In this document: piece by piece, positions 1 to 64,000 of the stretch | Layout of the letters: the number at the start of each line of letters is the position of its first letter | Position numbering within the stretch: the stretch's first letter is position 1 | From: an uncultured virus (IMG/VR IMGVR_UViG_3300017724_000001) | Lineage: Duplodnaviria; Heunggongvirae; Uroviricota; Caudoviricetes; Crassvirales | Virus record (IMG/VR): IMGVR_UViG_3300017724_000001 | Direction: 5' to 3' (one strand) | DNA: 64,000 bases | Notes under the pieces: generated by a model | The model's input: only the letters and a program-made list of their open reading frames with translations | Databases searched by the model: none | What the model was told of the DNA's origin: nothing | Translations under genes and position numbers: made by a program

Positions 1-1047
1 GGTAAGCTAGATAAAGAATGGAAAAAAAGAAGATTTGATGGTAAGAGAGGTGGTTATACTGTAAATGCTCCTGGTTTTGATATGAACTATCAACCAAGAG
101 ATGAGAAGTTTATGGATTTACCAGATGATCCAGAAAAGATTACAAAGAAACCAGAAGTACAGCCTAAACCAGAAGTAGATCCACAATGGTGGCAACAAGA
201 TATAAATAATCTTATTGCTCAAAATAATATAAAAGATAATCTATATCTTCCATTTGCTCCAGTATTAGAGGATCAAAAAATTGATTATGTATTAGATGAC
301 TATACTGGTAGAGTAAATGCTAATCTTGCTGCTCAAAATACAATGGCGCAGGCACTAGGTGCTTATGGTCCACAGGCAATTGCACGTAGTAACATTCAAG
401 GTAAAACTTTAGATGCTAATGCTAAAGCTATTAATCAAGTTAATCAGAACAATGTCAGAACTATGAATCAAGTTGCAACTATGCAGCCTCAGTTAGACAT
501 GAAAGTTGATCAGTTAAATAATGCAACAACCAAAAAACTATATGATGATACAGTTACTGCATTGCAAAATGCCGATAACTTTAAGAATTGGCAAACTGCA
601 AAAACAAATGAGTTATATAATGCAGGACTTACCAATATGGCTAATACATATAATATGAATCAACTGTATGATTATTATAATGTTAATCCATCTAGAGCAG
701 GTATAGTAGAATTTGGTCCAAATGGCAAAAAATTAATGAAAGATAATCAAGGAGATCAAGTTCAATCAAATATAGAAAAGTGGCAAAGACTGCAAGAACT
801 TGTTGGTAAAGATGAAAAGGGTAATCAAAGGGAAGTTACAGAAAGCATGTGGGAAAGAATATATGGTCCTGTAAGTTCTTCTACTAATACTCAAAGAACA
901 TATGGTCAAAATGAACTTAACACTCAAGGAGCACCAGTAGGATATGATGCAGCTAGGAATACAATAACTAGATCACAAAAAGGAAAAGAAATAAAAAAGT
1001 TATCAAAGTGGGCGGTACCATTTTACAGTGGTAAGATGGGAATGTAA
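1..1047 (+). CDS. Virion/cargo protein, C-terminal part (5' truncated by window edge)
   Basis: The frame is open from base 1 through the tracked ORF 82..1047. The product is Asn/Gln-rich and helical and lies directly upstream of the giant virion proteins, as in crAss-like phages. Confidence 0.6.
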   Translation, partial: GKLDKEWKKRRFDGKRGGYTVNAPGFDMNYQPRDEKFMDLPDDPEKITKKPEVQPKPEVDPQWWQQDINNLIAQNNIKDNLYLPFAPVLEDQKIDYVLDDYTGRVNANLAAQNTMAQALGAYGPQAIARSNIQGKTLDANAKAINQVNQNNVRTMNQVATMQPQLDMKVDQLNNATTKKLYDDTVTALQNADNFKNWQTAKTNELYNAGLTNMANTYNMNQLYDYYNVNPSRAGIVEFGPNGKKLMKDNQGDQVQSNIEKWQRLQELVGKDEKGNQREVTESMWERIYGPVSSSTNTQRTYGQNELNTQGAPVGYDAARNTITRSQKGKEIKKLSKWAVPFYSGKMGM

Positions 1048-1106
1048 ACCTAAAGGGTTTATACAAAACACTTTGTAAACTTATATAATTATATTAATTT
1101 TACATT

Positions 1107-4100
1107 ATGGCAACATACGTTAAAGGAGCAGATACTTATTTACCAGACATTAAACCGTTTACACCGGATTATAAATTCTTGTCTGCTGTTCTACAAACTA
1201 GAACTGATAAGTATGATGCTAATTACAAAGCTACAAATGACTTATATAATAAAGTTGTTTATGCAGACTTATCAAGAGAAGATACTAAAGAGAGGAGAGA
1301 TCAATATGCTGAGCAAATTGCTCCTCAAATAGAACAAATATCAGGATTAGATTTATCATTAGCTTCTAATGTAGATGCGGCTAAAAGTGTTTTTGCACCA
1401 TTCTATGAAGATGATATTACTGTAAAGGATATGGTCTATACCTCAAGGTTTAGAGATCAATCACAAAGAGCACAGAACTTATTAAATTCTCCTGATCAAA
1501 CGGTACAAGAAAAATACTGGGATGTTGGAATGAGAGGCATGCAATATAAAATGGATGAGTTTATTAATTCTGATCCAGAAGATGCATTAAGAATGTCTTT
1601 GCCTGATTATGTGCCTAAAGCTAACTTATTTAAAATGAGTCAGCAAATGTTGGCTAACATGGATCCACCATTGAAAATGAAAATGGATAGGTTTGCTAAA
1701 GTACCAAACCCAAACTTTGATCCTAATAAACCTGTATCACGTGAAAATAGAAAAGAAATAGCCAACACTGATTGGATTATTACTGAACAAAATGGTTCTT
1801 TGGTTACTGGTGCAGCACTACAACAGATTAGAAATAACCTATTAGATAATCCTTCTGTACAAAAAGCTTATCAAATGGAAGCTTATGTTGCAGGGATGGA
1901 CTTTGCAACTGATGCTGTTAATAATGGTGCAGCTGCATCTCTTAGTAACGGTCAAGAAATGTGGGCCAATGAAACTATTAGAAGAATAGAAGCTAGAAAT
2001 TCTGCTGAGTTAAATAATGATGTAGAAGCATTACGTAAAGCAGAAAATTCTGCTGTTACATGGTCTAACTATAAAGCTAAAAATGGTATTGTACCGGGTA
2101 GTGGTCTTGATAAATTAGACAGAGAGCAACTATCTGATATAGAAAAGTATAAATTAGATATAGAAGCTAAAAAACAAATAGCACAAGAAGTCAATAGACC
2201 TACTCCTACAAATCAGAATGTTATAAATAAAGCATATAACTTGTATATGCAAAGTAACATTATAGATGATATGAAAGAATCTGCTCAAGCATGGAGTGCT
2301 AGAGACTATATCTTTGAAATGAAACCTAATGAATTTGCTGTTAAGGAAAAGGAGTTTAAATATAACATGGCAGAAATTCAAGCACGTGCTACTAATGAAT
2401 TTAACCTTGCAGCATATAAAGCAAATAGAAAAGATGATAATACTTTATTAGAGAAAGGGTATAAGTATGACAAGAAAGGAAACCTTGTTGCATTACCTTG
2501 GGCTGAAGGATCTGCTGCTGCTGGTGGTGGTTTTTTTGGTGATTTAGCATCTATGTTAAATGAACCTGTGTTTAGTCTTTCAGATGCAAATACTATAACT
2601 GGTGCAGTAGATGAAGATGGTAATTTTACGGCTAATTCAGATATTGTAGGAACTACACAAAAAGCTTATGCGGAACATTTACAGTCTACTGCTGTAGATT
2701 ATGTTGGAGCAATATTGGGTACAGATAACCAAAGCGGAATGCTGCAGCTAATGTACCCTAAAGGAAATACAAATGCTGAAGATCAAACCTATAGTATAAA
2801 TATTAAAGGCAGAGGAGAAGTAAATGGAAGTATTAGTGATTTAAGAAGAATATTAAGTACTCCTGCTAATTCAGATGGAACTGGAGGGTTAAAATATATA
2901 GATGCTATCAAAGAATTATATAATACAAATAAAGCTGCATTTATAGATACTAGACAGGTAACTAAAGATAATATACCTACTACTCAAGATCAGTCAACAC
3001 AATATGATGCTTTGTATAATAGAATGGTTGGGGTTAATGGTATAGATACAAAAGCAAAAGCAGGTGATATAATTATTCAAGAAGCATATAGAACATATAA
3101 AGAGGCTTATGATAACAATGATGTTTTAAATACTGTGACATCTGGGTCTACTGTAGCTAAAAATATAAAGGGCATGTTAGATGCTGGTATGCCAGGTTTG
3201 TTTGATGAGAATGGTGCACCTTATGGTACTAGAGAAGAACATTTTCAAGAAGCTTTAAGAAGAGTTCAGAATAATGAATTAACTAATACAGATCAATCAT
3301 GGGTAGTAGACGGTTCAGCTGATGAAAGATATATGATTGATGAAGTAACATATACTCCATATACAACTAGAGATGGTGAAGGTGGAACGGTAACAAAATA
3401 TAGAGAGACTAAAACAGGTAATAAAGTTGTTGATGAAGCTGAACTTAGACGTGAAGCAGGAAAAGTTTTTGATGCTTTAGCATTAGAATTAAATGCTGCT
3501 TTAACAGATCAAAGAGATGCTAACACTGCGTCAGCTTCATTTGAATCTATTAAGAATGGTGTCCAAGGTGGCTATGCAGATATAGTAAATAATCCTACAT
3601 ATACATATGAATTTAATCCGTTATCACCAAGCCCCAATGCATTTGGAGAAATGCAAAACATGCTTGGTCAATTAAAGTACTTAAAAGAAAACGGTATTCC
3701 ATTTGGTATAGGTACTGGTACATTGAAAAATGAAGATCAACTTCTACAGAGAGATGGTCTTGGTACTAAGGTTTTGGATCTATTAATAAAAGATACACAA
3801 ACTTGGCTTAATAATCCTAAAAGATCTAATACAGCAGCAATTGCTCCTATATTTAGACTTTCATACAAATCTGTTTTTGATATAGCATCTAAGGCAGACA
3901 AAACGCATGCTGGTTTTGAAATAGATAATATGTCTGAATGGTTAGCTTCAAAAGTAAAAGGACCAACATCAGACGTTACAAAACAATTTGGTGCATTAAC
4001 TACTGATGACATTGCTTTATTAAAAGGAGCCGGTGAGGATGATCAAGGAACGGGTATATTTCTTGTCTTTGATCAAAAGTATGATCTAAACCCTAAAGCT

Positions 4101-4469
4101 AGAAAAAATGATTATTTTTCTTCTACTGAAATGGATATATTAGGAGGAGATAATAGTACTTATCATGATTATGTTGTTCCTAATGATGATGGAATTACAA
4201 ATACAGGTACTTTTAGAATTACTAAAAATGGAACCGGTGACTATGATATGATATATGAAATTAATAGATATAATCCTAAGCCAACAGATCCAGCTGAACA
4301 AGCTAATTGGACTGAATATACAACTTCAACTGGCTCAGAGAAAATGGATTTTAGCCAAGGTTTAATGGGTATTGATCAGCAAACAATGAAGATGCAGGAA
4401 CTCTTAGAAAATATTAGAACTAATAATAGAGCTTTGCAGAAAAAAGATAAAGCTATACACGGTAAATAA
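1107..4469 (+). CDS. Large virion cargo/ejection protein (1120 aa)
   Basis: Long ORF. The N-terminus (PFTPDYKFLSAVLQTRTDKYD) and its position before the virion RNAP resemble crAss-like internal virion proteins. Confidence 0.65.
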   Translation: MATYVKGADTYLPDIKPFTPDYKFLSAVLQTRTDKYDANYKATNDLYNKVVYADLSREDTKERRDQYAEQIAPQIEQISGLDLSLASNVDAAKSVFAPFYEDDITVKDMVYTSRFRDQSQRAQNLLNSPDQTVQEKYWDVGMRGMQYKMDEFINSDPEDALRMSLPDYVPKANLFKMSQQMLANMDPPLKMKMDRFAKVPNPNFDPNKPVSRENRKEIANTDWIITEQNGSLVTGAALQQIRNNLLDNPSVQKAYQMEAYVAGMDFATDAVNNGAAASLSNGQEMWANETIRRIEARNSAELNNDVEALRKAENSAVTWSNYKAKNGIVPGSGLDKLDREQLSDIEKYKLDIEAKKQIAQEVNRPTPTNQNVINKAYNLYMQSNIIDDMKESAQAWSARDYIFEMKPNEFAVKEKEFKYNMAEIQARATNEFNLAAYKANRKDDNTLLEKGYKYDKKGNLVALPWAEGSAAAGGGFFGDLASMLNEPVFSLSDANTITGAVDEDGNFTANSDIVGTTQKAYAEHLQSTAVDYVGAILGTDNQSGMLQLMYPKGNTNAEDQTYSINIKGRGEVNGSISDLRRILSTPANSDGTGGLKYIDAIKELYNTNKAAFIDTRQVTKDNIPTTQDQSTQYDALYNRMVGVNGIDTKAKAGDIIIQEAYRTYKEAYDNNDVLNTVTSGSTVAKNIKGMLDAGMPGLFDENGAPYGTREEHFQEALRRVQNNELTNTDQSWVVDGSADERYMIDEVTYTPYTTRDGEGGTVTKYRETKTGNKVVDEAELRREAGKVFDALALELNAALTDQRDANTASASFESIKNGVQGGYADIVNNPTYTYEFNPLSPSPNAFGEMQNMLGQLKYLKENGIPFGIGTGTLKNEDQLLQRDGLGTKVLDLLIKDTQTWLNNPKRSNTAAIAPIFRLSYKSVFDIASKADKTHAGFEIDNMSEWLASKVKGPTSDVTKQFGALTTDDIALLKGAGEDDQGTGIFLVFDQKYDLNPKARKNDYFSSTEMDILGGDNSTYHDYVVPNDDGITNTGTFRITKNGTGDYDMIYEINRYNPKPTDPAEQANWTEYTTSTGSEKMDFSQGLMGIDQQTMKMQELLENIRTNNRALQKKDKAIHGK

Positions 4470-4483
4470 TAAATCAAAATTAG

Positions 4484-7400
4484 ATGGAAAACGAATCTAA
4501 CAAGCCATTACAGCAAGAGATTAGAAATCAAGAAAGACCTGCCCCAAGCATTATACCTGAAGGGCAGTTCCGCTTTGAGCCTATGGCAGAAATGTTTGAA
4601 ACTCCTGAAGAAAACTTTAATGACTATTTGCTAAGTAGTAGTTTAGCAGCAGATGATATTTCCGGTGTTAATGAATATAAAGCAGATATAGATAAGTATG
4701 GTATAGGTGCTATGGCTTCATTAGGAGTTGGTGTACCTAGTTTTGCAACTGATACATATAATCCAATAACTCAAGATATACCTAAAGAAAATGACTATAC
4801 AAAAGTTAAGAACGTATTAACTTTAGATCCAAAACCATTTGTTGATAGCAAAATAACTCCTGTTTTTTCTGGTATGAGGCAGGGTCAATTTTTGAGATAT
4901 TATAATCATCCTGAATTTGATAAGTTAGGTTATACACCATATTCTAATATGGAAAACTTTTATAATGCAAACTCTACTATCTGGGATGACATGACTAGAA
5001 TGAAAGGTCAATGGATGTCTCTTGCTGGCACTGGTTTAAACTCTGTATATGAGTTTGCTACAGGAGGAGATTACTTAGCTCCTGATTTTGAAACTGCAAC
5101 TGAGTTTGAAGATACCATGGGAATTGCTTCATCAACCAGAGGAGGTGCTGGTGCTTTCTTTAATAATTTAGCAGCTAACTCTGCATATACATTTGGTATA
5201 TTAGGTTCTATTGCTATTGAAGAAATTATCCTAGCTGGTGTTTCTGGTTTATCTGGAGGTACCCTTGCTCCAGCTGCTGGTGCAAAAACTGTTGCAAATG
5301 TTGCTAAAGCAGGAAAAGCTATATACAGTTTTAGTAAGCTGTTTGATAGAACAAGAAAGATACTTCAAAAAGCAAAACAGCTTGAAACAGCAAGAGATTT
5401 TTATAATGCTTCTGTTACAGGTGGAAAAATGGTGCTTAATACATTAGGAAAAGGGTTTACACCAAACACAGTAAAAGCATTCCAAAACATGAAGACAGCA
5501 CAAAATGCTGGGCAAAACATGACTAATCTTGCTAAAATGAGTTCTGGCTTTGGTGGTTTCTATAGAGATCTTAGAGCTGTAAATTTAGCAATGGCTGAAA
5601 GTAAATTGGAATCAGGTATGGTTTACAACAAGGTTCTTAAGCAAGGTCTTACAGATGCTAATAACTTTAGTGGCGGACAAGGTATTACTGATGGTAGAGA
5701 TGTATCTAATGCTGCTAATCAAGCTGCATTTAAAACATTATTGGGTAATGCACCTCTTATATATGCTAGTAACTGGTTTGTTATTGGTAATGCTATGGGT
5801 GGTTTTCAAAGAGGAATACAAAGGACTTTGGGTTCTACATTTCAGAAAGGCATAAATAAAAATATTGTTAACACCGCAGGTAAAAAAGTTATCAATGGTG
5901 CAGGTGAAGTAATTAAAAGCCCATTTAAATATGTAAGTGGTGGATTCAAAAACACTTTAGCAAAAGTTAAAGCAGGAGGTTTTAAAGGTATTGTTGGTTC
6001 GGGTGGTATAGCTATGCTTGATTATTTTGCAGCCAATGTTGCTGAAGGTATACAAGAAATTGGACAGGAAGCTATTTCTGCAGCAACAGTAGGTTACTAT
6101 ACAGAAGTACTTAACAATCCAGCTCAAGGTGGTGAAGCACTTAAAAATCAAATGATACTATCAGCAATGGGTGATCAGTTTTCATCTGAGGGAGCAGGTG
6201 TGTTTTTATCTGGTTTTTTAATGGGTGGTTTAGTGCAAGGTCCTCAAAAGTTATTCTTTCAAGGTATACCTTCTATATATAACTATGGTCTTCAGGAAGC
6301 TGGTATAGGTTTGGCAACTAAGTCTCAGAAAGAGGCATATGCTGAATACAAGACTAATAGAGAGAACATGATTAATAAGGTTGTTGAATCTTATAACAAA
6401 TCTTGGGATGCTCAAGCAATAGATCCTTCTAGTTTATTTGATGTAAACAGATTAAACTTTATGATTCAGAAAGAAGCAGCTGAAAACATAAAGGGTGCTC
6501 TTGATATATTTAATTTTGTTGATAGTGCTGATAGAGCTAAATTCCAACAATACTATACAATGTTTGCTGGTAATGGGTCACAACATTTTAAAGATCAATT
6601 AAAAGGGTTTTTAGAATTAACAGATGAAGAGTTAGCTCAAGCATTTCCAGGCGTATCTAATAAAGATAAAAAAGATGGTAAGCTAAGAGGACGTATTAAT
6701 GATATGCTTGTGGGTATTGATAAGATGGAGGAGTCTTATAATTTAAACAAGGATAAATACAAAAACCCTTTTAACAAAAATAAATTTAATCCTAAGACTC
6801 AACAAAGAGAATACATTAGAGAAATGTTAAATGAAGAAGCATATGAACATGTGCGTTATTTATATATGTTTACTAATGATGGATTTACAAGAGCATTAGA
6901 AAGAGCAGATAGTATCTACACTAAATTACAATCTGATCCGCTATTTGATAAAATGTCAGCAAATGATATAACAAACTTGCTTGATGAAAAATCAATTCAG
7001 AATGAAATAGATATGCTTAACCTTGAGATTATTGCAACTGAAGGTTCAGATAAAGGTATTGGAGAATCTAATAAAACAAAAAAAGAAAAAATAAAAAGAC
7101 TAAAAGCCATTCAAAAAATCATTACTGATCCAAAGAATAGATTTAAGAATGGAACCTTTAAAAGAAACAAACTTTTAAAAGGAAAGCTTAGAACTGAATT
7201 TAGAAACTATGTAAGATTCATGGCATCTGCTGCTGGTACATTTGCTGATGAATCAAAAATAGATGCAGCTCTTGAGCAAATTGTTGACTACGGTGCTTTA
7301 AAAGGAAGAGCACGTGTATATGATAAAGCTATTCAATACATGCAAAATCCAGAAAAGTTTTCTGAGATTCAACAAAGACAATACGAAGTAAACAAAGAGA

Positions 7401-10400
7401 TTTATAATCAGCGTTCTAAGATAACTGAAGCAATGTTAAAGCAGTATGTAAGTATTGTTGAGGCAAATGAATTAATAAATCAGTTAGGTAAAATGGGTGT
7501 ATACCCGGCTATTTCACAAACAAAAATGTTTTTGGAAACAGGTAATGTAACATTTTTACAGGACTTCTATGATGATAATGGTAAGGTTGTACCAGAAGTA
7601 CATTCAGTATTATTTAAACAAATTCAAAGTCACCTAAACGTTTATAAAGAAACTAGAGCAGAAAGCACTCAACCTGAAGAAGTAAAAACAGAAGAAGAAA
7701 TATCTATTGAAGAAAGTGAAGAAACTAGATCTGCACTAGATATGCTTTTAGATAAAGCGGGAATAGATATTAAAATTGATGTAAGTGTTAATAGCCCTTT
7801 ATTAGTCAATGCTTTAAAAAGAAGTTATAATAAATATAGAGCAAAACAAGCAAGATTAGGACAGCCTATTTTAGATAGCACTGAATGGATGAATACTGCA
7901 GAAGCAGTGAATATTAGAAATGTTGTTAATGCTATAAAAAAGGTTTGGGCATCAGGAAAACCTGAAGTAAATGTTGAGGGTATATTAGAGTTTATCAATC
8001 CGCTTGAAAAAGATGTAATAAAAAATGATACGGGATTTGAAGAGTTTCTACAAGACCCTGAAGTTTTAATTAACAACCCTGTTATAACATCAATACTAAA
8101 TCAATCAGGTGTTGAAATGTCTGATATTGTTGAAAGTAAAGATGTTAGTTTAGAAGAAGGGCAAGCGTTAGAAGATACACCTCAAAGAGTTTTCTATAAA
8201 GAAGGTGTTACTGCAGATATATATAAGATATCAGTAGTAGATAACCAAACAGGAGAAATTGTTGAAATGTATAAACTCCTGGATAAAAAAGGCAATGAGT
8301 TATCAGATGATATCTTAGACTTTATAGATACAAATTTTAAATCAGTACAAGGAGTATTTTTATCTGGACAAGGTAAAACAGCTAAACAAGCATTAGAATC
8401 TTTGAATGCAAATCTAGTAGACTCCACAACTCCATTTAGTTTTGACGGTGTTGATGGATTAACATATGGACAAATAGTATACAAAGATGGTGTAAAATAT
8501 ATAGTTGTTCAAGATCCAAGGTTTTCTAAAAAGTATGGAGAAAATCAAAAACTTAAAGTAATTAAAGAATCTGATAATACAGGTCCTATTTCAGAAAGAA
8601 AGTTTTTGTTTATTCCACAAGGTGAGTTTAATGGCAAGTTTACTTTAGAAGAAACTACATTTAACTTGATTCCGGATACAGTAACTAAGATTCAATTAAA
8701 AGATTTAACTTCATTCTATCCTCATGTAAACTATACTGAAGGTGGTGTGGGTACTGATAATGCTAAAGCAATAGAAAGATATAATGCTATTCTTAGTTTG
8801 CTTTCTCCTGAAGAAATAGCAGGATTGCAATTGGTTGTTATGAGAACTTCTGATGGCGGTAACAATACAGGTGCTTATGTTGCTAAAAATAGAGATGGTG
8901 AAATATATAAAGAAGCAAACCCATTAATAGATAGATTAGTAAGTAAATACGTCATTGGTATAAGAGCAGCTACATCTGATTTACGTGATAGTATTAACAT
9001 AAAACTAGTTGAGATGGGCATTGAACCATCCAATAGTGAGGAAGGAATTTTTGCTTATATAAACAATGAATCTTTTTTAATTAGAGATCAACGTACAAAC
9101 AGTCCTATAGATCCTAGATCTATGACTAGAGAACAAGCAAGCAATGTTATACTAGCAGAAAAAGGATTAAACAAAGAACAAAAAGCTGAAGCACTAGAGA
9201 AAGTGCACAGAGCGTTTGCAATAAATGCATTAATTGTACAAACATTTGATAATTTAAATATAGGTAGTGAGCCTTCATATTTTATGGCAGACTCTAAGGA
9301 GCTTCCTTTTAATATAAACTTAGTAGCCGGGGGTGGTCAAGTTGCATATGCTAAATCTAGAGAAACGGTTTATCCTATATCAATGGATGCATTGCAGTAC
9401 AATACAGCAGATCAAGAAGGTAACTTATTTGTATTTGATTTAAAATATGATAAAGAGACAGGTAAAAGAATTTATGACTTTACTACTAATTTAAAAGGTA
9501 AAGAAAGAGAGGCTTTAGAAGAAGCAATAGAGCAACAACTTAGAATGCAGAATCAGTGGGATAACTTACTGGATGCAGGAAAGGGTACTGACAGATATCT
9601 AGCTATGGTTAGGTTGCCAAATGGTACATACGCAAAAGTAAATTTAAAACCGGTTGAATATACTAATACTGAATTACAAGAATTATATGTAGATGTAGTT
9701 GAGGCAGCTAAAAGAATAGGTGCTATAAAAGATTCAGAAAAAAGTATGGAAGAAGCTGCAAAGTATAATGCAGAATTAAATGAAAGATTGTTTTTAAGTA
9801 GTTATTCGGGTAACTTAATAGAGTTAAATGTAGGACCTGACGGATCTATTTTTATTTCTTTAGATAATACAAGCACTAAAACAAGTTTAAATGTTGGTCT
9901 AAAACCAGAACAAGTTGAAGCAAAAGAGTCTGCTAAAGATGTATTTGAAGACTTACTTGCAAAGTATAATCAAGATAAAACAGTAGATGATTTAAATGCA
10001 GGATTAAAAAATAAAAACTTTAGAAAATCTTTTGCAACAGGTGTATCTCCTGATGTAATATATGAAAATAGTACTACTGAAGTTTTACCACAAGTAGTAA
10101 AAAATCAAACAGCAGAAGTTTCTGCTTCATCAGATTCTATACAATTATCACGTGATATTGCATATATTCCTAATACAGATAAAAGCAATGAGTTAGAAAT
10201 GGAATCAGCAGTAGGTAGAGATAGACCTACATCTGCAGAAGCGGAGGATTCCGTATCTGATATGGAAGAAGCTGAGTTTGATAAAATGGTAGATGATGTA
10301 TCTAATAATAACTTTGGAGAATATCAAGAAAATATTGATCATATTTCTAATGCAATACTCAGAGGGATTGAATTAACTGAAAGAGAAAAAGAGTTAATGA

Positions 10401-13400
10401 AAGACTCAAACTTTAAACAGTTAGTTAACCTTATGGTGATTAAAGGTGGAGGAGCCGGTGCACTAGCTGTAGAAAAATCAGAAAAAGAAACTACTCTTGA
10501 TAGTGTAAAAAATGAGCTTAGTGCTTTAAAGCAGAAGCTAGAAGAAGGCCTAACTACCAAGAAGGATAAAATAAAAGCTATTAAAGAAAGCAAGGAGTAC
10601 CAAGATTTATTAGCTAAAAGAAAAAAACTAGAAAGAGGAGCTAATAAGCTAGTACAAGCAACATCAGAAGTAGAGCGTATAGAAGACTACAATGAGTTTT
10701 TAGATTGGGCTAATGATAATTTACCAGATATAATTGGTGTAGAAGATCTTTTGGTTCTTGCTGACAATGGTATTTCTAAAGGATATGAAAGAGTAGGTTC
10801 TTTTGTATTAAATTTAGATAGGGTAGCTAATGGAGTAGATGTAAACGGTATTATATATACAAGCCCATTAAGCCCTTATAAATACCATGAGGCATTCCAT
10901 AGTATATTTAGAACAGTTCTTACTCAAGGGCAGATTGATAGATATAGAAGTATTGCTAAAAAAGAATTAAAAGCCAAGTATGGATCTAAGTATAAAATAG
11001 AATTAGAAAAGTTTAAGAATTCAGCTGAGCAATATAAAGAAATGTCTCAACTTGAGTTAGAAAATGAGTTTGCTGAAGAATATATGGCGGATGAATTTGA
11101 TGCATTCAAAATGAATCCAAGAAGCTCAAAAATAGATACAGAAATAAAATCATTTTTTACTAAGTTAATAGAGTGGATTAAAGCTGTATTTTCTAAGTAC
11201 TCTTCTACAGAGTTACTAACGTTATATGAAAATATAGATTCAGGTAAATTTAAAAATGCCCCTGTACAACTTAATGAATTTACACAACTTGATGACTCTT
11301 TAAGCGGTGCGTTTAGTATTGCCAATGCATTAGTTAGATATGACACAGCATCTAAAGCTGTAGAAAATGGTGAGCCTGCAGGAGAGCTATATGTTGACTC
11401 AGATGTAATAGATCCTTTAATTAGATCTATGGCTGGTATGTTTATAAATAGAGTAAATGAATTATCATTAACTGAGAAGTCATATAACCCTACAAAAGTA
11501 TATAATGATCTTGAAACAGATTTCATGATTATGCTTGATCCAGAGGGAGAAGCCAACAAAGGTTTTTCTGGAACAAAGAAAGCATATCTTGAACAAATTG
11601 ATATGGCATTTATAAATTATCCTGAAGACATTAAAAAAGAAGTGTTTGCTTTGATTAATGTTATTTCTGATATGGATCAGGCTAATCAATTAAAAATAGA
11701 AAATGTTGAAGAGACTTCAGGTATAAGAAGTACAAGTGACTTTAATAAAGATGCAGCAGAGATAGGTGGCTTTAACTCTTTATCATATAAAGTAAGATCA
11801 TATATAGCTACTACAACAATGGTTGATACTGACTTCTTTGGTAAGACAGAATTAACTGAGGGTGAAGCATTGATTGTTCCTGTTAAATTTCAAGAAGCAT
11901 ATACTAGCTTATTAAAATCAGTTTCAAATGAAAGTGATCCTGTAGTTATGCTTAAAAGAATGTATGCATATTCTAGATTAAATCCACAAGGTAAGGCGGT
12001 TGTAGATAAATTATTTAATGATACGGGATTAACAATAGAAGGTCTAACATCAGAGCAACCATTTAAAGATGTTAAAGATGGTTCATTATTGATATCAATA
12101 TTAAAAGGATTTGAAAACTACAAGGTTGATTATCTATTTAATGAAAGAGATGGTAATGGTAACTTATTAGTATATACTGCATCTGAAAGAGATGATATTA
12201 ATGCTCAGTTAGATGAATGGGCTCAAGCATACATAACAAAAAGAAAACTTGCTGCAGCTAACCCTAAGAGATTAAAGCAATTCTTAAGCCTTACTAAAGA
12301 TATGAAAGAGGCAATGACTTCATATCCAGAGTCAACATCTTTAGCATATCAAATGTCTAGAGAGTTTTCTCAACGCATGTTTGATCTAATAGGTATTAGA
12401 TTAAGCCCTAACTACATTGCATATAGTATTGCTAAATCTAAAACAGAAGCTGACTTAAAAAACAGTCCTGAATTAAAAGCATTGTCAGATGGATATACAG
12501 AGGAACCAATAACAAATGACTTATTAGATCAATTATATTCTGGGTTTAGTACAAATGCAAATATATATTCCACTAAACAGGATGGTATGGCATCAAGACT
12601 TACTAAGCTTAGTATTTCTAATGCTGCATTTGATGAAACAATTGGATCATCAACATTTATAAATCCTAATGGTGATATTGTATATGCTCATCAATTACCT
12701 ACATATCATTTAAAAAGCATTGGGTCATTAAATAACAGATCTAAAATTGAACAATTAAAAAGTGAAGACTTTTTATCAAATAATTATTTGCTTAATAGTG
12801 AAGCATTTTTAAACTTATCTGATCAGAATAGACTAAAAGTAATAAGAGTTGCTGGTAGTAAAATTAAAGAGCAAATTACAAACGCTGAAAATGATCAAGC
12901 TGTTGAAGATATATTAAATGAATCTATATCAAAAAATAAATCAACACAAAGTTTTGGAGAGTTTACGCCACAAGAGTTTGCTATAGCTATTATAAACAAC
13001 TATGTTTCTAATTTTAACAGAAGAACGGGTAGAGTTGAAACTGTAGAAGGAAAAGGCGGCCAACAAGTTGCAATGGCTCCTGTATTTTTAAGAGTAATGG
13101 AAGCAGCTAACACTGGAGACCTAACAAGTTTGCCTGTTATTAAAGCAGTTACTGAAGTTAACGGTAATGTTGTTCTTACACCGGAAGCTATTAATGTATT
13201 TATAAATAGTATAGAGGCTGAGTTTAATAGAATTAGCAAAGAAACATTAGCATTTGAAAATGCACCCGGTGATATTCAAGGATTTAATAATGAAAAAAGT
13301 GATAGGTCTGATAAAGGTAGAGCATTCAAATTTACTAATAATGGATTATTGCTTTCTGAATCAACCAAAAAAGCACTAATACAAGTTGCTATTGATAAAG

Positions 13401-16400
13401 CTAAACAAGGAGAGACGGTTTCTTTTAAACAAGCTGTGTCACTAGCTGTAGGTGTAACAAATGCATCTATTAGATCAGAAGTTAATAAAAGCTTAGAGCA
13501 AAGCTTTAAAGAATTTGATGATGTGATTACATCATTAAAAGCAAAAGATAATCTTTCTACGCAAGTATTAAACGGATTAACTATTGCATCTGGTGTTTCT
13601 AGAGGTGCTGTTGAATTATCACAACTTAAGTTAAATCTTACAAATGATTCAGCATATAACTTAAAACAAATATTTTTTAACAACTATATCAATTCTAAGT
13701 CAATGAATGATTTACTGCTTGGTGATCAAGCTGTATCTTTAAAAGACATGGTTGATAAAGTTAAAAGAGCAAAACTACAGAATGCTGCATACTATAGTGC
13801 CTATAGTGAAATTACGGATCTTAATAAAGGTATTACTCATTCTAGTACTAATTTTGATTTATATCCTTTCCAAGATCCAACAGCTAAGTCTGATTTTACA
13901 GGTAATGATATTGAATTAGCAGATGCTCAAGTTTATATTACTACAAAAGGTATAAGATATTCTACTTTTGCATTTGGTAGATTAAGTCCTGCAATGGCAA
14001 GTATGCTAGATAGCATTGATAAGGGTGAGTCTATAAATGCTGATAGAGCATGGGGTTCTGCTGAAAACTCTATTAATTTAGCAAAGCAACAGGACTTTAT
14101 AAACTCTAAGAAGTTTGTATATATGGATGGTAAAACTGCTTTAAAAATGTCAGTTACCGTTTTAACAAAAGAGTATACATCCAACTATAATCAAAAAACA
14201 GGTACGTGGGAGGCTAAACCTAACATGCAACAGCTTCATTATTTACGTGAACAAATGGAAGCTAATGAAGAAGCAAATAAAAACTTTGCAATGGCGGCTC
14301 CAGTTTCAGCAATAAAAATGCTAAAACAGGGGATTAATTTACTTGAGTCAAATGTATTTGATACAACACAAGATTTGCAATCTATTAATTTAGACACATC
14401 TTACTTGGGTCTTCAAGTTGTAAACCCTTCTAACAAGATTATAGTAACTGATATGAACCAAATCAAGGAGCTTATAACTTCTGAACAAAGTGATGATGTA
14501 GAAATTACTATAGAAGGAAGCCCTGAGTTAAATACTGTAGGAAAAGTAAGAGACGCATACAACAAAGCAGTAGGAGAAAGAGTAACTTTAAAATACAAAA
14601 ACAAAAGAAATTTAGTATTTAGTTTTGACACGGCACTTGATGAGTTAGAATTATCAAAAGAAAAAGGAGCCATTACCCCAAATCTTGCCGCATTTTTATT
14701 AGAAGCACAAAAAGGTCTTATGGCTTCAGGAGCTGCATCAAACTTACTTGAGTTCTTTGGAGTTGAAGATGGTGTTCAAAAGTATAATTTAAACAGTCCG
14801 GTAACAGCTAAAAAGTTTGAACAACTTTTCTTGACTTATTTTAGCAAAGGCACACTAAGAGAAAAAGTACCTGGTACTTCAGTTGCATTACTATCTTCAT
14901 TTGGTCATAAGGTTTATAGACGTGTATATGAAATGAAAAACGGTATGCCTATTAGATCTGAGATTGTAAGAGAAAGTTCTTATAATGGAGAGAGCCTAGA
15001 AAACATAAATGATCTTGTTGATGGTAAACATGATGGCATTCTTGTTCTTGATGTTCTTAGAACAGGGGTTATGGAATACCAAAATGATGATGTTGTAAAT
15101 GGGGAGCCTACAGGAGTAAGATATAGTGAAACTATTATGCCTCCTATGGATAGAAATGTAATGGAGTTAATTCAAGAAAATTCAAATGCTTCAATACCAG
15201 ATGCAGTAGCCAAGTTGTTTGGAGTACGTATACCAACACAAGATAAACATTCAGCTGTAAACATAAGAGTTGTTGATTTTATGCCTGTATATTATGGTTC
15301 AACAGCTATATTTCCAAAAGAACTTGTAGAAATATCAGGAGCGGATTTTGATATTGATAAAGTATATGCATTGGCAAAAGAGTACTATTTAGATAGCAAT
15401 AAAGAATTTAAAGCTTACGGTTCTGGTAATTCTTATTTTGAGTATATAAAGTACATGAATCAAAAAGCTTCTGAACCTAATAATATTTATAGTACATCAT
15501 CTTCTTTATACAAGGAGGAAACCTTGGCTATTAGAAGAGAAAACTCTTTGAGTGATTCTGAACAAAATAGAGTTACAGACAAACAAGGTGTAAACAGTAT
15601 ATCAGAAGAAGCTCTTAGAGCAATGTTAATATTGGGTCTTCCTGTTACTAAAAAACAATTTGAAGAATATTCTAAAAAGTTTGGATCACCTAACGAGGCG
15701 GTTTTAAACAATAACATTTTAGATTATAGATATGTATTAGCAGGTAATGTTGGTGTAACAGGTGAAACACTAAAGACTATTGATCAAGATGCTGGTGAAG
15801 GTAAATCTGATTTGCCTATTGCTTATCAAGCAGCTGACTTAAAAATATTAGAAGATTTATTTGATGAGCTTTCTAATGTTGAGGGTATAGAATTATTTGC
15901 AAGCAGAAAGGATTCTGATGTAGATATTGATACACTTCATGGAATGATAAAAGCCTTTGAAGCAAACAAAGGAGCTGCAATTGGTGCTATTGTTAAACCT
16001 AATTTAGCTTTAAGTTTATTGCGTGAGTACAATATTAAATTAGCTAGACCTATAAAATTTAATAATAATACATATGATGGGTTTACTAAAGACAAAATAA
16101 ATGGTGAAAGAATACAAGATATTATTTCTACTCTAGTAACAATGGAAACCGATAATGCTAAAGAACGTTTAATAGCAAAGTTTGGTCTTAATATTCATGC
16201 TGTTGGTTTAGTTGGTAATATGGTTTCATTGGGAATCCCATTAAGAACTTCAATTTTATTAGTAAATTCTGCTGAAATAAGAGACTTGTATGATCAAGCT
16301 TTAAATAAAGAGGACAAATTTGATGCAGGTTTAGATACTCTTTTAACAAAGCGTATTGCGTCTTTAGCATCATTAGTTGCTAAGGAAAAAGAAGGTGGTA

Positions 16401-18307
16401 ATAAACCGCCATTTGTAAAACTATCAGATGAGTTTTTAGAGACAGCTGTAGACAGCACTGAAGATTTAACTAATAATGAAAGACTTCAAATACTATTTTT
16501 ATTTGATAGACTTAATAACATTAAAAACTTTACAGGTAAAATAAATAAAGTAACAAGTCTTACTCAAGGTCTACCTAGTTCAATACCAGAAATGAAAGAT
16601 GCTATTGAAACAATTACTAGTTTGTTTGATAAGGAAGCACCTATGAATATCAGACCTATTTATGGTAAGAATAGCAAAACGTGGCAGAGTACTTATTTAG
16701 AAATATTTGGTCAAATACATAATGATCTTTTACCTAACACTATTTTAACTATGAGTCAGGACTTTAATGATATACTAGAGCCTACTTATAATCAAATGAA
16801 TGTTGACTCAAGAGGTTTTGATAATGTAGCAAAAAATGGTATTGAACAAGATCTATTATCTTATTTAACAATTAAGTCATACCAACATCTTCTTAATAAT
16901 AGCTCTGGTAATTCTTCTGTAGAAAACACATTGCTTTATCCTGGTCCTGTAGGTACAACTAACTTATCATTGATTAAAAAAATTGAAGACTTACAATTGC
17001 TAAGAGCTGAACAAGGTGCAGAGCCTAATTACTTCTTAGATAATTTTGTAGGTACTCAATATGCCGGAACTCAGGGTAATAACACAGGAATGAATTTAGT
17101 AAAAGCGGATACATGGAGAAGACTTAATGCATCTAATAAACTTGATTTACAAACATCCTTTGCAAAACTATATGGTTCACTTGAGACAAGAGAAATAGCT
17201 GAAGACATTCTGCATTACATGATGGTTAAAGATGGATTGCAGCTTAAGTATGGAAGTCTTATGAGTGCAATGAGTCCTTTTATTATGAATAAATATCTTA
17301 AGAATGTTGGTTCTGTAGAAGCTGCACTTAAAGGACAAGTAGAATTTGAAAGTGTCTTTGGTATCTCTAAAGAAGAAGTGATGAAAGATTTTAAATATGG
17401 ATACTTACAATCTAATGTTGTAGGACCATTGCTTGTCACTTATGATGCTTCTAGTCTTGATGAAGGCTTTACTTTTGACCCAGTTTCTAGACCTAATAAG
17501 TTTACTATTACTTCTGAGAGTTTTGAACATGTAAATGCAAAAGAGTTTGTAAGGGTTAAAGTTGAAAGACAAGGTAGAGATTTCTATGTTTTGTTTAGAT
17601 TGCTTGCTAAAGATAACCCTAATGCAAGGGTAACTGAATACTTAGAAGTTCCTTCTATGGGTTCTAATCAACAATTTGGTGGTGGTTTTGTAGGAGGACC
17701 TAGACTTACATATGATCAAGCAAGAAATGTAGGCAAAGGAACTACACAAAATAGTTTACCTCAAGATAGAGCTGCACAACTAGAACAACCAGCACAACAA
17801 ACTAGTGAGGTTGAGTATCCTGTTGATACTAATCTTGGAGCTATACTAGAAGTTAATGAAGTATTAAACTCTGACTCAGCAATAGTTAATCAAACTACAG
17901 ATTCTGTAACAGTTAAAGCAGATATAGATGCAGCAGAAACAAATATATCTGATATGGCAAAAATAATGGCTGAGTTGTCTGCTAACACAGATAGTGCTAT
18001 ATTTGATGAGACAGGAAATGCTATTATAGAAGATACTGATATGAGCATTCCAGAAGCTACAGAACTTGAACAACAAGAGCAAGAACAACTAGAACTTGAT
18101 CTTTTTGCTTCAGAAGAAATTTCAGAAGCCTCAAGTTTAGTAGAATGGTGGGATGCAAATGTAGAAGGTAATAGTGCTGCTTTAGAAAAGCTTTCTGGAG
18201 AAAATATAAAAACACTTGATGATGCAATAGCTTTATACGGTGATTTATTTTCACAAACAGAAGAGGGAGAACAAGAAATAATTGAGAGACTTAAATGTCT
18301 TATATAA
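4484..18307 (+). CDS. Giant virion-associated DNA-dependent RNA polymerase polyprotein (4607 aa) with N-terminal hydrophobic segments and a zincin metallopeptidase motif
   Basis: GADFDIDK catalytic loop (DFDID at 15344-15358) is preceded by GVRIPTQ, as in phi14:2 gp66-type RNAPs. HEAFH (10886-10900) is followed by EEYMADEF. Gly/Ala-rich hydrophobic stretches occur in the first ~600 aa. Confidence 0.9.
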   Translation: MENESNKPLQQEIRNQERPAPSIIPEGQFRFEPMAEMFETPEENFNDYLLSSSLAADDISGVNEYKADIDKYGIGAMASLGVGVPSFATDTYNPITQDIPKENDYTKVKNVLTLDPKPFVDSKITPVFSGMRQGQFLRYYNHPEFDKLGYTPYSNMENFYNANSTIWDDMTRMKGQWMSLAGTGLNSVYEFATGGDYLAPDFETATEFEDTMGIASSTRGGAGAFFNNLAANSAYTFGILGSIAIEEIILAGVSGLSGGTLAPAAGAKTVANVAKAGKAIYSFSKLFDRTRKILQKAKQLETARDFYNASVTGGKMVLNTLGKGFTPNTVKAFQNMKTAQNAGQNMTNLAKMSSGFGGFYRDLRAVNLAMAESKLESGMVYNKVLKQGLTDANNFSGGQGITDGRDVSNAANQAAFKTLLGNAPLIYASNWFVIGNAMGGFQRGIQRTLGSTFQKGINKNIVNTAGKKVINGAGEVIKSPFKYVSGGFKNTLAKVKAGGFKGIVGSGGIAMLDYFAANVAEGIQEIGQEAISAATVGYYTEVLNNPAQGGEALKNQMILSAMGDQFSSEGAGVFLSGFLMGGLVQGPQKLFFQGIPSIYNYGLQEAGIGLATKSQKEAYAEYKTNRENMINKVVESYNKSWDAQAIDPSSLFDVNRLNFMIQKEAAENIKGALDIFNFVDSADRAKFQQYYTMFAGNGSQHFKDQLKGFLELTDEELAQAFPGVSNKDKKDGKLRGRINDMLVGIDKMEESYNLNKDKYKNPFNKNKFNPKTQQREYIREMLNEEAYEHVRYLYMFTNDGFTRALERADSIYTKLQSDPLFDKMSANDITNLLDEKSIQNEIDMLNLEIIATEGSDKGIGESNKTKKEKIKRLKAIQKIITDPKNRFKNGTFKRNKLLKGKLRTEFRNYVRFMASAAGTFADESKIDAALEQIVDYGALKGRARVYDKAIQYMQNPEKFSEIQQRQYEVNKEIYNQRSKITEAMLKQYVSIVEANELINQLGKMGVYPAISQTKMFLETGNVTFLQDFYDDNGKVVPEVHSVLFKQIQSHLNVYKETRAESTQPEEVKTEEEISIEESEETRSALDMLLDKAGIDIKIDVSVNSPLLVNALKRSYNKYRAKQARLGQPILDSTEWMNTAEAVNIRNVVNAIKKVWASGKPEVNVEGILEFINPLEKDVIKNDTGFEEFLQDPEVLINNPVITSILNQSGVEMSDIVESKDVSLEEGQALEDTPQRVFYKEGVTADIYKISVVDNQTGEIVEMYKLLDKKGNELSDDILDFIDTNFKSVQGVFLSGQGKTAKQALESLNANLVDSTTPFSFDGVDGLTYGQIVYKDGVKYIVVQDPRFSKKYGENQKLKVIKESDNTGPISERKFLFIPQGEFNGKFTLEETTFNLIPDTVTKIQLKDLTSFYPHVNYTEGGVGTDNAKAIERYNAILSLLSPEEIAGLQLVVMRTSDGGNNTGAYVAKNRDGEIYKEANPLIDRLVSKYVIGIRAATSDLRDSINIKLVEMGIEPSNSEEGIFAYINNESFLIRDQRTNSPIDPRSMTREQASNVILAEKGLNKEQKAEALEKVHRAFAINALIVQTFDNLNIGSEPSYFMADSKELPFNINLVAGGGQVAYAKSRETVYPISMDALQYNTADQEGNLFVFDLKYDKETGKRIYDFTTNLKGKEREALEEAIEQQLRMQNQWDNLLDAGKGTDRYLAMVRLPNGTYAKVNLKPVEYTNTELQELYVDVVEAAKRIGAIKDSEKSMEEAAKYNAELNERLFLSSYSGNLIELNVGPDGSIFISLDNTSTKTSLNVGLKPEQVEAKESAKDVFEDLLAKYNQDKTVDDLNAGLKNKNFRKSFATGVSPDVIYENSTTEVLPQVVKNQTAEVSASSDSIQLSRDIAYIPNTDKSNELEMESAVGRDRPTSAEAEDSVSDMEEAEFDKMVDDVSNNNFGEYQENIDHISNAILRGIELTEREKELMKDSNFKQLVNLMVIKGGGAGALAVEKSEKETTLDSVKNELSALKQKLEEGLTTKKDKIKAIKESKEYQDLLAKRKKLERGANKLVQATSEVERIEDYNEFLDWANDNLPDIIGVEDLLVLADNGISKGYERVGSFVLNLDRVANGVDVNGIIYTSPLSPYKYHEAFHSIFRTVLTQGQIDRYRSIAKKELKAKYGSKYKIELEKFKNSAEQYKEMSQLELENEFAEEYMADEFDAFKMNPRSSKIDTEIKSFFTKLIEWIKAVFSKYSSTELLTLYENIDSGKFKNAPVQLNEFTQLDDSLSGAFSIANALVRYDTASKAVENGEPAGELYVDSDVIDPLIRSMAGMFINRVNELSLTEKSYNPTKVYNDLETDFMIMLDPEGEANKGFSGTKKAYLEQIDMAFINYPEDIKKEVFALINVISDMDQANQLKIENVEETSGIRSTSDFNKDAAEIGGFNSLSYKVRSYIATTTMVDTDFFGKTELTEGEALIVPVKFQEAYTSLLKSVSNESDPVVMLKRMYAYSRLNPQGKAVVDKLFNDTGLTIEGLTSEQPFKDVKDGSLLISILKGFENYKVDYLFNERDGNGNLLVYTASERDDINAQLDEWAQAYITKRKLAAANPKRLKQFLSLTKDMKEAMTSYPESTSLAYQMSREFSQRMFDLIGIRLSPNYIAYSIAKSKTEADLKNSPELKALSDGYTEEPITNDLLDQLYSGFSTNANIYSTKQDGMASRLTKLSISNAAFDETIGSSTFINPNGDIVYAHQLPTYHLKSIGSLNNRSKIEQLKSEDFLSNNYLLNSEAFLNLSDQNRLKVIRVAGSKIKEQITNAENDQAVEDILNESISKNKSTQSFGEFTPQEFAIAIINNYVSNFNRRTGRVETVEGKGGQQVAMAPVFLRVMEAANTGDLTSLPVIKAVTEVNGNVVLTPEAINVFINSIEAEFNRISKETLAFENAPGDIQGFNNEKSDRSDKGRAFKFTNNGLLLSESTKKALIQVAIDKAKQGETVSFKQAVSLAVGVTNASIRSEVNKSLEQSFKEFDDVITSLKAKDNLSTQVLNGLTIASGVSRGAVELSQLKLNLTNDSAYNLKQIFFNNYINSKSMNDLLLGDQAVSLKDMVDKVKRAKLQNAAYYSAYSEITDLNKGITHSSTNFDLYPFQDPTAKSDFTGNDIELADAQVYITTKGIRYSTFAFGRLSPAMASMLDSIDKGESINADRAWGSAENSINLAKQQDFINSKKFVYMDGKTALKMSVTVLTKEYTSNYNQKTGTWEAKPNMQQLHYLREQMEANEEANKNFAMAAPVSAIKMLKQGINLLESNVFDTTQDLQSINLDTSYLGLQVVNPSNKIIVTDMNQIKELITSEQSDDVEITIEGSPELNTVGKVRDAYNKAVGERVTLKYKNKRNLVFSFDTALDELELSKEKGAITPNLAAFLLEAQKGLMASGAASNLLEFFGVEDGVQKYNLNSPVTAKKFEQLFLTYFSKGTLREKVPGTSVALLSSFGHKVYRRVYEMKNGMPIRSEIVRESSYNGESLENINDLVDGKHDGILVLDVLRTGVMEYQNDDVVNGEPTGVRYSETIMPPMDRNVMELIQENSNASIPDAVAKLFGVRIPTQDKHSAVNIRVVDFMPVYYGSTAIFPKELVEISGADFDIDKVYALAKEYYLDSNKEFKAYGSGNSYFEYIKYMNQKASEPNNIYSTSSSLYKEETLAIRRENSLSDSEQNRVTDKQGVNSISEEALRAMLILGLPVTKKQFEEYSKKFGSPNEAVLNNNILDYRYVLAGNVGVTGETLKTIDQDAGEGKSDLPIAYQAADLKILEDLFDELSNVEGIELFASRKDSDVDIDTLHGMIKAFEANKGAAIGAIVKPNLALSLLREYNIKLARPIKFNNNTYDGFTKDKINGERIQDIISTLVTMETDNAKERLIAKFGLNIHAVGLVGNMVSLGIPLRTSILLVNSAEIRDLYDQALNKEDKFDAGLDTLLTKRIASLASLVAKEKEGGNKPPFVKLSDEFLETAVDSTEDLTNNERLQILFLFDRLNNIKNFTGKINKVTSLTQGLPSSIPEMKDAIETITSLFDKEAPMNIRPIYGKNSKTWQSTYLEIFGQIHNDLLPNTILTMSQDFNDILEPTYNQMNVDSRGFDNVAKNGIEQDLLSYLTIKSYQHLLNNSSGNSSVENTLLYPGPVGTTNLSLIKKIEDLQLLRAEQGAEPNYFLDNFVGTQYAGTQGNNTGMNLVKADTWRRLNASNKLDLQTSFAKLYGSLETREIAEDILHYMMVKDGLQLKYGSLMSAMSPFIMNKYLKNVGSVEAALKGQVEFESVFGISKEEVMKDFKYGYLQSNVVGPLLVTYDASSLDEGFTFDPVSRPNKFTITSESFEHVNAKEFVRVKVERQGRDFYVLFRLLAKDNPNARVTEYLEVPSMGSNQQFGGGFVGGPRLTYDQARNVGKGTTQNSLPQDRAAQLEQPAQQTSEVEYPVDTNLGAILEVNEVLNSDSAIVNQTTDSVTVKADIDAAETNISDMAKIMAELSANTDSAIFDETGNAIIEDTDMSIPEATELEQQEQEQLELDLFASEEISEASSLVEWWDANVEGNSAALEKLSGENIKTLDDAIALYGDLFSQTEEGEQEIIERLKCLI

Positions 18308-18322
18308 TTAAACAATAATCAA

Positions 18323-21300
18323 ATGGCTAAATGTTATAATAGAAATGATCCGGGATACCAAGCATTAAAGGATGAATATGGTACTGATATCAAAACATCT
18401 AAGGTTATTAGTGACTGGCAACGTGTTAATGATTCTGATGCGTTTCCTAGTGTTGTCCAAGCTCTGACTATGGTTAAAGACCAAGATATTGCATTCTCAT
18501 TAAAAAGAAAAGCATTTGGAGAAAGCGTGCTCAATAATTTAAGAAGAGAAAGAATAGGTAGCAATTTAGCAGGGCAGTTTTTAATTAATAATTCAAATCC
18601 TCAGACATTATCATATGATGAAGCTTTTTTACAAAGTAATCTAAAAAGGTTTTACAGATACTTAGAAATTAATAACATACCAAAAGATTCATTTACAGTA
18701 ACAAGAACGCCAAAAAGCTATAAGATTGAACCTATTAATGATATGTTCTCTGCTAGAGATATACTTGAAAGTTCAAGATCATGGGACACCAATAGATCAA
18801 GAGCGGTTGTTATGCATCTTAAGAGAATGTTTCCGCAGATACAAGTTAAAATGTTATCTGTTGCACAAGCAAGAGTAATGTATGAATCATTACCAAAAAC
18901 TAAAACCAATAATGTTCCTTTTAATGAGATAAATTCTTTTTATATGGATGGTGTAGCTTACTTAATAAAAGGTAGGGTTACAGATGAAATAGCAATTGAA
19001 GAAATGCTGCATCCTTTTATAGATGCAGTAAAGATGGAGAATGAAGAATTATTTAACTCACTTCTTGATGAAGCAGTAAATAATTTTCCAGAACTATCAG
19101 CAGAAATTGAAGATGCTTACAATAGTAGCACAAGAAACTTTACAGATACAGAAAGAGATCTTGAAATTGTAACACAAGCATTATCAAGACACTTCAAAAA
19201 AGAATATGAAACAACACCTACAAAAGGATTCTTAGCAAAAGTTAAAGAACTTCTTGAGTGGTTTAAAGGAGTAATTGAAAACCTTAATAAATATATTACT
19301 GGTAGAGAGTTACCTGTATCTGCTATTAAACCGGGTACAAGTCTAAGTGATATTGCTAAACTACTTAATACAGAGGGTATTCAGTTTAAACTAGAAAAAA
19401 GAGTTGATGGTAAATTAAGATATAGTTTATCACCATCTAAAGAAATACAAGTCAAAGATGCACTAGAAAGAGCTAATGATACGCAGAAGCCTATTATAAT
19501 GCAGCTATTTAATGTAGCACAGAGTGAAAACTCTGGTCTTGTTGATTCTCTGTCAGCGTCAGTAAAAGATGCAGCTGCTGGAGATTCAATTGTAACACTT
19601 AATAAAGAAGATCATACATACATAAATTCTAATGATTCTGATAAAGTATATACATCAGTAACCACAGCTATAAAAGGAAAACTTTCACCAGATAAACAAG
19701 TTGCTCATAAGATTAACTTGGATATTGGTAATGAGGTTGACACACTATTAGATGGTGTTATTGCTAACCTTTCTTTTGAAGATGCATATGCTGCACTAGA
19801 GACAAATAACATATCTAAAGATAAAGCTAAAGATACTTTTGATACTCTTGCTAGTATTATGGATAGTTTAAAAATGAAAGGTGCAATTGTGTTATCTCAA
19901 GTTGTTTTGTTTGATGAAGCTTCTAAGATGGCGGGTACTGCAGATGTATTTATTATAGATCAACATGGTAGAATTAACATCATGGATCTTAAGACTACAA
20001 AAAATGAGTTAAGTAAAGAGGTAGCTTTAAATGATAAAAAAGGAAAGCGTGTAGGAAATCAATATAAAGAAAGATTTTACGCCTTAGAACAAGACTCAGT
20101 GTTATATCAACAAGGATTAGCAAAAGAATTATCAACAGAGCAACAGCATAACTTACAAGTTAATGTTTATAGAAGAATGGCTGAAAATATGGGGTATGAA
20201 GTATCTTATGATGAATGGGCCACCTCTACAATACACTTTAAAGTTGGTATAGAAGGAACAGGATCTGATCAAGTGTTTGATGGATCAATTGAATTTGATA
20301 GATGGGTTCCTCATCCTGTAAGTCAAAATCTTAATTTAGTAGATGCTCTTGTACCAGAAGTAAGAAACTCCTATCAAAAAAGTAAATTAGAAAAAGATCA
20401 AGAAGGTTCATACAATAAAATATGGAATGGTAAGGACCAGAAAGAGGAAACAACTGAAGATGATAAAAAAGCAGCAGAAAACTATGATGAATATAATGCT
20501 GCAGCTGGTTTACTAGATACATATCAGAAAGCACTTATTGAAAAAAGGGATATGATTCCTTTGTTGAAGTCTAATATATATATGGAATCAACAAAAGAAA
20601 ATGAAATTGATCAAATATCTAAAACAATAGCATATATAAACTTAGCTATGGCTGGTAATGTTAAAGGCCAATCAAAAGCTTTGTCTGAAGTTTTGCTTGA
20701 TGCTTTATCTCAAATAAAAGATTTTAGAGCTTATGTAGAAAATCCTAAGAATATAAATTCTCCTGAATATGTTTCTTATGTTTTAAACTTTGATAAGTAT
20801 ATGAAAACATTTGAAGGGCTTTTTATACTTAAAGATTTAAAAGGTTTAAATAATACTCAAAAGAATTTAATTTTATCATTACAACAACAACTTAATTTAC
20901 TTAGTGGTGCTGGTACTGACACAGGAGGAATAGTAGGTGAAGCACTAAAAGACTATGTTAAAGAAATGGTGAGGCTAAAATCAAATAGAGATTTTGGTGG
21001 TGAAAATAGTTTATATACTGAAAAAGACTTAGAGCTTTTGATGGAAAAAGCTGCAGATATCAGTGACACTGAATATCAAACTAAAGATATGGCAACATCT
21101 CCAGATGTACTATTGGCTACAATGGATAAAATAAGAAAAGCCCAAAATCAAAAGCTATTAGATCTTGTAGCTCAAAGAGAAAACCTTATAAGAAAGGCTG
21201 GACAAAAGCTTGCAAAGTTATCTCCTGAATTAAAACTTGACGAGTTATATGAATTCATGTTAGAGTATGATGCAGACGGTACTTTTAATGGTAGATATGT

Positions 21301-24100
21301 AACAAAAATAGGAGAACAATATTGGGCTATACAAAATGAACTCAGAAGTCAACTTTATGATAATGAAGGTACACCATATCAATACAGACCTGTTTATAAT
21401 TTAGAAACAGCAAGTAAAGAAGATATAGAATACAATAAAGATCTAGCTGCTAAAAAGAAAGCATATGGTGATTTTTATATGGCTGAGCAAAAAAGAGATG
21501 ATGGTACATTACGTCCTTCAGGTATGTATCACAAGTACACCCAAGAGTTTATTGATATCAGAAATAAATATGAAGTGTGGAGACCTGGTGCTGAAACTAA
21601 TCAAAGAGGAAGTTGGGAAAAGAAAAAAAATATTTCAGATGCAGACTATGCAGCTTATGTTGCAAAATATTATCAGCCGGTTGAATATACCAGAGCTGTA
21701 AGAATAAAGGGAGAGGCAACAGGGCAAATTATAGAAGACCGTCAAGATATGATGGTGCCTAAAGCAGAGTATAGACAAATACTAGAAACCACCCTTGATG
21801 GGCGTAATATGAGAAACGCCAAGTATGATGCCATAATGAGTGGTACTGATGCAAAATCTATAGCCCAAAGGGAGTTTTATCAATTATACATAGATATGTA
21901 TGAGAATGACTTGCTTAAGAAAATACCTATTGGGCAAAGTGCACAAATGTTGGGTAGAGTTCCTTTAGTACAGAATAGATTGATGACTGATGTAAAAGAG
22001 AAAGGGACTTTGTTTACCAAGCTATATGCTAGTATGACAGAGAGTAGGGCTTGGAATATGTTTCAACAAACCTCTACTCAAAAAAATGTTATACTAGATA
22101 ATGAGGGTTATATTATTGATCAAATGCCTATTTACTATACCGGTAGACCTAAGCTTGATACTGATATGGCTGATTTACAAAAAGAAATTGATCTTCTTAA
22201 ATCAAAGTATAAAAAGAATGAAATCCAAGATCAGCAGTATAAAAAGCAAATAGCTGTATTAAATGGTAAAATGGTAAGGCTCAGAGCAACACCAAGTAGA
22301 GGACAGATTAGCACAGATATGGCATCTAGTTTACTTAAGTTTAGTGCAATGGCTCAAAACTATGAAACAATGGGCGCTGTAGATGATACCTTAAAAGCTT
22401 TTGTTAAGGTAATTGAAAACAGAACATATACTCCTGCTCCTGGATTGAGATTAAATCTAGTAGCAAAAGTAAAAGATAAAGTTATAGATAATTTAGGTAC
22501 TAAAGCTAATACAAGTACTCAAGAAAAAAATGTAGTACGTAGAGCAAAGAAGTTTATGTCTATGATTCATTATGAAAATGAAAACATTACTAAGGGTGCT
22601 GTAGATAAAATTGCAGATGGTCTTATTCAGTTGTCTTCTTTGTCATATGTAGCGTTTAACCCATTTGGTAACTTTAATAACTACTTGATTGGTAGAATAA
22701 ATAACAATATTGAATCTATTGGTGGTAGATTTTATAGTCAAAAGGCATTTAAAAGAGCAACCTGGGAATTTAATAAGAGAGCTATTCCAGGATTAGTCAA
22801 TAGAACAGCACATGGTGGAGCAGAAGATTTACTTGACGTAGTAACATTAGGTGTTATACCAGGATTAGCTAAAGCTGACTATGATAAAAAACTACCTAAT
22901 AGTAAGTATGAAGCTTTTGTTGATATGTTCAGAATGATGGATAGTATGTCTGATATACGTGAACAAAGTAGAGCTACTGAAGATGGTAAAAGTTGGTTTG
23001 ATAGAGCAACTGAGTGGGGTTATGTGATGCAAGATGCTGCTGAATATAATTCACAGACCAAAGTGGGTATGGCTATACTTATGGACACTATGATTAGAAA
23101 TAGTAAAACAGGAGAAGAGCTGTCATTCTATGATGCATTTGAATACGATACAAAAACACATAAGAATAAAATTAAAGATGGTTTTGATATAGTAATCAAA
23201 AGAAATGGACAAGAAGTAGCTTATAATGATGATATAAGATATGAAATTAGAAATGAGATTAGAGAAGTTAATAAACAAATCCATGGTAACTATGCCAAGG
23301 AAGATAGAATTGTTCTTCAGTCACATACACTTGGTGCATTAGCTATTCAATTTAAAAAGTGGTTGGCCCCAGCAATTAGAGCAAGGTATCAAAGAGAATA
23401 CTTTGATGAAAATCTAGGATGGATGGAAGGTAGATATAGATCTGCTTTATCATTCTTAAATTTTGCAAGAAAAGAGTTGGCTCAAGGTAATATGAACTTT
23501 AGAACAATGGGTAAAGAATACCTAAACCAACAAGTTAGAGCATATACTAGTGAAAAGTTTGGAGAAGCAAGAGATTATGGTGGAGGTGGTAACATAGATC
23601 AAAGAGCTAAGAATAGACTATTTGGTTTCTATAGAAGTATGGGTGATTTAGGTATCATGTTTAGTGTTATGTTTATTTCTTTGCTATTTGATGATTTATT
23701 ATCTGGTGATGATGATGATAGTGATACTGAAAAGAGATTTAAAAATTTAACAAGATATCAAGCAGATAGAGTATATAAGGAACTTGTTTTATTCATGCCT
23801 TCTTTTGCAGGGTTTGAACAGGTAGAGCAAATGTTTAACTCACCTATTGCTGCATCAAGATCAGTAAGTGAAATGTCTGAAGCTTTTGAAATGATTTTTG
23901 TTGGAGGTTTCAAATATACAATGGCTAAAGCAACCGGAAATGAAGAAGCATTTTATGCTAATTCTAATTATGTATATCAAAGAGGTAAAAGAAAAGGAGA
24001 ATTAAAGGTATATAAAAACATTAAAGATGTATTCCCACTACTATATTCTATTCAGAAATGGGATTCATACCTTAAAAACTCTGATTTCTATATTAAGTAA
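18323..24100 (+). CDS. Giant virion protein (1925 aa) with a degenerate zincin-like segment and a PD-(D/E)xK nuclease-like domain
   Basis: EEMLH replaces HExxH. GTADVFIID...IMDLKT and downstream QVNVY fit the RecB/Cas4-like motifs. There is a hydrophobic helix near the C-terminus, and the gene follows the vRNAP gene. Confidence 0.7.
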   Translation: MAKCYNRNDPGYQALKDEYGTDIKTSKVISDWQRVNDSDAFPSVVQALTMVKDQDIAFSLKRKAFGESVLNNLRRERIGSNLAGQFLINNSNPQTLSYDEAFLQSNLKRFYRYLEINNIPKDSFTVTRTPKSYKIEPINDMFSARDILESSRSWDTNRSRAVVMHLKRMFPQIQVKMLSVAQARVMYESLPKTKTNNVPFNEINSFYMDGVAYLIKGRVTDEIAIEEMLHPFIDAVKMENEELFNSLLDEAVNNFPELSAEIEDAYNSSTRNFTDTERDLEIVTQALSRHFKKEYETTPTKGFLAKVKELLEWFKGVIENLNKYITGRELPVSAIKPGTSLSDIAKLLNTEGIQFKLEKRVDGKLRYSLSPSKEIQVKDALERANDTQKPIIMQLFNVAQSENSGLVDSLSASVKDAAAGDSIVTLNKEDHTYINSNDSDKVYTSVTTAIKGKLSPDKQVAHKINLDIGNEVDTLLDGVIANLSFEDAYAALETNNISKDKAKDTFDTLASIMDSLKMKGAIVLSQVVLFDEASKMAGTADVFIIDQHGRINIMDLKTTKNELSKEVALNDKKGKRVGNQYKERFYALEQDSVLYQQGLAKELSTEQQHNLQVNVYRRMAENMGYEVSYDEWATSTIHFKVGIEGTGSDQVFDGSIEFDRWVPHPVSQNLNLVDALVPEVRNSYQKSKLEKDQEGSYNKIWNGKDQKEETTEDDKKAAENYDEYNAAAGLLDTYQKALIEKRDMIPLLKSNIYMESTKENEIDQISKTIAYINLAMAGNVKGQSKALSEVLLDALSQIKDFRAYVENPKNINSPEYVSYVLNFDKYMKTFEGLFILKDLKGLNNTQKNLILSLQQQLNLLSGAGTDTGGIVGEALKDYVKEMVRLKSNRDFGGENSLYTEKDLELLMEKAADISDTEYQTKDMATSPDVLLATMDKIRKAQNQKLLDLVAQRENLIRKAGQKLAKLSPELKLDELYEFMLEYDADGTFNGRYVTKIGEQYWAIQNELRSQLYDNEGTPYQYRPVYNLETASKEDIEYNKDLAAKKKAYGDFYMAEQKRDDGTLRPSGMYHKYTQEFIDIRNKYEVWRPGAETNQRGSWEKKKNISDADYAAYVAKYYQPVEYTRAVRIKGEATGQIIEDRQDMMVPKAEYRQILETTLDGRNMRNAKYDAIMSGTDAKSIAQREFYQLYIDMYENDLLKKIPIGQSAQMLGRVPLVQNRLMTDVKEKGTLFTKLYASMTESRAWNMFQQTSTQKNVILDNEGYIIDQMPIYYTGRPKLDTDMADLQKEIDLLKSKYKKNEIQDQQYKKQIAVLNGKMVRLRATPSRGQISTDMASSLLKFSAMAQNYETMGAVDDTLKAFVKVIENRTYTPAPGLRLNLVAKVKDKVIDNLGTKANTSTQEKNVVRRAKKFMSMIHYENENITKGAVDKIADGLIQLSSLSYVAFNPFGNFNNYLIGRINNNIESIGGRFYSQKAFKRATWEFNKRAIPGLVNRTAHGGAEDLLDVVTLGVIPGLAKADYDKKLPNSKYEAFVDMFRMMDSMSDIREQSRATEDGKSWFDRATEWGYVMQDAAEYNSQTKVGMAILMDTMIRNSKTGEELSFYDAFEYDTKTHKNKIKDGFDIVIKRNGQEVAYNDDIRYEIRNEIREVNKQIHGNYAKEDRIVLQSHTLGALAIQFKKWLAPAIRARYQREYFDENLGWMEGRYRSALSFLNFARKELAQGNMNFRTMGKEYLNQQVRAYTSEKFGEARDYGGGGNIDQRAKNRLFGFYRSMGDLGIMFSVMFISLLFDDLLSGDDDDSDTEKRFKNLTRYQADRVYKELVLFMPSFAGFEQVEQMFNSPIAASRSVSEMSEAFEMIFVGGFKYTMAKATGNEEAFYANSNYVYQRGKRKGELKVYKNIKDVFPLLYSIQKWDSYLKNSDFYIK

Positions 24101-24192
24101 GACAAATTAACAGGTTTAAATCTATTATATGACATATTATTTAGTTATATTATAGTATAAACCTGGATAGATAAAGTAAATGAGATTTATAA

Positions 24193-24606
24193 ATGACAAC
24201 TAAATTATTCATAGTGAGCATAACAGCATTTTGTACGTATTTATGTACGTACTTTTTTGATTTATCAATGGAAAACATGGAACAATACTTAGCTGTTTGT
24301 TCAGTATTATGGTTGGATGGCATTTTTGGAGTTTGGGCAGGCTGTAAAAGAGAAGGTTTTAAAACATATAAAGCATTAAGAATAACCAGAAACACGGCAG
24401 TATGGATAGCTATACTCACGGTTGTTCTTATGGTAGAAAGAGGCTTTGCAGGAACAAGTTGGCTATCAGAAGTAGTTGTAGTTCCTTTTATGATCTTACA
24501 ACTTATAAGTGCTTTAAAGAATGCTTCAATGGCAGGTTTAATAAAAACAGAAGAACTCAATAAAATTCTAGATAGAATTGATAACCATAAAGGATTAAGA
24601 AAATAA
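24193..24606 (+). CDS. Phage holin-like membrane protein
   Basis: 137 aa with 3-4 hydrophobic segments, LDGIFGV and QLISALKNA holin-like motifs, and a charged C-terminus. Confidence 0.65.
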   Translation: MTTKLFIVSITAFCTYLCTYFFDLSMENMEQYLAVCSVLWLDGIFGVWAGCKREGFKTYKALRITRNTAVWIAILTVVLMVERGFAGTSWLSEVVVVPFMILQLISALKNASMAGLIKTEELNKILDRIDNHKGLRK

Positions 24607-24615
24607 ACTTAACTC

Positions 24616-24879
24616 TTATCCCAGCATTGTTCTAATAAGATGAACTGTCCAAGCAATTAACCCGTTTATATTCAGAGCAACAAGATTCCATTGTTTACGT
24701 GATGATGTCTGTATAACTACACATATAAAACCTAGTATAAATAATCCCGGATGTAGTGTCCATTGACCTGCTATCAAAAAGCCTGCACCCATATAACCTA
24801 TACGGGATGCAACCTTTTGATATGATGTAAGCTTATTTTTATAAGCTAGTAATTTGAGTATTCTTCTTTTAACCTTCAC
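24616..24879 (-). CDS. Small multi-pass membrane protein
   Basis: 87 aa with three hydrophobic segments. It overlaps the nrdA stop codon. Confidence 0.55.
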   Translation of the reverse strand: MKVKRRILKLLAYKNKLTSYQKVASRIGYMGAGFLIAGQWTLHPGLFILGFICVVIQTSSRKQWNLVALNINGLIAWTVHLIRTMLG

Positions 24880-26494
24880 AACTTGAGCATTCTAAAATGT
24901 TACGTGCAAAATCCTGAGCTGAACTTTTGCTAAATTGATAGTATAAAGTTTTTACACCTTCTTCCCAGGCGTACATATATAGTTTGTTTATATCTTTAGC
25001 TGAGACAGATGGATCTATCATTAAGTTTAATGACTGTGATTGATCAATATACTTTTGTCTCTGTGCCGCCTGCAATACAATCTCTTTTGGAGATATCTCA
25101 ACAAATGATTTAAATACTTCTTTGGTAGGAAAGTCTAAGTGTTGTACACTTCCATCTTTCTTTAGAATGGATTTCCAGGTTTTGTCTGTATTTAGACCAT
25201 ACTTCTCAAGTTCCTCTTCTAAGAATGGGTTCTTATAGATAGTCTTAGACTTAGCAAGATCCTTAATAAAGTAGTTAGACTTAATAGGCTCTATACCCAT
25301 AGACACAGCACCGTGTATAAATGAGCTAGACTTAGTAGGAGCAATTGCCATAAGGGTTGTATTGGCATACCCTTCTCTAAGAGATGTGTATCCATAATCA
25401 TTATGTAACTCTCTTGAAGCAATCTCACTTCTATCTTTAAGGGTTCTAAAAATCTCACTGTTTAATCCTTTAGCCTGCAGTGAGTCAAACTCAAGAAGCT
25501 TAGATTGAAACAAAGAGTGATAACCTAATACACCAAGACCAATAGCTCTATGCTTTTCAGCAAAGTTAAACGCTCTCTTCATACCCGGCATAGTCTCAGA
25601 CTTAATAATGAACTCATCCATTACTGCGTTTAAGAAATATACATATGTTTCAATTGCGTCAGTTTCTTTTATCTGATCCCAATGTAACAGGTTGATAGAA
25701 CCAAGGCAACATACAAAAGAGTTATAACTATCTGTAGGAAGCTGGATTTCTGAGCACAAATTAGATGCTGTAATATCCATCCCAAGTTCTTTATACGGAG
25801 AATTGTTATTAGAATTATCTTTAAACATAACATAAGGAAATCCAAACTCACTTCTATTCTGAATGATCTTAGCCCATACTTTACGTTTGTCTTTATCTCC
25901 TTCTTTCATTTCAGTCATCCATTGATCAGTAACTGTAACACCATACTGCAGATTTTGTATGGGGTTACCCTCTGTACCAATATCTAAGAACTCTAAGATG
26001 TCAGCATGCTCAACTGGCAGGTATACTGCACAAGCACCACGTCTAGCTTCAGACTGCTTACATACATCTACTACAGTATCATATATCTTAGCGTAGTGCA
26101 CTGGACCATCAGCAAAACCACCTGTAGATATTTCAGTTCCTCTTGCTCTAATGTTGCCAATAAAAGCACTTGTACCTCCGCCATATTTACTCATCATTCC
26201 AATCTCACGACCAGCATTTAAAATACTATCTAAGTTATCATCAACATTAGATCCATAGCAACTTATAGGTAAACCTTTTTGTTTACCAAAATTAATCCAT
26301 ACAGGAGTAGACAAAGAGTAAAATCCTCTTGCCATATAATCCTCAAACTTTTCTGCAAAGCCTTTTATATTCAAATACTTTTCTGCTTTAATAGCAATGT
26401 CTTTGATTCTTTGTTCAGGGCTTTCTGATATATACCCTCTTGATAAAAATGTGCGGCTGTCTTCATTCAGCCAGTAGTACTTATTATATTCCAT
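24869..26494 (-). CDS. nrdA: Class I ribonucleotide reductase alpha subunit (short, no ATP-cone)
   Basis: PISC, SNLCSEI, CCLGSIN, APTKSSS, KTLYY motifs and a C-terminal CSSCEG. Confidence 0.95.
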   Translation of the reverse strand: MEYNKYYWLNEDSRTFLSRGYISESPEQRIKDIAIKAEKYLNIKGFAEKFEDYMARGFYSLSTPVWINFGKQKGLPISCYGSNVDDNLDSILNAGREIGMMSKYGGGTSAFIGNIRARGTEISTGGFADGPVHYAKIYDTVVDVCKQSEARRGACAVYLPVEHADILEFLDIGTEGNPIQNLQYGVTVTDQWMTEMKEGDKDKRKVWAKIIQNRSEFGFPYVMFKDNSNNNSPYKELGMDITASNLCSEIQLPTDSYNSFVCCLGSINLLHWDQIKETDAIETYVYFLNAVMDEFIIKSETMPGMKRAFNFAEKHRAIGLGVLGYHSLFQSKLLEFDSLQAKGLNSEIFRTLKDRSEIASRELHNDYGYTSLREGYANTTLMAIAPTKSSSFIHGAVSMGIEPIKSNYFIKDLAKSKTIYKNPFLEEELEKYGLNTDKTWKSILKKDGSVQHLDFPTKEVFKSFVEISPKEIVLQAAQRQKYIDQSQSLNLMIDPSVSAKDINKLYMYAWEEGVKTLYYQFSKSSAQDFARNILECSSCEG

Positions 26495-26505
26495 TGGTTT
26501 TATTT

Positions 26506-27486
26506 TTAAAATAAATCATCTTCTGTGATGCTCTTGCTTTTCTTGTTATAGTCAACACTCTTTTTGTAAAAGAAGTCTCCTTCTTTAGTACCGGTGATCT
26601 CTATATCAAACCATTCTACTGCTTTTAATATTTCTTGATCTACCTCAAAGATTGTTTTCATGCCTATCTTTTCTAGAGAGTTATTGAATCTGTTTTTTAT
26701 AAAATGTTGTATTGTATTTTGTGGTAAGAAGCTAAGCTCCCCTTTCTCAAATATCCAATCAAGTATTCCACACTCTGCTCTATATGCTTTTCTACATGCT
26801 GAGTCAATTAGGTCTTCAAACTCTTGGTCAAACCATTCAGGGTTTTCTTTTTTGATAATATTAATAATCTCAGCACCAAAGTTACCATGTATTTCTTCTT
26901 CTTTACTAGTAGCCTCAACAACATTAGATATACCTTTAAGTACATTCTTTTCTTTGTTAAAGCTCATCATAATTAAGAACTGACTAAATAGACTTACGTG
27001 CTCTATAAATAAAGAGAACAACAGCACAGACTTAGTATACATTTTATTGTCTCTAGAACGTGTACCATCCAAGTACTTCTTTAAGTACTTAAGTCTACCT
27101 TCTATTGCAGGTACCTCAACTACTGATTGAAATTCTTTTTCTAATCCTAGTATTCTAAGCAGCCTAGCGTAAGCATCTTTGTGTCTTACTTCTGACTCAG
27201 CAAAAGTAAAGCCTACATCACCTACTTCTGTGATAGGCATGCGTTTATAAAGATCTCCCCAAAAAGTTTTTACATTTACTTCTATTTGAGCAATTGCAAG
27301 CATTGTCTTTTTAATGACATCTTTTTCTTCTTTTGATATAGTGACTTTAAAGTCTTGTATGTCTTCTGTAAAGTTGAATTCTGTATCTATCCAGTAGGAA
27401 TGCCTAATTGCGTCTTTGTATGCTAATAGTTGTGGATACTCATAAGGCAGTATGTTTACTCTGGGTTTAAAGATGTCTTTGTTCAT
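26506..27486 (-). CDS. nrdB: Class I ribonucleotide reductase beta subunit
   Basis: Ferritin-like dimetal ligands (QIEV, ESEVRHKDAY, IEHVSLF, EEEIH) and the DFFYK tail. Adjacent to nrdA. Confidence 0.95.
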   Translation of the reverse strand: MNKDIFKPRVNILPYEYPQLLAYKDAIRHSYWIDTEFNFTEDIQDFKVTISKEEKDVIKKTMLAIAQIEVNVKTFWGDLYKRMPITEVGDVGFTFAESEVRHKDAYARLLRILGLEKEFQSVVEVPAIEGRLKYLKKYLDGTRSRDNKMYTKSVLLFSLFIEHVSLFSQFLIMMSFNKEKNVLKGISNVVEATSKEEEIHGNFGAEIINIIKKENPEWFDQEFEDLIDSACRKAYRAECGILDWIFEKGELSFLPQNTIQHFIKNRFNNSLEKIGMKTIFEVDQEILKAVEWFDIEITGTKEGDFFYKKSVDYNKKSKSITEDDLF

Positions 27487-27660
27487 AAGGTTATTATTAA
27501 GGATTAAAAAGCCCCATGATCTACAAGAGAAAATGCGGCTACTAGATATATTTAATTTACTAAATGTATATGAGATATAAAAGAGAACTATTGCTTTTTA
27601 TCTCATATTATATGTAATTTAACTTAGTTAAATTTTGTATATTGATATTAGTACACTAGA

Positions 27661-27668
27661 CAAAGATA
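27661..27668 (-). promoter_or_regulatory. Bacteroidota-type -7 promoter element upstream of nrdB
   Basis: Minus strand reads TATCTTTG, matching the TAnnTTTG consensus, in the intergenic region. Confidence 0.5.
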
Positions 27669-27678
27669 ATATTTATAT

Positions 27679-27999
27679 GTGTTAATCAGTTGTTTAAGTG
27701 AGACAAAATTTGTATATTATTCATATAGTACTTTTAAAAAACATATTATGTTTAAAAAAATTATAAATGTTATTTGGACTTATAGCTTACAAGATTATTG
27801 GAGAGCTATTTGGTCAAGAACAACAGTAGATGAAAAAGCACATGCTACCTTGTTAGAAATTGTAAAACGTTATAAGCTTACTGCACAAGAATTATCTGAT
27901 GTAGGTAAGGCAATTAAAGAGGTTGGTAATCAATTGGCTCATGTACCTAAAGCTGCTGCTGGTAAAACTAGAAAAAGAAAATCTAGTAAAAAAGCATAG
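27679..27999 (+). CDS. Small hypothetical protein with basic tail (likely true start MFKKII at 27748)
   Basis: ORF track. Amphipathic helical content and a KTRKRKSSKK tail. Confidence 0.55.
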   Translation: MLISCLSETKFVYYSYSTFKKHIMFKKIINVIWTYSLQDYWRAIWSRTTVDEKAHATLLEIVKRYKLTAQELSDVGKAIKEVGNQLAHVPKAAAGKTRKRKSSKKA

Positions 28000-28001
28000 T
28001 A

Positions 28002-28136
28002 ATGGCAAGAGTACAAGCAGCAGTATATGAAAAACCCTCAAAGTCAAAAAGACCTGGGGTTCATGCAAAAAGTAAAAGTTCTAGTTTAAAAACAAGCAAG
28101 AACTATAAAAAGAAATATAAAGGACAAGGAAGATGA
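28002..28136 (+). CDS. Small Lys-rich protein (44 aa), not in ORF track
   Basis: Translated by eye as MARVQAAVYEKPSKSKRPGVHAKSKSSSLKTSKNYKKKYKGQGR. It fills the gap between ORFs. Confidence 0.65.
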   Translation: MARVQAAVYEKPSKSKRPGVHAKSKSSSLKTSKNYKKKYKGQGR

Positions 28137-28234
28137 GACAAATTTGTTTATTAATACAATGGGTTACAAAAGGTAAAGTTTGTTTAGGGCATTGCCGTCA
28201 AGGTCTTTGTAAAAAAACTAAAAGTAAAATATAA
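28133..28234 (+). CDS. Small Cys-rich peptide (33 aa), not in ORF track
   Basis: MRQICLLIQWVTKGKVCLGHCRQGLCKKTKSKI, with ATGA and TAATG overlaps to both neighbours. Confidence 0.45.
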   Translation: MRQICLLIQWVTKGKVCLGHCRQGLCKKTKSKI

Positions 28235-28380
28235 TGGGTGATTGGCAATTAGAAATAGCATTTCATTGGCCGCACAATAGATTTGCATTGGGTTGGGAGT
28301 TTATACAACCAGATGCTGAGTTTAATTATGCTACAATAAAAGTATACTTGTTTTTTGTAACGTTTACATTAGACATATAA
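28234..28380 (+). CDS. Small aromatic-rich protein (48 aa), not in ORF track
   Basis: MGDWQLEIAFHWPHNRFALGWEFIQPDAEFNYATIKVYLFFVTFTLDI, with a TAATG coupled start. Confidence 0.55.
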   Translation: MGDWQLEIAFHWPHNRFALGWEFIQPDAEFNYATIKVYLFFVTFTLDI

Positions 28381-28391
28381 ATTTAAATAAA

Positions 28392-28616
28392 ATGGCTAAA
28401 AAAGGAGCTTGCTTACCAAAGCAAAAAATGACAAGACAGAAAAGCAAACTACTTATGAGAATAGGTGGTGAACTTGCTGAAGAAGATATTATGCTAGGTT
28501 CTGTAGTTGAAAAAATGAGAAAAGGCGGTAATGCAGAAAGAATTGTTCAAGATAGATCTGGTAAAGATAAAAAACAAAAATATAAAATGGGTGGTTGGAC
28601 CTATGATGGCAAATAA
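28392..28616 (+). CDS. Small basic protein with repeated xxGG motifs
   Basis: MRIGG, MRKGG and YKMGG motifs. Confidence 0.6.
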   Translation: MAKKGACLPKQKMTRQKSKLLMRIGGELAEEDIMLGSVVEKMRKGGNAERIVQDRSGKDKKQKYKMGGWTYDGK

Positions 28617-28619
28617 AGT

Positions 28620-29609
28620 ATGAATATTTTAACTGACATATTAAGTTTAATTAGACAAGGTAAGTTTTCAAAGCTTGCTGAAAAAGATGATGTTCTTGTT
28701 TTAGGAAAATGGAATGAACAGCCTGATATGACTGGTGTAGCTTCTCCAATTCCTTATAAAGCAGTTAAGCTTATTAAAGTAAAAGACTTTAAGGTTGAAG
28801 CTGCGTCATGTGAAATAAAAAATACACCAGAAAATACAAAATCTGGAGTAGGTGTATTTCAAAAAACAACAACTGACCCTGATACAGGGGAATGCATATC
28901 TTATTTACGCTCACTTAAAAGTTTATCATCTAACTTAAACTTAACTTTATCATTAGATGATAACTATATAGAATTAACTACTGATGGAGAACCCAATACT
29001 GCAGAAAATATAGGACGTGGCTTTGGTTTATATAAAGATAAAGTTGGTGAATCACTAAGATTTAAATCTATAGTTGCAGGTTCTAATATAAATATAAGTG
29101 ATGATGGTAGTTCACTGGTCATCAATGCAACGGGTGGTGGTGATCAAACATCTGCAATTAATATAGGCGGAGGTCAAGAGGTTTTTGAAAGTGAAATAGG
29201 TGATCAATTAAGGTTTAGAACTCTAATTGGTGCTGGTGATATTGATGTTCAAACAAAAGGAGATACAATAAGTATTTCAAGCTTTTCACCAAAAGTATTT
29301 AGAGCATTGTTAAGTCAAGCTGGTGATGCAGATCCAATAATAACTGTATTAGAAAACACAACAGATTTTACATTAAGTGTAAGTAGAGATCAGCCAGGAA
29401 CATATCAATTTGATTTTTCTTCAGCTGTAGCTGACGTAAATAAAATTGCAATTACAGTATCACAGACAGGAAAGTCAGGACCTCAGCTATTTAATATAAA
29501 TAGTATAAGTGATGAAGACTTTTCTTTACAAACGTTTTTTGGTTCAACAAATGCATTACAAGATAGTCAATTGCTTTATACACCTTTAGAAATATTAGTA
29601 TACCCTTAA
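28620..29609 (+). CDS. Fibre/spike-like structural protein (329 aa)
   Basis: Internal repeats (LRFKSIVAGSNINI / LRFRTLIGAGDIDV) and a C-terminal domain shared with the 870-aa fibre. Confidence 0.65.
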   Translation: MNILTDILSLIRQGKFSKLAEKDDVLVLGKWNEQPDMTGVASPIPYKAVKLIKVKDFKVEAASCEIKNTPENTKSGVGVFQKTTTDPDTGECISYLRSLKSLSSNLNLTLSLDDNYIELTTDGEPNTAENIGRGFGLYKDKVGESLRFKSIVAGSNINISDDGSSLVINATGGGDQTSAINIGGGQEVFESEIGDQLRFRTLIGAGDIDVQTKGDTISISSFSPKVFRALLSQAGDADPIITVLENTTDFTLSVSRDQPGTYQFDFSSAVADVNKIAITVSQTGKSGPQLFNINSISDEDFSLQTFFGSTNALQDSQLLYTPLEILVYP

Positions 29610-29618
29610 ATTAAAAAC

Positions 29619-30080
29619 ATGAGTGATAAAAAACCTAAAAAGAAATTTAAAGATACTAAAGTAGGAAAGTTCCTATTAGGTAATGGTTCTGCTATTGTAG
29701 ATACAGTAGGAGATTTATTACCAGACTCTGGTGTTCTTGGTATAGTAAAGAATCTTATAGATAAAGATCCTGTTATGCCACCGGAAGACAAAGAGAAAGC
29801 TTTGAAACTTTTAGAATTAGATCAGATAGAACTTCAAGAAGTTAGTAAAAGATGGGAGTCTGATATGAAATCTGATTCATGGCTTAGTAAAAATACAAGA
29901 CCAATGACATTAATATATTTAACTGTCATTACATCTTTATATATTATTCTTGACTCTTTAAATATAGCATTTGATATAGATGAAAGTTGGGTTGATTTAT
30001 TAAAGACTTTATTAGTTACAATTTATGTAGCTTATTTTGGGTCACGTGGATTTGAAAAATATACAACAATTAAAAAATAG
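29619..30080 (+). CDS. Holin of the 3TM (GTA-holin-like) type
   Basis: RWESDMKSDSWLSKNTRP followed by two TM helices and AYFGSRG. Confidence 0.75.
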   Translation: MSDKKPKKKFKDTKVGKFLLGNGSAIVDTVGDLLPDSGVLGIVKNLIDKDPVMPPEDKEKALKLLELDQIELQEVSKRWESDMKSDSWLSKNTRPMTLIYLTVITSLYIILDSLNIAFDIDESWVDLLKTLLVTIYVAYFGSRGFEKYTTIKK

Positions 30081-30085
30081 AAATT

Positions 30086-30286
30086 ATGCCAAATAATATG
30101 AAAAAAGCAGGAATGAGCTACACTTACGGTGGTGGATTTACAAAAGGCGCTGGAGATGGAGACATTACACCTTCTAAAGCAGGAATGGAATCAATGGCTA
30201 AAGGTGGTGGACTAAAAGGTTTTATGAATGGTGGTTCAGTATTAGACTATAAACAATACGGTGGCCCTAAAAAAGTAAAAAAATAG
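30086..30286 (+). CDS. Small Gly/Lys-rich protein with xxGG repeats
   Basis: YTYGG, MAKGG, FMNGG and KQYGG motifs. Confidence 0.6.
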   Translation: MPNNMKKAGMSYTYGGGFTKGAGDGDITPSKAGMESMAKGGGLKGFMNGGSVLDYKQYGGPKKVKK

Positions 30287-30288
30287 TC

Positions 30289-30558
30289 ATGGGAAACAAG
30301 AAAGGTATTACAAACAAAATGAAAATAGATGCATACTCTAAAGGAGGTGGTCTAAAAGGTTATATGGCTGGTGGCGATGTAACTGATGTATATGATAGCT
30401 TACCAAATAAGTCTGATGCTCAACTTGTAAAAGAATTAGAGGCTAAAGAAAGCACTTTTTTTAGACCTAAGTTCAAAACAGAACAAGACAAAAAAAATAT
30501 TGCTAGCATGAGAGCTTTACAATATGGTGGTAGCAACAAGAAATCTAAAAAGAAATAA
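30289..30558 (+). CDS. Small basic protein with xxGG repeats
   Basis: YSKGGGLKGYMAGG parallels MAKGGGLKGFMNGG of the preceding ORF; also LQYGG. Confidence 0.6.
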   Translation: MGNKKGITNKMKIDAYSKGGGLKGYMAGGDVTDVYDSLPNKSDAQLVKELEAKESTFFRPKFKTEQDKKNIASMRALQYGGSNKKSKKK

Positions 30559-30560
30559 TC

Positions 30561-30794
30561 ATGGCAAAGAAGATATCATTCCCTATGCAGGGTGAAAGCT
30601 ATAAAAGAGAAACAACTAATGGGGTTTATAACCCTACGTCTATTCCACAAGCATTGCAAAATGCTAAGAATAAGAAAAAAGTTGAAGCAAGAATAAGATT
30701 AGCAAAAAAGACTAATTTAAATCCTCCACAAAAGTCAACTAGAGCAAAAGAACCTGTTCAGTCTGAAGCTTTTAAAAGAGGATATTGTAAATAA
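30561..30794 (+). CDS. Small basic hypothetical protein
   Basis: ORF track; tightly packed in the operon. Confidence 0.55.
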   Translation: MAKKISFPMQGESYKRETTNGVYNPTSIPQALQNAKNKKKVEARIRLAKKTNLNPPQKSTRAKEPVQSEAFKRGYCK

Positions 30795-30800
30795 TAAAGC

Positions 30801-31145
30801 ATGGCAACATTAACTGCACAAAGAATAACACAGCAGGGGTTAAAGCCTGCAACAGTAACACCAGCATTAGCAGGTGATAAATTAGCTAATACAGGAACAC
30901 AGTTTTTTCATTTAGAAAATGATAGCAGTGTATCAGTAACTGCTACTGTAGTACCAGTGGTAACAACAGTAATAGACCCTTCATTAGGTAAATTAGTTAA
31001 AGAAAACGCTGTTATAACTTTAGCAGCTGGTGAAGAGGGTTTTTTAGGCCCTTTTGAAATTGATGCATTTAATGATGCTGACGGAAATATAACAATAACA
31101 TGTACGGTACAGGCAGATATTAAACTGTCTGCTCTGTATCTATAA
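30801..31145 (+). CDS. Small beta-rich putative virion structural protein
   Basis: 114 aa, Thr/Val/Ala-rich, located just before the fibre gene. Confidence 0.55.
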   Translation: MATLTAQRITQQGLKPATVTPALAGDKLANTGTQFFHLENDSSVSVTATVVPVVTTVIDPSLGKLVKENAVITLAAGEEGFLGPFEIDAFNDADGNITITCTVQADIKLSALYL

Positions 31146-31156
31146 ATAAAAAAAAA

Positions 31157-33769
31157 ATGAGCGTATTTATACAAGAGGTTTTAAACCTACTGCAAAGAAA
31201 CAAAGACAAAAAAACTCTTAATCTAAAAACAGACTGGTTTGAATTTGGAAGAAAGCAAAACAGTACATTAAATACTGGGACATCTTACTCTCCAAAGATG
31301 GAGCCTTTTGTAATAAAGGGTCAAGATTTAGTATGTGAAATAACTAAAGGGTTAACTAGAACTGTAGATGGATCAGGAAATATAGGTTATGTACCTGTTT
31401 ATACTGAGACAGATGGAGTATGTAGTTTAAAAGCATTAAAGGATAGCATTATGACTCAAGATCCTGCTAACACAATAATTTCTGTTAGTGGCAATTTTCT
31501 TGTTAAAAAAGACACAGAATTAGCAGGTAATGTTAGTTTAGGTTTTTCTGATCCAGCAAATAAGATATGGTTGGCATCAAAAGTTTTAGACTTTAATCAA
31601 TCAGAAGGAACACCTGGTCAAGTCCTTATTGCTCAACCAGATGGTACTGTAGTTTGGAAAGACAATGCAAGCGAATGTAAATGGCTTGTAGGAGGAGAAG
31701 GTGGATTTACTGTTGATTGTGACGCTACTGTGTTCTTTATTGGTGGTGATAAAATAACAACCTCTGGTAATAGTACAGATAGTGTAACATTTAATCATGA
31801 TAAACAAGTAGTAGACATTGTTAATGAAAATGTTGATCCGAGTTATGGAGATAGTTTTGACGCTATTTCAGTTGTTAAAGTAGATGATTGGGGTCACGTA
31901 ACACAAGTAACTACAAGTAAGGTAACCTTGCCTGCAGAAACCACTTATGGTTTAAAGGGAGAAGTATCAGGTACAACAAATTATGCTATAAATTTAGTAG
32001 ATTCAAATAATGTAGTTGCAGGTAAAGTATTGCTAGAAGCAGGTACTGGAATTGATTTGATTGATGCTGGTAATGATACAGTTACAATAAAAGCATCTGG
32101 AACAAATAGTCCAGTAATGACATCTACAATTACTGGAACAGGTAAACTGTGGAGTGATGTTGTACAAGCACAACCAGCAGCTCTTGTATCAGATGCAGAT
32201 CAAAGAACATACGGAATTCAATTTAATGATGCAAAACAACTTGTTGTTAATGTACCATGGGTTGAAGGATCAGGTTCTGTAGTAGTTGGTAACCCAGGTA
32301 ATCCTACAGTAGATTTAACTTCTATAGAAATAGATGGTACTGTTTATGGTATTGCATCAGGTGGTGGAGGTACTGTAACCAGTGTTGGTTTAAGTACAGA
32401 TATTGCAGCTTTCCAAGTTGGAAACTCTCCAATCACATCAAATGGTACAATAGAATTAAATCTTTCAGGAGGAACTGCAGGTCAATTCTTAAGACAAGAT
32501 GGTAATTGGGCAACAATCCCAGGAGGTAATGTAGGAACAGTAACTAGTATTTCAACTGAAGTAACTCCAGTTGTAGCAAATTCAATTGATTTTACTGTAA
32601 CTGATCCGTCAACAACGCCTAAGTTAACTATAGACTTTAAAGGAGTAGCTGGACAGTATATAAATGGAGAAGGTGAATTAGAAACATTCCCTACTATCCC
32701 ACCGGCATCAGAAGATGTTAAGTTCAAAATTGATGCAGCAGATACTGTAGCAGGATATTGGAGTGATAAAATAACAATAGGTTCAGGTTTATCAGGTTCA
32801 GTTAATACAGATCCAAGTGGTGAAAAAACACTAACAATAAGTGCAATATCAACTAATGTTGTAAATAGCATTAAAGTAGGTAATACTACTGAGTCTGGAT
32901 TGTTTGAGTTTACAGGACCAGGTGTTACTATGGATAACAATGTTAGCCCTACTGTAATTAATTTTGCTCAATCAAGTTCAGGTATTGAGTCATTAAGTAC
33001 ATCATGGCCAAGCGGTGCAGATGTAGCAATGACTTTAACAGAAGTTAACTTAAATGGTCCAGATACACAACTTAATTGGAACGTTCAAGGTACTACATCA
33101 CAATATATAGATGGTACTTTTAAACTACAGACATTCCCAACAATACCGGCAGAGTACAGTGGTTGGAAGCTTGGTGGTGATTTAGGAACTTCTGAAGACA
33201 TTACAACAGGTAATACGGCAAAAATTGCCGGTGGTGTTGGTTTAACAACTACAGTATCTGCAACAGATACATTAACAGTTGACTTAGATAACACTGCTGT
33301 AACTGCAGGAAATTACACAAATGCTGATATTACAGTAAATGCCCAAGGTCAGATTACTGCAGCTAGCAATGGATCAGGCGGTGGCTCTTTGCCTTATACA
33401 ACATATGTTGCAACATGGACTCATCCAAAAGGTGCTCCTATAACACTAACTGAGTTAGAAAATACAACAGGTTGTGAAGTTACTTGTTCTCTATCAAAAG
33501 TTGGTCAGTATGACTTTACTATTCATGCACCAGGTGATCCTGCAACTGCTTGTGATGGTACACGTAATAAAAGTATATGGTGTTTAGTAGGCGGTAGATC
33601 TCCAATAGTAGAAGGGGTTGAGCCTGCAGAATTATATTTTAGACAAGTACCTTTAACTGTAGGACCACAGAAAGTTGAGATTGATTTTCTAGATGAAGGT
33701 AATACGCCAAGTACAAAAGGTCTACTTCAAGGTAATATTGAAATTAGATTTTATGTAAATAGCAAATAA
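31157..33769 (+). CDS. Tail fibre / receptor-binding-like protein (870 aa)
   Basis: Gly/Thr/Ser-rich with fibre repeats (GTVTSV, QFLRQDGNW, YINGEGELETFPTIP / YIDGTFKLQTFPTIP, VTAGNYTNADITVNAQGQITAASNG). Confidence 0.8.
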   Translation: MSVFIQEVLNLLQRNKDKKTLNLKTDWFEFGRKQNSTLNTGTSYSPKMEPFVIKGQDLVCEITKGLTRTVDGSGNIGYVPVYTETDGVCSLKALKDSIMTQDPANTIISVSGNFLVKKDTELAGNVSLGFSDPANKIWLASKVLDFNQSEGTPGQVLIAQPDGTVVWKDNASECKWLVGGEGGFTVDCDATVFFIGGDKITTSGNSTDSVTFNHDKQVVDIVNENVDPSYGDSFDAISVVKVDDWGHVTQVTTSKVTLPAETTYGLKGEVSGTTNYAINLVDSNNVVAGKVLLEAGTGIDLIDAGNDTVTIKASGTNSPVMTSTITGTGKLWSDVVQAQPAALVSDADQRTYGIQFNDAKQLVVNVPWVEGSGSVVVGNPGNPTVDLTSIEIDGTVYGIASGGGGTVTSVGLSTDIAAFQVGNSPITSNGTIELNLSGGTAGQFLRQDGNWATIPGGNVGTVTSISTEVTPVVANSIDFTVTDPSTTPKLTIDFKGVAGQYINGEGELETFPTIPPASEDVKFKIDAADTVAGYWSDKITIGSGLSGSVNTDPSGEKTLTISAISTNVVNSIKVGNTTESGLFEFTGPGVTMDNNVSPTVINFAQSSSGIESLSTSWPSGADVAMTLTEVNLNGPDTQLNWNVQGTTSQYIDGTFKLQTFPTIPAEYSGWKLGGDLGTSEDITTGNTAKIAGGVGLTTTVSATDTLTVDLDNTAVTAGNYTNADITVNAQGQITAASNGSGGGSLPYTTYVATWTHPKGAPITLTELENTTGCEVTCSLSKVGQYDFTIHAPGDPATACDGTRNKSIWCLVGGRSPIVEGVEPAELYFRQVPLTVGPQKVEIDFLDEGNTPSTKGLLQGNIEIRFYVNSK

Positions 33770-33787
33770 TTAGTAATATTTTAGAAT

Positions 33788-33815
33788 AAAGCCCGGTTAA
33801 TTCCGGGCTTTTTTT
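33788..33815. terminator. Bidirectional intrinsic terminator between convergent modules
   Basis: AAAGCCCGG-TTAATT-CCGGGCTTT followed by a T run, at the point where + and - gene blocks converge. Confidence 0.85.
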
Positions 33816-34128
33816 ATTCTTTAGTTTCTTCTAGTTCTTTTTGTAAACATGCAAGAGCACGCCAAGCAACCTTTGCGGTGTGACGAATCCCATCATCATC
33901 AATTGTACCTGCATCAATTAAGTGTCTAGCTAATGCATCATAATCATCATTAGACTTATTACGATCCCAATGAAGAGGTTTATCAGGATGATGTTGTTTG
34001 TTTCCCTGTAAGGATACACGAGCTATTTCCATAATAGCATCCGGGAAGTATCTAAGTACACCAGTAAATACTGGTCTTTCTTTTCTTTTTTCAGCTTTGT
34101 CCATAAATAGCCATTCTTTTTTAATCAT
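33814..34128 (-). CDS. DUF5664-like dATP/dGTP diphosphohydrolase-domain protein
   Basis: FPDAIMEIARVSLQGNKQH...W...DALARHL...HTAKVAWRALA fits this family. Confidence 0.75.
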   Translation of the reverse strand: MIKKEWLFMDKAEKRKERPVFTGVLRYFPDAIMEIARVSLQGNKQHHPDKPLHWDRNKSNDDYDALARHLIDAGTIDDDGIRHTAKVAWRALACLQKELEETKE

Positions 34129-34328
34129 TTCTTTTTTCTTTTTCTTCTTTCAGCCATAACGTCTTCAATCTTTCTAACTTCATATGCTCCACAAGGACCA
34201 TCAGAAGCACGAGAGGTTGCTTTCCTATTTGTTCTTTGCCAATTATATGTTTGACTATCTTCATCACAGGGTATAAATTTAATACCAAGTTTGGAGTATT
34301 TTTCTATTCTTTTATCTTTTTTTTTCAT
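34125..34328 (-). CDS. Small basic hypothetical protein
   Basis: ORF track; ATGA overlaps. Confidence 0.5.
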   Translation of the reverse strand: MKKKDKRIEKYSKLGIKFIPCDEDSQTYNWQRTNRKATSRASDGPCGAYEVRKIEDVMAERRKRKKK

Positions 34329-34516
34329 TTGTCTTTATTTTTACGATAGTCTATTATAAAACCAACAGCTACGAGAATGTTCAATCCTAAGCTAGCTATG
34401 ATTTCATGCAAGTCTTTATATGTGTTTACGCTTAAATGTACGTGTCCGATCACCCAGAATGGTATAGCCATCTGTTGACTGTACCATATCAAAGCAAATT
34501 CTAGAAATTTCTTCAT
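34325..34516 (-). CDS. Small membrane protein
   Basis: 63 aa with two hydrophobic segments. Confidence 0.55.
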   Translation of the reverse strand: MKKFLEFALIWYSQQMAIPFWVIGHVHLSVNTYKDLHEIIASLGLNILVAVGFIIDYRKNKDK

Positions 34517-34666
34517 GTGTTATTCTTTTGTAAAGGGAGTAAATAAGGAGCCAGAGCCCAAGAATGCAAAAACTCAGGCCCCGGTTGGTTATCTCCTATT
34601 TATTCATTTTGTTTTGACTACTAATGTATAAAAAGAGTATAGCTAATATGAGTGCAACAATTAGCT

Positions 34667-35548
34667 TCACTGATCTAGAAATACATTTTCAATTAGTTGT
34701 GTGTCAGTAACATCTTCATCAACTTCTACCACTTCTTCTACTGATTCTGACATTACAATAACTTTATCAGATAATAAAGCTTCTTTTTTTATGGTTGGCT
34801 TAGATGTATTTAAACATTCTGCAACAATAAAGTCATGAAAATTTTGACTGTCTTGCAACCAGTAGCGTGGATGTGCTTTCTTTAATGCATGTGTAACATG
34901 ATTATAAAAAGTCCAGCAGGATTCAGCATCAGTACCATAGTGAAATGATGGTTTAGCTAGCTCAGCCTTAATAATAGATGTTTGTTGAGAATCTATAAGT
35001 TCTTCCTGTACAAACATTCTACCTACTAATTCAGCTTGTTGTCTTTCAGTAAGAATAACATTCTTCATAGCGTCTCTATCTTTGATGATACGTTTATAAT
35101 ACTTCTCAGCATTTTTAACTTGATCAGCTATATTTATAGAGCAATCCAAATTTGCCGTCCCAGTATGTTTTCTTTTGAAATTCATCATATCTCCAGCAAC
35201 CATACCGTTATAACAAACCTTAACATAGGCCCCAATAGCACATTGGAATCTAACAAGTTTATTATATGAATTAGTCCAGGCAAACATCATCCCTAATTCA
35301 GTTTCATTAATGATATCTTCATCAACGCTTCTACTAGGGTAAATATGATAAATACCTTGTGCAATTGTAGCATTAGTATTTGCTCTGTATATTTCCCTTT
35401 GAACTGTGAACCCACTCTTCTTGAGTAAAGTTAACGTATTGTCAATCACCTCTTTGTGTGTAACAACTGTGTATGTCTTACCATGATTAGGTAAGGGTGC
35501 ATTCTCTAAATAAGACCTTGTGGTCTCTGTTGGTTTTTTATGTCCCAT
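34667..35548 (-). CDS. DUF932/DUF945-like phage protein
   Basis: NSYNKLVRF...GAYVKVCYNGMV...KRKHT and WTFYNHVT motifs. Confidence 0.7.
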   Translation of the reverse strand: MGHKKPTETTRSYLENAPLPNHGKTYTVVTHKEVIDNTLTLLKKSGFTVQREIYRANTNATIAQGIYHIYPSRSVDEDIINETELGMMFAWTNSYNKLVRFQCAIGAYVKVCYNGMVAGDMMNFKRKHTGTANLDCSINIADQVKNAEKYYKRIIKDRDAMKNVILTERQQAELVGRMFVQEELIDSQQTSIIKAELAKPSFHYGTDAESCWTFYNHVTHALKKAHPRYWLQDSQNFHDFIVAECLNTSKPTIKKEALLSDKVIVMSESVEEVVEVDEDVTDTQLIENVFLDQ

Positions 35549-35599
35549 AATATTAAACTTTTAAAGTGTAAATATAATAAATTAATCTGACACAGCAAA

Positions 35600-36433
35600 T
35601 TAAAATATATATCTTATTGTATTTAAAGGAAAATATTTACTGTATATCTCTTTAAACTCTCTTAATAACCGGCCTTTATGCATCAGAGGATATCTCATGA
35701 CACCGCTTTGATTCTTTACTTCTGAACTATACTTCATCATGTCCTGAGCTTCTGGTGATGCCTTGGCCATTTGATTAGTATGATTAGTAAGTGCAATAAC
35801 TTCACATTTATTTATGCCTGCCTGTTCTTTTACCTGTGCAAAAAGTTTATCATACTCTTCTTTCCAACCGGGATAAAAGACTAAAGGGCTATAATTAAGA
35901 TGAACTTGCCAGCCTAAATCTTTTAGACGGTTAATGTCATGTATTCGGCTCTCAATACTTGACATCTTAGGTTCTAAAACCGTAGAGTAAGCTTGAGGCA
36001 TAAGACTTACACGTACTCTTGGAGGCTTGTTGAACTTTTTTACGTCAAGCTTCAACAACCCCGGATACTTAGTGGCCATAGTGCTATTAAGCTGAGGATG
36101 ATCATCATAACGTTTAAGGTAATCAATTAAAGGTTCAGGCATATGTTTTTGCATTAGAACTAAATCTGAATTGCATGCTACATCTACCATAGTATATATA
36201 GGGTCTTGTTGATCAGGTTCTTTATAGTAAGATTTTTCCCAATTAACTACAGACTGGAAGATCTGGTCAACGTTTTCATTAACAAAGACTCTTTTGCCAT
36301 TATATCTAGACATATAACAATAGGTATCTACACAGCCGCCAAAACATCCGTAGATAATATTGGGAGCTATGCAGTTAGCACTATTGTTATTTGGTTTAGT
36401 TACAAGGGTCTTAGTTCTTTGTACCTTAATCAT
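35600..36433 (-). CDS. Spore photoproduct lyase-like radical SAM protein
   Basis: GCFGGCVDTYCYM cluster motif plus VACNSDL, ATKY, RVRVSLMP and VHLNYSP, which follow the SPL-family motif order. Confidence 0.8.
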   Translation of the reverse strand: MIKVQRTKTLVTKPNNNSANCIAPNIIYGCFGGCVDTYCYMSRYNGKRVFVNENVDQIFQSVVNWEKSYYKEPDQQDPIYTMVDVACNSDLVLMQKHMPEPLIDYLKRYDDHPQLNSTMATKYPGLLKLDVKKFNKPPRVRVSLMPQAYSTVLEPKMSSIESRIHDINRLKDLGWQVHLNYSPLVFYPGWKEEYDKLFAQVKEQAGINKCEVIALTNHTNQMAKASPEAQDMMKYSSEVKNQSGVMRYPLMHKGRLLREFKEIYSKYFPLNTIRYIF

Positions 36434-36770
36434 TCTTTATGTAAGCTGACTCAGTACCAGATATAATATCTATATCTTTTACAAACTGACCGTTAACCAT
36501 TTTACCGGTACGTTTAGAAATTACATTATAAGCTGACTTAAGACAATACTCTAAAGATACATTTTGCATCTTAGCCTGAATAATCAGGGTGACCATAATA
36601 TCACCCATAGCATCAATGATCTCTTCACGGTCATCAGCATTGATAGCCGTGCAGAGCTCAGTTGTTTCTTCTAATGTCTTTAAAGCTTGGGCCATTGGCG
36701 TTGCTTTTTCTAAAATACCTTTTTCTTCTGCCCAGCTTTCAACTGCACATTCTAATTCAAAATAATCCAT
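36426..36770 (-). CDS. MazG-like nucleotide pyrophosphohydrolase
   Basis: WAEEKGI...KTLEETTEL...DAMGDIMVTL...AYNVISKRTGKMVNGQFVK. Confidence 0.85.
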   Translation of the reverse strand: MDYFELECAVESWAEEKGILEKATPMAQALKTLEETTELCTAINADDREEIIDAMGDIMVTLIIQAKMQNVSLEYCLKSAYNVISKRTGKMVNGQFVKDIDIISGTESAYIKND

Positions 36771-36774
36771 ATGT

Positions 36775-38766
36775 TTAAAATAATTTTAATTGATTTGTTT
36801 TTACAGAGAGTATACTATTTATCTCAGATTCAATAGCTTGAAGATAATATAACTTATCTATATTATAATCAGACCATTTAGGTTTAACTTCCATCTTGTT
36901 AAAGACTGTTTGCAACCATCTACCTGATTCTAACTGTATCTCACGCCCATCATTCTTGTTGACTTTAATAATCTTTACACCTTCTTTAGATATAAAATAT
37001 CTATTGATTTTCTGCAATGGCTCTTCATTATAGGCACCGTTTAATATACTGCGGGCTACTTGTTGCCAATCACCTTTGGATTTACCACCTATACAGTAGT
37101 CAAGAATATTTTTATTCTCTTCTAAATAATCTTCTGGCAGCACATCATTAACAAAGTATTGATATATGGCCTTTGGGATCACTAGCTTAGACTTATTCTT
37201 ATGTAATTGCAGATTATGAAAGTCAAATCTACCCTTAAGCTTAACAGGTGCAAAGCTAAATTTATCATTCTCAACCTTAAATAGGTAATGAGGCTGACTT
37301 TGTTTAACTTCTCTCCACTTAGTAATGTCAACGTTTACAAAGTTGTTTACACCAATGTAATTATTTACATCAGATAAAACAAGCTTTTGATATTCATCAT
37401 GTTCTAAGTTTAAACTTGTAGTATTTTCCCATTCTTCACATATTTGCATATATAAATCATAGTGCTCCCTAGGTATAATAGTTTCTACACCATCTGTGTT
37501 TTGTAATAAAGCAACAGCACCCGGTATACGCTCCATTATTTGTTCATACAACATCATCAACGTTAGTTGACCGTTAATTGTAATTCTCATACACAACTCA
37601 GGGTCATAAAAGAAGCTGTTTACATCATTACTAAGACCAAAAGTAGAATTAAGTATAATCTTGTATACATAATTCATTGGATTGCTCTTAGGTATCTTCT
37701 TACGCTCCTCAAAGAACCACTCATACTGATCACAAAACTGGTCAACTGGAAAATGTGCAGGAGACCACTTGTTTTTAATAGCTAGATTAGGATAAAAACT
37801 AGTTACATCCGAAGACATAATGATCATATCATCTGAGCTTTCATAAACTCCTTTAGCAGCAGCACCGTGTGCACCTCCTAAACCAAAGTGAGTCTTCACA
37901 TCTTTGTAATTAATATGATATTTAAAACTACCTTTTAATCTTGTTGCATCTATCTCAAGAGATTTAAACCTATCATGTAATGTTTTAAACTCAGGAGATG
38001 TAAACGAGATGTATGGTAATATAATATCATCAACTTTAATTACAGTTCTATGAGTTCTCATTTGTTTTAGGTCCCTCTTTTGTATATTAAGTTTTTCTGA
38101 TAAATAAAATCCAAAAAGTTCTTTACTAATACGGGGCTCAGAAGCACTAAACAGATTAATGTTATAAGTCTGGGTCAGTTCTTTTCTTAAACCAACCTGT
38201 GACTTAGATCTATTATAAATTTCTTTAGTAGATCTTACATCATTAATACAATATTCAAGTATAGTATCTATTTCTTCTTGTTTAGTTATCTCTGTCTCAT
38301 GATGAATAGGCATGTCAAGGATGTTTTCCCAATCCATGCTATACTGAATCCACTTAAGACTTGAACGCTTGGCTGGATTATCCCAATGATGAAGTTTAAA
38401 TATGTCTATTTGACCAATTATCATCTTCCATTGTGGGTAATCACTGAATTCTTTATTGTTAGATTTCTGAATACAACGTTGGGCATATCTATAAATAATA
38501 CTAGCAATCTCACAACCACTAAGATCTGACCAATCTTTATGGTTATCTATTATATAGTGAGTGACTTGAGCATCAAAGGCCAATCCATTATAGGATATAT
38601 GCCACTCTTTATTATTAAAGTTTTCTTTTAGGAAACTAATGAACTCATCTAAATCATTACGCAGGTCATGAATAACAAAGACTTTTGTTTCTGTAGTCTT
38701 ATAATGTTCAAATACCCCGGTGAAACAATTAGATAAAGTCTCATAGTCCATTACCCAATGCTTCAT
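36775..38766 (-). CDS. Family B DNA polymerase with 3'-5' exonuclease domain
   Basis: Exonuclease motifs DYE, YNGLAFD and YCINDV; polymerase motifs SDVTSFYP, KIILNSTFG and NTDG. Confidence 0.9.
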   Translation of the reverse strand: MKHWVMDYETLSNCFTGVFEHYKTTETKVFVIHDLRNDLDEFISFLKENFNNKEWHISYNGLAFDAQVTHYIIDNHKDWSDLSGCEIASIIYRYAQRCIQKSNNKEFSDYPQWKMIIGQIDIFKLHHWDNPAKRSSLKWIQYSMDWENILDMPIHHETEITKQEEIDTILEYCINDVRSTKEIYNRSKSQVGLRKELTQTYNINLFSASEPRISKELFGFYLSEKLNIQKRDLKQMRTHRTVIKVDDIILPYISFTSPEFKTLHDRFKSLEIDATRLKGSFKYHINYKDVKTHFGLGGAHGAAAKGVYESSDDMIIMSSDVTSFYPNLAIKNKWSPAHFPVDQFCDQYEWFFEERKKIPKSNPMNYVYKIILNSTFGLSNDVNSFFYDPELCMRITINGQLTLMMLYEQIMERIPGAVALLQNTDGVETIIPREHYDLYMQICEEWENTTSLNLEHDEYQKLVLSDVNNYIGVNNFVNVDITKWREVKQSQPHYLFKVENDKFSFAPVKLKGRFDFHNLQLHKNKSKLVIPKAIYQYFVNDVLPEDYLEENKNILDYCIGGKSKGDWQQVARSILNGAYNEEPLQKINRYFISKEGVKIIKVNKNDGREIQLESGRWLQTVFNKMEVKPKWSDYNIDKLYYLQAIESEINSILSVKTNQLKLF

Positions 38767-38945
38767 TCTTTTCTATTTTTAAGTTTATCTTTAAATTTAT
38801 GTAAAGTTCTTGATGTAATACCTAAAGCTCTAGCTGCTTCTTCTACTGTTTTATGTTTTTTGAGAGCTAATACCATCAGCCTTTCTCTCATTTGAATTAG
38901 TGTTTCCATCATTATAGTTTTTAAGTGCAACCTCTCTAGCTTCAT
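38763..38945 (-). CDS. Fis-like helix-turn-helix protein
   Basis: LALKKHKTVEEAARALGITSRTLHK. The likely start is the internal MMETL. Confidence 0.65.
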   Translation of the reverse strand: MKLERLHLKTIMMETLIQMRERLMVLALKKHKTVEEAARALGITSRTLHKFKDKLKNRKE

Positions 38946-39183
38946 AAATTAACTCCATAATACCATCATAAATACTTTCAATAGCTTCTGAAGAACCTTC
39001 ACGTTCTAGTTGTTTATCAATCTCCCTTTCATACAATTTAACAGTTTTAATTACATGTTTAATTCTCTGTTTAACTTGTTGGGTATGTATATACTGTAGA
39101 TTATGTGCTAGTTCTCCCATACACTTAGTCATAGCAAATAGGATGTTTACATCCATTATTTCTTGTTGTGTTAATTTAGCCAT
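38851..39183 (-). CDS. Hypothetical helical protein
   Basis: ORF track, 110 aa. Confidence 0.55.
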   Translation of the reverse strand: MAKLTQQEIMDVNILFAMTKCMGELAHNLQYIHTQQVKQRIKHVIKTVKLYEREIDKQLEREGSSEAIESIYDGIMELIYEAREVALKNYNDGNTNSNERKADGISSQKT

Positions 39184-39201
39184 TTAAAATTTATTAGAGC
39201 C

Positions 39202-39229
39202 AAAAAAACCCCAATTCAATGAGGTTTTT
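39202..39229 (-). terminator. Putative intrinsic terminator
   Basis: Minus strand AAAAACCTCA-TTGAAT-TGGGGTTTTTTT, downstream of 39266..39685. Confidence 0.55.
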
Positions 39230-39265
39230 CTGTACCGGATTATAGAGTTGGATAGTATGGGAATT

Positions 39266-39685
39266 CTATTGACCCGGAAGAATAATTTTAGATGGTTCTG
39301 TTTTTTGTAAATCAACAAAAAATTCTTCAATATTAAAATTATCTGCATTTACTGCAAACATATGAATAAATGTTTCTATATCAGATCTATCACTTAGATA
39401 AAACTCAGAAAATGTATCTACTAATCTTCTTTCTTCTTTTACAGTTTTTCCTGTCTGTTGATTAGGTGTTTTTAATCTTATTGGTTGACCGTTGTCATCC
39501 AATTTAGGTACCATGTGGTAAGATTGTTTCATCACTTTACTGATGACAGCTAAAATGCCTGACGTTGGGTCAAACATAGCTTCTACATATGGTGAGTCTT
39601 GACTCACTGGGATTAAAGTAAATGATTTAGCATTTCTAAAACTAGAATTTACTAACATCATATTTTGTCCTATTTGGTTTGCCAT
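39266..39685 (-). CDS. Hypothetical phage protein
   Basis: ORF track. A TATATTTG element lies upstream at 39705-39712. Confidence 0.6.
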   Translation of the reverse strand: MANQIGQNMMLVNSSFRNAKSFTLIPVSQDSPYVEAMFDPTSGILAVISKVMKQSYHMVPKLDDNGQPIRLKTPNQQTGKTVKEERRLVDTFSEFYLSDRSDIETFIHMFAVNADNFNIEEFFVDLQKTEPSKIILPGQ

Positions 39686-39692
39686 AATTATT

Positions 39693-40271
39693 TTATTTAT
39701 TTGTCAAATATATGGAACTATTTTTTAATAATTGGTTAATAACATGATTATTATCAATTAAAGTTTCTTTTTCAAGATCAGGAGGTGTACATACTTCATA
39801 TATATCTTCTATAGATTTAATATCTACACCAAGGCTTTCAGCATATTCATCATGCACACCTTCTGGTGTAAGAAAACCTTCAACATATGATCCAATTTTA
39901 TCTTGTGTTCCAAAGAAATCAATTATACTGATTTTACTATCTAAACTATACTGTGAATATTTTCCTTTAAGGAATTTATTGTAGTCAGATTTAAATTTAC
40001 TAAAATCAAAAATAAAGAGTTGGGTATTTTCATTTAATTCTATTACTTCTTCAAGTAGAGAATGATTTAATAAATGTGATTTAGCAAAACTATTAAACTT
40101 AGGTGTTTGTTTAGTCTTGTATTCACACAAAAACTTAAGATCATTAGTAGAATAGACATTATCCCATGCAACATACGTTTGTATTGGTACACGGGTAATG
40201 CCTTTCTTTATTTTTAGTAAAGGATAAAGAAATACTTTGCTTTTTTGAAAATATTCTAAATATACGCCCAT
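39693..40271 (-). CDS. Hypothetical protein coupled to the exonuclease gene
   Basis: ORF track, 192 aa. Confidence 0.6.
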   Translation of the reverse strand: MGVYLEYFQKSKVFLYPLLKIKKGITRVPIQTYVAWDNVYSTNDLKFLCEYKTKQTPKFNSFAKSHLLNHSLLEEVIELNENTQLFIFDFSKFKSDYNKFLKGKYSQYSLDSKISIIDFFGTQDKIGSYVEGFLTPEGVHDEYAESLGVDIKSIEDIYEVCTPPDLEKETLIDNNHVINQLLKNSSIYLTNK

Positions 40272-40272
40272 A

Positions 40273-41262
40273 CTATAATTTAACCTTTTTCACTAATAAT
40301 TCATAAGGTAATGAATAGTTTCTCTCATTGTAGTGATATCCTGCAGTTTTTAATACACCGCCAAGACCTTGAGCCCAATTGCCCATAGATTCCTGAGATA
40401 CATCAAAAACATATACTTGATTATACTTATCAATCACAATAAATTTAAATTCTATAGTGTAATCATCTCTATCATCTCCAAGAGAATCATAAACCATTTT
40501 AGAATAAATAGCAGCTTGCAACCAATAATTATAAAAGTCTACGCTTTCTGCAAATACATCAACAGTTTTACCGGATGTTTTAAGATCACATATTGTTACT
40601 GTCTTTGACTCAGAGTCAACAGTATAGTAATCCACATATCCATGTAATTTAAACGGATAGCCATCTAGATCAGAAACAAGATATTGTTCTGCATATGTAG
40701 TTATTGGGTCTAAATCAAAGTCAGTCTGTTCATTTTTAAATAAACTCATCACCTCTTCATTAGCTTTTATAACTTCAGCTTTAGCAGTACAATCTAATAG
40801 TGTCTCTTCATTGATAACATCTACATTAGTATTAGATAAGAATTCCCAATAAGGTTCAAACTCTTTTTTTATAATCTTTACAATACGTTGTTCATCTGTT
40901 TTAAGAGATTGATACAAATTCATTTCTTTGAGTGAATCCAGTACTATTTCAGATGGAACATCAAATAATAATTTTGCATCAGTATATAAAGACATGTTTT
41001 TTAGGACCTTTCTAACACTATCTGATGGTGCTTTACCGGGTACAATGTTAAACTTTTTGTTTAAGTTCTCAGGTTCAAACACTAAACAATGTACAAGTTT
41101 ACCTTCTACTAAATGTTTATCTGTTTTAACCTCACGTTGTTTAAGAATATAGTCCTTGTAAAACAAGGATGGTGAAAATAAAAGTTTGTTAAGAGAAGAA
41201 TAACTAAATGCAAAATCTTTATCTGCATAAAAGTCTTCTTCTCTTTCCATGTTTCTATTCAT
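40273..41262 (-). CDS. PD-(D/E)xK exonuclease (ExoVIII/Cas4/RecB-like)
   Basis: FSYSSL, GKLVHC, HGYVDY...ICDLKT and YWLQAAIY motifs. Confidence 0.85.
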   Translation of the reverse strand: MNRNMEREEDFYADKDFAFSYSSLNKLLFSPSLFYKDYILKQREVKTDKHLVEGKLVHCLVFEPENLNKKFNIVPGKAPSDSVRKVLKNMSLYTDAKLLFDVPSEIVLDSLKEMNLYQSLKTDEQRIVKIIKKEFEPYWEFLSNTNVDVINEETLLDCTAKAEVIKANEEVMSLFKNEQTDFDLDPITTYAEQYLVSDLDGYPFKLHGYVDYYTVDSESKTVTICDLKTSGKTVDVFAESVDFYNYWLQAAIYSKMVYDSLGDDRDDYTIEFKFIVIDKYNQVYVFDVSQESMGNWAQGLGGVLKTAGYHYNERNYSLPYELLVKKVKL

Positions 41263-42406
41263 CTGAAATAATTTTATTAGTTAATTCTTCATTAATGTAC
41301 AAAGAATCTAAGTCAACCTTAAATACATCTGCACTTGGTCCTACTAAACTAGCTAGAAATGTTGTATGAAGCTTTTCTCTTGTACTATCCACAGCAAATT
41401 TAGTTAATTTTCTGTCTTTAGCCAAAAGATTTAGATACTTATTAAAAGAGTAAATACCTTGAGTATTATGATTTCCTTCATAAGCCTTCATTCTTTTTCT
41501 AAAAGCTTTAACGTTAACTGTATTCCAGTTTGTAGTAGCTTTAAGCCAATCATAGTGCCAGTAATAAATACCAGATACTACATCAAAAGATTTTTCAATA
41601 TTGGAATTAGCCAACATCTCTAAAGCTAATGATCTATTATCTATATCACTACTGGTAACCATCTTCTCTACCTCATCAAATTTTTCACTTTCTAAAACAG
41701 CAAGGTCTTCATCTATTATTGCACATATACTTGTGTCTGCAATAAGTTCAGTAGATGAGTTTGTTATTTTATCAAACAATTCATAATGTTCTACAGGTAA
41801 TATCCAATCATGACCGTGATCAGCAGAATTATTATTTTGTGATGCTAGCTGATCTATAACTTGTTTTACTTTATCAGTTTGAGCTGTCTGTGCTTCATTC
41901 CAGTTTGAACCATAGCTAAAACTAACTCTATAGTTTACATCTGTATTAGACATAAAGTCTCTTAAAACATCTAAAGCTGATGAAGAAAGCAAATCCATAT
42001 TTTTTAATTCCGCTAAAATTCTATAGCACTCTACATATGTAATAGATGATTTCCATTCTCTAGAAACTAATTTATCAAAAAACTTCATAGATACTATACT
42101 TATATCAGCTTTAGAAGCATCTCTGATAACTTTGCAGTTAAACTTTTCTTTCAAAAGGTCAACCTTCTGTCTAGGTAAATCTAACTTAGGATACCTATAG
42201 ATCTTTTTATCTTGTAAATCAACTGTTTCCTTTAAATTAGCAACACCTAGTTTAGTTAAATCTTCCATCCTAACTTCCCAGTTATTGCTGCTAAAGACAT
42301 GCATACCATCAAGATGATTCCATTCAAAAGCATCTTTTGTTAATCTACCGTTATCATCAATTGCAGATGATTTTATATTAATGTTTAATTTTACTCTTTT
42401 TTTCAT
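41255..42406 (-). CDS. BRCT-like domain protein (paralogue of 42378..43436)
   Basis: KKIYRYPKLDLPRQKVDLLKEKFNCKVIRDASKADISIV resembles a BRCT beta-alpha-beta start. Confidence 0.5.
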   Translation of the reverse strand: MKKRVKLNINIKSSAIDDNGRLTKDAFEWNHLDGMHVFSSNNWEVRMEDLTKLGVANLKETVDLQDKKIYRYPKLDLPRQKVDLLKEKFNCKVIRDASKADISIVSMKFFDKLVSREWKSSITYVECYRILAELKNMDLLSSSALDVLRDFMSNTDVNYRVSFSYGSNWNEAQTAQTDKVKQVIDQLASQNNNSADHGHDWILPVEHYELFDKITNSSTELIADTSICAIIDEDLAVLESEKFDEVEKMVTSSDIDNRSLALEMLANSNIEKSFDVVSGIYYWHYDWLKATTNWNTVNVKAFRKRMKAYEGNHNTQGIYSFNKYLNLLAKDRKLTKFAVDSTREKLHTTFLASLVGPSADVFKVDLDSLYINEELTNKIISDE

Positions 42407-43436
42407 GTTTTAAATATTTTTGATATTCTTTTTTAACAGCTACTTTAAATGTATAAAGGTCCCTGTTATGAATGCTTATTTCTCTTCTTACTATAGGCTC
42501 AAGATATCTAAATGTTGTTGTATCAAGTTTCTCTTCTTGCTCTAACCATAGTATCATGTCTTGTGCACTTTTACGATGAAAATCATTAAACTTTGATGCT
42601 TCCAACCAATACTGCAAATCTTTATCTCTATTGTCTGCATATGTTATGCTACTACAGTCTTGTGCAAACTGCCACAATAAATGATAGTTTTTCTTATAGT
42701 CAATAGTAGGAACAATTTTAAGAGCTAAAGCTTTATCATCACCATATGAATTTAACTGAGTTTTAAGATCACTAAGAAGCTGTTCATCAAGAGTCATTTT
42801 AGTAGCAGACGCATGAAGTACTGTTTCAGGATCAATGACACTAACATCTGTAGTATCAATTATATGAGCCAAGTTTATAGCCATACCAGTTAACATCCAG
42901 CTATCATACAAACTATCTTCTATATCTATATCATAGTATCTTACATTATCTGTAACCTTTGGTGTAATAATACATTCCAAACCTGAATTACCTATTTTTT
43001 TAATAATACCATGTCCATTCACATCTCCTTTTGTAGTCTCATAATTCCATATCTTATTCATCATTACTGTAGAAGGAATATTCTCAGCATTAGTTAATTT
43101 ATAAGTTGATATTTCATCATGACCTACAATTAGGTCTGCTATTTCATAATCATTTGTTACAGTTATACCATGCTCTTTAAGAGCAGCTTTTAATCTATCC
43201 TGTGATACATTACATTTTGGTAGTATAAAAGCTTTCTTTTTGGTTCTAAAAGTTTGGTCATCCTCTGTAGGGACCGTTAGTATAGTGTTTATTTTTTCAT
43301 ATGTTGTTTGATCTTGTGTACATAATACTTTAACAATACCAGTACTAGAAACCAACCCATATACAGGGTCAGCTTCTAGTCCAAAGTATTTTAAAGCATC
43401 AGCATCAAACTTTTGATATACTGATTTATTTGCCAT
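42378..43436 (-). CDS. BRCT-like domain protein
   Basis: KKAFILPKCNVSQDRLKAALKEHGITVTNDYEIADLIV. Confidence 0.5.
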   Translation of the reverse strand: MANKSVYQKFDADALKYFGLEADPVYGLVSSTGIVKVLCTQDQTTYEKINTILTVPTEDDQTFRTKKKAFILPKCNVSQDRLKAALKEHGITVTNDYEIADLIVGHDEISTYKLTNAENIPSTVMMNKIWNYETTKGDVNGHGIIKKIGNSGLECIITPKVTDNVRYYDIDIEDSLYDSWMLTGMAINLAHIIDTTDVSVIDPETVLHASATKMTLDEQLLSDLKTQLNSYGDDKALALKIVPTIDYKKNYHLLWQFAQDCSSITYADNRDKDLQYWLEASKFNDFHRKSAQDMILWLEQEEKLDTTTFRYLEPIVRREISIHNRDLYTFKVAVKKEYQKYLKHEKKSKIKH

Positions 43437-43437
43437 T

Positions 43438-44706
43438 TTACTTCATTGTCATTTGGATGATTTCAGGAACCATCATCAACTTGTTAAACTTCTTTTTATT
43501 ACCGTTAAAAATTGTACGTACAATTAAATACTTAAGATCATTAGTAAAATAATCTTTAGTACATAAAGCTATCAGCCTGTCTGTTAACTTCTGTGTTATT
43601 GTATTATCTTTAGAATGAACAACTGAGAAGTTACCTAGCCTTGTAGCAAGAGTAGATGCAATATCTGCACGATACGTGTCATCTTTACCAATACAACCTC
43701 TAAGCTCACCCAAGATATATGATTCGTTTTCATGAGTCAACAAATCTTTAGGTGTTACCAGCTTATCAAGCTTATTATTAATAAAGGTTGTAAACATAGA
43801 AGCAAAAGCATCACCAACACTACCTTCACCAATCATCTGAATCATACTAAGGTTATCCTCAAAAGAATCAAAGCTTGATATTGCATTAAAGAATGTAGTA
43901 ATTGATCTTGCATTAGTCTCTTGTGTTACTAACTCAGGATGGAGCAATAGGAAGTTAATACAACGTGTATCAATACCTGCACCCTCAGCCCATTGTGCCC
44001 ATACATTAACATCAAACTTAAGGTTAGCCGTTACATATCTAGTCTTTTGTGCACTATCTACACTGTTAACCATATAATCACCGTTATCCGGATTTGCTGT
44101 CAAAATTATGTGCCAGTCTTTTGGTAATGTCCATGAGATATAAGATTGTCTATCAATCAATTCCATAACTGCTTGAATAAATCTTGTGTCAGCACGGTTC
44201 CAGTCATCTAGTAATAAGATACCACCGGCTTTTGCATCTGCAATCCATTCAGGAGCACAATAAGACATTCTGTTCTTACCTGTCATTTTGTATCCATTTT
44301 TTAGATACTCTTGTACGGCAAGTTCATCAACCCACATACCAACTTTTTTAGTAGTAGTTTTAAGATTAGCTAAATCTGATGATGCTGCAGCTCTTTGTGC
44401 TGCTGTATAAGATATGTCATCAATCTTCTTTGCAGGTACTTGCTTCTCTTTATACATCTGAAATTGACGTACAGGGAAACCAACTAAGTCACCTAGTTCT
44501 TCTATCTGAGCTAAATTAAGCTTTACAAACTTTAGGTTATTATCTTGAGCAAGCTCTACTATAGTAGAAGTCTTACCAATACCTGATTCACCTACAACTT
44601 CTACGGATACAGAATTCTTACCTGCTTCTTGCAAATATCTGTTATTAGCAATTATGTGATTTACAAACCCCTTTAACTCTGTTACATTTAAATTTACTTG
44701 TGCCAT
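43438..44706 (-). CDS. MoxR-like AAA+ ATPase
   Basis: Walker A GESGIGKT, Walker B ILLLDDWNRA and sensor ILTANP. Confidence 0.85.
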   Translation of the reverse strand: MAQVNLNVTELKGFVNHIIANNRYLQEAGKNSVSVEVVGESGIGKTSTIVELAQDNNLKFVKLNLAQIEELGDLVGFPVRQFQMYKEKQVPAKKIDDISYTAAQRAAASSDLANLKTTTKKVGMWVDELAVQEYLKNGYKMTGKNRMSYCAPEWIADAKAGGILLLDDWNRADTRFIQAVMELIDRQSYISWTLPKDWHIILTANPDNGDYMVNSVDSAQKTRYVTANLKFDVNVWAQWAEGAGIDTRCINFLLLHPELVTQETNARSITTFFNAISSFDSFEDNLSMIQMIGEGSVGDAFASMFTTFINNKLDKLVTPKDLLTHENESYILGELRGCIGKDDTYRADIASTLATRLGNFSVVHSKDNTITQKLTDRLIALCTKDYFTNDLKYLIVRTIFNGNKKKFNKLMMVPEIIQMTMK

Positions 44707-44713
44707 TTTTCTA

Positions 44714-45877
44714 TTAATTTAATTTAATTACTTGTCCTGGTAGTTCATCATTCATACTAGAAATACTGCTTAATACCCATAAGGTGTTATTTGGACAGTT
44801 TTCTGGAGAATAAGCCTCACCATCTGTTAAATATATTAGAGCTGTATACTGCCCTTTGTTTTCATTAAAATGATCTACTACTGGTTGGAAGCTTGTCCCA
44901 CCACGACCATGTATTTCCCAATCTTTTTTTGGATTAAACTCTTTCACGCTATTCAAGCGGGTGTCACATTGTGCTACTGTAATTTTATGACCTGTCTTAT
45001 GCATATGTGCAAGCTCACCAAAGAACTCTTTAAGCTCATCATTATTTACAGATCCACTTGTGTCAACACCAACAAGTATGTGATTCTTGAATTTAATCTT
45101 AAGTCCTGGATTAGCTGAATAACGTTTATTGTATTTACGTCTCAGCTTTTTAGTATATACTATACTAGAGTTACCTACAAACCTTCTTAGATATCCTTTC
45201 CAATCAAACTTAGGTGGTTCAATATGCATTAACCTATGAATCAAATCAGCAAGCTCACCCGGTATAGTACCTTGTTTCTTTTCTGTTTGCTCAGCAGATT
45301 CTTTAAGTTGATGTTCAATTTGTTTCTGAACTAACTTTTTATCAGCTTCAGGTAACTCATCAAACTCTTCCCACGTACTATGACAATAAGGTGATTCACC
45401 ATCCATTTGATCCATTAGATTATCTAATGAAGGACAGGTCCCATCTTCTTGCGCTTGTTCCAAAAGTTTATAATATTCTTTTGTACCTGCTTTTTTAGGA
45501 AGATTTAATTCAGGAAAACTTGATAACAATAAACCACCATCAGGTAATTTACTTTCCAGTATGTACTGGTTGATCTCTAAATCTGCAGCTATATTAAATA
45601 ACTTGTGATTAGAATATAGATCCCTCAATAAAAGATGACCAAATGCAATATGCAAAAGTTCATGTTTAATTAATCCAAATCTGTGATCTTCACTGAGTCC
45701 ATTATAAAACTCTGGATTTATTGTCAATTGCATACCAATACCTTGTTTGCTTACTCCTGCTGTAGGAATACGCTCACTATATTGCTTATTGATACCAATT
45801 AAAAAGAGCCCGTAAAAGGGCTCTGTAAATATTAAATTTTTAGTTGTTCTTGCAACCTGATCTTGTATGTTTATCAT
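44714..45877 (-). CDS. DUF2201-like metallopeptidase plus vWA domain protein
   Basis: HELLH...NIAADLEIN zincin; MIDAS DTSGS, GGTSF and LTDG. Confidence 0.85.
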   Translation of the reverse strand: MINIQDQVARTTKNLIFTEPFYGLFLIGINKQYSERIPTAGVSKQGIGMQLTINPEFYNGLSEDHRFGLIKHELLHIAFGHLLLRDLYSNHKLFNIAADLEINQYILESKLPDGGLLLSSFPELNLPKKAGTKEYYKLLEQAQEDGTCPSLDNLMDQMDGESPYCHSTWEEFDELPEADKKLVQKQIEHQLKESAEQTEKKQGTIPGELADLIHRLMHIEPPKFDWKGYLRRFVGNSSIVYTKKLRRKYNKRYSANPGLKIKFKNHILVGVDTSGSVNNDELKEFFGELAHMHKTGHKITVAQCDTRLNSVKEFNPKKDWEIHGRGGTSFQPVVDHFNENKGQYTALIYLTDGEAYSPENCPNNTLWVLSSISSMNDELPGQVIKLN

Positions 45878-46176
45878 TGATTCATGATTTTATCTAATAT
45901 TTGTTTATAAATAGAATCTGCTTTATGGATATCTATATAATAGTATAAAGCCTGTCTGCCAACAATTGGTGGATCAATAAATTGAACCGCATCAGCAAAC
46001 TTCTTTCTGTGTTTAAATACTAAAGCTTTATGCATTAGTAAATCAGTAGTGTCATTCTTATAATTATTTGTATAAATTTCCCAAGCTAATTCCTGATCAT
46101 CAGGTAAACCTTGAAACATTTGTTTTAATCTAAAGAATTCTTCAAATGTAATTACTTTGTAACTATCTCTATCCAT
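45874..46176 (-). CDS. Small helical protein sharing a motif with the two BRCT-like proteins
   Basis: EEFFRLKQMFQGLPDDQELAWEI. Confidence 0.5.
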   Translation of the reverse strand: MDRDSYKVITFEEFFRLKQMFQGLPDDQELAWEIYTNNYKNDTTDLLMHKALVFKHRKKFADAVQFIDPPIVGRQALYYYIDIHKADSIYKQILDKIMNQ

Positions 46177-46520
46177 ACTCCTGGATTCTTCTTATCATAT
46201 GTGTATTGCTCAAATGCAGGAATTATAAATTCTGCATTATCATCTTCTATCCAACCATACTTAACCATATCATCTTGCACTGTTTGTGCAGGATTTATAT
46301 AATCAAACTTATGGCGGCTGCCTCTAATAAATTCAAAAGATATTTTAACTGGAAGCTCATGCTTCTTGAGCTCTTCTTTAAACTCTTCAGTATATTTAAG
46401 ATAAATATCTTTAGTTGCTTTTCTGTAGTTCATTACAGCTTTGCTAGCAATAAAGTATTTACCTGTCCATCTTCTTCCATTTTTACTAGAAGGTACGTTT
46501 CCCGGTATAAACCATTTCAT
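46152..46520 (-). CDS. RusA-like Holliday junction resolvase/endonuclease
   Basis: IPGNVPSSKN, KFDYIN, QDDMVKYGWIEDDN and DKKNPGV. Confidence 0.75.
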   Translation of the reverse strand: MKWFIPGNVPSSKNGRRWTGKYFIASKAVMNYRKATKDIYLKYTEEFKEELKKHELPVKISFEFIRGSRHKFDYINPAQTVQDDMVKYGWIEDDNAEFIIPAFEQYTYDKKNPGVWIEIVTK

Positions 46521-46523
46521 ATA

Positions 46524-47501
46524 TTATTTATTTAAGGTCTCTTTTAATAATGGTCTTAGCATACTATGCACTTTATCAAATCCATGCTCTTTCATAGCAT
46601 CTGATATGTCTTTACATATAGTTGGCACAAAACCGTGGATTTTATATTCTTTTAAATATACCTCCACAGCATGCTTACCTGCATCATCATTATCAAATAG
46701 AGTGATTACTTTTTTATACTTCTTCTTTAAGTGCTCTATAATATGAGGTTTAATCATAGTATTTTCTGAGTCAGGACTAATAACTTCTATGTTATAACCC
46801 ATACTCTTTAAGCACATTGAATCTTTAAGTGATGAACAAATAACTAAATAAGGCTGATTATACTTAAGCTGGTCCTTACCTTGTAAATATGGCTTTGCTT
46901 TATAAAATTTGTACTTCTTACTAAAAGGTTGGTACATTTTATAAACTTCACCATTCTTATCAAAATAACCATAGCACCATTTACTACCTATAGTTAGCTT
47001 ATTTACTTCACCTGAATCATCTTTAATTAAATTATAATAATCAATTGGTCTAACGTTGTACTCTTCAAGCATAGTTTTACCTATTCTAAAAGATAACCAA
47101 AACTTCCTATCCTCAGTAGTCCATTGTCTTTCTTTGATAAAATCAATTTTCCATCTTGATTGAGGTGTAAATTTTTGTTGTACATATTCTGATGATTGCA
47201 CATACTTGTTGTAATCTGATGTCATTTTTGTCATGGCACCATGAAAGTCTATATTAAACATTAGTTTAACTAGATCTATCTTATTACCGCTTCTACCTGT
47301 TGAAAAGTCTTTAAACTTATACTGCATTATAGATTTATCTACATATATGCAAAAGCTTGGCGTTCTTTCATTAGGATTAAAAATAGATTTAATCTTAATG
47401 TCTTGACCAGTAAGCTGTTCAGGAAGATCTAAGTAATATTGAAACACCCAAGTACTAGGTACATCTTGTCCTTCTCCAACGATGTTTTTTGTATTAAACA
47501 T
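46524..47501 (-). CDS. DnaG-like primase (likely start MFNTKN at 47501)
   Basis: ERTPSF...FKDFSTG N-terminal region and TOPRIM motifs SSLKD, LFDNDDAG and KDISD. Confidence 0.8.
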   Translation of the reverse strand: MFNTKNIVGEGQDVPSTWVFQYYLDLPEQLTGQDIKIKSIFNPNERTPSFCIYVDKSIMQYKFKDFSTGRSGNKIDLVKLMFNIDFHGAMTKMTSDYNKYVQSSEYVQQKFTPQSRWKIDFIKERQWTTEDRKFWLSFRIGKTMLEEYNVRPIDYYNLIKDDSGEVNKLTIGSKWCYGYFDKNGEVYKMYQPFSKKYKFYKAKPYLQGKDQLKYNQPYLVICSSLKDSMCLKSMGYNIEVISPDSENTMIKPHIIEHLKKKYKKVITLFDNDDAGKHAVEVYLKEYKIHGFVPTICKDISDAMKEHGFDKVHSMLRPLLKETLNK

Positions 47502-47516
47502 AAAACCAAAGATATT

Positions 47517-47550
47517 AAAAAGAAATGGGCCCAGCAATACACTGAGCCCA
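47517..47550 (-). terminator. Putative intrinsic terminator after the SSB-like gene
   Basis: Minus strand TGGGCTCAG...CTGGGCCCA followed by TTTCTTTT. Confidence 0.6.
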
Positions 47551-47569
47551 CTCTTTCTAATTGGAGATA

Positions 47570-48244
47570 TTAAAGTTCAAAGTCAGATCCTGCAGTAGGA
47601 GCTGGTTCAAAGTTATTAGCTGGTGCTGCTTCTTTCTTTACAAATGGTCTGAAATGATTGCTATCATTCTTATCAAATTGTACAAGATTAGAATTCTCTA
47701 CATCAAGAGCTTCTAGAGGAACACCCATTCTGTTTCTCTTTGGTAAGAATAGATCATTATTTACATAACCTTCTCTATTTTCCCACTCACGTGCACCTAG
47801 GCAAGCATTAATATAGCCAGTGCCTGAACAAATCTTTGCAGCCTTCATCATAAAGTCTTCAATTGTTCCTGCCTCAATAGCATCAAGCTCATCTCTTTTG
47901 CCAACAACTTCAGCCAAAAAGACCATTGCTTTCAAAACTTCAGTATCACGGCTAATTTCATTACCATTTGCTAATGTAGCATCTTTAAATGGATATGGAG
48001 AAAATCTTACTCTACCAACTTGACCTTCATAACGTGGACCATTTACATTATTAACATCTTTAAGAAAACCATTGAACTCTCCTTCAATAGGTTCACCTTC
48101 TACATGTAATGTAATATTATATGCATCTGCATCATATGGTGTTTGATCAAAGGTAATAGAATTGATTTTTACTTTCTGATTTCCTGTTCCAATTACTGGT
48201 TTAGTTCCGCCTGATCCGGCAGACATGTCTTTAGTACTTAACAT
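47570..48244 (-). CDS. Putative single-stranded DNA-binding protein
   Basis: Lies between the AAA recombinase-like gene and primase; beta-rich, with an acidic/aromatic tail (GSDFEL). Confidence 0.55.
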   Translation of the reverse strand: MLSTKDMSAGSGGTKPVIGTGNQKVKINSITFDQTPYDADAYNITLHVEGEPIEGEFNGFLKDVNNVNGPRYEGQVGRVRFSPYPFKDATLANGNEISRDTEVLKAMVFLAEVVGKRDELDAIEAGTIEDFMMKAAKICSGTGYINACLGAREWENREGYVNNDLFLPKRNRMGVPLEALDVENSNLVQFDKNDSNHFRPFVKKEAAPANNFEPAPTAGSDFEL

Positions 48245-48268
48245 AATTTACTTTTTTTAATTATTAGT

Positions 48269-48952
48269 TTATTTGTTGTATTCTTCAATACAACTTGTTA
48301 CAAATTGTAGGTCATTCTTGATAAATCTATCTTCAAACATACCCATTGGTGATTTACATGTGTTCTCTCCATTGTTTTGAGTTTCAAAACCATATTCAAG
48401 TTCACCATCATCATTTTTATTTACTTTTCCAAATAAAACAATTGAGAATAAGCCTTCCAAAGTTAAAGTGTTGTCAATCATTTTGCCAACAGTTTTAGCT
48501 TTAATTTTTCTATTCCCATTAATATCAGTTGACTCTTCTGAGTGAGTTAAGAAAATGATAGTTAAGTCATCTCTAAGATCTTTAGGTAGCTTAGCAACTT
48601 GTGCTAAGTTAGCTGCAATCTGAGTAAACTTATCATACCCTTTTTCATTAGCTCTATCAAAATATTCAAAAGAACTCATATATTGCCAATCATCAACAAC
48701 AATAGTTTTGATATGGCCCATTTTATCATTTACATGACGCATTGCCTTAATAATACCCGGAGCTGTAGCAGCTGAGGTAAGATTACCTTTAGGGTTATCT
48801 TTAGTTATCTGAGTATACTTACTCTTCCAACCTTTGAAAGGTAAAGGTTTATTTGCTATGTTTATAATGAAAGTCTCTTTGGGATCTAATGTTCTGATTG
48901 AGGTTGACTTTCCTGTACCTGAATCAGCAATTACTAATACGCTGTTTGCCAT
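48269..48952 (-). CDS. AAA_24/Sak4-like P-loop ATPase
   Basis: ADSGTGKSTS, IVVDDWQY and FLTHSE. Confidence 0.8.
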   Translation of the reverse strand: MANSVLVIADSGTGKSTSIRTLDPKETFIINIANKPLPFKGWKSKYTQITKDNPKGNLTSAATAPGIIKAMRHVNDKMGHIKTIVVDDWQYMSSFEYFDRANEKGYDKFTQIAANLAQVAKLPKDLRDDLTIIFLTHSEESTDINGNRKIKAKTVGKMIDNTLTLEGLFSIVLFGKVNKNDDGELEYGFETQNNGENTCKSPMGMFEDRFIKNDLQFVTSCIEEYNK

Positions 48953-48955
48953 GAT

Positions 48956-49519
48956 TTATTTATTGAATTTATTGATTACTTTAGTTAATGTGATTAATGT
49001 TTGATTTATTTCTTCTAGCTTATCTATAAGTGCAGAATTTGCACCTGCATCAGGATTTGGTAAATCAAATAATGTTTTACCTATATCTGATACAAACTTA
49101 GGCTCTTCTATAATAGGATTACCTCTTGAAGTTATATCATTAATAACTTTTAATTCACTTACAGGTATAAGATGTCTTTGAAAACCTGAACTGGAAGTAA
49201 CTAATTCATATTCTGATTTCCAATGTGGATTAGCTCTATGCAAATATAACGTTCTTTTTGGATCTTCAGAATCATAATCTATACTAACAAATTCAGTGTA
49301 GATGTCTTTATCTTTCTCTAGCTCACTAGGAAAGAATGATACATATAATTCATCTTTACCTTTAGGCCTATAGGCCATCTTTGGTATATACAGTGCATGC
49401 ATAGTACCTACTGTTTGAAAGTAGTCTTCATGCTCTTCTCTTAATTTATTTACTTTTTGTTTTCTTTCTTCAGGAGTTAATCCCATAATTTCTGTGTTTA
49501 ATTTTTTAGTGCTTATCAT
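48956..49519 (-). CDS. Hypothetical protein in the replication operon
   Basis: ORF track, 187 aa. Confidence 0.6.
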   Translation of the reverse strand: MISTKKLNTEIMGLTPEERKQKVNKLREEHEDYFQTVGTMHALYIPKMAYRPKGKDELYVSFFPSELEKDKDIYTEFVSIDYDSEDPKRTLYLHRANPHWKSEYELVTSSSGFQRHLIPVSELKVINDITSRGNPIIEEPKFVSDIGKTLFDLPNPDAGANSALIDKLEEINQTLITLTKVINKFNK

Positions 49520-50472
49520 CTGCGTTCTTGTTGTCCAGGAGTAGGCATTTCTGCAATCTGCATCTTTTCAAATTCTGCTTTGAAAAAACTCATTCTTGCA
49601 TCACCATTTCTAGCTTTTAAGAAATGCAACACCAATGTCCTATCATTTTCTATTATATATCTATCAGGCCCATAATATCTAATCTTTTGTTTAGCCGGGC
49701 GGTTGATACCAATTAACATATCAGCATGCTGAAGCATAGCATCTGATCCAAATATATCTGACTCAAGAATATAATTACCATACTTGCCATCAATTGCTCT
49801 ATCAGGGTTATCAATATTTCTATTAAGTTGTGATAGTGCAATAAATAAACAAGGATAATCTCTCTTACATTGAGTAAAAAATTCACCTAATTCAAATAAC
49901 ATATCTAATGAATTGTTTTGATAAGGCGCTCTCTTTACAAGCATTGTATGATCTAATGTAATTATAGTCTTTTTACCTTGATGTTTAGTCATATACTGAT
50001 CAATTTGATCACGCATTTGATTTACAGTCAAGGGTGTTGATATAATATCTACAGGATACTTTACTCTTTCTTTAGCATATTGATGACATGTGTTTAATGC
50101 TTCAGTACTTAAGACAGATCCAGCACTACATAATTCTTTATATGTTTTACCGGTTATAGAACTAAATTCTCTAATAGCTGATGTTCTACCAACCATCTCA
50201 AATTGAAATTCAAGAACTCTAAAGTCATCATTAGGATTAAGCATAAATGATTCACGTATAATCTGATCTTTAATAAGAGTTTTACCTGAACCAGGTCTAC
50301 CACCAATAACAGTTAGTGTGTTCCATTCTAAGCCATCAGTAGCTGCATCATTAAATTTAGGCCAAGGAGTGTAAATAGATTTCTCTTCTCCTGTTGACCT
50401 AGCATACATATATTTTAGTGCATCATTGAAGGCTGTGTACTGGCCCACCCATGCTGGTGTTGGTTTACCCAT
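49516..50472 (-). CDS. dnaB: DnaB-like replicative helicase (ATPase domain only)
   Basis: GGRPGSGKT, FEM, LDH, LSQLNR and KARNG. Confidence 0.9.
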   Translation of the reverse strand: MGKPTPAWVGQYTAFNDALKYMYARSTGEEKSIYTPWPKFNDAATDGLEWNTLTVIGGRPGSGKTLIKDQIIRESFMLNPNDDFRVLEFQFEMVGRTSAIREFSSITGKTYKELCSAGSVLSTEALNTCHQYAKERVKYPVDIISTPLTVNQMRDQIDQYMTKHQGKKTIITLDHTMLVKRAPYQNNSLDMLFELGEFFTQCKRDYPCLFIALSQLNRNIDNPDRAIDGKYGNYILESDIFGSDAMLQHADMLIGINRPAKQKIRYYGPDRYIIENDRTLVLHFLKARNGDARMSFFKAEFEKMQIAEMPTPGQQERR

Positions 50473-50489
50473 ATTACTTATTTAATTAG

Positions 50490-51080
50490 TTATACTACAT
50501 TTTCTTTAAAGTGATCTTCTTCTGTACTTACACCTTCTACTATCATATCACAGTAGTCAGCTAAAGTAGAATGTTTGACCCTATGTTTATCTTGCTTACA
50601 TATAAAGTATTGACTTGTTTGCATGTACATATACTCTGCATCTCTATACTCATTTACATACATCTGAGTTGCTTTTTGCACTTCATCCCATGTATGATCA
50701 TATGTTTCAAAGAACCATCTAAATGCTTCTCCTAAAGCTTTGACATTATTTCTTGCTGGTTTACCGCTTGGTAATTTTTTAGCAGGAAATACTTCTCTAT
50801 AATTATTTATTCTTTCTACAAAGTCTTTACCCATTAATTGAATATCAGTCTTTTTCTTAGCTTTAATAAAATAACTATCTAGAGTAGCACAAATTACTTT
50901 GGCTTTATTTGTCATTATATATTGGTCTTCTTTCATTTCTAGAAAACCTTTTTTTACAAGAGCCTCTCTATCCTTTGCTACTGCCTCTGGTAAGGAGATT
51001 TTTTGCTTCATACCAAATAGGATCAAGCTCTGGTTTGGAGTCAAGTTTGCTTTCAGTATTTTCTGAAATAGTTCCCACAT
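50490..51080 (-). CDS. Putative replication initiator/loader with N-terminal winged-helix-like region
   Basis: Lies immediately upstream of dnaB; REALVKKGFL wHTH-like segment. Confidence 0.45.
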   Translation of the reverse strand: MWELFQKILKANLTPNQSLILFGMKQKISLPEAVAKDREALVKKGFLEMKEDQYIMTNKAKVICATLDSYFIKAKKKTDIQLMGKDFVERINNYREVFPAKKLPSGKPARNNVKALGEAFRWFFETYDHTWDEVQKATQMYVNEYRDAEYMYMQTSQYFICKQDKHRVKHSTLADYCDMIVEGVSTEEDHFKENVV

Positions 51081-51495
51081 ATTTTTCTAAGTGTTTTAAA
51101 GTGTTATTATGAGCATCCATAACTTTTTTATCATTACTGAAAAAACCATTGTCTATCATTTTACATGAATTAATAACAGTTGCATGGTTGCGTTTTAAGA
51201 ATCTACCTATACTAGTTTTACTATGGCCTTCTTTATGAGCTAAGTAAGACATAACTTGTACATATACAAGATAATCTCTAAGTCTAGTTCTATGTTGTAG
51301 GCTTTTAATTCTACTAAATTTTGGTTCATTTTCATGAAGAGCTGCTAAAGCGCTATCATGAAATATACCTAATGGAATCCTTTTGTTTTTTTCTTGAGGA
51401 GTGTAAATATACAATTTTACTCCGTAAGTTGTGTAAAAAGATTTTTTAAATTCAGCAATCTCTTGCTTCTGGTTAATGTCCTGGTTATTAGCCAT
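50968..51495 (-). CDS. DnaA C-terminal (domain IV)-like HTH protein
   Basis: RTRLRDY...MSYLA...SKTSIGRFLKRNHATVINSCK parallels the DnaA signature IG..F.RDHTTV. A TACCTTTG element lies upstream at 51518-51525. Confidence 0.7.
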   Translation of the reverse strand: MANNQDINQKQEIAEFKKSFYTTYGVKLYIYTPQEKNKRIPLGIFHDSALAALHENEPKFSRIKSLQHRTRLRDYLVYVQVMSYLAHKEGHSKTSIGRFLKRNHATVINSCKMIDNGFFSNDKKVMDAHNNTLKHLEKYVGTISENTESKLDSKPELDPIWYEAKNLLTRGSSKG

Positions 51496-51532
51496 TTATA
51501 TTATTTTTTAGGGTTATCAAAGGTAATAAAAT

Positions 51533-52243
51533 TTACCATTCTATGCAAGTTTTCCCCTGCTTTTCTAATTCTTGATTAGCTTTGTTGAAAACGTCATTAC
51601 AGTCCCATTCTCCACCTCTATATGCAGCTGATGCAGGGTGAGAACATTTTAAAATTTTACAGTTTGGAATTAATGTTTGCCATTGCTCTGCTTTCTTACC
51701 CATAAGTATAAACACAGTATCTTTGTTATGTCTATTTATGTTATCAAAGATGTATTCAGTAAAGCTTTTCCATATACCATAGTGAGAACCAATTTTATTT
51801 ATCTCACATGTAAATGCTGTATTAATTAGTAATACACCCTGGTTGGACCAACGTCTTAAGTCACATTCTTCTGGTGTATACATAACTCTACCTGTTTTAG
51901 TGAAATCACCAACTGTTTGCTTTAGTATATATTGCAAAGACTTTTCAGCTTTACCTTTTCTACTACAGCTAAATGCAATTCCGTCAGCTACACCTAGTTG
52001 TGGATAAGGATCTTGACCTACTATGACAACTTTCATATCATCATATGGACATTCATAAAATCCATTAAACACATCTTTAAATCTTGGGGTAAAGCGCTTA
52101 CCTTGTTCTACATTTTCTATTAATGTATTCATTATATGATCAAAGCTTAAACCATTTACATATGGTGCAAGCATGCGGTCCCAGCCACTTTCTTTAAGTT
52201 TGCTGTTTAAATTATCTCTTAAGATATTTATATCTATTTCCAT
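51533..52243 (-). CDS. ung: Family 1 uracil-DNA glycosylase
   Basis: GQDPYP, ADGIAFS, GVLLIN and HPAS motifs. Confidence 0.92.
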   Translation of the reverse strand: MEIDINILRDNLNSKLKESGWDRMLAPYVNGLSFDHIMNTLIENVEQGKRFTPRFKDVFNGFYECPYDDMKVVIVGQDPYPQLGVADGIAFSCSRKGKAEKSLQYILKQTVGDFTKTGRVMYTPEECDLRRWSNQGVLLINTAFTCEINKIGSHYGIWKSFTEYIFDNINRHNKDTVFILMGKKAEQWQTLIPNCKILKCSHPASAAYRGGEWDCNDVFNKANQELEKQGKTCIEW

Positions 52244-52262
52244 TTTATTTATTAATTTATAG

Positions 52263-52270
52263 TATATTTG
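52263..52270 (+). promoter_or_regulatory. Bacteroidota-type -7 promoter element
   Basis: TATATTTG, 14 nt upstream of the lone + strand ORF 52285. Confidence 0.55.
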
Positions 52271-52284
52271 TTAAAACTTTTATT

Positions 52285-52731
52285 ATGTCAGATACTACTG
52301 AAACATCCGATAAGCCAGAATTTGAAACCTATAGTACATGGGATTTTAATGCTACTGTAAAAAATATATCTGTATCAACTAGGTATATCCCAGCTTTAAC
52401 TGCCATTATAAATAAAACTATAATGGAAGAAGATAAGATTGAAACAGTAGGTGATACATTCATTAAGTTTAACAAAATTGTTGAAGCTCATGATTCTGGA
52501 AAAGAACCAGAAGAAAAAATTATGTTAGACCCATGGGAAGGTGATCTTTATGTTTTATTTTCACTATTACAAACCATTAAATCAAATGCTATTGATCAAG
52601 GTTATGAAGTGAAAACTAAAACATCAGCTACTAAAGAAGAAGTAGCAGACCTTGGAAGAAAAATGCTGTCAGGTGAAGACGTTTCAGAAGAGATAAAAGC
52701 TTTAGAAGCTAAACTTAAAGTTGTAAAGTAA
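52285..52731 (+). CDS. Acidic hypothetical protein, oppositely oriented within the replication block
   Basis: 148-aa ORF filling the gap, with its own promoter element. Confidence 0.7.
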   Translation: MSDTTETSDKPEFETYSTWDFNATVKNISVSTRYIPALTAIINKTIMEEDKIETVGDTFIKFNKIVEAHDSGKEPEEKIMLDPWEGDLYVLFSLLQTIKSNAIDQGYEVKTKTSATKEEVADLGRKMLSGEDVSEEIKALEAKLKVVK

Positions 52732-53151
52732 TTATCTAAGCTGCATCCCATTAAAGTCTCCTATTTCTATACATGATTGAATTGCTAAATTCAACTCATC
52801 TTTATCACAATCTGCAAAAGACTTACAATACTCTTGTTTGTCTCTTACAAAACATAATCCTGCGGATCTTTTTACTTGTATCTTGGCTTCTTCAAAAGTG
52901 TAGCCAATTTCTTGTGCTATTTCTCTAATCATTGCATGTAAGCGTGCTAGTTGTGGGTTACTACCCTTAGCACCACTTACACCAACAAAAATCTCCAGTC
53001 TAGAACCATCTTCTAATTGTTCAAAGAACTTTCTATATTTAGTACCCATTGCTTTAATAGGAAAATGTAGTTGACCGTCTTTGACTGAAGCTTTTATGTA
53101 TAAATTATCTTTCATCTTAAAAGAGCTAACAGAACAATTATTAAAATACAA
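52732..53151 (-). CDS. NinB-like protein (likely start MKDNLY)
   Basis: SNPQLARLHAMIREIA...KSFADCDKDELNLAI. Confidence 0.55.
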   Translation of the reverse strand: MYFNNCSVSSFKMKDNLYIKASVKDGQLHFPIKAMGTKYRKFFEQLEDGSRLEIFVGVSGAKGSNPQLARLHAMIREIAQEIGYTFEEAKIQVKRSAGLCFVRDKQEYCKSFADCDKDELNLAIQSCIEIGDFNGMQLR

Positions 53152-53462
53152 GAAAGTACAGATATAATTGCTACTGTTTCAGTTGCTTCTATCTGTTCTC
53201 TCCTTCTCCCTTGATTTTTTGCAGGATCATTTATTTTTCCAAATACTTTAAGCTTATCAGATTTTCTTTTCTTAGCTACTTGTTCATCAATACTTTCATC
53301 TACAGCCATTTTAGATATAGTTTTTATATCTTCCAGTCTTTGATAAGCTGCATCAATATTTCTTTGATCACTTCCTGGGTGTATGTCTACTTTATCTAAA
53401 TGAGATATTGCTTTTATAGCAGAGGAATAAATTAATATGTTTTTGTTATCTTTCTTCATCAC
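53112..53462 (-). CDS. Hypothetical protein with C-terminal TM anchor
   Basis: ORF track; VAIISVLSCILIIVLLALL tail. Confidence 0.55.
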   Translation of the reverse strand: MMKKDNKNILIYSSAIKAISHLDKVDIHPGSDQRNIDAAYQRLEDIKTISKMAVDESIDEQVAKKRKSDKLKVFGKINDPAKNQGRRREQIEATETVAIISVLSCILIIVLLALLR

Positions 53463-53604
53463 TTTGATTTTTTAGTGGTACAAATGATAAATAATCTGGG
53501 TCATGTGGATCTAAATCCAATGAATAAACATTTACCCATCTGCCGTTATCAAATATATATGTTTTACCGTTAACTATTTTTTTTTTAGGTTCATTATTGC
53601 TCAT
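53446..53604 (-). CDS. Small hypothetical protein (52 aa), not in ORF track
   Basis: MSNNEPKKKIVNGKTYIFDNGRWVNVYSLDLDPHDPDYLSFVPLKNQSDEER fills the gap between ORFs. Confidence 0.5.
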   Translation of the reverse strand: MSNNEPKKKIVNGKTYIFDNGRWVNVYSLDLDPHDPDYLSFVPLKNQSDEER

Positions 53605-53836
53605 GATATTCTAGTATTTTTTCTTCTATGTCTTCTTCTAATAAGTGTTGTACATCTATGGTAACTTCATTACCATTAGTATCCGTGTTAGTGTACCAAA
53701 CATGCTTTATATCTGCTGATGGTCCATAACCTGGTGTACCTGGATCTCCATTGGAATCATACCATTGGTCTGGTTCTCCTGGATCATAAGTATATTCTAC
53801 TTCTACTGTTTCTCCTGTGTTTGTTATAAATTCCAT
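53594..53836 (-). CDS. Small acidic hypothetical protein
   Basis: ORF track. Confidence 0.6.
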   Translation of the reverse strand: MEFITNTGETVEVEYTYDPGEPDQWYDSNGDPGTPGYGPSADIKHVWYTNTDTNGNEVTIDVQHLLEEDIEEKILEYHEQ

Positions 53837-53837
53837 A

Positions 53838-54158
53838 TCACAAAAATCTTAGTGCTCCTCCGTCAACATAAACAAACTCTTGTGCACATTCAGTACACTT
53901 GGCGTTTGATTCATTGCGTAACAAAGTTGGCATGTTACAGTTAGGACAAGGTGTATCACCTTCTTCTATATATTCTTCTATTGCTTTTCTAGATAAACCG
54001 TGTATCATTGCATCATGTGCACCACGGTATTCTAATTCTTGTTGTTGCTCAATAAAGAGCTCTTTCATTCTTCCCATAATGTTATTTATTAAGTGGATTA
54101 TAGTATTTAATTTTTGATTGATCAAATCCTTTGACTGCATCAGCCACCCATTTCTCAT
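53838..54158 (-). CDS. Zn-ribbon protein (likely start MGRMKE)
   Basis: CPNC...CTEC. Confidence 0.6.
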   Translation of the reverse strand: MRNGWLMQSKDLINQKLNTIIHLINNIMGRMKELFIEQQQELEYRGAHDAMIHGLSRKAIEEYIEEGDTPCPNCNMPTLLRNESNAKCTECAQEFVYVDGGALRFL

Positions 54159-55239
54159 CTTGTGTACCTACGTACATAAGTATGTGACATGTAGCTGTCT
54201 CAGTTGGATTTAACCTGAGTAATCTTCCTATTCTTTGTGCTGTCTTTCTTTCATTACCATATGCATGCATAATAATACCTGCTTTTAGACCCGGTATTGT
54301 AACACCTTCTGATAATTGTAACACACAGGATAGCTTATCTATTCTTCCATCAGAAAACAACTCAAGGTTTTCATCTGATTTAGAATTTTTAGAGTGATAA
54401 CTATGCTTACATATTCTATCTGCCTGTTTTTGAGTATTAGCAAATACAATACATTTACTGCTTACATTACTAAGTATACCTTTTACATATGCTTCTTTAC
54501 TTGTGTAATCCATTAGAGCTCTCATACGCATAATTCTACCAAACTGTATTTGTTTGTCTGTATTAGCTTGTGCTAGTCTATTGGTAACATAATCATAGTC
54601 TTTTCTTTCTGATGTATACCAGAATCCACCTGCCTTGTTTTTCTTCTTTAAAGAAGGTAACTTAGACAATTCTAACTGATGTATAATGATCTTATAGTCA
54701 TTAAGTATCTTAGAGTCAGTTGCATCATCCGTAGTAAATGTATATTTAATAGGACAATACTTTTGTACTAACATTCCCTTTTCAGAGGTTGTGTTTTTTG
54801 GTGGTGTACCAGTAAGACCAAGAATTCTACCTGTAAATCTAGCTAGAAATAACTCATGAACATATTTAAGTGAATGACATTCATCTAAATATACTATATC
54901 ATAGTTATTTGGTTCTCTCTTTTTTAATGATATGTATGTAGTAAATGTGATATGCTTAACTAAAGCTTCTAATCCCATCTTACCTAACTCATCTATCCAT
55001 GATTGAGCTACTGAATGTTTTGGAACTACTACCAGTACTTGTATGAACTGATCATAGTATCTTTGAAGGTGCTGTATTGCTATTCTAGTTTTACCTACAC
55101 CCATAGATATGGCTAAGCCACACCTTTTATGTTGCACAGCTATTGCTAATGCATCTTCTTGAACTACGTTTCTAGTTGGAACAGCCGTTCCAGAATTATT
55201 TGCCATAATATTATTGTTATTGATAGTACCATTGTCCAA
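54082..55239 (-). CDS. Superfamily 2 (DExH) helicase (likely start near MANNSG)
   Basis: MGVGKT, DECH, LTGT and QRIGRLLR. Confidence 0.9.
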   Translation of the reverse strand: MDNGTINNNNIMANNSGTAVPTRNVVQEDALAIAVQHKRCGLAISMGVGKTRIAIQHLQRYYDQFIQVLVVVPKHSVAQSWIDELGKMGLEALVKHITFTTYISLKKREPNNYDIVYLDECHSLKYVHELFLARFTGRILGLTGTPPKNTTSEKGMLVQKYCPIKYTFTTDDATDSKILNDYKIIIHQLELSKLPSLKKKNKAGGFWYTSERKDYDYVTNRLAQANTDKQIQFGRIMRMRALMDYTSKEAYVKGILSNVSSKCIVFANTQKQADRICKHSYHSKNSKSDENLELFSDGRIDKLSCVLQLSEGVTIPGLKAGIIMHAYGNERKTAQRIGRLLRLNPTETATCHILMYVGTQDEKWVADAVKGFDQSKIKYYNPLNK

Positions 55240-55280
55240 GCTAATATTCTAATTAGCCTGTCTTTTTGATATTGTTTCAT
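55164..55280 (-). CDS. Small membrane peptide (38 aa), not in ORF track
   Basis: MKQYQKDRLIRILAWTMVLSITIILWQIILERLFQLET. It overlaps the helicase start. Confidence 0.4.
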   Translation of the reverse strand: MKQYQKDRLIRILAWTMVLSITIILWQIILERLFQLET

Positions 55281-55286
55281 CTCTCT

Positions 55287-55350
55287 TTGGTGTTAAAGGT
55301 TTGCGCCTATTTTTATATGCTTGCGCCTATTTTTCGTTGGTGTTAAAGGT
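55287..55350. repeat. A-B-B-A arrangement of two 14-nt direct repeats
   Basis: TTGGTGTTAAAGGT at 55287 and 55337; TTGCGCCTATTTTT at 55301 and 55321. Confidence 0.9.
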
Positions 55351-55423
55351 GGACCCTACAGGACTTGAACCTGTGACCTATCCGTTATGAGCGGAGTGCT
55401 CTGACCAACTGAGCTAAGAGTCC
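55350..55423 (-). tRNA. tRNA with CAT anticodon (Ile2 or Met), no encoded CCA
   Basis: GGACTCTTAGCTCAGTTGGTCAGAGCACTCCGCTCATAACGGATAGGTCACAGGTTCAAGTCCTGTAGGGTCCA folds as a cloverleaf. Confidence 0.9.
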
Positions 55424-55512
55424 TGGTAGCCGGAGTGGGATTTGAACCCACACGGGCATTACTGCCCAAAGGATTTTAAGTCCTTCATGTCTACCAATTT
55501 CATCATCCGGCC
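55424..55512 (-). tRNA. tRNA-Leu(TAA) with long variable arm and encoded CCA
   Basis: GGCCGGATGATGAAATTGGTAGACATGAAGGACTTAAAATCCTTTGGGCAGTAATGCCCGTGTGGGTTCAAATCCCACTCCGGCTACCA. Confidence 0.92.
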
Positions 55513-55517
55513 ATTTG

Positions 55518-55591
55518 TGATCCCACTAGGATTTGAAGCTAGAACCTACAGCTTAGAAGGCTGTTGCTCTATCCAGTTGAGCTATAGGACC
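55518..55591 (-). tRNA. tRNA-Arg(TCT), with a C in place of conserved G53
   Basis: GGTCCTATAGCTCAACTGGATAGAGCAACAGCCTTCTAAGCTGTAGGTTCTAGCTTCAAATCCTAGTGGGATCA. Confidence 0.85.
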
Positions 55592-55597
55592 ATAAAG

Positions 55598-55867
55598 TTA
55601 TGATCTTGAGCCTGAGAATCCTAATTCATAAGATTCTTCTGGGTGTTCTTCTATCCACATGTGACAGTTTCTGCAAACTGGTAACCATGTAGATACTTCC
55701 AAGTGATATACACCACGACCGTGTTTATGATGAACATCAGTAGCCTGTACAGTACATTTATCTATTTTTGCATGACAGACTGGATTGTCCGTTAAATACT
55801 GCCTACGCTTTTTAGAGTAAGCAGCATTTATTTTGGACATTTTGTTTGAGACTTTTTTAATTGCCAT
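55598..55867 (-). CDS. Small HNH-like Zn-binding endonuclease
   Basis: CHAKIDKC...ATDVHH...WLPVCRNCH. Confidence 0.75.
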   Translation of the reverse strand: MAIKKVSNKMSKINAAYSKKRRQYLTDNPVCHAKIDKCTVQATDVHHKHGRGVYHLEVSTWLPVCRNCHMWIEEHPEESYELGFSGSRS

Positions 55868-56384
55868 TTGGTTTTAAAGTAAAAAAGTTATTTGGTAACA
55901 AACCCACTGACATAAATTTAAGCACTATATCTTCATAGTTGATACCTAAATCTTTAAATGTAAGAGTGTTTTTGTAATCATCTAACGTTTCCTCAGCTGG
56001 CACATCTGCAATTGCAAGAGCCATAGGACTGTGTGGAAATGTTTTCCTAAGATAAGCATTAATTCTCTTATTACAAAGTGTTTGTTTCCAGGCATTGATT
56101 TCTCTTTGCCCACGTTTCCAAACTTTTGTAATGCGTCTTTTCTTATCCCAGTGCAGTTTAGTAACTTCTTCAGGTTTATAAACATTAAGGCCATGCAACA
56201 CACGTTTAAACAAAAAATGTTGATATGGATTAAGTTTATTATACTCAAAAGAGTTAATAATTGAAGGAGGATGTAATTGATATTCATCCAGAAGGCCTAA
56301 GTATTGATAACGCTCAATACGTCTACTTAAGATTAGTTCTTTTTCATTGAGTTTTAGTTTTGAAATTTGTTCATTAGATAGCAT
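55857..56384 (-). CDS. Hypothetical protein
   Basis: ORF track, 175 aa. Confidence 0.6.
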   Translation of the reverse strand: MLSNEQISKLKLNEKELILSRRIERYQYLGLLDEYQLHPPSIINSFEYNKLNPYQHFLFKRVLHGLNVYKPEEVTKLHWDKKRRITKVWKRGQREINAWKQTLCNKRINAYLRKTFPHSPMALAIADVPAEETLDDYKNTLTFKDLGINYEDIVLKFMSVGLLPNNFFTLKPNGN

Positions 56385-56439
56385 ACTTGTTTGATTTATT
56401 TAGTTATGAATTTATTAGTTGTATTTAGTAAGAGGTGTT

Positions 56440-56470
56440 AAATAGGCTGAGGTTTTTACACCCCAGCCTT
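56440..56470 (-). terminator. Putative intrinsic terminator
   Basis: Minus strand AGGCTGGGG-TGTAAAAA-CCTCAGCCT then ATTT, just after the stop of 56482..57096. Confidence 0.55.
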
Positions 56471-56481
56471 TAACAATTTAA

Positions 56482-57096
56482 TTACAGTTCAAAAGTTTCT
56501 GTTTCTTCTTCAAGAACTTCTTCTTCTTCTGTTTCTACTTCAGCAACAACTTCTTCTTCAGTTACTTCCATCTCATTGACATCTTCTGTCTCATCAGTGG
56601 TTGTATCATCAGATTTCAAACCAAATGCTTCTGCAGTTGTTGCTTTTTTGATCTTAGACTTGTCTAATTCAAAAGAGCTTTCATTAGCTGCACGAATAGC
56701 ATCACCATTAGTATGCTCAATCAGAATATCTTGTGCTTCTACATCATAAGTATATTCTGTTTTCCTATAAATAGGTTGTCCGTCTTGACAGCATATAATA
56801 CCAGTGTCACCTGCATATTTCAGGTCTCTGTCTGGATTTGTGTTGTTAAAAGGTTCTAAAGACTCTATTGCTATGATTTTACCAGGTAATGTTTTACCTA
56901 AATTTTTAGCATAAGAGGTTAAATTCTCTGTTGTACCCATAATAAGAGTGGTAAGATTTCTTTCTCTTAACCAACCACCTTTACCAATTGATACACTTTT
57001 GTATCCTAATCTAATGAAAGAATACTCTGGATTGTTTTTACTTAAGCGTACAACATTACCCATGTCATCCGCTAGGACTTCTACTTGATTTTGCAT
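56482..57096 (-). CDS. Hypothetical protein with long acidic tail (paralogue of 60215..60676)
   Basis: Shares GKII..E.LEPFN, LKYAGD, PIYR.TE and HTNG..IR with its paralogue; tail EEEEVLEEETETFEL. Confidence 0.7.
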   Translation of the reverse strand: MQNQVEVLADDMGNVVRLSKNNPEYSFIRLGYKSVSIGKGGWLRERNLTTLIMGTTENLTSYAKNLGKTLPGKIIAIESLEPFNNTNPDRDLKYAGDTGIICCQDGQPIYRKTEYTYDVEAQDILIEHTNGDAIRAANESSFELDKSKIKKATTAEAFGLKSDDTTTDETEDVNEMEVTEEEVVAEVETEEEEVLEEETETFEL

Positions 57097-57140
57097 TTTT
57101 AATAAAATTAAATGATTAATAAAATAATTGTGTGTGATGA

Positions 57141-57413
57141 TTAACTATCATCAGAGTGAAAATACGGGTCTTCCAGTTTTTCATAAGCTTCAATCTCATC
57201 TAGTGCAGGCTCATATTCTTCAATATTTTCTATTGCTTCATCTGAGACAGCTTTACCAGTTGCTTTTGCAAACTTATTATACCATGGATCAACCACTTCC
57301 TTTGTGTATGCGGAGCTAAGGCCATTTAGATCATTGTACTCTTCATCAGAGAGAGAAAGGTACTGTTCTAAGGAACATTCTATGATTCTGCCATTAGGAA
57401 GTTGTATTATCAT
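57141..57413 (-). CDS. Small acidic hypothetical protein
   Basis: MIIQLPNGRIIECSLEQYL. A TATCTTTG element lies upstream at 57433-57440. Confidence 0.65.
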   Translation of the reverse strand: MIIQLPNGRIIECSLEQYLSLSDEEYNDLNGLSSAYTKEVVDPWYNKFAKATGKAVSDEAIENIEEYEPALDEIEAYEKLEDPYFHSDDS

Positions 57414-57523
57414 TATCTTATCTAAAGTTTATCAAAGATAATAATATAACTTAATCTGTGTCAGAAATATAAAGTGAATTTGGACTTAACTCAAAAATAA
57501 AAAGCATAAATATAGCTAACGCA

Positions 57524-57775
57524 TCATAATATGGTTAACTTATTACCTATTCTTTTTATATATTTATATGATTTTAGCTCTTTTATCCATCTTTTAACTG
57601 ATGATTGACTTGAGCCACAGTCATCTGCAAGCTTACTAATTGATGGCCAACAAATTCTGTTTTTATTGGCATAACAGCATAATATACTGTACAAGCCTTT
57701 AGCTTGAACTGACAAGTTAGGATCTGTACATACTTTATGTTTAACTATACCATATCTATTTGATTCCTTCAACAT
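57524..57775 (-). CDS. Helix-turn-helix (HTH_36-like) protein
   Basis: LSVQAKGLYSIL...CWPSISKLADDCGSSQSSVKRWIKEL. Confidence 0.8.
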   Translation of the reverse strand: MLKESNRYGIVKHKVCTDPNLSVQAKGLYSILCCYANKNRICWPSISKLADDCGSSQSSVKRWIKELKSYKYIKRIGNKLTIL

Positions 57776-57968
57776 GGTTCTTAATTATAATGAGCATGGC
57801 CATATTGGTATCATGTTCATCAGTAAGATCCTTGTCTTTAAAGGCATACTTTTCTTGCATGTACATGCCAAAAGGTACATTAAGACCTCCAACCCTTTTA
57901 AGTGATTTGTCTAACTCTAACCATGATTTATGTTCAGAGTTCAATAGTTCCATTGATATCTTTGCCAT
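57756..57968 (-). CDS. Small hypothetical protein
   Basis: ORF track; overlaps both neighbours. Confidence 0.5.
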   Translation of the reverse strand: MAKISMELLNSEHKSWLELDKSLKRVGGLNVPFGMYMQEKYAFKDKDLTDEHDTNMAMLIIIKNHVEGIK

Positions 57969-58518
57969 CTTCTTGAAAATTTAGTTCTGTTTGTTTTACT
58001 TTTTTAAAATAAGTTATGAATCTCTTTTGTATGTTAAGAGCATGCAGAGGACTAACGGTAGTTTCTACAAACTTAAGGTTTTTATCATCATCATGATACA
58101 TTAAATTCACTTTTATAGTAGAATAAAACGGGTCATAAGGATCAGAACCCCAAGAAGAGTCACCAACTACTTGACCATATACATAATAGTCACTATACTC
58201 ATCACCTTTACCTAGTAATCCCATGTCTTCAAGAACATCTAATTCAAATTCACTGCCTTGATGATAGTTTGGTGGTACTAGTCTAACATAACTACCAATC
58301 TCTGTTGGTACAAAAGTTCTTTCTGTTAGCATAAGATGTATTATAGCTTCTAGAGCTGAATCTTTAACTTCTTTAGATATTATATCTGTTATAAATTTTA
58401 AATTGTTTGGTTTATTGATAGATTTTTGATCAAATAAACCTGAAAGGATGCCTTTTAATACTTCATCCTGTACGTGATATTGTTTTGCCATTGATTTTAT
58501 ATTGTAATCAAAGACCAT
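57934..58518 (-). CDS. Hypothetical protein (likely start MAKQY)
   Basis: ORF track. Confidence 0.6.
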   Translation of the reverse strand: MVFDYNIKSMAKQYHVQDEVLKGILSGLFDQKSINKPNNLKFITDIISKEVKDSALEAIIHLMLTERTFVPTEIGSYVRLVPPNYHQGSEFELDVLEDMGLLGKGDEYSDYYVYGQVVGDSSWGSDPYDPFYSTIKVNLMYHDDDKNLKFVETTVSPLHALNIQKRFITYFKKVKQTELNFQEDGKDINGTIEL

Positions 58519-58642
58519 ACTGCAAACAAGTATGAAATGTAACAGTAATAGTCTTTGATCTGATTAAGAACACAGCCTCAATACCTAGTATTAATATAAT
58601 ATATAATTACTGGTATTGTTAGTGGTCCATATACGAGACTTT

Positions 58643-58954
58643 TTATTTTCTTCTTTGGAAGATTATAGTTAAGAAAGGCAACTTCAATTCCCAATGACGA
58701 GTTACTTTCTCTATGTCAAGACCAATTCCAGGTCTTGCGTTTACTCTCATCCTAGGCAAAAGGTATGTTCTATCCATATGAATAGCATAGAAGATTGCAT
58801 TGATGAAAGTTAATGCGGTTACAATACCAAAGGCAACTATAAGAATAGGTGACCAAGGTGTGTAATAAACTAGATTAACTAGTACTACTGTCATAGCAAA
58901 AGGTAGAACAGCTACGAAGATTAACTTGATAAGATACTTGAATAAATATTTCAT
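58643..58954 (-). CDS. Membrane protein with two TM helices
   Basis: Hydrophobic N-terminal half. Confidence 0.6.
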   Translation of the reverse strand: MKYLFKYLIKLIFVAVLPFAMTVVLVNLVYYTPWSPILIVAFGIVTALTFINAIFYAIHMDRTYLLPRMRVNARPGIGLDIEKVTRHWELKLPFLTIIFQRRK

Positions 58955-58979
58955 GATATATAATTTAATTGATTAATGA

Positions 58980-59150
58980 TTAACGACCCCATTTGGATCT
59001 CTTGTGTCTCTTTTTAGGTTTCCAATAGTTCTTCTTTGCAAAATGCTTTTTACTTTTCTTGACAGAGCATTTACGAGAAGAACCACATGATTGTAACATT
59101 GGTCCACCTATGAATAGTAATAGAATAAAATATAAGAATTGTTTTTTCAT
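58980..59150 (-). CDS. Small highly basic lipoprotein (56 aa), not in ORF track
   Basis: MKKQFLYFILLLFIGGPMLQS-CGSSRKCSVKKSKKHFAKKNYWKPKKRHKRSKWGR; signal peptide with LQSC lipobox. Confidence 0.65.
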   Translation of the reverse strand: MKKQFLYFILLLFIGGPMLQSCGSSRKCSVKKSKKHFAKKNYWKPKKRHKRSKWGR

Positions 59151-59171
59151 AACGTTTTAGTATTAGATTTT

Positions 59172-59207
59172 AAAAAAGCCAGTCTGTTTTATCCAACTAC
59201 AACTGGC
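59172..59207 (-). terminator. Intrinsic terminator at the end of the non-coding region
   Basis: Minus strand GCCAGTTGT...ACAGACTGGC followed by TTTTTT. Confidence 0.65.
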
Positions 59208-60150
59208 ATGGCTGTCCTATGAATACTCATAGTTAGGAATAAGTCATTTGATTATTAGGTGAGACCAACACCTACCAACATACTCATTGGTTGATTAGAC
59301 ACTATAGGTAATTAACCTACTTCACTTCATGTGTGTCACACTAGTCTAGAATTACCTAGACACGTATCTTTATATTGTTCTTGAGTTAAAAATAAAGAGC
59401 CTGATTACCTCTTAACGACCGTTTACCCGGTTGACGGTGACTGTTACATATTCAACAGACAAGTCAAATACACGGTTTCAGGTTGTCAAACCTTACAGGT
59501 ACATTGACCCTAACGTATACGAGGTTAAGCTGACAAACTACTCCTCTTGGTGTACAAAGTGACACCCAACACTCCCGTTGCCACGGGTTTAAAAGATATA
59601 ACTAATAGAGATATTCACTCCGCTATTTACCTCCATCCATGCGGTAGGATTATTAGTTATTATGATAAAGCTAATAACCATAACCTGTAGTCTTATTGGT
59701 ATTGTTGATCCACATTCCTCTAGTTATGGTATTAGCATATTGAGTTTAGATTACTGTAAGTTCTCTCTTACGCCAGCAACTCACTGGATTAGACCAACCA
59801 TGTTTATACAGGAATTTATCTATGTGCCTGTTTTAATATTGCGGGTAATATGACTCTTATCCTATAGAGGAAGAGACAAAGACTACCCTTGTTATATTGT
59901 TGAGTGTAATAGTTACGCTTGTAGCTACGTTAGCTATATTTATATTATTAGTAACACTCATAGTTACAAGAGTGGTAAAAGGTGGTATTTTGTGGGTATA
60001 AGACCTCACATTCAGAGTGACACACACAAAAAAAATAAAATTACCACACTTTTATAACTTAATTCAATTGTTTTTGACTCTATGTAACAATAGTTAGTAG
60101 TTATTGCTTGAGAGTAGTAACATTCTGTACTAATTCTATTTTTATAAGTG
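59172..60150 (-). ncRNA. Candidate structured non-coding RNA(s), family unknown
   Basis: About 1 kb without a credible ORF, dense in hairpins, bounded by a conserved motif upstream and a terminator downstream. Confidence 0.4.
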
Positions 60151-60188
60151 CTAAACATAGTTTGGGAGCAGACGTGCTGAAAAGCACG
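60150..60188. promoter_or_regulatory. Conserved motif plus GAAA hairpin, copy 1 (candidate virion-RNAP promoter)
   Basis: GCTAAACATAGTTTGGGAGCAGA-CGTGCT-GAAA-AGCACG. Confidence 0.55.
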
Positions 60189-60214
60189 CCCACCCACAAG
60201 CTACTATGTTACAA

Positions 60215-60676
60215 TTACGCATCTACAGTTTCCTGCTTAAACGCATTCAAGCTCTCTACAGCTACAGTAGAGTTGTTAGCCTCTCTTATCTCAGCACCAT
60301 TGGTGTGCTGAATAAAAGTAGACTGAGCATTAAGGTCTGAGGTAAACTCTGTAGTTCTGTAAATAGGTTTATCCCCTTTCATACATACTATCTTTGAGTC
60401 TCCGGCATACTTTAATTTGTATGTCAAATCCTTATCATTGAATGGCTCAAGTTGCTCACGCACAATAATCTTACCTGTCAATGGTTTTGAGTGGTCCATA
60501 GACTCAAGCAAAGCTATTGGGCCTAATACTAATGCTGACAAAGATTTATCTGCATACCAACCATTTCTAAGTTCAACGGCCTTTTGTTCATAGATTACAA
60601 AGCCTATATCTTTGTTCTTTGTTTTACTGATGAATGTTCCGTCTTCATTCTTGCGTACTGTTACTAAATTGTTCAT
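60215..60676 (-). CDS. Hypothetical protein, first gene of the minus-strand block (paralogue of 56482..57096)
   Basis: Clear motif-level similarity to 56482..57096, but without the acidic tail. Confidence 0.7.
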   Translation of the reverse strand: MNNLVTVRKNEDGTFISKTKNKDIGFVIYEQKAVELRNGWYADKSLSALVLGPIALLESMDHSKPLTGKIIVREQLEPFNDKDLTYKLKYAGDSKIVCMKGDKPIYRTTEFTSDLNAQSTFIQHTNGAEIREANNSTVAVESLNAFKQETVDA

Positions 60677-60751
60677 AATGAAATTATTTAATTATTAAAT
60701 TGATTACAATAGTGATAAGGCTATTGCTGAAAAGGTTAAACGGCTTATCCC

Positions 60752-60790
60752 GCTATATATAGTTTGGGAGCAGAGGCATTGAAAAATGCC
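60752..60790. promoter_or_regulatory. Conserved motif plus GAAA hairpin, copy 2
   Basis: GCTATATATAGTTTGGGAGCAGA-GGCATT-GAAA-AATGCC. Confidence 0.55.
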
Positions 60791-61010
60791 GTATATGCAC
60801 ACAGTGAGTCCATCATATATATACTACTGATGAATACAAACAAATCAATGATGTATTGATATTCAGTAGATACCTGACGTAGACACAGTAGCACTACACT
60901 ACTCCGCTTTGCTACCACACAATAGTCATACATTCTTTTTTTTTGTACAACTTTATGCAGTTAGCAAGTGCAGTTAGAGTTCCTATGCAAACATAGGGGG
61001 TACCCGCACT

Positions 61011-61033
61011 GCAAAATTTAGTTGGGGAGCAGA
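61011..61033. promoter_or_regulatory. Conserved motif, copy 3 (no intact adjacent hairpin)
   Basis: GCAAAATTTAGTTGGGGAGCAGA matches copy 1 at 19 of 23 positions. Confidence 0.45.
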
Positions 61034-61193
61034 TCCTATATACCTCTTGAAAGTGCCAAACACACAATTTTTTGGTGGGGCGTAGGGACAATTTTACAGT
61101 AGACGGGGGGATGTTGTGGCTCAAAAATTTTTATAGGACGGGGAATTTTAGTATATTGTTTTTATAGAAGAGTTACTCACTAAACAAAATACT

Positions 61194-61517
61194 ATGGCTG
61201 ATTGGGATGATAACGGGGAAAAAGAAACTGGTGGTTTATCTGACATACAGCAAATGCAGTTAGATGCTATTATATTAGACACAGCATACAACAATGCATG
61301 GATGTTACTGACCGGGGAAATTACTTTTGAAGAATTAATATCAACTCAATTTAGTGAGGGAAAAGAGTTAGTGATGGCTTATGATCCAGACAATGGACCG
61401 AAACTTGAAGAATTAGAAAATATGATAGCGTACTTCGTAGAAGAAGAAGACTATGAGAAGTGTGCTGCATTAAGGGATATAATGTTTAAAGCGTATCCGG
61501 AAACTTATGAAGCTTAG
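61194..61517 (+). CDS. Acidic protein with UVR (UvrB/UvrC)-like motif
   Basis: LENMIAYFVEEEDYEKCAALRD. Confidence 0.65.
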   Translation: MADWDDNGEKETGGLSDIQQMQLDAIILDTAYNNAWMLLTGEITFEELISTQFSEGKELVMAYDPDNGPKLEELENMIAYFVEEEDYEKCAALRDIMFKAYPETYEA

Positions 61518-61522
61518 AAATT

Positions 61523-61732
61523 ATGGCATTAAAAAGAAAAACAACTAAAAAGAAAAAAAGTACCGTAAATAGTTCAGGGAATTATACTAAACCGGGAATG
61601 CGTAAAAGATTATTTAATTCTATCAAGGCTGGTAGTAAGGGTGGTGCACCTGGTCAGTGGTCTGCACGTAAAGCACAAATGCTTGCTAAACGTTACAAAG
61701 CTAACGGTGGTGGATACAAATCCAAGAAATGA
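61523..61732 (+). CDS. Basic protein resembling the N-terminal half of DUF5872-like proteins
   Basis: YTKPGMRKRL...IKAGSKGGAPGQWSARKAQMLAKRYKANGGGY. Confidence 0.7.
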   Translation: MALKRKTTKKKKSTVNSSGNYTKPGMRKRLFNSIKAGSKGGAPGQWSARKAQMLAKRYKANGGGYKSKK

Positions 61733-61950
61733 TGAAAGACCTAACCCTAAATATTGGTAATATAATCTGGATCATAGGTATTATATTCACAATGGGTATA
61801 GCATATAGCCAAATAGCACAATTATCAGATGATATGGTTGTACTAGAAGCTAGGCTAGAAAAAAAAATAAAAATAATCAATGAATCGGAAGATAGGATTG
61901 TAGAATTAGAGAAAGAAATTATTAGGCTACAAGAATCAAGATGTAAGTAA
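61729..61950 (+). CDS. Small TM plus coiled-coil protein
   Basis: One hydrophobic helix followed by a heptad-like segment. Confidence 0.6.
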   Translation: MMKDLTLNIGNIIWIIGIIFTMGIAYSQIAQLSDDMVVLEARLEKKIKIINESEDRIVELEKEIIRLQESRCK

Positions 61951-62192
61951 TGGCAAAGACTAAACAACAAAAAAGTCTAACTAGATGGACTAAGCAGAAA
62001 TGGAGAACGGCAAGCGGAAAGAAATCTTCCGAAACCGGAGAGGTATATGCACCTTCTAGAACTATATCTAAACTTAAGAGTACTAAGAAAGGTAAAAAGA
62101 AATTGGCTGCAGCTAATGCAAAGAAACGTGCTGCTACCAAGAAAGGTAAACAACACGCAAGTCACGGTTTGCATAAAGGAAAGAAAAGATAA
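61950..62192 (+). CDS. Basic protein resembling the C-terminal half of DUF5872-like proteins
   Basis: QKSLTRWTKQKWRT...GEVYAP...KKRAATKKGKQH. Confidence 0.65.
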   Translation: MAKTKQQKSLTRWTKQKWRTASGKKSSETGEVYAPSRTISKLKSTKKGKKKLAAANAKKRAATKKGKQHASHGLHKGKKR

Positions 62193-62485
62193 TGGCAGTT
62201 AAGAAAAAAGATAGTAGATTAGCTAAAGCTGGTGTATCAGGATATAACAAGCCTAAACGTACACCTGGACACCCTAAGAAGTCCCATATTGTTGTAGCCA
62301 AAGAAGGAGATAAGATTAAGACTATACGTTTTGGACAAAAAGGTGCAAAGACTGCTGGTAAACCAAAAGCAGGTGAGTCAGCTAAAATGAAAGCTAAACG
62401 TAAGAGTTTTAAGGCTAGGCATGGCAAAAACATAAAGAAAGGCAAAATGTCTGCTGCTTATTGGGCAGACAAAGTTAAATGGTAG
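62192..62485 (+). CDS. Small highly basic phage protein
   Basis: KSHIVVAK...KTIRFGQ...RKSFKARH...SAAYWA. Confidence 0.7.
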   Translation: MAVKKKDSRLAKAGVSGYNKPKRTPGHPKKSHIVVAKEGDKIKTIRFGQKGAKTAGKPKAGESAKMKAKRKSFKARHGKNIKKGKMSAAYWADKVKW

Positions 62486-62488
62486 GAT

Positions 62489-62704
62489 ATGACAGCAGCA
62501 CAGTTAAGAGAATTGGGATTTACCAAAATGGGTCATCATGAAGATGATGATTGGCCAGAAGGATATTTCTACTTTAGTATTGAGTTTGGAGATATGCTAT
62601 TTCATACCGGGGGTAATGATGAAGCTGAAGAAGATGGGGGATGGTATATTCAAGATCCTACAATGACTATTAAAATATGGCAATATTCGGAAGCTAAAAT
62701 GTAA
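62489..62704 (+). CDS. Small acidic hypothetical protein
   Basis: ORF track; possibly truncated by a 1-nt deletion at its end. Confidence 0.5.
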   Translation: MTAAQLRELGFTKMGHHEDDDWPEGYFYFSIEFGDMLFHTGGNDEAEEDGGWYIQDPTMTIKIWQYSEAKM

Positions 62705-62774
62705 TTGACGTACTTAGACGTAATACGGTTTCTAAAATAAGTATCTAAACTTTTTTTATTTAAACTATTTTTTA

Positions 62775-62782
62775 TACATTTG
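62775..62782 (+). promoter_or_regulatory. Bacteroidota-type -7 element preceded by tandem TAAACT boxes
   Basis: TAAACT...TAAACT...TACATTTG upstream of 62811. Confidence 0.5.
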
Positions 62783-62810
62783 TTTTTATTAACTTATAAA
62801 AAATAGTAAA

Positions 62811-63122
62811 ATGTCAGATTCAAAAACCAATTCAAATATTCAAGACAAAGATCCAAAAATGTCTAAAGAAGAAATGTCAGCACGTAGAGATGAAATTACT
62901 CAATTCTACAATGATAATATTCCACACTTGGAAGTTCAAGCAGATTATGAAACGTTATTAGCTACTATAGAAAAGGCTAGAGCAGAGCGTATGCAAGCCC
63001 AAATGTTTATGGCACAGCAATATGCTGCTCAAAAAGGTGAAGGTGCACCAGATCTTAATACAGAAGAAGGTAAAGCTTTTCAAGAAGCAATGGTAAAAGC
63101 TATGCAAGATGAAACAGCTTAA
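62811..63122 (+). CDS. Helical coiled-coil hypothetical protein
   Basis: ORF track. Confidence 0.65.
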   Translation: MSDSKTNSNIQDKDPKMSKEEMSARRDEITQFYNDNIPHLEVQADYETLLATIEKARAERMQAQMFMAQQYAAQKGEGAPDLNTEEGKAFQEAMVKAMQDETA

Positions 63123-64000
63123 GAGAGGTGATAGAGGCTCAGATGTTAAAACACTACAGACAGCATTAGGGCTTACCGTAGATGGGGTCTTTGGACCCTT
63201 GACAGAAAAAGCTGTAGAAAGATTCCAATTAGATAAGGACTTAATGGTTACAGGAGTTGTAGACTCTAATACATGGACATTAATTCTAAATATGGAATAT
63301 ACTGTTACAGAAGCAATTGACGAAGATACAGATGCTTCATCTCAGTATTTTAAAACAAACTATGATCAAATAATTCATAGACATCACTTACCAAAAGGAG
63401 AATACCTTAAGGGACCTATACAAAATGAATATATATTTTTACATCATACAGCAGGTAATGCTAATCCATATAGATGTATTGATCATTGGGGTAGGGATAC
63501 TAGAGGAAGAGTTGCCACTGAATTTGTTTTAGGAGGTATCAATCACAGAAATGGTGATGATGAGTTTGATGGTGTTATGGTACAAGCTTTTCCTGAAGGA
63601 TGTCAAGGATGGCATTTGGGTAGGACAGGTTCAGGATTTATGAACCGTCACTCTGTAGCATTAGAAATATGCAGCATGGGTTATTTAGATAAAAATCATT
63701 TAACTTATGTTGGGTCTAAATGTACACCAGATCAAGTTGTTACTCTTGATGAACCATTTAAAGGCAAGCTATATTGGCATACATATTCAGAAGCACAAAT
63801 TAAAGAAACAGAAAAGTGGATTAAATATGTTGCTGATAGAGATAATATAGATGTAAGATTAGGACTACAACAATTTATTAAAAAGTATGGTCCAACAAAA
63901 GGCTTTGATTTTCAACAAGATGCATTCTATGGAAAAATAAAAGGTTTATTAACACACACCAATGTTAGGAAAGGTAAAATGGATTGTTATCCTCATCCTG
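63109..64000 (+). CDS. Endolysin: peptidoglycan-binding domain plus N-acetylmuramoyl-L-alanine amidase (3' truncated), not in ORF track
   Basis: Translated by eye: MKQLKRGDRGSDVKTLQTALGLTVDGVFGPLTEKAVERFQ (PG-binding), then YIFLHHTAG, WHLG, LEI and LLTHTNVRKGKMDCYP (Zn amidase ligands). Confidence 0.9.
   Translation, partial: MKQLKRGDRGSDVKTLQTALGLTVDGVFGPLTEKAVERFQLDKDLMVTGVVDSNTWTLILNMEYTVTEAIDEDTDASSQYFKTNYDQIIHRHHLPKGEYLKGPIQNEYIFLHHTAGNANPYRCIDHWGRDTRGRVATEFVLGGINHRNGDDEFDGVMVQAFPEGCQGWHLGRTGSGFMNRHSVALEICSMGYLDKNHLTYVGSKCTPDQVVTLDEPFKGKLYWHTYSEAQIKETEKWIKYVADRDNIDVRLGLQQFIKKYGPTKGFDFQQDAFYGKIKGLLTHTNVRKGKMDCYPHP

Follow-up and report, generated by a model that had tools for sequence, protein, structure and literature searches.

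What does a 1064-bp stretch without ORFs do in a marine crAss-like phage, where it lies in the early, replication-side arm: is it one large structured RNA, a series of smaller ones, or a control region acting as DNA? crAss-like phages are among the most abundant phages known, and the 4607-aa protein of this one carries DFDID (virion RNA polymerase, two-barrel type). The gap occupies positions 59151-60214 of the window, the whole 64,000-nt stretch of DNA that was analysed, and lies in minus-strand context between the minus-strand ORFs 58980-59150 and 60215-60676. For whole-genome comparison the nearest genome record (G001, 114 kb) was used.

A sequence-only reading had described the gap as hairpin-dense, without a credible ORF, and possibly transcribed as a structured RNA of about 1 kb, for which it suggested a sponge, decoy or scaffold function. 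The coding part of this description was borne out. Under code 11 the longest ORF is one of 63 aa (59662-59853, plus strand), and nothing credible appeared when the gap was re-read with TAG as glutamine or TGA as tryptophan; the longest frame then was one of 131 aa on the plus strand with TGA as tryptophan, which is interrupted by a cassette insertion in two relatives (L003 and L005). A blastx comparison of the gap with 1038 ORFs of related loci returned only overlapping spurious frames of the same non-coding elements and no remnant of a cassette protein. Searched by DNA and protein similarity against 50,697 phage records, neither the gap region nor its 153-aa neighbour had a match, and the 56-aa ORF that follows the gap had none in Pfam or PHROG.

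All of the stems listed in that reading are present where it had placed them: TAGGT/ACCTA (59305-59319), GTCTAG/CTAGAC (59344-59361), ACCGT/ACGGT (59418-59438), AGGTT/AACCT (59480-59493), CCCGT/ACGGG (59574-59587), the long stem at 59670-59736 and TGAGTGT/ACACTCA (59901-59960). The two bounds are present as well, with the box of motif copy 1 at 60157-60172 and, on the minus strand, a terminator hairpin at 59178-59207 with its T run at 59172-59177. In the direction of the minus strand, the gap and the gene after it were divided as follows.

60157..60188, minus strand: motif copy 1, a hairpin CGTGC-TTTTCA-GCACG (60188-60173) followed by the 16-nt box TCTGCTCCCAAACTAT (60172-60157)
60050..60156, minus strand: variable leader from the box to element A, with GTTAC/GTAAC repeats
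59835..60049, minus strand: element A, conserved and non-coding, 215-218 nt long (215 nt in the window), one copy per genome
59748..59834, minus strand: spacer between element A and module B (folding z = 0.04)
59663..59747, minus strand: module B, the long hairpin GCTAATA-A-CCATAAC / GTTATGG-TATTAGC, with a loop holding CAACAATACCAATAAGAC
59590..59662, minus strand: module C0, a 10-bp stem ATAACTAATA/TATTAGTTAT around CCGC...GCGG
59387..59589, minus strand: module C, a candidate structured small RNA of ~205 nt with helices P1-P8 and a closing hairpin AAGAG/CTCTT, then UAUUUUU
59167..59386, minus strand: module D, ~215 nt of consecutive hairpins, probably a structured RNA, with a terminator GCCAGT...ACTGGC (59207-59178) and UUUUUU (59177-59172)
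58980..59150, minus strand: first ORF beyond the gap, encoding 56 aa that begin like a signal peptide and include a Cys

When related loci were compared, these modules were found separately and in orders that varied between relatives. One locus (L007) lacks 59165-59834 entirely and joins element A straight to the next gene; modules C and D are absent from it and from L025-type relatives, and in L022 the order differs, with module C upstream of element A. ORF cassettes stand between the same non-coding pieces, namely one of 115 aa in L003 and L005, inserted near 59740, one of 66 aa in L006 and one of 74 aa in L003 and L006. The window, L009 and L006 share module C0, which L003 and L005 lack, and the module B hairpin recurs within element A in L030 and L041 and at another place in L047 (in the window, module B has a weak nhmmer match to the middle of element A, E = 1). 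Module C has at least seven different downstream neighbours across loci, and the 56-aa ORF is the gene directly after A, C or D, depending on the relative. Conserved long-range pairs between modules were not found.

The gap is a string of independent, swappable non-coding modules and not one large RNA; the proposal of a single unit framed by motif copy 1 and the terminator fails, as relatives drop or swap its parts. Since the modules are separate, reordered and interspersed with small ORF cassettes, the locus qualifies as a cassette hotspot, and the cassette-like behaviour of the non-coding modules suggests that they are selected as accessory genes are.

The folding energy of the gap, compared with dinucleotide shuffles, did not go beyond chance. 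On the minus strand, z was -2.8 for element A and -3.5, -1.7 and -1.9 for modules B, C and D, no better than in coding controls, two of three of which gave -3.4 and -3.6. Sliding 150-nt windows over 59150-59825 ranged from +0.15 to -1.9, and module C alone gave z = -1.46, its fold being equalled or bettered by 19 of 200 shuffles. Taken as one stretch, 59167-59747 reached -3.7 on the minus strand. By strand, module B scored -3.46 on the minus and -1.7 on the plus strand, and module C0 scored -1.2 and -2.1, respectively.

The evidence for a selected fold comes instead from the pattern of substitutions in module C, which was aligned from 22 distinct sequences and scored over 42 pairs (924 cells), with a structure derived by hand from the same 22 sequences. 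On the minus strand, 99.5% of the cells are paired. Seven pairs are changed on both sides, compared with 2.8 +/- 0.6 in shuffles, none of 500 of which reached 7, and the covariation score was 0.139 against at most 0.045 in slid controls. These double changes are spread over five of nine helices and include P1, P2, P3 and P4, far from the 3' end; they come from few lineages (the L006 type, L067, L131 and L132), and the family is shallow, with an effective sequence number of 1.13 in the model build. The P5 hairpin persists even though it is built from five different stems. G-U pairs fill 92 of the 924 cells, so the plus strand would pair only 89.7%, and RNAalifold gave -42.3 kcal/mol for the minus strand against -30.8 for the plus strand. 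The single-sequence minimum free energy fold contains the same helices.

Module C ends in AAGAG-9 nt-CUCUU followed by UAUUUUU, and in L132 the hairpin has become CAAAG/CTTTG with the U run retained; a simple terminator scan missed the hairpins of both C and D owing to its loop or stem limits. A long-range closing helix first drawn by RNAalifold was given up for this local hairpin at the terminator, in which L132 shows two double compensations. The pseudoknot that the sequence-only reading had suggested, TTGTCA with TGACAA, found no support: it is weakened without compensation in two of three divergent lineages (L067 and L132), and the hairpin competing with it is local and changes consistently in the divergent lineages. 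The indels of module C speak against coding, as they are not multiples of three, and its identity is 91-93% against 74-86% in the coding flanks. The window and G001 each carry one copy of it, and a search of these and of 31 other loci gave no second copy beyond chance-level fragments. The alignment indicates that selection maintains a specific multi-hairpin fold in module C, one that would work only on the minus-strand transcript, and the module looks like a candidate new family of structured phage small RNAs within a modular early leader.

Module D was found only in the close group of the window and in L142. Between the two, 4 of 58 predicted pairs are changed on both sides, with TAGGT/ACCTA becoming ATGGT/ACCAT, a comparison of two lineages only, and the terminator (GCCAGU...ACUGGC plus UUUUUU) is conserved in L142. 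Module D thus probably behaves as a structured RNA on the minus strand.

Four RNA runs were compared as contigs, which report presence only, and not strand, ends, timing or level, with DNA carry-over possible. Contigs from two seawater RNA libraries of two studies cover A and C: those of X5 span 59384-59627 and 59926-60731, and those of X10 span 59480-59663, 59740-59865, 59868-60048 and 60282-60854. One X5 contig extends 250 nt past the 3' end of C, so that, if this contig is RNA, some transcription passes the C hairpin. In run X3 the flanks are evenly covered and 59010-60011 has zero cover, and X8 has little cover; neither is evidence of absence. A joint of 55423 to 59180, with 28 nt on one side, was also seen in RNA contigs.

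Taking these data together, we favour on balance, and with moderate confidence, a reading of the gap as the non-coding head of a leftward early operon, composed of independent modules among which C and D would be trans-acting small RNAs. Transcription would enter at the upstream hairpin-plus-box elements and then cross element A, which may be a conserved leader or a DNA control site. Modules C and D would next be yielded as stable, terminator-ended small RNAs, released by termination or processing, while part of the transcription would read on into the next gene. Early in infection, such RNAs would exert an effect in trans on a protein or RNA of the host or the phage, and would be accessory 'RNA genes' exchanged like the adjacent small ORFs. 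Of the structured-RNA claim in the sequence-only reading, this retains the non-coding character, the position in the early arm, the fold of C, and probably of D, on the minus strand, and the wording 'one or several'; the single large RNA is given up.

The alternative with most in its favour treats the gap as a control region at the DNA level, a replication origin or an operator/promoter complex located above all in the boxes and element A, with transcription being incidental. The hairpin-plus-box motif has only three copies in the window, and likewise in G001, all in one orientation and at the head of early genes. Copy 1 lies 27 nt past the stop of the 153-aa gene; its stem covaries among relatives (CGTGC/GCACG, GCCTG/CAGGC, CGTGCAT/ATGCACG) around a constant loop and box, and copy 3 of the box motif has no hairpin. 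On the plus strand the hairpin loops read GAAA or GGAA, so that either strand may be the functional one. The leader behind copy 1 is kept only within the close group and is replaced in the alignment of distant relatives.

Element A is present once per locus and once in the window (nhmmer), is exactly 218 nt long in 17 of 23 distinct copies, and consists of the invariant blocks ATACCCACAAAATACCACCTTTTACCAC, TATA.ATATAGCTAAC, CTATAGGATAA and TAGTACCCGCAAT with variable hairpins in between. A 23-mer from it is present in 31 viral contigs; an exact scan of 185,579 prokaryote species genomes gave no match to this 23-mer or to the 42-nt core of C, and so pointed to no host or cellular source, a scan that diverged copies could escape. 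The start contexts, which are of Bacteroidota type, suggest a flavobacterium as the host. No neighbouring gene comes near element A and the hairpin boxes in breadth of conservation, and these therefore offer handles for locating the start of the early region in uncultured relatives. A small protein encoded in element A (a minus-strand frame of 50-77 aa, open in several relatives) was considered and rejected: there is no codon periodicity and no excess of change at third codon positions, L026 has an early stop, insertions of 18-25 nt shift the frame (L030, L032, L041 and L050), and conservation continues past the stop.

Several features of element A are of the kind expected of DNA sites. Three direct TACC(C)AC repeats, spaced 10-11 nt apart (about one helical turn), flank AT-rich runs, and in distant relatives four tandem ATCTKCTC repeats stand ahead of the element. 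Its box ATAAATATAGCTAAC has only two copies in the 114 kb of G001, the second being inverted, ~2.4 kb off and right past the stop of an HTH_36 gene similar to replication initiators; this 83-aa ORF sits 2.3 kb away. Of 31 loci, 14 retain the inverted copy, and the available sequence of the others ends at 2.5 kb. A conserved global RNA fold was not recovered from 23 sequences, for which the RNAalifold consensus was -2.38 kcal/mol with 11 pairs, and the folding of A and the leader counts as equal on both strands (leader z = -2.5 minus, -3.5 plus). The strand-switch minimum of the cumulative GC skew also adjoins the site, but it does not count as independent evidence for an origin, since gene orientation changes at the same point. 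On the other side, where copies of element A differ, its local variable hairpins S1 and H3 form better on the minus strand, the strand-specific G-U fold of module C and its end in a hairpin and U run are left unexplained, and C and D are accessory, unlike an origin. With no conserved global fold and with DNA-type features, the origin or regulatory-DNA reading was kept for element A, about one-fifth of the gap; as an account of the whole it is possible, if rather unlikely.

The modules might also be cis-acting punctuation of the mRNA, that is, attenuators, terminators, or processing or stabiliser hairpins that tune the amount of transcription and the mRNA ends received by each early cassette, without any role in trans. 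In keeping with this, C, D and a module E of the relatives each end in a hairpin and U run right ahead of the conserved ACTAAA..TTATG start context of the next gene, in L022, L023, L141 and L142 the start of C directly follows the stop codon of the ORF upstream, and the RNA-library contig reads through the end of C. However, ~30 nt suffices for a terminator, whereas C keeps ~205 nt with eight more helices at an identity above that of its flanks, its compensatory changes in P1-P4 are distant from the 3' end, and many gene junctions of the same operon have no such module. We consider punctuation alone an unlikely explanation.

A single structured RNA of ~1 kb, from motif copy 1 to the terminator at 59172, would agree with the conserved hairpin-plus-box and canonical terminator that bound the gap, and with the minus-strand folding score of 59167-59747; it is highly improbable given that relatives delete, insert and reorder its parts with ORFs in between, that a hairpin and U run already end C internally, that no conserved pairs join the modules and that coding controls match the z-scores. 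Decay of pseudogenised early cassettes would suit a hotspot of small ORF gain and loss, but it can hardly be right when blastx found no cassette proteins, C and A are conserved above the neighbouring genes, C and D show compensatory pair changes and element A has no codon periodicity.

The preferred reading, a modular non-coding head with C and D as small RNAs, can be extended to a bolder form, which we regard as speculative and doubtful: the early accessory locus of this group of marine crAss-like phages would be an exchangeable array of 'RNA genes' (C, D, E and hairpin B) that act in trans and pass between phages just as the small anti-host ORFs around them do. The injected virion RNA polymerase would transcribe them in the first minutes, starting at promoters of the hairpin type, and their role would be that of decoys or inhibitors directed at host defence or host gene expression. 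Module C, with its ~205 nt, covariation, strand, terminator and presence in RNA libraries, is a concrete, synthesisable candidate for testing such RNAs.

Among known RNA families, no Rfam 15 family reached its gathering threshold in the window except three tRNAs (tRNA-Met, tRNA-Leu and tRNA-Arg at 55348-55591), and over 58900-61300, with E allowed up to 10, only three chance-level matches were returned (E 1.4-5.1; 16.8-20.4 bits against thresholds of 43-80). The gap modules resemble GOLLD and ROOL, the large phage-associated RNAs of Rfam, in being non-coding, phage-borne and structured. Modules C and D resemble terminator-ended or 3'-UTR-derived sRNAs in their size of ~200 nt, their several hairpins and their 3' hairpin with U run, and C does so also in starting right past an upstream stop codon in several relatives. 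To our knowledge, Bacteroidota lack Hfq.

The promoter hairpins of coliphage N4 have a stem of 5-7 bp, a 3-nt loop and conserved flanks, and the N4 virion polymerase is T7-like. The hairpin-plus-box elements, and only these, are similar in forming three same-orientation copies at the head of early genes, with a short covarying stem of matching length and constant neighbouring sequence; they differ in a loop of 4-6 nt instead of 3 and in a copy 3 without hairpin, and the polymerase of this phage is a two-barrel enzyme. In N4, the injected virion RNA polymerase is described as reading the early promoters P1-P3, which are of the hairpin type (PMC4496689).

The closest parallel is the Cellulophaga crAss-like phage phi14:2. 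We know of no published early promoters of crAss-like phages, and of no reported early non-coding RNAs other than those of phi14:2. Both phages are crAss-like and carry a DFDID virion RNA polymerase, and in both a long region free of ORFs lies among the first genes of the early replication-side arm; in phi14:2 this region measures 1.7 kb between g004 and g006, where former ORF calls have been withdrawn. As reported by Drobysheva et al., two long intergenic regions there (g004-g005 and g005-g006) show early, strong and persistent transcription that runs the same way as the early genes, and are named long non-coding RNAs of unknown function; the authors state that they found no common motif upstream of the early transcripts (bioRxiv 10.1101/2020.03.07.982082). 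The accessible part of that report does not describe modularity or covariation for these regions, and the elements analysed here are known from sequence and RNA-library contigs. Comparison of the gap with phi14:2 gave nothing at 1e-3 in tblastx and only chance-level matches of at most 44 nt in blastn, and neither the element A profile nor the module C model matched its first 12 kb. On this sequence comparison, the early long non-coding RNAs of phi14:2 are an analogue and not a homologue. Should the locus prove to be an array of 'RNA genes', it would represent an RNA-based layer of early takeover in crAss-like phages and would give the long non-coding RNAs of phi14:2 a functional context.

The stretch between the minus-strand ORFs at 58980-59150 and 60215-60676 is free of coding sequence over 1064 bp, as had been claimed from the sequence alone; its longest ORF is at most 63 aa (code 11), and reading TAG as Q or TGA as W gave no credible ORF in this gap. 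All the stems listed in that sequence-only reading were found where it had placed them, as were motif copy 1 and the U-tailed terminator. Its impression of an excess of hairpins did not stand, as the energy z-scores against shuffles do not exceed chance: sliding windows over 59150-59825 gave +0.15 to -1.9, and the modules defined below gave -1.7 to -3.5, the range in which two of three coding controls also fall (z = -3.4 and -3.6). Module C folded alone gave z = -1.46, and the Rfam check found no family in the gap.

The window comes from a marine crAss-like phage; G001, the nearest record, is a 114,219-bp genome, complete and with direct terminal repeats. The ORFs that place the gap are as follows.

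1107-4469, plus strand: large ORF, 1120 aa, no Pfam or PHROG match
4484-18307, plus strand: giant ORF, 4607 aa, no Pfam or PHROG match, DFDID at residue 3621
18323-24100, plus strand: large ORF, 1925 aa, no Pfam or PHROG match
56482-57096, minus strand: 204-aa ORF, 38% identical to the 153-aa ORF (E = 7e-33)
58980-59150, minus strand: 56-aa ORF, conserved, the first one beyond the variable stretch of non-coding pieces and cassettes
60215-60676, minus strand: 153-aa ORF beside the gap, paralogue of the 204-aa ORF

DFDID is the motif of crAss-type virion RNA polymerases, and the 4607-aa ORF was therefore read as a giant protein into which such a polymerase is fused. On the minus strand, the genes of a replication module (ribonucleotide reductase, DNA polymerase, primase and helicases) occupy about 24.9 to 60.7 kb, and the gap lies at the head of this leftward arm, just inside the gene-orientation switch at 60677-61193. 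Neither the 153-aa nor the 204-aa ORF was matched in Pfam or PHROG; the latter, the longer copy of the pair, has an acidic tail at its end. In the 56-aa ORF a Cys comes after a hydrophobic N-terminus, which by eye recalls a lipoprotein, and the tail is very basic.

Nine related viral contigs, found via the 153-aa protein, were compared with the window base by base. The segment 60214-59835 was kept in all nine. In L007 it is followed directly by the start region of the 56-aa gene, 59834-59165 being absent together with the terminator; a 115-aa ORF is inserted near 59740 in L003 and L005, a 66-aa ORF cassette is present in L006, and a 74-aa ORF precedes the 56-aa gene in L003 and L006. The segment 59607-59387 showed 91-93% identity, against 74-86% for the coding flanks. 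Module C, described below, has at least seven different neighbours behind it among the loci, and in L022 it lies upstream of element A. These variable arrangements therefore mark a hotspot that takes up, sheds and rearranges small ORFs and small non-coding modules, and this rules out that the conserved unit is a single 1-kb RNA. The whole locus is filed as a modular early leader, and the following pieces are distinguished.

60049-59835, minus strand: element A, a conserved non-coding element
59589-59387, minus strand: module C, a candidate structured small RNA
59386-59167, minus strand: module D, ending in a conserved terminator
L103, 1662-1736, and L025, 2674-2748: examples of module E in relatives

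Module E, a non-coding piece of about 75 nt absent from the window, is closed by CTTAGAG/CTCTAAG and then a U run; among other phages of the group it lies directly behind element A, as in L025-type relatives, or behind module C.

Module C was followed in 22 distinct sequences, a set enlarged by pattern scans over viral and metagenome contigs and including the more divergent L067, L131 and L132. Its structure has nine helices and 42 pairs and is 99.5% paired. Both sides had changed in seven pairs, spread over five helices, in a structure drawn from the same sequences, at low diversity (effective number 1.13) and with changes that derive from few lineages; shuffles gave 2.8 ± 0.6 such pairs and reached seven in none of 500. 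The covariation score was 0.139, versus 0.084 for shuffles and at most 0.045 when partners were slid. Compensation was seen in P1 (CCCGT/ACGGG to CCTGT/ACAGG), in P3 (GAGG/CCTC to GAGG/CTTC to GAAG/CTTC) and in the 3' hairpin (AAGAG/CTCTT to CAAAG/CTTTG, with the U run retained), P4 has four compatible versions, and a tenth hairpin, P5, has five different stems and is lacking in none of the 22 sequences. As 92 of the 924 cells are G-U, the mirrored plus-strand structure is only 89.7% paired; the RNAalifold energy was -42.3 kcal/mol on the minus strand versus -30.8 on the plus strand, and the helices recur in the minimum free energy fold of the window copy alone. Coding is excluded by indels whose lengths are not divisible by 3. 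The covariance model found a single copy each in the window and G001, and no match in L025-type relatives. By kind, module C is classed with the known structured small RNAs that phages encode and that end in a terminator.

The region 58900-61300 was partly present in 20 of the 24 listed runs, seven of those 20 being recorded as RNA. Four runs from four studies were compared over 54000-64000 as contigs, which for the RNA libraries carry no strand, ends or level and may include DNA carry-over; over these 10 kb the cover was uneven in the seawater metatranscriptomes X5 and X10 and even in run X3. Module C was covered by contigs at 59384-59627 (X5) and 59480-59663 (X10), and element A with the 153-aa gene at 59926-60731 (X5) and at 59740-59865, 59868-60048 and 60282-60854 (X10). 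An X5 contig extends 250 nt past the 3' end of module C, and termination there would therefore be partial.

Module D is restricted to the close group of the window and L142, between which its terminator is conserved. Pair changes between these two lineages (GACAC/GTGTC to GTCAC/GTGAC, TAGGT/ACCTA to ATGGT/ACCAT, AGGTG/CACCT to GGAG/CTCC and CTATGA/TCATAG to CTATATGC/GCATATAG) are suggestive of a structured RNA, in two lineages only. Modules B and C0 are each one long hairpin; in L030 and L041 B also occurs within element A, and in L047 at another place. Contigs of X5 and X10 join position 55423, the 5' end of tRNA-Met, to position 59180: the piece joined on is 28 nt similar to the terminator hairpin of module D, set off by 5 further letters. 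A hairpin of this sort apparently stands immediately before a tRNA gene in some relatives.

A 23-mer of element A, invariant by construction, was present in 31 viral contigs, far more than share the 153-aa gene. Variable stretches alternate with invariant blocks, the invariance of the other blocks not being so imposed; the length is exactly 218 nt in 17 of 23 distinct copies, the profile hits every locus, and likewise the window, exactly once, and in most relatives the element ends about 30 nt ahead of a start codon. Three direct TACC(C)AC repeats are spaced 10-11 nt apart, and the box ATAAATATAGCTAAC has only two copies in the 114-kb G001, the second inverted.

59929-59943 (minus) and 57506-57520 (plus): box ATAAATATAGCTAAC, exact inverted pair 2.4 kb apart
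57524-57775: HTH_36 ORF, 83 aa, matching replication-initiator families

The inverted copy, 2.4 kb downstream, follows immediately on the HTH_36 stop codon. It was kept in 14 of 31 loci, the sequence of the remaining loci ending at 2.5 kb, and is conserved in divergent relatives; it is a possible binding site of the HTH_36 protein. Element A may thus be a DNA site: direct repeats and an inverted box pair are typical of such sites, and a common RNAalifold fold was almost absent (-2.4 kcal/mol, 11 pairs). A pure DNA reading is opposed by two local hairpins, S1 and H3, which show variation of the G-U type; where the copies differ, it is on the minus strand that these fold better. A minus-strand frame open in several copies is not a gene, as variation has no third-position excess, L026 has an early stop, insertions of 18-25 nt in L030, L032, L041 and L050 shift the frame, and conservation extends beyond the stop. 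Element A is left as a conserved leader or control element, either DNA or RNA.

Where the unit begins, three copies of the box TCTGCTCCC.A.CTA, all in one orientation, lie within 900 bp, and neither the window nor G001 has a further copy.

60157-60188, 60759-60790 and 61018-61033: 16-nt box copies, hairpin included where present
60775-61017, minus strand: ORF-free 243-nt stretch between box copies 3 and 2, conserved in relatives

In copies 1 and 2 a hairpin of 5-7 bp abuts the box directly upstream with no gap, its stem in five covarying versions across relatives with loop and box fixed; copy 3 has a conserved upstream block in its place. On the plus strand, however, the loops read as GNRA tetraloops (GAAA or GGAA) closed by a 6-bp stem, so that either strand may be the functional one. 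The boxes are candidate early promoters or RNA signals. The stretch 60775-61017 folds with z = -4.22 on the minus strand versus -1.15 on the plus strand, and RNAalifold predicted 76 pairs; 18 of these changed on both sides, but many of the 76 are broken (covariation term +1.29), and it may be another leader RNA.

The geometry of hairpin plus box recalls the N4 hairpin promoters. For the locus as a whole, the closest known case is phage phi14:2. There, a pair of long intergenic regions placed with the first early genes shows strong, early and persistent transcription; the authors name them long non-coding RNAs of unknown function and found no common motif upstream of the early transcripts (bioRxiv 10.1101/2020.03.07.982082). 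The layout of these regions is like that of the gap. They have no homology to it, the element A profile and the module C model included, and a full-text literature search returned no other description of non-coding RNAs in crAss-like phages; module C is therefore filed as a new family.

Follow-up and report, generated by a model that had tools for sequence, protein, structure and literature searches.

Introduction

Few known viruses are as abundant as the crAss-like phages, and the structure of the RNA polymerase that they inject has been solved; to our knowledge, no promoter is known for this enzyme. Promoters of T7, T3 and SP6 form a contiguous block of about 23 bp, A/T-rich before the start, with an initiating G and a strict orientation, while the nut site of lambda consists of boxA and the boxB hairpin. 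The consensus of the primary sigma factor of Bacteroidota is -33 TTTG and -7 TAnnTTTG.

For the Cellulophaga crAss-like phage phi14:2, a preprint describes a replication module that is transcribed early and in a rifampicin-resistant manner by the injected RNA polymerase gp66; the module starts with abundant non-coding RNAs, and long non-coding regions at its head are highly transcribed. The authors state that there is no common motif upstream of the early transcripts, and the transcription described there is non-specific, on single-stranded DNA. The crAss-like virion RNA polymerase is reported to show activity only when the DNA is single-stranded or denatured. In coliphage N4, the P2 hairpin, as read off a printed oligonucleotide, has a 5-bp stem, a 3-nt loop with -11G and a base about 4 nt from +1 (PMC13492108).

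An initial annotation of a 64,000-nucleotide window (the whole stretch of DNA analysed, IMG/VR IMGVR_UViG_3300017724_000001, from an uncultured virus of the Crassvirales) had proposed that a three-copy motif with an abutting GAAA hairpin might be a hairpin promoter for the virion RNA polymerase. Here we describe this element of a marine crAss-like phage, its relatives and its surroundings (Table 1).

Table 1. Coordinates of the motif units, hairpins, gene and conserved segments in the window
Feature	Position	Strand	Remarks
Unit 1 ("P1")	60150..60172	-	core TAGTTTGGGAGCAGA 60158-60172 (minus strand TCTGCTCCCAAACTA); A/T spacer 60152-60157; conserved GC 60150-60151; kept in relatives
Unit 2 ("P2")	60752..60774	-	core 60760-60774; spacer 60754-60759; GC 60752-60753
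Unit 3 ("P3")	61011..61033	-	core TAGTTGGGGAGCAGA 61019-61033; spacer 61013-61018; GC 61011-61012
Hairpin R1	60173..60188	+	CGTGCT-GAAA-AGCACG; abuts core 1, no gap
Hairpin R2	60775..60790	+	GGCATT-GAAA-AATGCC; abuts core 2, no gap
Left hairpin, copy 1	60088-60106		CAATAG/TTATTG; 5 Watson-Crick pairs and one G.T
Left hairpin, copy 2	60707..60726	-	CAATAG/CTATTG; 6 pairs; presumed leader of the first early gene
First minus-block gene, 153 aa	60215..60676	-	between units 2 and 1
Block C	60996..61093	.	about 100 nt conserved around core 3; GGGGGTACC .. core .. ATACCTCTT .. GCCAAACACACAAT
seg2	59833..60048	.	non-coding; 110-325 nt leftward of unit 1
seg1	59384..59663	.	second highly conserved non-coding segment

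Results

The sequence ATAGTTTGGGAGCAGA is present on the plus strand at 60157-60172 and 60759-60774, exact at both positions as initially annotated, and a third copy, TTAGTTGGGGAGCAGA at 61018-61033, differs from it by 2 mismatches; the 19/23 identity given earlier for this variant holds for the 23-mer starting at 61011. Read on the minus strand, the common unit is TCTGCTCCCNAACTA, followed by six A/T-rich bases and then a G (54 of 55 contexts). A weight matrix of 24 positions, built from 55 related contexts, scored the three sites at 35.0-40.3 bits, compared with 9.2 bits for the next-best site in the 64 kb and with maxima of 1.9-11.1 in 20 shuffles. When up to 3 mismatches were allowed, a fourth match appeared at position 4638, inside the 4607-aa ORF, which is taken as chance; 0.69 matches were expected at this threshold, and 4 were reached in 2 of 100 shuffles. 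In the logo of the 55 distinct contexts, 11 of the 15 core positions are invariant, G or C makes up 35 of the 330 spacer letters, and the core is followed by G at +7 (54/55), C at +8 (43/55) and a purine at +9 (52/55).

Among related marine phage contigs, the core is almost unchanged while the flanking sequence drifts. Two complete relatives (114 and 116 kb) each carry the motif exactly three times, on one strand, with 0 matches for the reversed-pattern control, and all 31 copies examined at 11 loci are intergenic and in a single orientation. Many copies in the family lie 23-92 nt ahead of a minus-strand ATG: copy-2-type cores are 82-85 nt before the first such ATG (42 in G008). Only about 9 of 21 lineage-level copies, as tallied from the distances, have one within 100 nt, a point against a leftward promoter. 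The G020 lineage has extra copies inside the replication block, 23, 29 and 75 nt before ATGs, one of them inserted between the homologues of two genes that in the window overlap each other, the DnaB-like gene and the one next to it. TARA contig L305 harbors four units, three of them with hairpins; two of its cores are 40 and 92 nt before minus-strand ATGs, while of the remaining two, one stands directly at the contig end and one belongs to block C. The architecture of a T7-like, phage-specific sequence promoter, with a contiguous conserved block, an A/T-rich region before the predicted start, a conserved purine at that start and a fixed orientation upstream of genes, is present, as judged by the 55-context logo and by the 31 copies together with the L305 units. 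The motif strings were not found in the literature searched, nor was a paper on an early promoter of a crAss-like phage, with the phi14:2 primer-extension sites lying outside that search.

The 6-bp GAAA hairpins directly after copies 1 and 2 were confirmed, and the earlier view that structure rather than stem sequence is kept was borne out by covariation: 126 of 126 cells are paired in 21 distinct copies, with 5 of the 6 pairs changed on both sides, in an alignment that was fitted to the model and for which slid controls pair at 19-61%, and 54 of 54 cells are paired in an unfitted alignment of 9 rows. Stem variants among relatives comprise TGTGCT, CGTGCAT, CGTGGT, GCCTGT and CACGTT for R1, and AGGCATT, TGCATT and GGGTTT for R2. 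Over the family there are ten stem sequences of 6-7 bp with a constant closing T-A, and the loop (GRAA) is GAAA or GGAA only; the stem starts right after the core in all hairpin-bearing copies with a scored offset. The search of relatives for the motif and for stem covariation that had been suggested earlier returned a conserved core and covarying stems, but the hairpin is absent from lineages G020 and G023, in which the core is present; unit 3 likewise has no abutting hairpin. DNA folding energies did not separate the strands of hairpins 1 and 2. An intrinsic terminator was rejected at both hairpins: there is no T run, and the stems continue into TCTGCTCCC on the minus strand and into GCCCACC or GTATATG on the plus strand. 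As for the second hairpin to the left that copies 1 and 2 were said to share, both examples are present in the window; that of copy 1 is gone in near relatives, whereas that of copy 2 covaries (TAAATG/CATTTA, AGAATG/CATTCT, TATACA/TGTATA, counted by eye). In G016, the odd pair of the copy 2 left hairpin is A.C on the plus strand and G.U on the minus strand, and this hairpin resembles a structure of an mRNA leader.

The minus-strand block with the three copies at its head is a replication module, and the earlier placement at the head of an early block is supported in that the replication block is the early one in phi14:2. The 153-aa ORF is a real coding sequence; codon position 3 holds 31-33 of its 43-48 differences from relatives. 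Core 2 consequently lies 83 nt upstream of its ATG (60676); on the other side of the gene, copy 1 is 42 nt and the end of hairpin R1 26 nt beyond the stop. The 153-aa protein had no match in Pfam or PHROGs and only an Atlas score of 0.85. Farther left, seg1 and seg2 belong to a region of conserved A/T-rich non-coding segments. Conservation of seg2 exceeds that of neighbouring genes, and its consensus fold has a z of about -3.5 on either strand, so that no strand is indicated; seg1 coincides with contigs from RNA runs. Block C was found in all lineages and is conserved as sequence, with no consensus structure for copy 3/block C and DNA fold z-scores of +0.27 and +0.71. Rfam gave 0 matches at E up to 1 (58500-61500), and a tRNA scan returned a cluster at 55348-55591 only.

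Both the logo and the hairpins bear on the direction of reading. The logo reads equally well rightward, as GC, six A/T, TAGTTN and a GGGAG start, and the GNRA-type loop and one T.G pair of the hairpins fall on the plus strand, where GAAA and GGAA loops and a T.G pair would be natural in RNA, making a plus-strand RNA the simplest explanation of this bias. The copies might then be rightward promoters with a 5' leader, in which transcripts start at GGGAG, the hairpin stabilizes the RNA 5' end, and the three copies serve as tandem starts for the plus-strand block beginning at 61194; core 3 lies at a constant 158-161 nt (181 nt in one lineage) from the ATG of its first gene, and an A/T stretch followed by GGGAG resembles T7-type starts. 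We consider such a rightward role quite improbable given the following: 1) a transcript from copy 1 would be antisense to the real 153-aa gene; 2) the G020 copies would be antisense to the DnaB-like and other replication genes, 3-11 kb from plus-strand genes; 3) the motif was not found at any of the other plus-strand operons of the window and the two complete genomes; and 4) a separate conserved block closer to the plus-strand gene could be the promoter of that operon.

With leftward transcription, the units might alternatively act as intercistronic RNA elements, at each of which a long transcript from the right of core 3 is cut, ended or stabilized; the hairpin would then protect the upstream piece at its 3' end, and the core with its A/U stretch would be the recognition or cleavage site. 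Such elements can be likened to the RNase III sites that separate the early genes of T7, or to a polymerase-specific terminator. This would accord with hairpins lying 1-27 nt beyond the stop codons of upstream minus-strand genes, with units placed between consecutive cistrons and with block C, whose sequence upstream of core 3 could hold the true promoter. It would also accord with one contig from RNA runs, which spans unit 1 unbroken; in that comparison, 4 of 24 listed public runs, from four studies, were used as unstranded contigs. Other contigs end at 60133 and 60138, within a stretch that varies between strains, and at 60731, which would be 22 nt into a transcript from P2, while another extends to 60854. 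A minus-strand RNA, however, would have UUUC or UUCC as its loops, and the sole non-Watson-Crick pair becomes C.A; there is no U-tract, and a terminator scan (58500-61600) that gave 2 sites was blank at both R1 and R2. In addition, the copies 23 and 29 nt before ATGs consist of the core alone and lack a hairpin that could protect, no cistron lies upstream of units 2 and 3, and a fixed A/T spacer followed by G fits a start site better. An RNA element is, in our judgment, unlikely.

The motif region is also a divergent region in which the cumulative GC skew turns, and an HTH replication-initiator-like gene adjoins it. Together with the conserved A/T-rich non-coding segments nearby and with block C, kept as plain sequence with no fold, this setting would suit a site read at the level of DNA, be it by a primase or an initiator of replication, at an origin whose conserved segment is transcribed or A/T-rich, by terminase or by a phage regulator of the divergent region. 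We regard this as distinctly unlikely. The element is asymmetric and in a single orientation relative to genes, its copies are separated by genes and by hundreds to thousands of bases, which sets them apart from iterons and cos/pac repeats, and lineage-specific copies stand directly before ATGs; moreover, covariation of the stems is incompatible with a protein reading double-stranded half-sites, and the cumulative GC skew merely follows gene direction. Contig ends near the motif, examined as possible physical ends of the genome, are scattered at 99 to 2441 nt from it, and the "terminal repeat" of G001 is a 72-nt exact overlap, which points to an assembly circle.

As to the polymerase that may read the element, the window encodes a giant protein with the crAss RNA polymerase motif DFDID that matches the two-barrel RNA polymerase subunits of crAssphage. 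The DFDID protein was found in 4 of 5 motif-bearing records tested, with 47-100% identity, and G008, which is 58% complete, gave no match; between relatives, the catalytic region of the polymerase is 47-61% identical and the 15-nt core signal nearly invariant. The 4607-aa protein, with DFDID at residue 3621, had no PDB or PHROG match by sequence. A T7-like RNA polymerase (PF00940) was not found in G001, G002 and G020, in a weak search for which the control matched nowhere. A sigma-70 scan gave no match at the motif sites. Inspection of the logo against the Bacteroidota primary-sigma consensus led us to reject a promoter of that kind: the minus-strand core has no TTTG, and TAGTTTG on the plus strand (TAGTTGG in copy 3) is shorter than the consensus by one base. 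The site is probably read by an enzyme other than the host primary sigma holoenzyme, and the virion-type giant DFDID RNA polymerase is the likeliest candidate.

Discussion

From the sequence, conservation, polarity, structure and gene context of the element we infer a promoter role, a start, a polymerase and a part for the hairpin. Our preferred reading, held tentatively and at somewhat less than an even chance, is that the copies are a phage-specific leftward early promoter. Its reader would probably be the giant DFDID protein, and the hairpin would serve as an upstream element of the template strand that is optional. The three copies would constitute a lineage-specific promoter family for the minus-strand early replication block, the recognized unit on the coding strand being TCTGCTCCC-N-AACTA at about -21 to -7. 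The A/T-rich stretch of 6 nt, from -6 to -1, might ease opening, and transcription would start at the conserved G, with predicted starts opposite 60151 (unit 1), 60753 (unit 2) and 61012 (unit 3). Units 3 and 2 would then provide tandem starts before the first gene, and unit 1 would restart transcription into the conserved non-coding segment.

If transcription is leftward, the plus strand is the template and bears the GAAA loops, in keeping with the initial annotation. In this leftward promoter, the hairpin next to the core, with its 6-7 bp, closing T-A and plus-strand loop of GAAA or GGAA, would be an upstream module that is optional; as extruded DNA, it may be bound jointly with the core, or it may also close the preceding transcription unit. 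What holds of the original proposal of a hairpin promoter for the virion RNA polymerase is that the element is real, conserved and polar, that its hairpin covaries and that a DFDID protein is encoded. What does not hold is the hairpin as the defining part, given its absence from copy 3, G020 and G023; the invariant unit is the core, the 6-nt A/T spacer and the G.

A more far-reaching possibility, to which we give doubtful credence, is that this is the first recognizable promoter for a two-barrel virion RNA polymerase of the crAss-like type. Such a promoter would comprise a 15-nt core, a 6-nt A/T spacer and a +1 G, with some copies adding a template-strand extruded DNA hairpin (sheared G..A tetraloop) bound with the core; it would have converged with N4 despite unrelated polymerases, and one copy would direct a conserved early non-coding RNA as in phi14:2. 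A candidate signal this sharply defined renders promoter-specific initiation by this class of polymerase testable in vitro, and natural variants come along with it, with and without hairpin, with ten stems and two loops. If true, it would help in annotating uncultured marine Crassvirales for early transcription units and for early non-coding RNAs.

Among known systems, the nut site of lambda shares with our element a linear conserved box and, after it, a short hairpin whose loop is GNRA-like, with one such site for each early transcription unit. The order of box and hairpin is found here only on the plus strand, however, antisense to the adjacent genes; in addition, core-only copies exist, and no N-like protein was identified. 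With the T7/T3/SP6 promoters, the element has in common a contiguous conserved block of about 23 bp, an A/T-rich pre-start region, an initiating G, few copies and a fixed orientation. The 3' half of the core, AACTAT/AACTAA, is also reminiscent of ..CACTATA/..CACTAAA, a resemblance of about 6 bases that serves as a lead and not as a test. In contrast to those phages, no T7-like polymerase gene was found in three complete or near-complete relatives (weak search).

The likeness to P1-P3 of N4 (Schitoviridae), drawn in the initial annotation, extends to three copies heading early genes, to a conserved sequence with a short hairpin whose stem varies while its structure is kept, to a purine-rich hairpin loop on the template strand, and to a virion-carried polymerase, which in this phage is a candidate only. 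The parallel fails in the following: 1) the N4 RNA polymerase is a T7-like single-subunit enzyme, of which none was found here, and the candidate is the unrelated two-barrel DFDID protein; 2) the stem is 6-7 bp and the loop 4 nt, vs. 5 bp and 3 nt in N4 P2; 3) the 15-nt core and 6-nt spacer place the stem base 21 nt from the predicted start, vs. about 4 nt; and 4) neither copy 3 nor the cores of two lineages have the hairpin. We therefore rejected an N4-type promoter by membership, since neither polymerase family nor hairpin geometry agrees, the search for a T7-like polymerase being weak. The first 9 kb of phi14:2 contain neither the motif nor any similarity to this region; like the reported lack of a shared motif ahead of its early transcripts, the missing motif counts against our preferred reading. 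What the two phages share lies in the arrangement of the locus: in both, a small gene at the head of the block has long non-coding stretches on either side, and in the window a highly conserved non-coding segment comes after unit 1.

A conserved core element and its relatives

The repeat that the initial annotation had described was recovered in full (see table): copies 1 and 2 are identical, the third is a variant of them (19/23 identity as a 23-mer from 61011), and the first two run with zero gap into perfect 6-bp GAAA hairpins, R1 and R2, whose stems differ in sequence. A weight matrix made from 55 related contexts and run over the 64-kb window returned just these three sites at 35-40 bits each, the next-best site reaching 9.2 bits and the maximum across 20 shuffles 11.1.

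Features of the window that bear on the motif and its candidate reader
Feature	Position	Strand	Description
Giant ORF	4484..18307	+	4607 aa; single DFDID (crAss RNAP motif) at residue 3621
tRNA genes	55348-55591	-	three adjoining: Met-CAT, Leu-TAA, Arg-TCT; within replication block
seg1	59384-59663		non-coding; 97.1% identical to G002
seg2	59833-60048		non-coding; 96.7% identical to G002
Copy 1	60157		ATAGTTTGGGAGCAGA
Hairpin R1	60173-60188		CGTGCT/AGCACG, GAAA loop; directly after copy 1
First minus-block gene	60215..60676	-	153 aa, no family
Copy 2	60759		ATAGTTTGGGAGCAGA
Hairpin R2	60775-60790		GGCATT/AATGCC, GAAA loop; directly after copy 2
Block B	60824-60907		between cores 2 and 3; conserved in four lineages
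Block C	60996-61093		~100 nt around core 3; plain sequence conservation, all lineages
Copy 3	61018		TTAGTTGGGGAGCAGA
Block D	61095-61193		conserved run TTTATAGGA .. AGTATATTGT .. TTATAGAAGAGTTAC
Small lysine-rich proteins	61523-62485	+	phrog_17747, DUF5872-like phrog_14910, phrog_7595

Looking for the motif in related phages, as had been proposed, yielded a family of marine phage contigs that carry it, recovered by pattern scans of IMG/VR and metagenome contigs plus whole-record scans. We counted a metagenome locus as a family member if it carried at least two copies, showed the block-C signature or had a GRAA hairpin abutting its core; 25 of 80 loci qualified, and the other 55 were single chance-like matches. 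The nearest record (G001, 114 kb, with 77% of sampled words in common with the window) and G002, both complete genomes, hold exactly three copies each, on one strand and all at the motif locus, and a reversed-pattern control gave zero matches in these two genomes. Three copies at spacings of ~600 (960 in G004) and ~260 nt occur in the window, G001, G002, G004/5, G008 and G016; two copies 520 nt apart in G023 and G013; four family copies across 11.5 kb in G020, G018 and G019, where one extra 1-mismatch match inside a giant ORF was treated as chance; and four copies within 1.7 kb on TARA contig L305. The core stays constant while its flanks diverge freely, and the sequence immediately left of copy 1 is hypervariable. 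The element is a real, conserved and polar cis-element family of a marine crAss-like phage clade, located at and inside the replication block, which we take to be early by analogy. We tentatively favor, at somewhat short of even odds, an early promoter specific to the phage, to which a structured upstream module is an optional addition.

Architecture and direction of reading

All copies share, on the minus strand, the 15-nt core T-C-T-G-C-T-C-C-C-N-A-A-C-T-A, and in the minus-strand logo of 55 distinct contexts it is followed by six positions with 35 G or C per 330 letters and then by G (54/55), C (43/55) and a purine (52/55). As judged from its sequence, the core unit has a phage-specific promoter architecture of recognition block, easily melted segment and initiating G, with starts predicted opposite 60151, 60753 and 61012. 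Judged against the Bacteroidota promoter consensus, the core lacks both the -7 and the -33 box.

Leftward of the motif, a minus-strand block extending to about 34.7 kb forms the replication module (DNA polymerase, primase, DnaB-like helicase, Sak4, exonuclease, superfamily-2 helicase and an HTH initiator-like protein). Its first ORF is a real coding sequence, since 31-33 of its 43-48 differences from relatives fall at codon position 3. Rightward, plus-strand genes begin at 61194 with small basic proteins also present in marine podophages and then a peptidoglycan-binding amidase, so that 60677-61193 is a divergent intergenic region. The lysine-rich protein genes listed in the table show 70-80% nucleotide identity to Pelagibacter, Roseobacter, Methylophilales and Puniceispirillum podophage genes, and are common to unrelated marine phage groups.

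All 31 copies examined fall outside ORFs of at least 80 aa. Copy 2 sits 83 nt upstream of the first minus-strand ATG, and copy-2-type cores generally 82-85 nt (42 nt in G008); the G023 block-C copy has a minus-strand ATG 64 nt downstream, the extra copies of G020 precede ATGs by 23, 29 and 75 nt, and those of L305 by 40 and 92 nt. By a tally of these distances, a minus-strand ATG follows within 100 nt in only about 9 of the 21 lineage-level copies. Copy 1 lies 42 nt beyond the stop of the 153-aa gene, and the same conserved non-coding segment comes next in all lineages; we found no convincing ORF in 59151-60214. One G020 core (34098-34112; locus L227, G020:C1:19000-37000) lies between the DnaB-like gene and its neighbor, in a gap of 53 nt; these genes are 91% and 74% identical to two window genes that overlap by 4 nt without the motif, and this copy appears to be an internal start gained in that lineage.

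The logo by itself fits equally a rightward promoter (GC, six A/T, TAGTTN, a start at GGGAG and an RNA with a GNRA hairpin at its 5' end), and core 3 keeps the same distance from the plus-strand gene across lineages, 158-161 nt (181 in one). However, core 3 is the sole copy with a gene downstream in that direction, and transcription from the others would run through real genes in antisense; no copy occurs at any other plus-strand operon of the window, G001 and G002; and block D, whose conserved run lies 30-90 nt upstream of the plus-strand ATG at 61194, may supply that operon with a host-type promoter and leader of its own. We regard rightward reading as very improbable, and leftward function of the units is favored by their gene context.

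The hairpin as a probable folded single strand

The initial annotation had held that structure rather than sequence is conserved, and stem covariation bore this out. Ten stem variants were seen (CGTGCT, TGTGCT, CGTGCAT, CGTGGT, GCCTGT, CACGTT, GGCATT, AGGCATT, TGCATT and GGGTTT), all exactly complementary except for one T.G pair on plus-strand reading. In an unfitted 9-row alignment 54/54 cells were paired, with both-sided changes in 5 of 6 pairs (slid controls 31-50%); 21 distinct copies gave 126/126 paired cells, 41 with double changes (slid controls 19-61%), in an alignment fitted to a covariance model and hence leaning towards it. The closing pair is T-A in 21/21 copies, the loops are GAAA or GGAA and no others, and the stem begins immediately after the core in every hairpin-bearing copy with a scored offset. 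Covarying stems make recognition of double-stranded half-sites unlikely; a DNA-level site in general we consider improbable. The pattern indicates that the hairpin acts as a folded single strand, and both its type of loop and the T.G pair favor the plus strand. An intercistronic RNA element, with RNA processing of the whole unit, is a serious rival, even if on balance an unlikely one.

The hairpin is not the common denominator of the copies: copy 3 lacks it in all lineages, and the G020 and G023 lineages have bare cores throughout. Such hairpin-less copies score ~18 bits on the covariance model vs. 35-56 bits for full units. Alternatively, hairpins might close the preceding transcription unit, given their positions 1-27 nt beyond upstream stop codons and the placement of R2 after block B, which is conserved, internally palindromic and transcribed if unit 3 is active; the U-tract is absent, however, and the zero core-stem spacing argues for joint recognition. 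Block B has nested inverted repeats (CTACTGA..TCAGTAG around ATCAAT..ATTGAT); it might extrude as a DNA cruciform or give rise, from unit 3, to a small structured RNA.

Conserved neighbors and RNA-run contigs

Both seg1 and seg2 are more conserved than the adjoining genes (76-87% identical to G002), seg2 retaining 84-88% identity in G008, G016 and G023; G002 has several small genes inserted between them. The consensus fold of seg2 has a z of about -3.5, alike on both strands. Block C reads GGGGGTACC, core, ATACCTCTT, GCCAAACACACAAT and then G-runs, with no consensus fold.

Among unstranded RNA-run contigs, those coinciding with seg1 have depths of 25.8 and 15.8. In one marine metatranscriptome a contig spans 59926-60731 at depth 23, with depth ~1 beyond, and ends 22 nt inside the transcript predicted from P2, the candidate promoter at unit 2; in a run of another study the contig continues to 60854, and a third run shows even coverage throughout. 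These contigs are compatible with the promoter reading and are not counted as evidence. RNA-run contigs from other organisms pile up at the tRNA cluster. A junction of 55423 to 59180 (tRNA-Met end fused, 3756 nt skipped, GTTAA between), seen in one contig per run in two RNA runs of different studies, with a shorter side of 28 nt, probably stems from a chimera or from a relative whose genes are ordered differently.

Candidate polymerase and known systems

The catalytic region of the 4607-aa protein matches crAssphage 'RNAP catalytic subunit' genes of 105 phage records at 22-28% identity (E down to 6e-13), which makes this a distant marine crAss-like phage; sequence searches with the protein found no PDB or PHROG match. 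Homologues in relatives are 3410-4705 aa long, and of five motif-bearing records four have one, with identities of 100, 61, 49 and 47% across the catalytic 901 residues; the remaining record, G008 (58% complete), gave no match. Since the core stands ahead of even the first genes of the block, a reader made after infection is unlikely, and we infer by analogy that the motif is read by the virion RNAP. A literature search covering the text of the phi14:2 preprint found neither the motif nor a description of a crAss-like early promoter.

The initial annotation had likened the unit to the hairpin promoters of N4. With leftward transcription the plus strand is the template, on which a GRAA loop with its T-A closing pair might fold into a stable DNA hairpin upstream of the core. 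Membership in the N4 type fails: the N4 enzyme is T7-like, and no T7-like RNAP was found among the relatives searched; every N4 promoter has its hairpin, whereas some copies here are core-only. In N4 P2 the hairpin stem is 5 bp long and its 3-nt loop carries -11G; as read from the printed oligonucleotide (PMC13492108), the stem ends ~4 nt from +1.

In crAss001, early genes are reported to form a short operon at a genome end and replication to be 'middle', so that equating the replication block with early expression is an analogy, not a rule. For the Cellulophaga phage phi14:2, the preprint's authors report that early transcripts have no shared motif upstream, and the motif described here is absent from the first 9 kb of phi14:2. 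According to the same preprint, its whole replication module is early and rifampicin-resistant, which is ascribed to the injected RNAP gp66, and in vitro gp66 transcribes only single-stranded or denatured DNA. Two long non-coding regions heading the phi14:2 early block are reported there among the most abundant early RNAs; the layout of the window at the head of its block is the same, and seg1 and seg2 may be early non-coding RNAs of this kind, or an origin.
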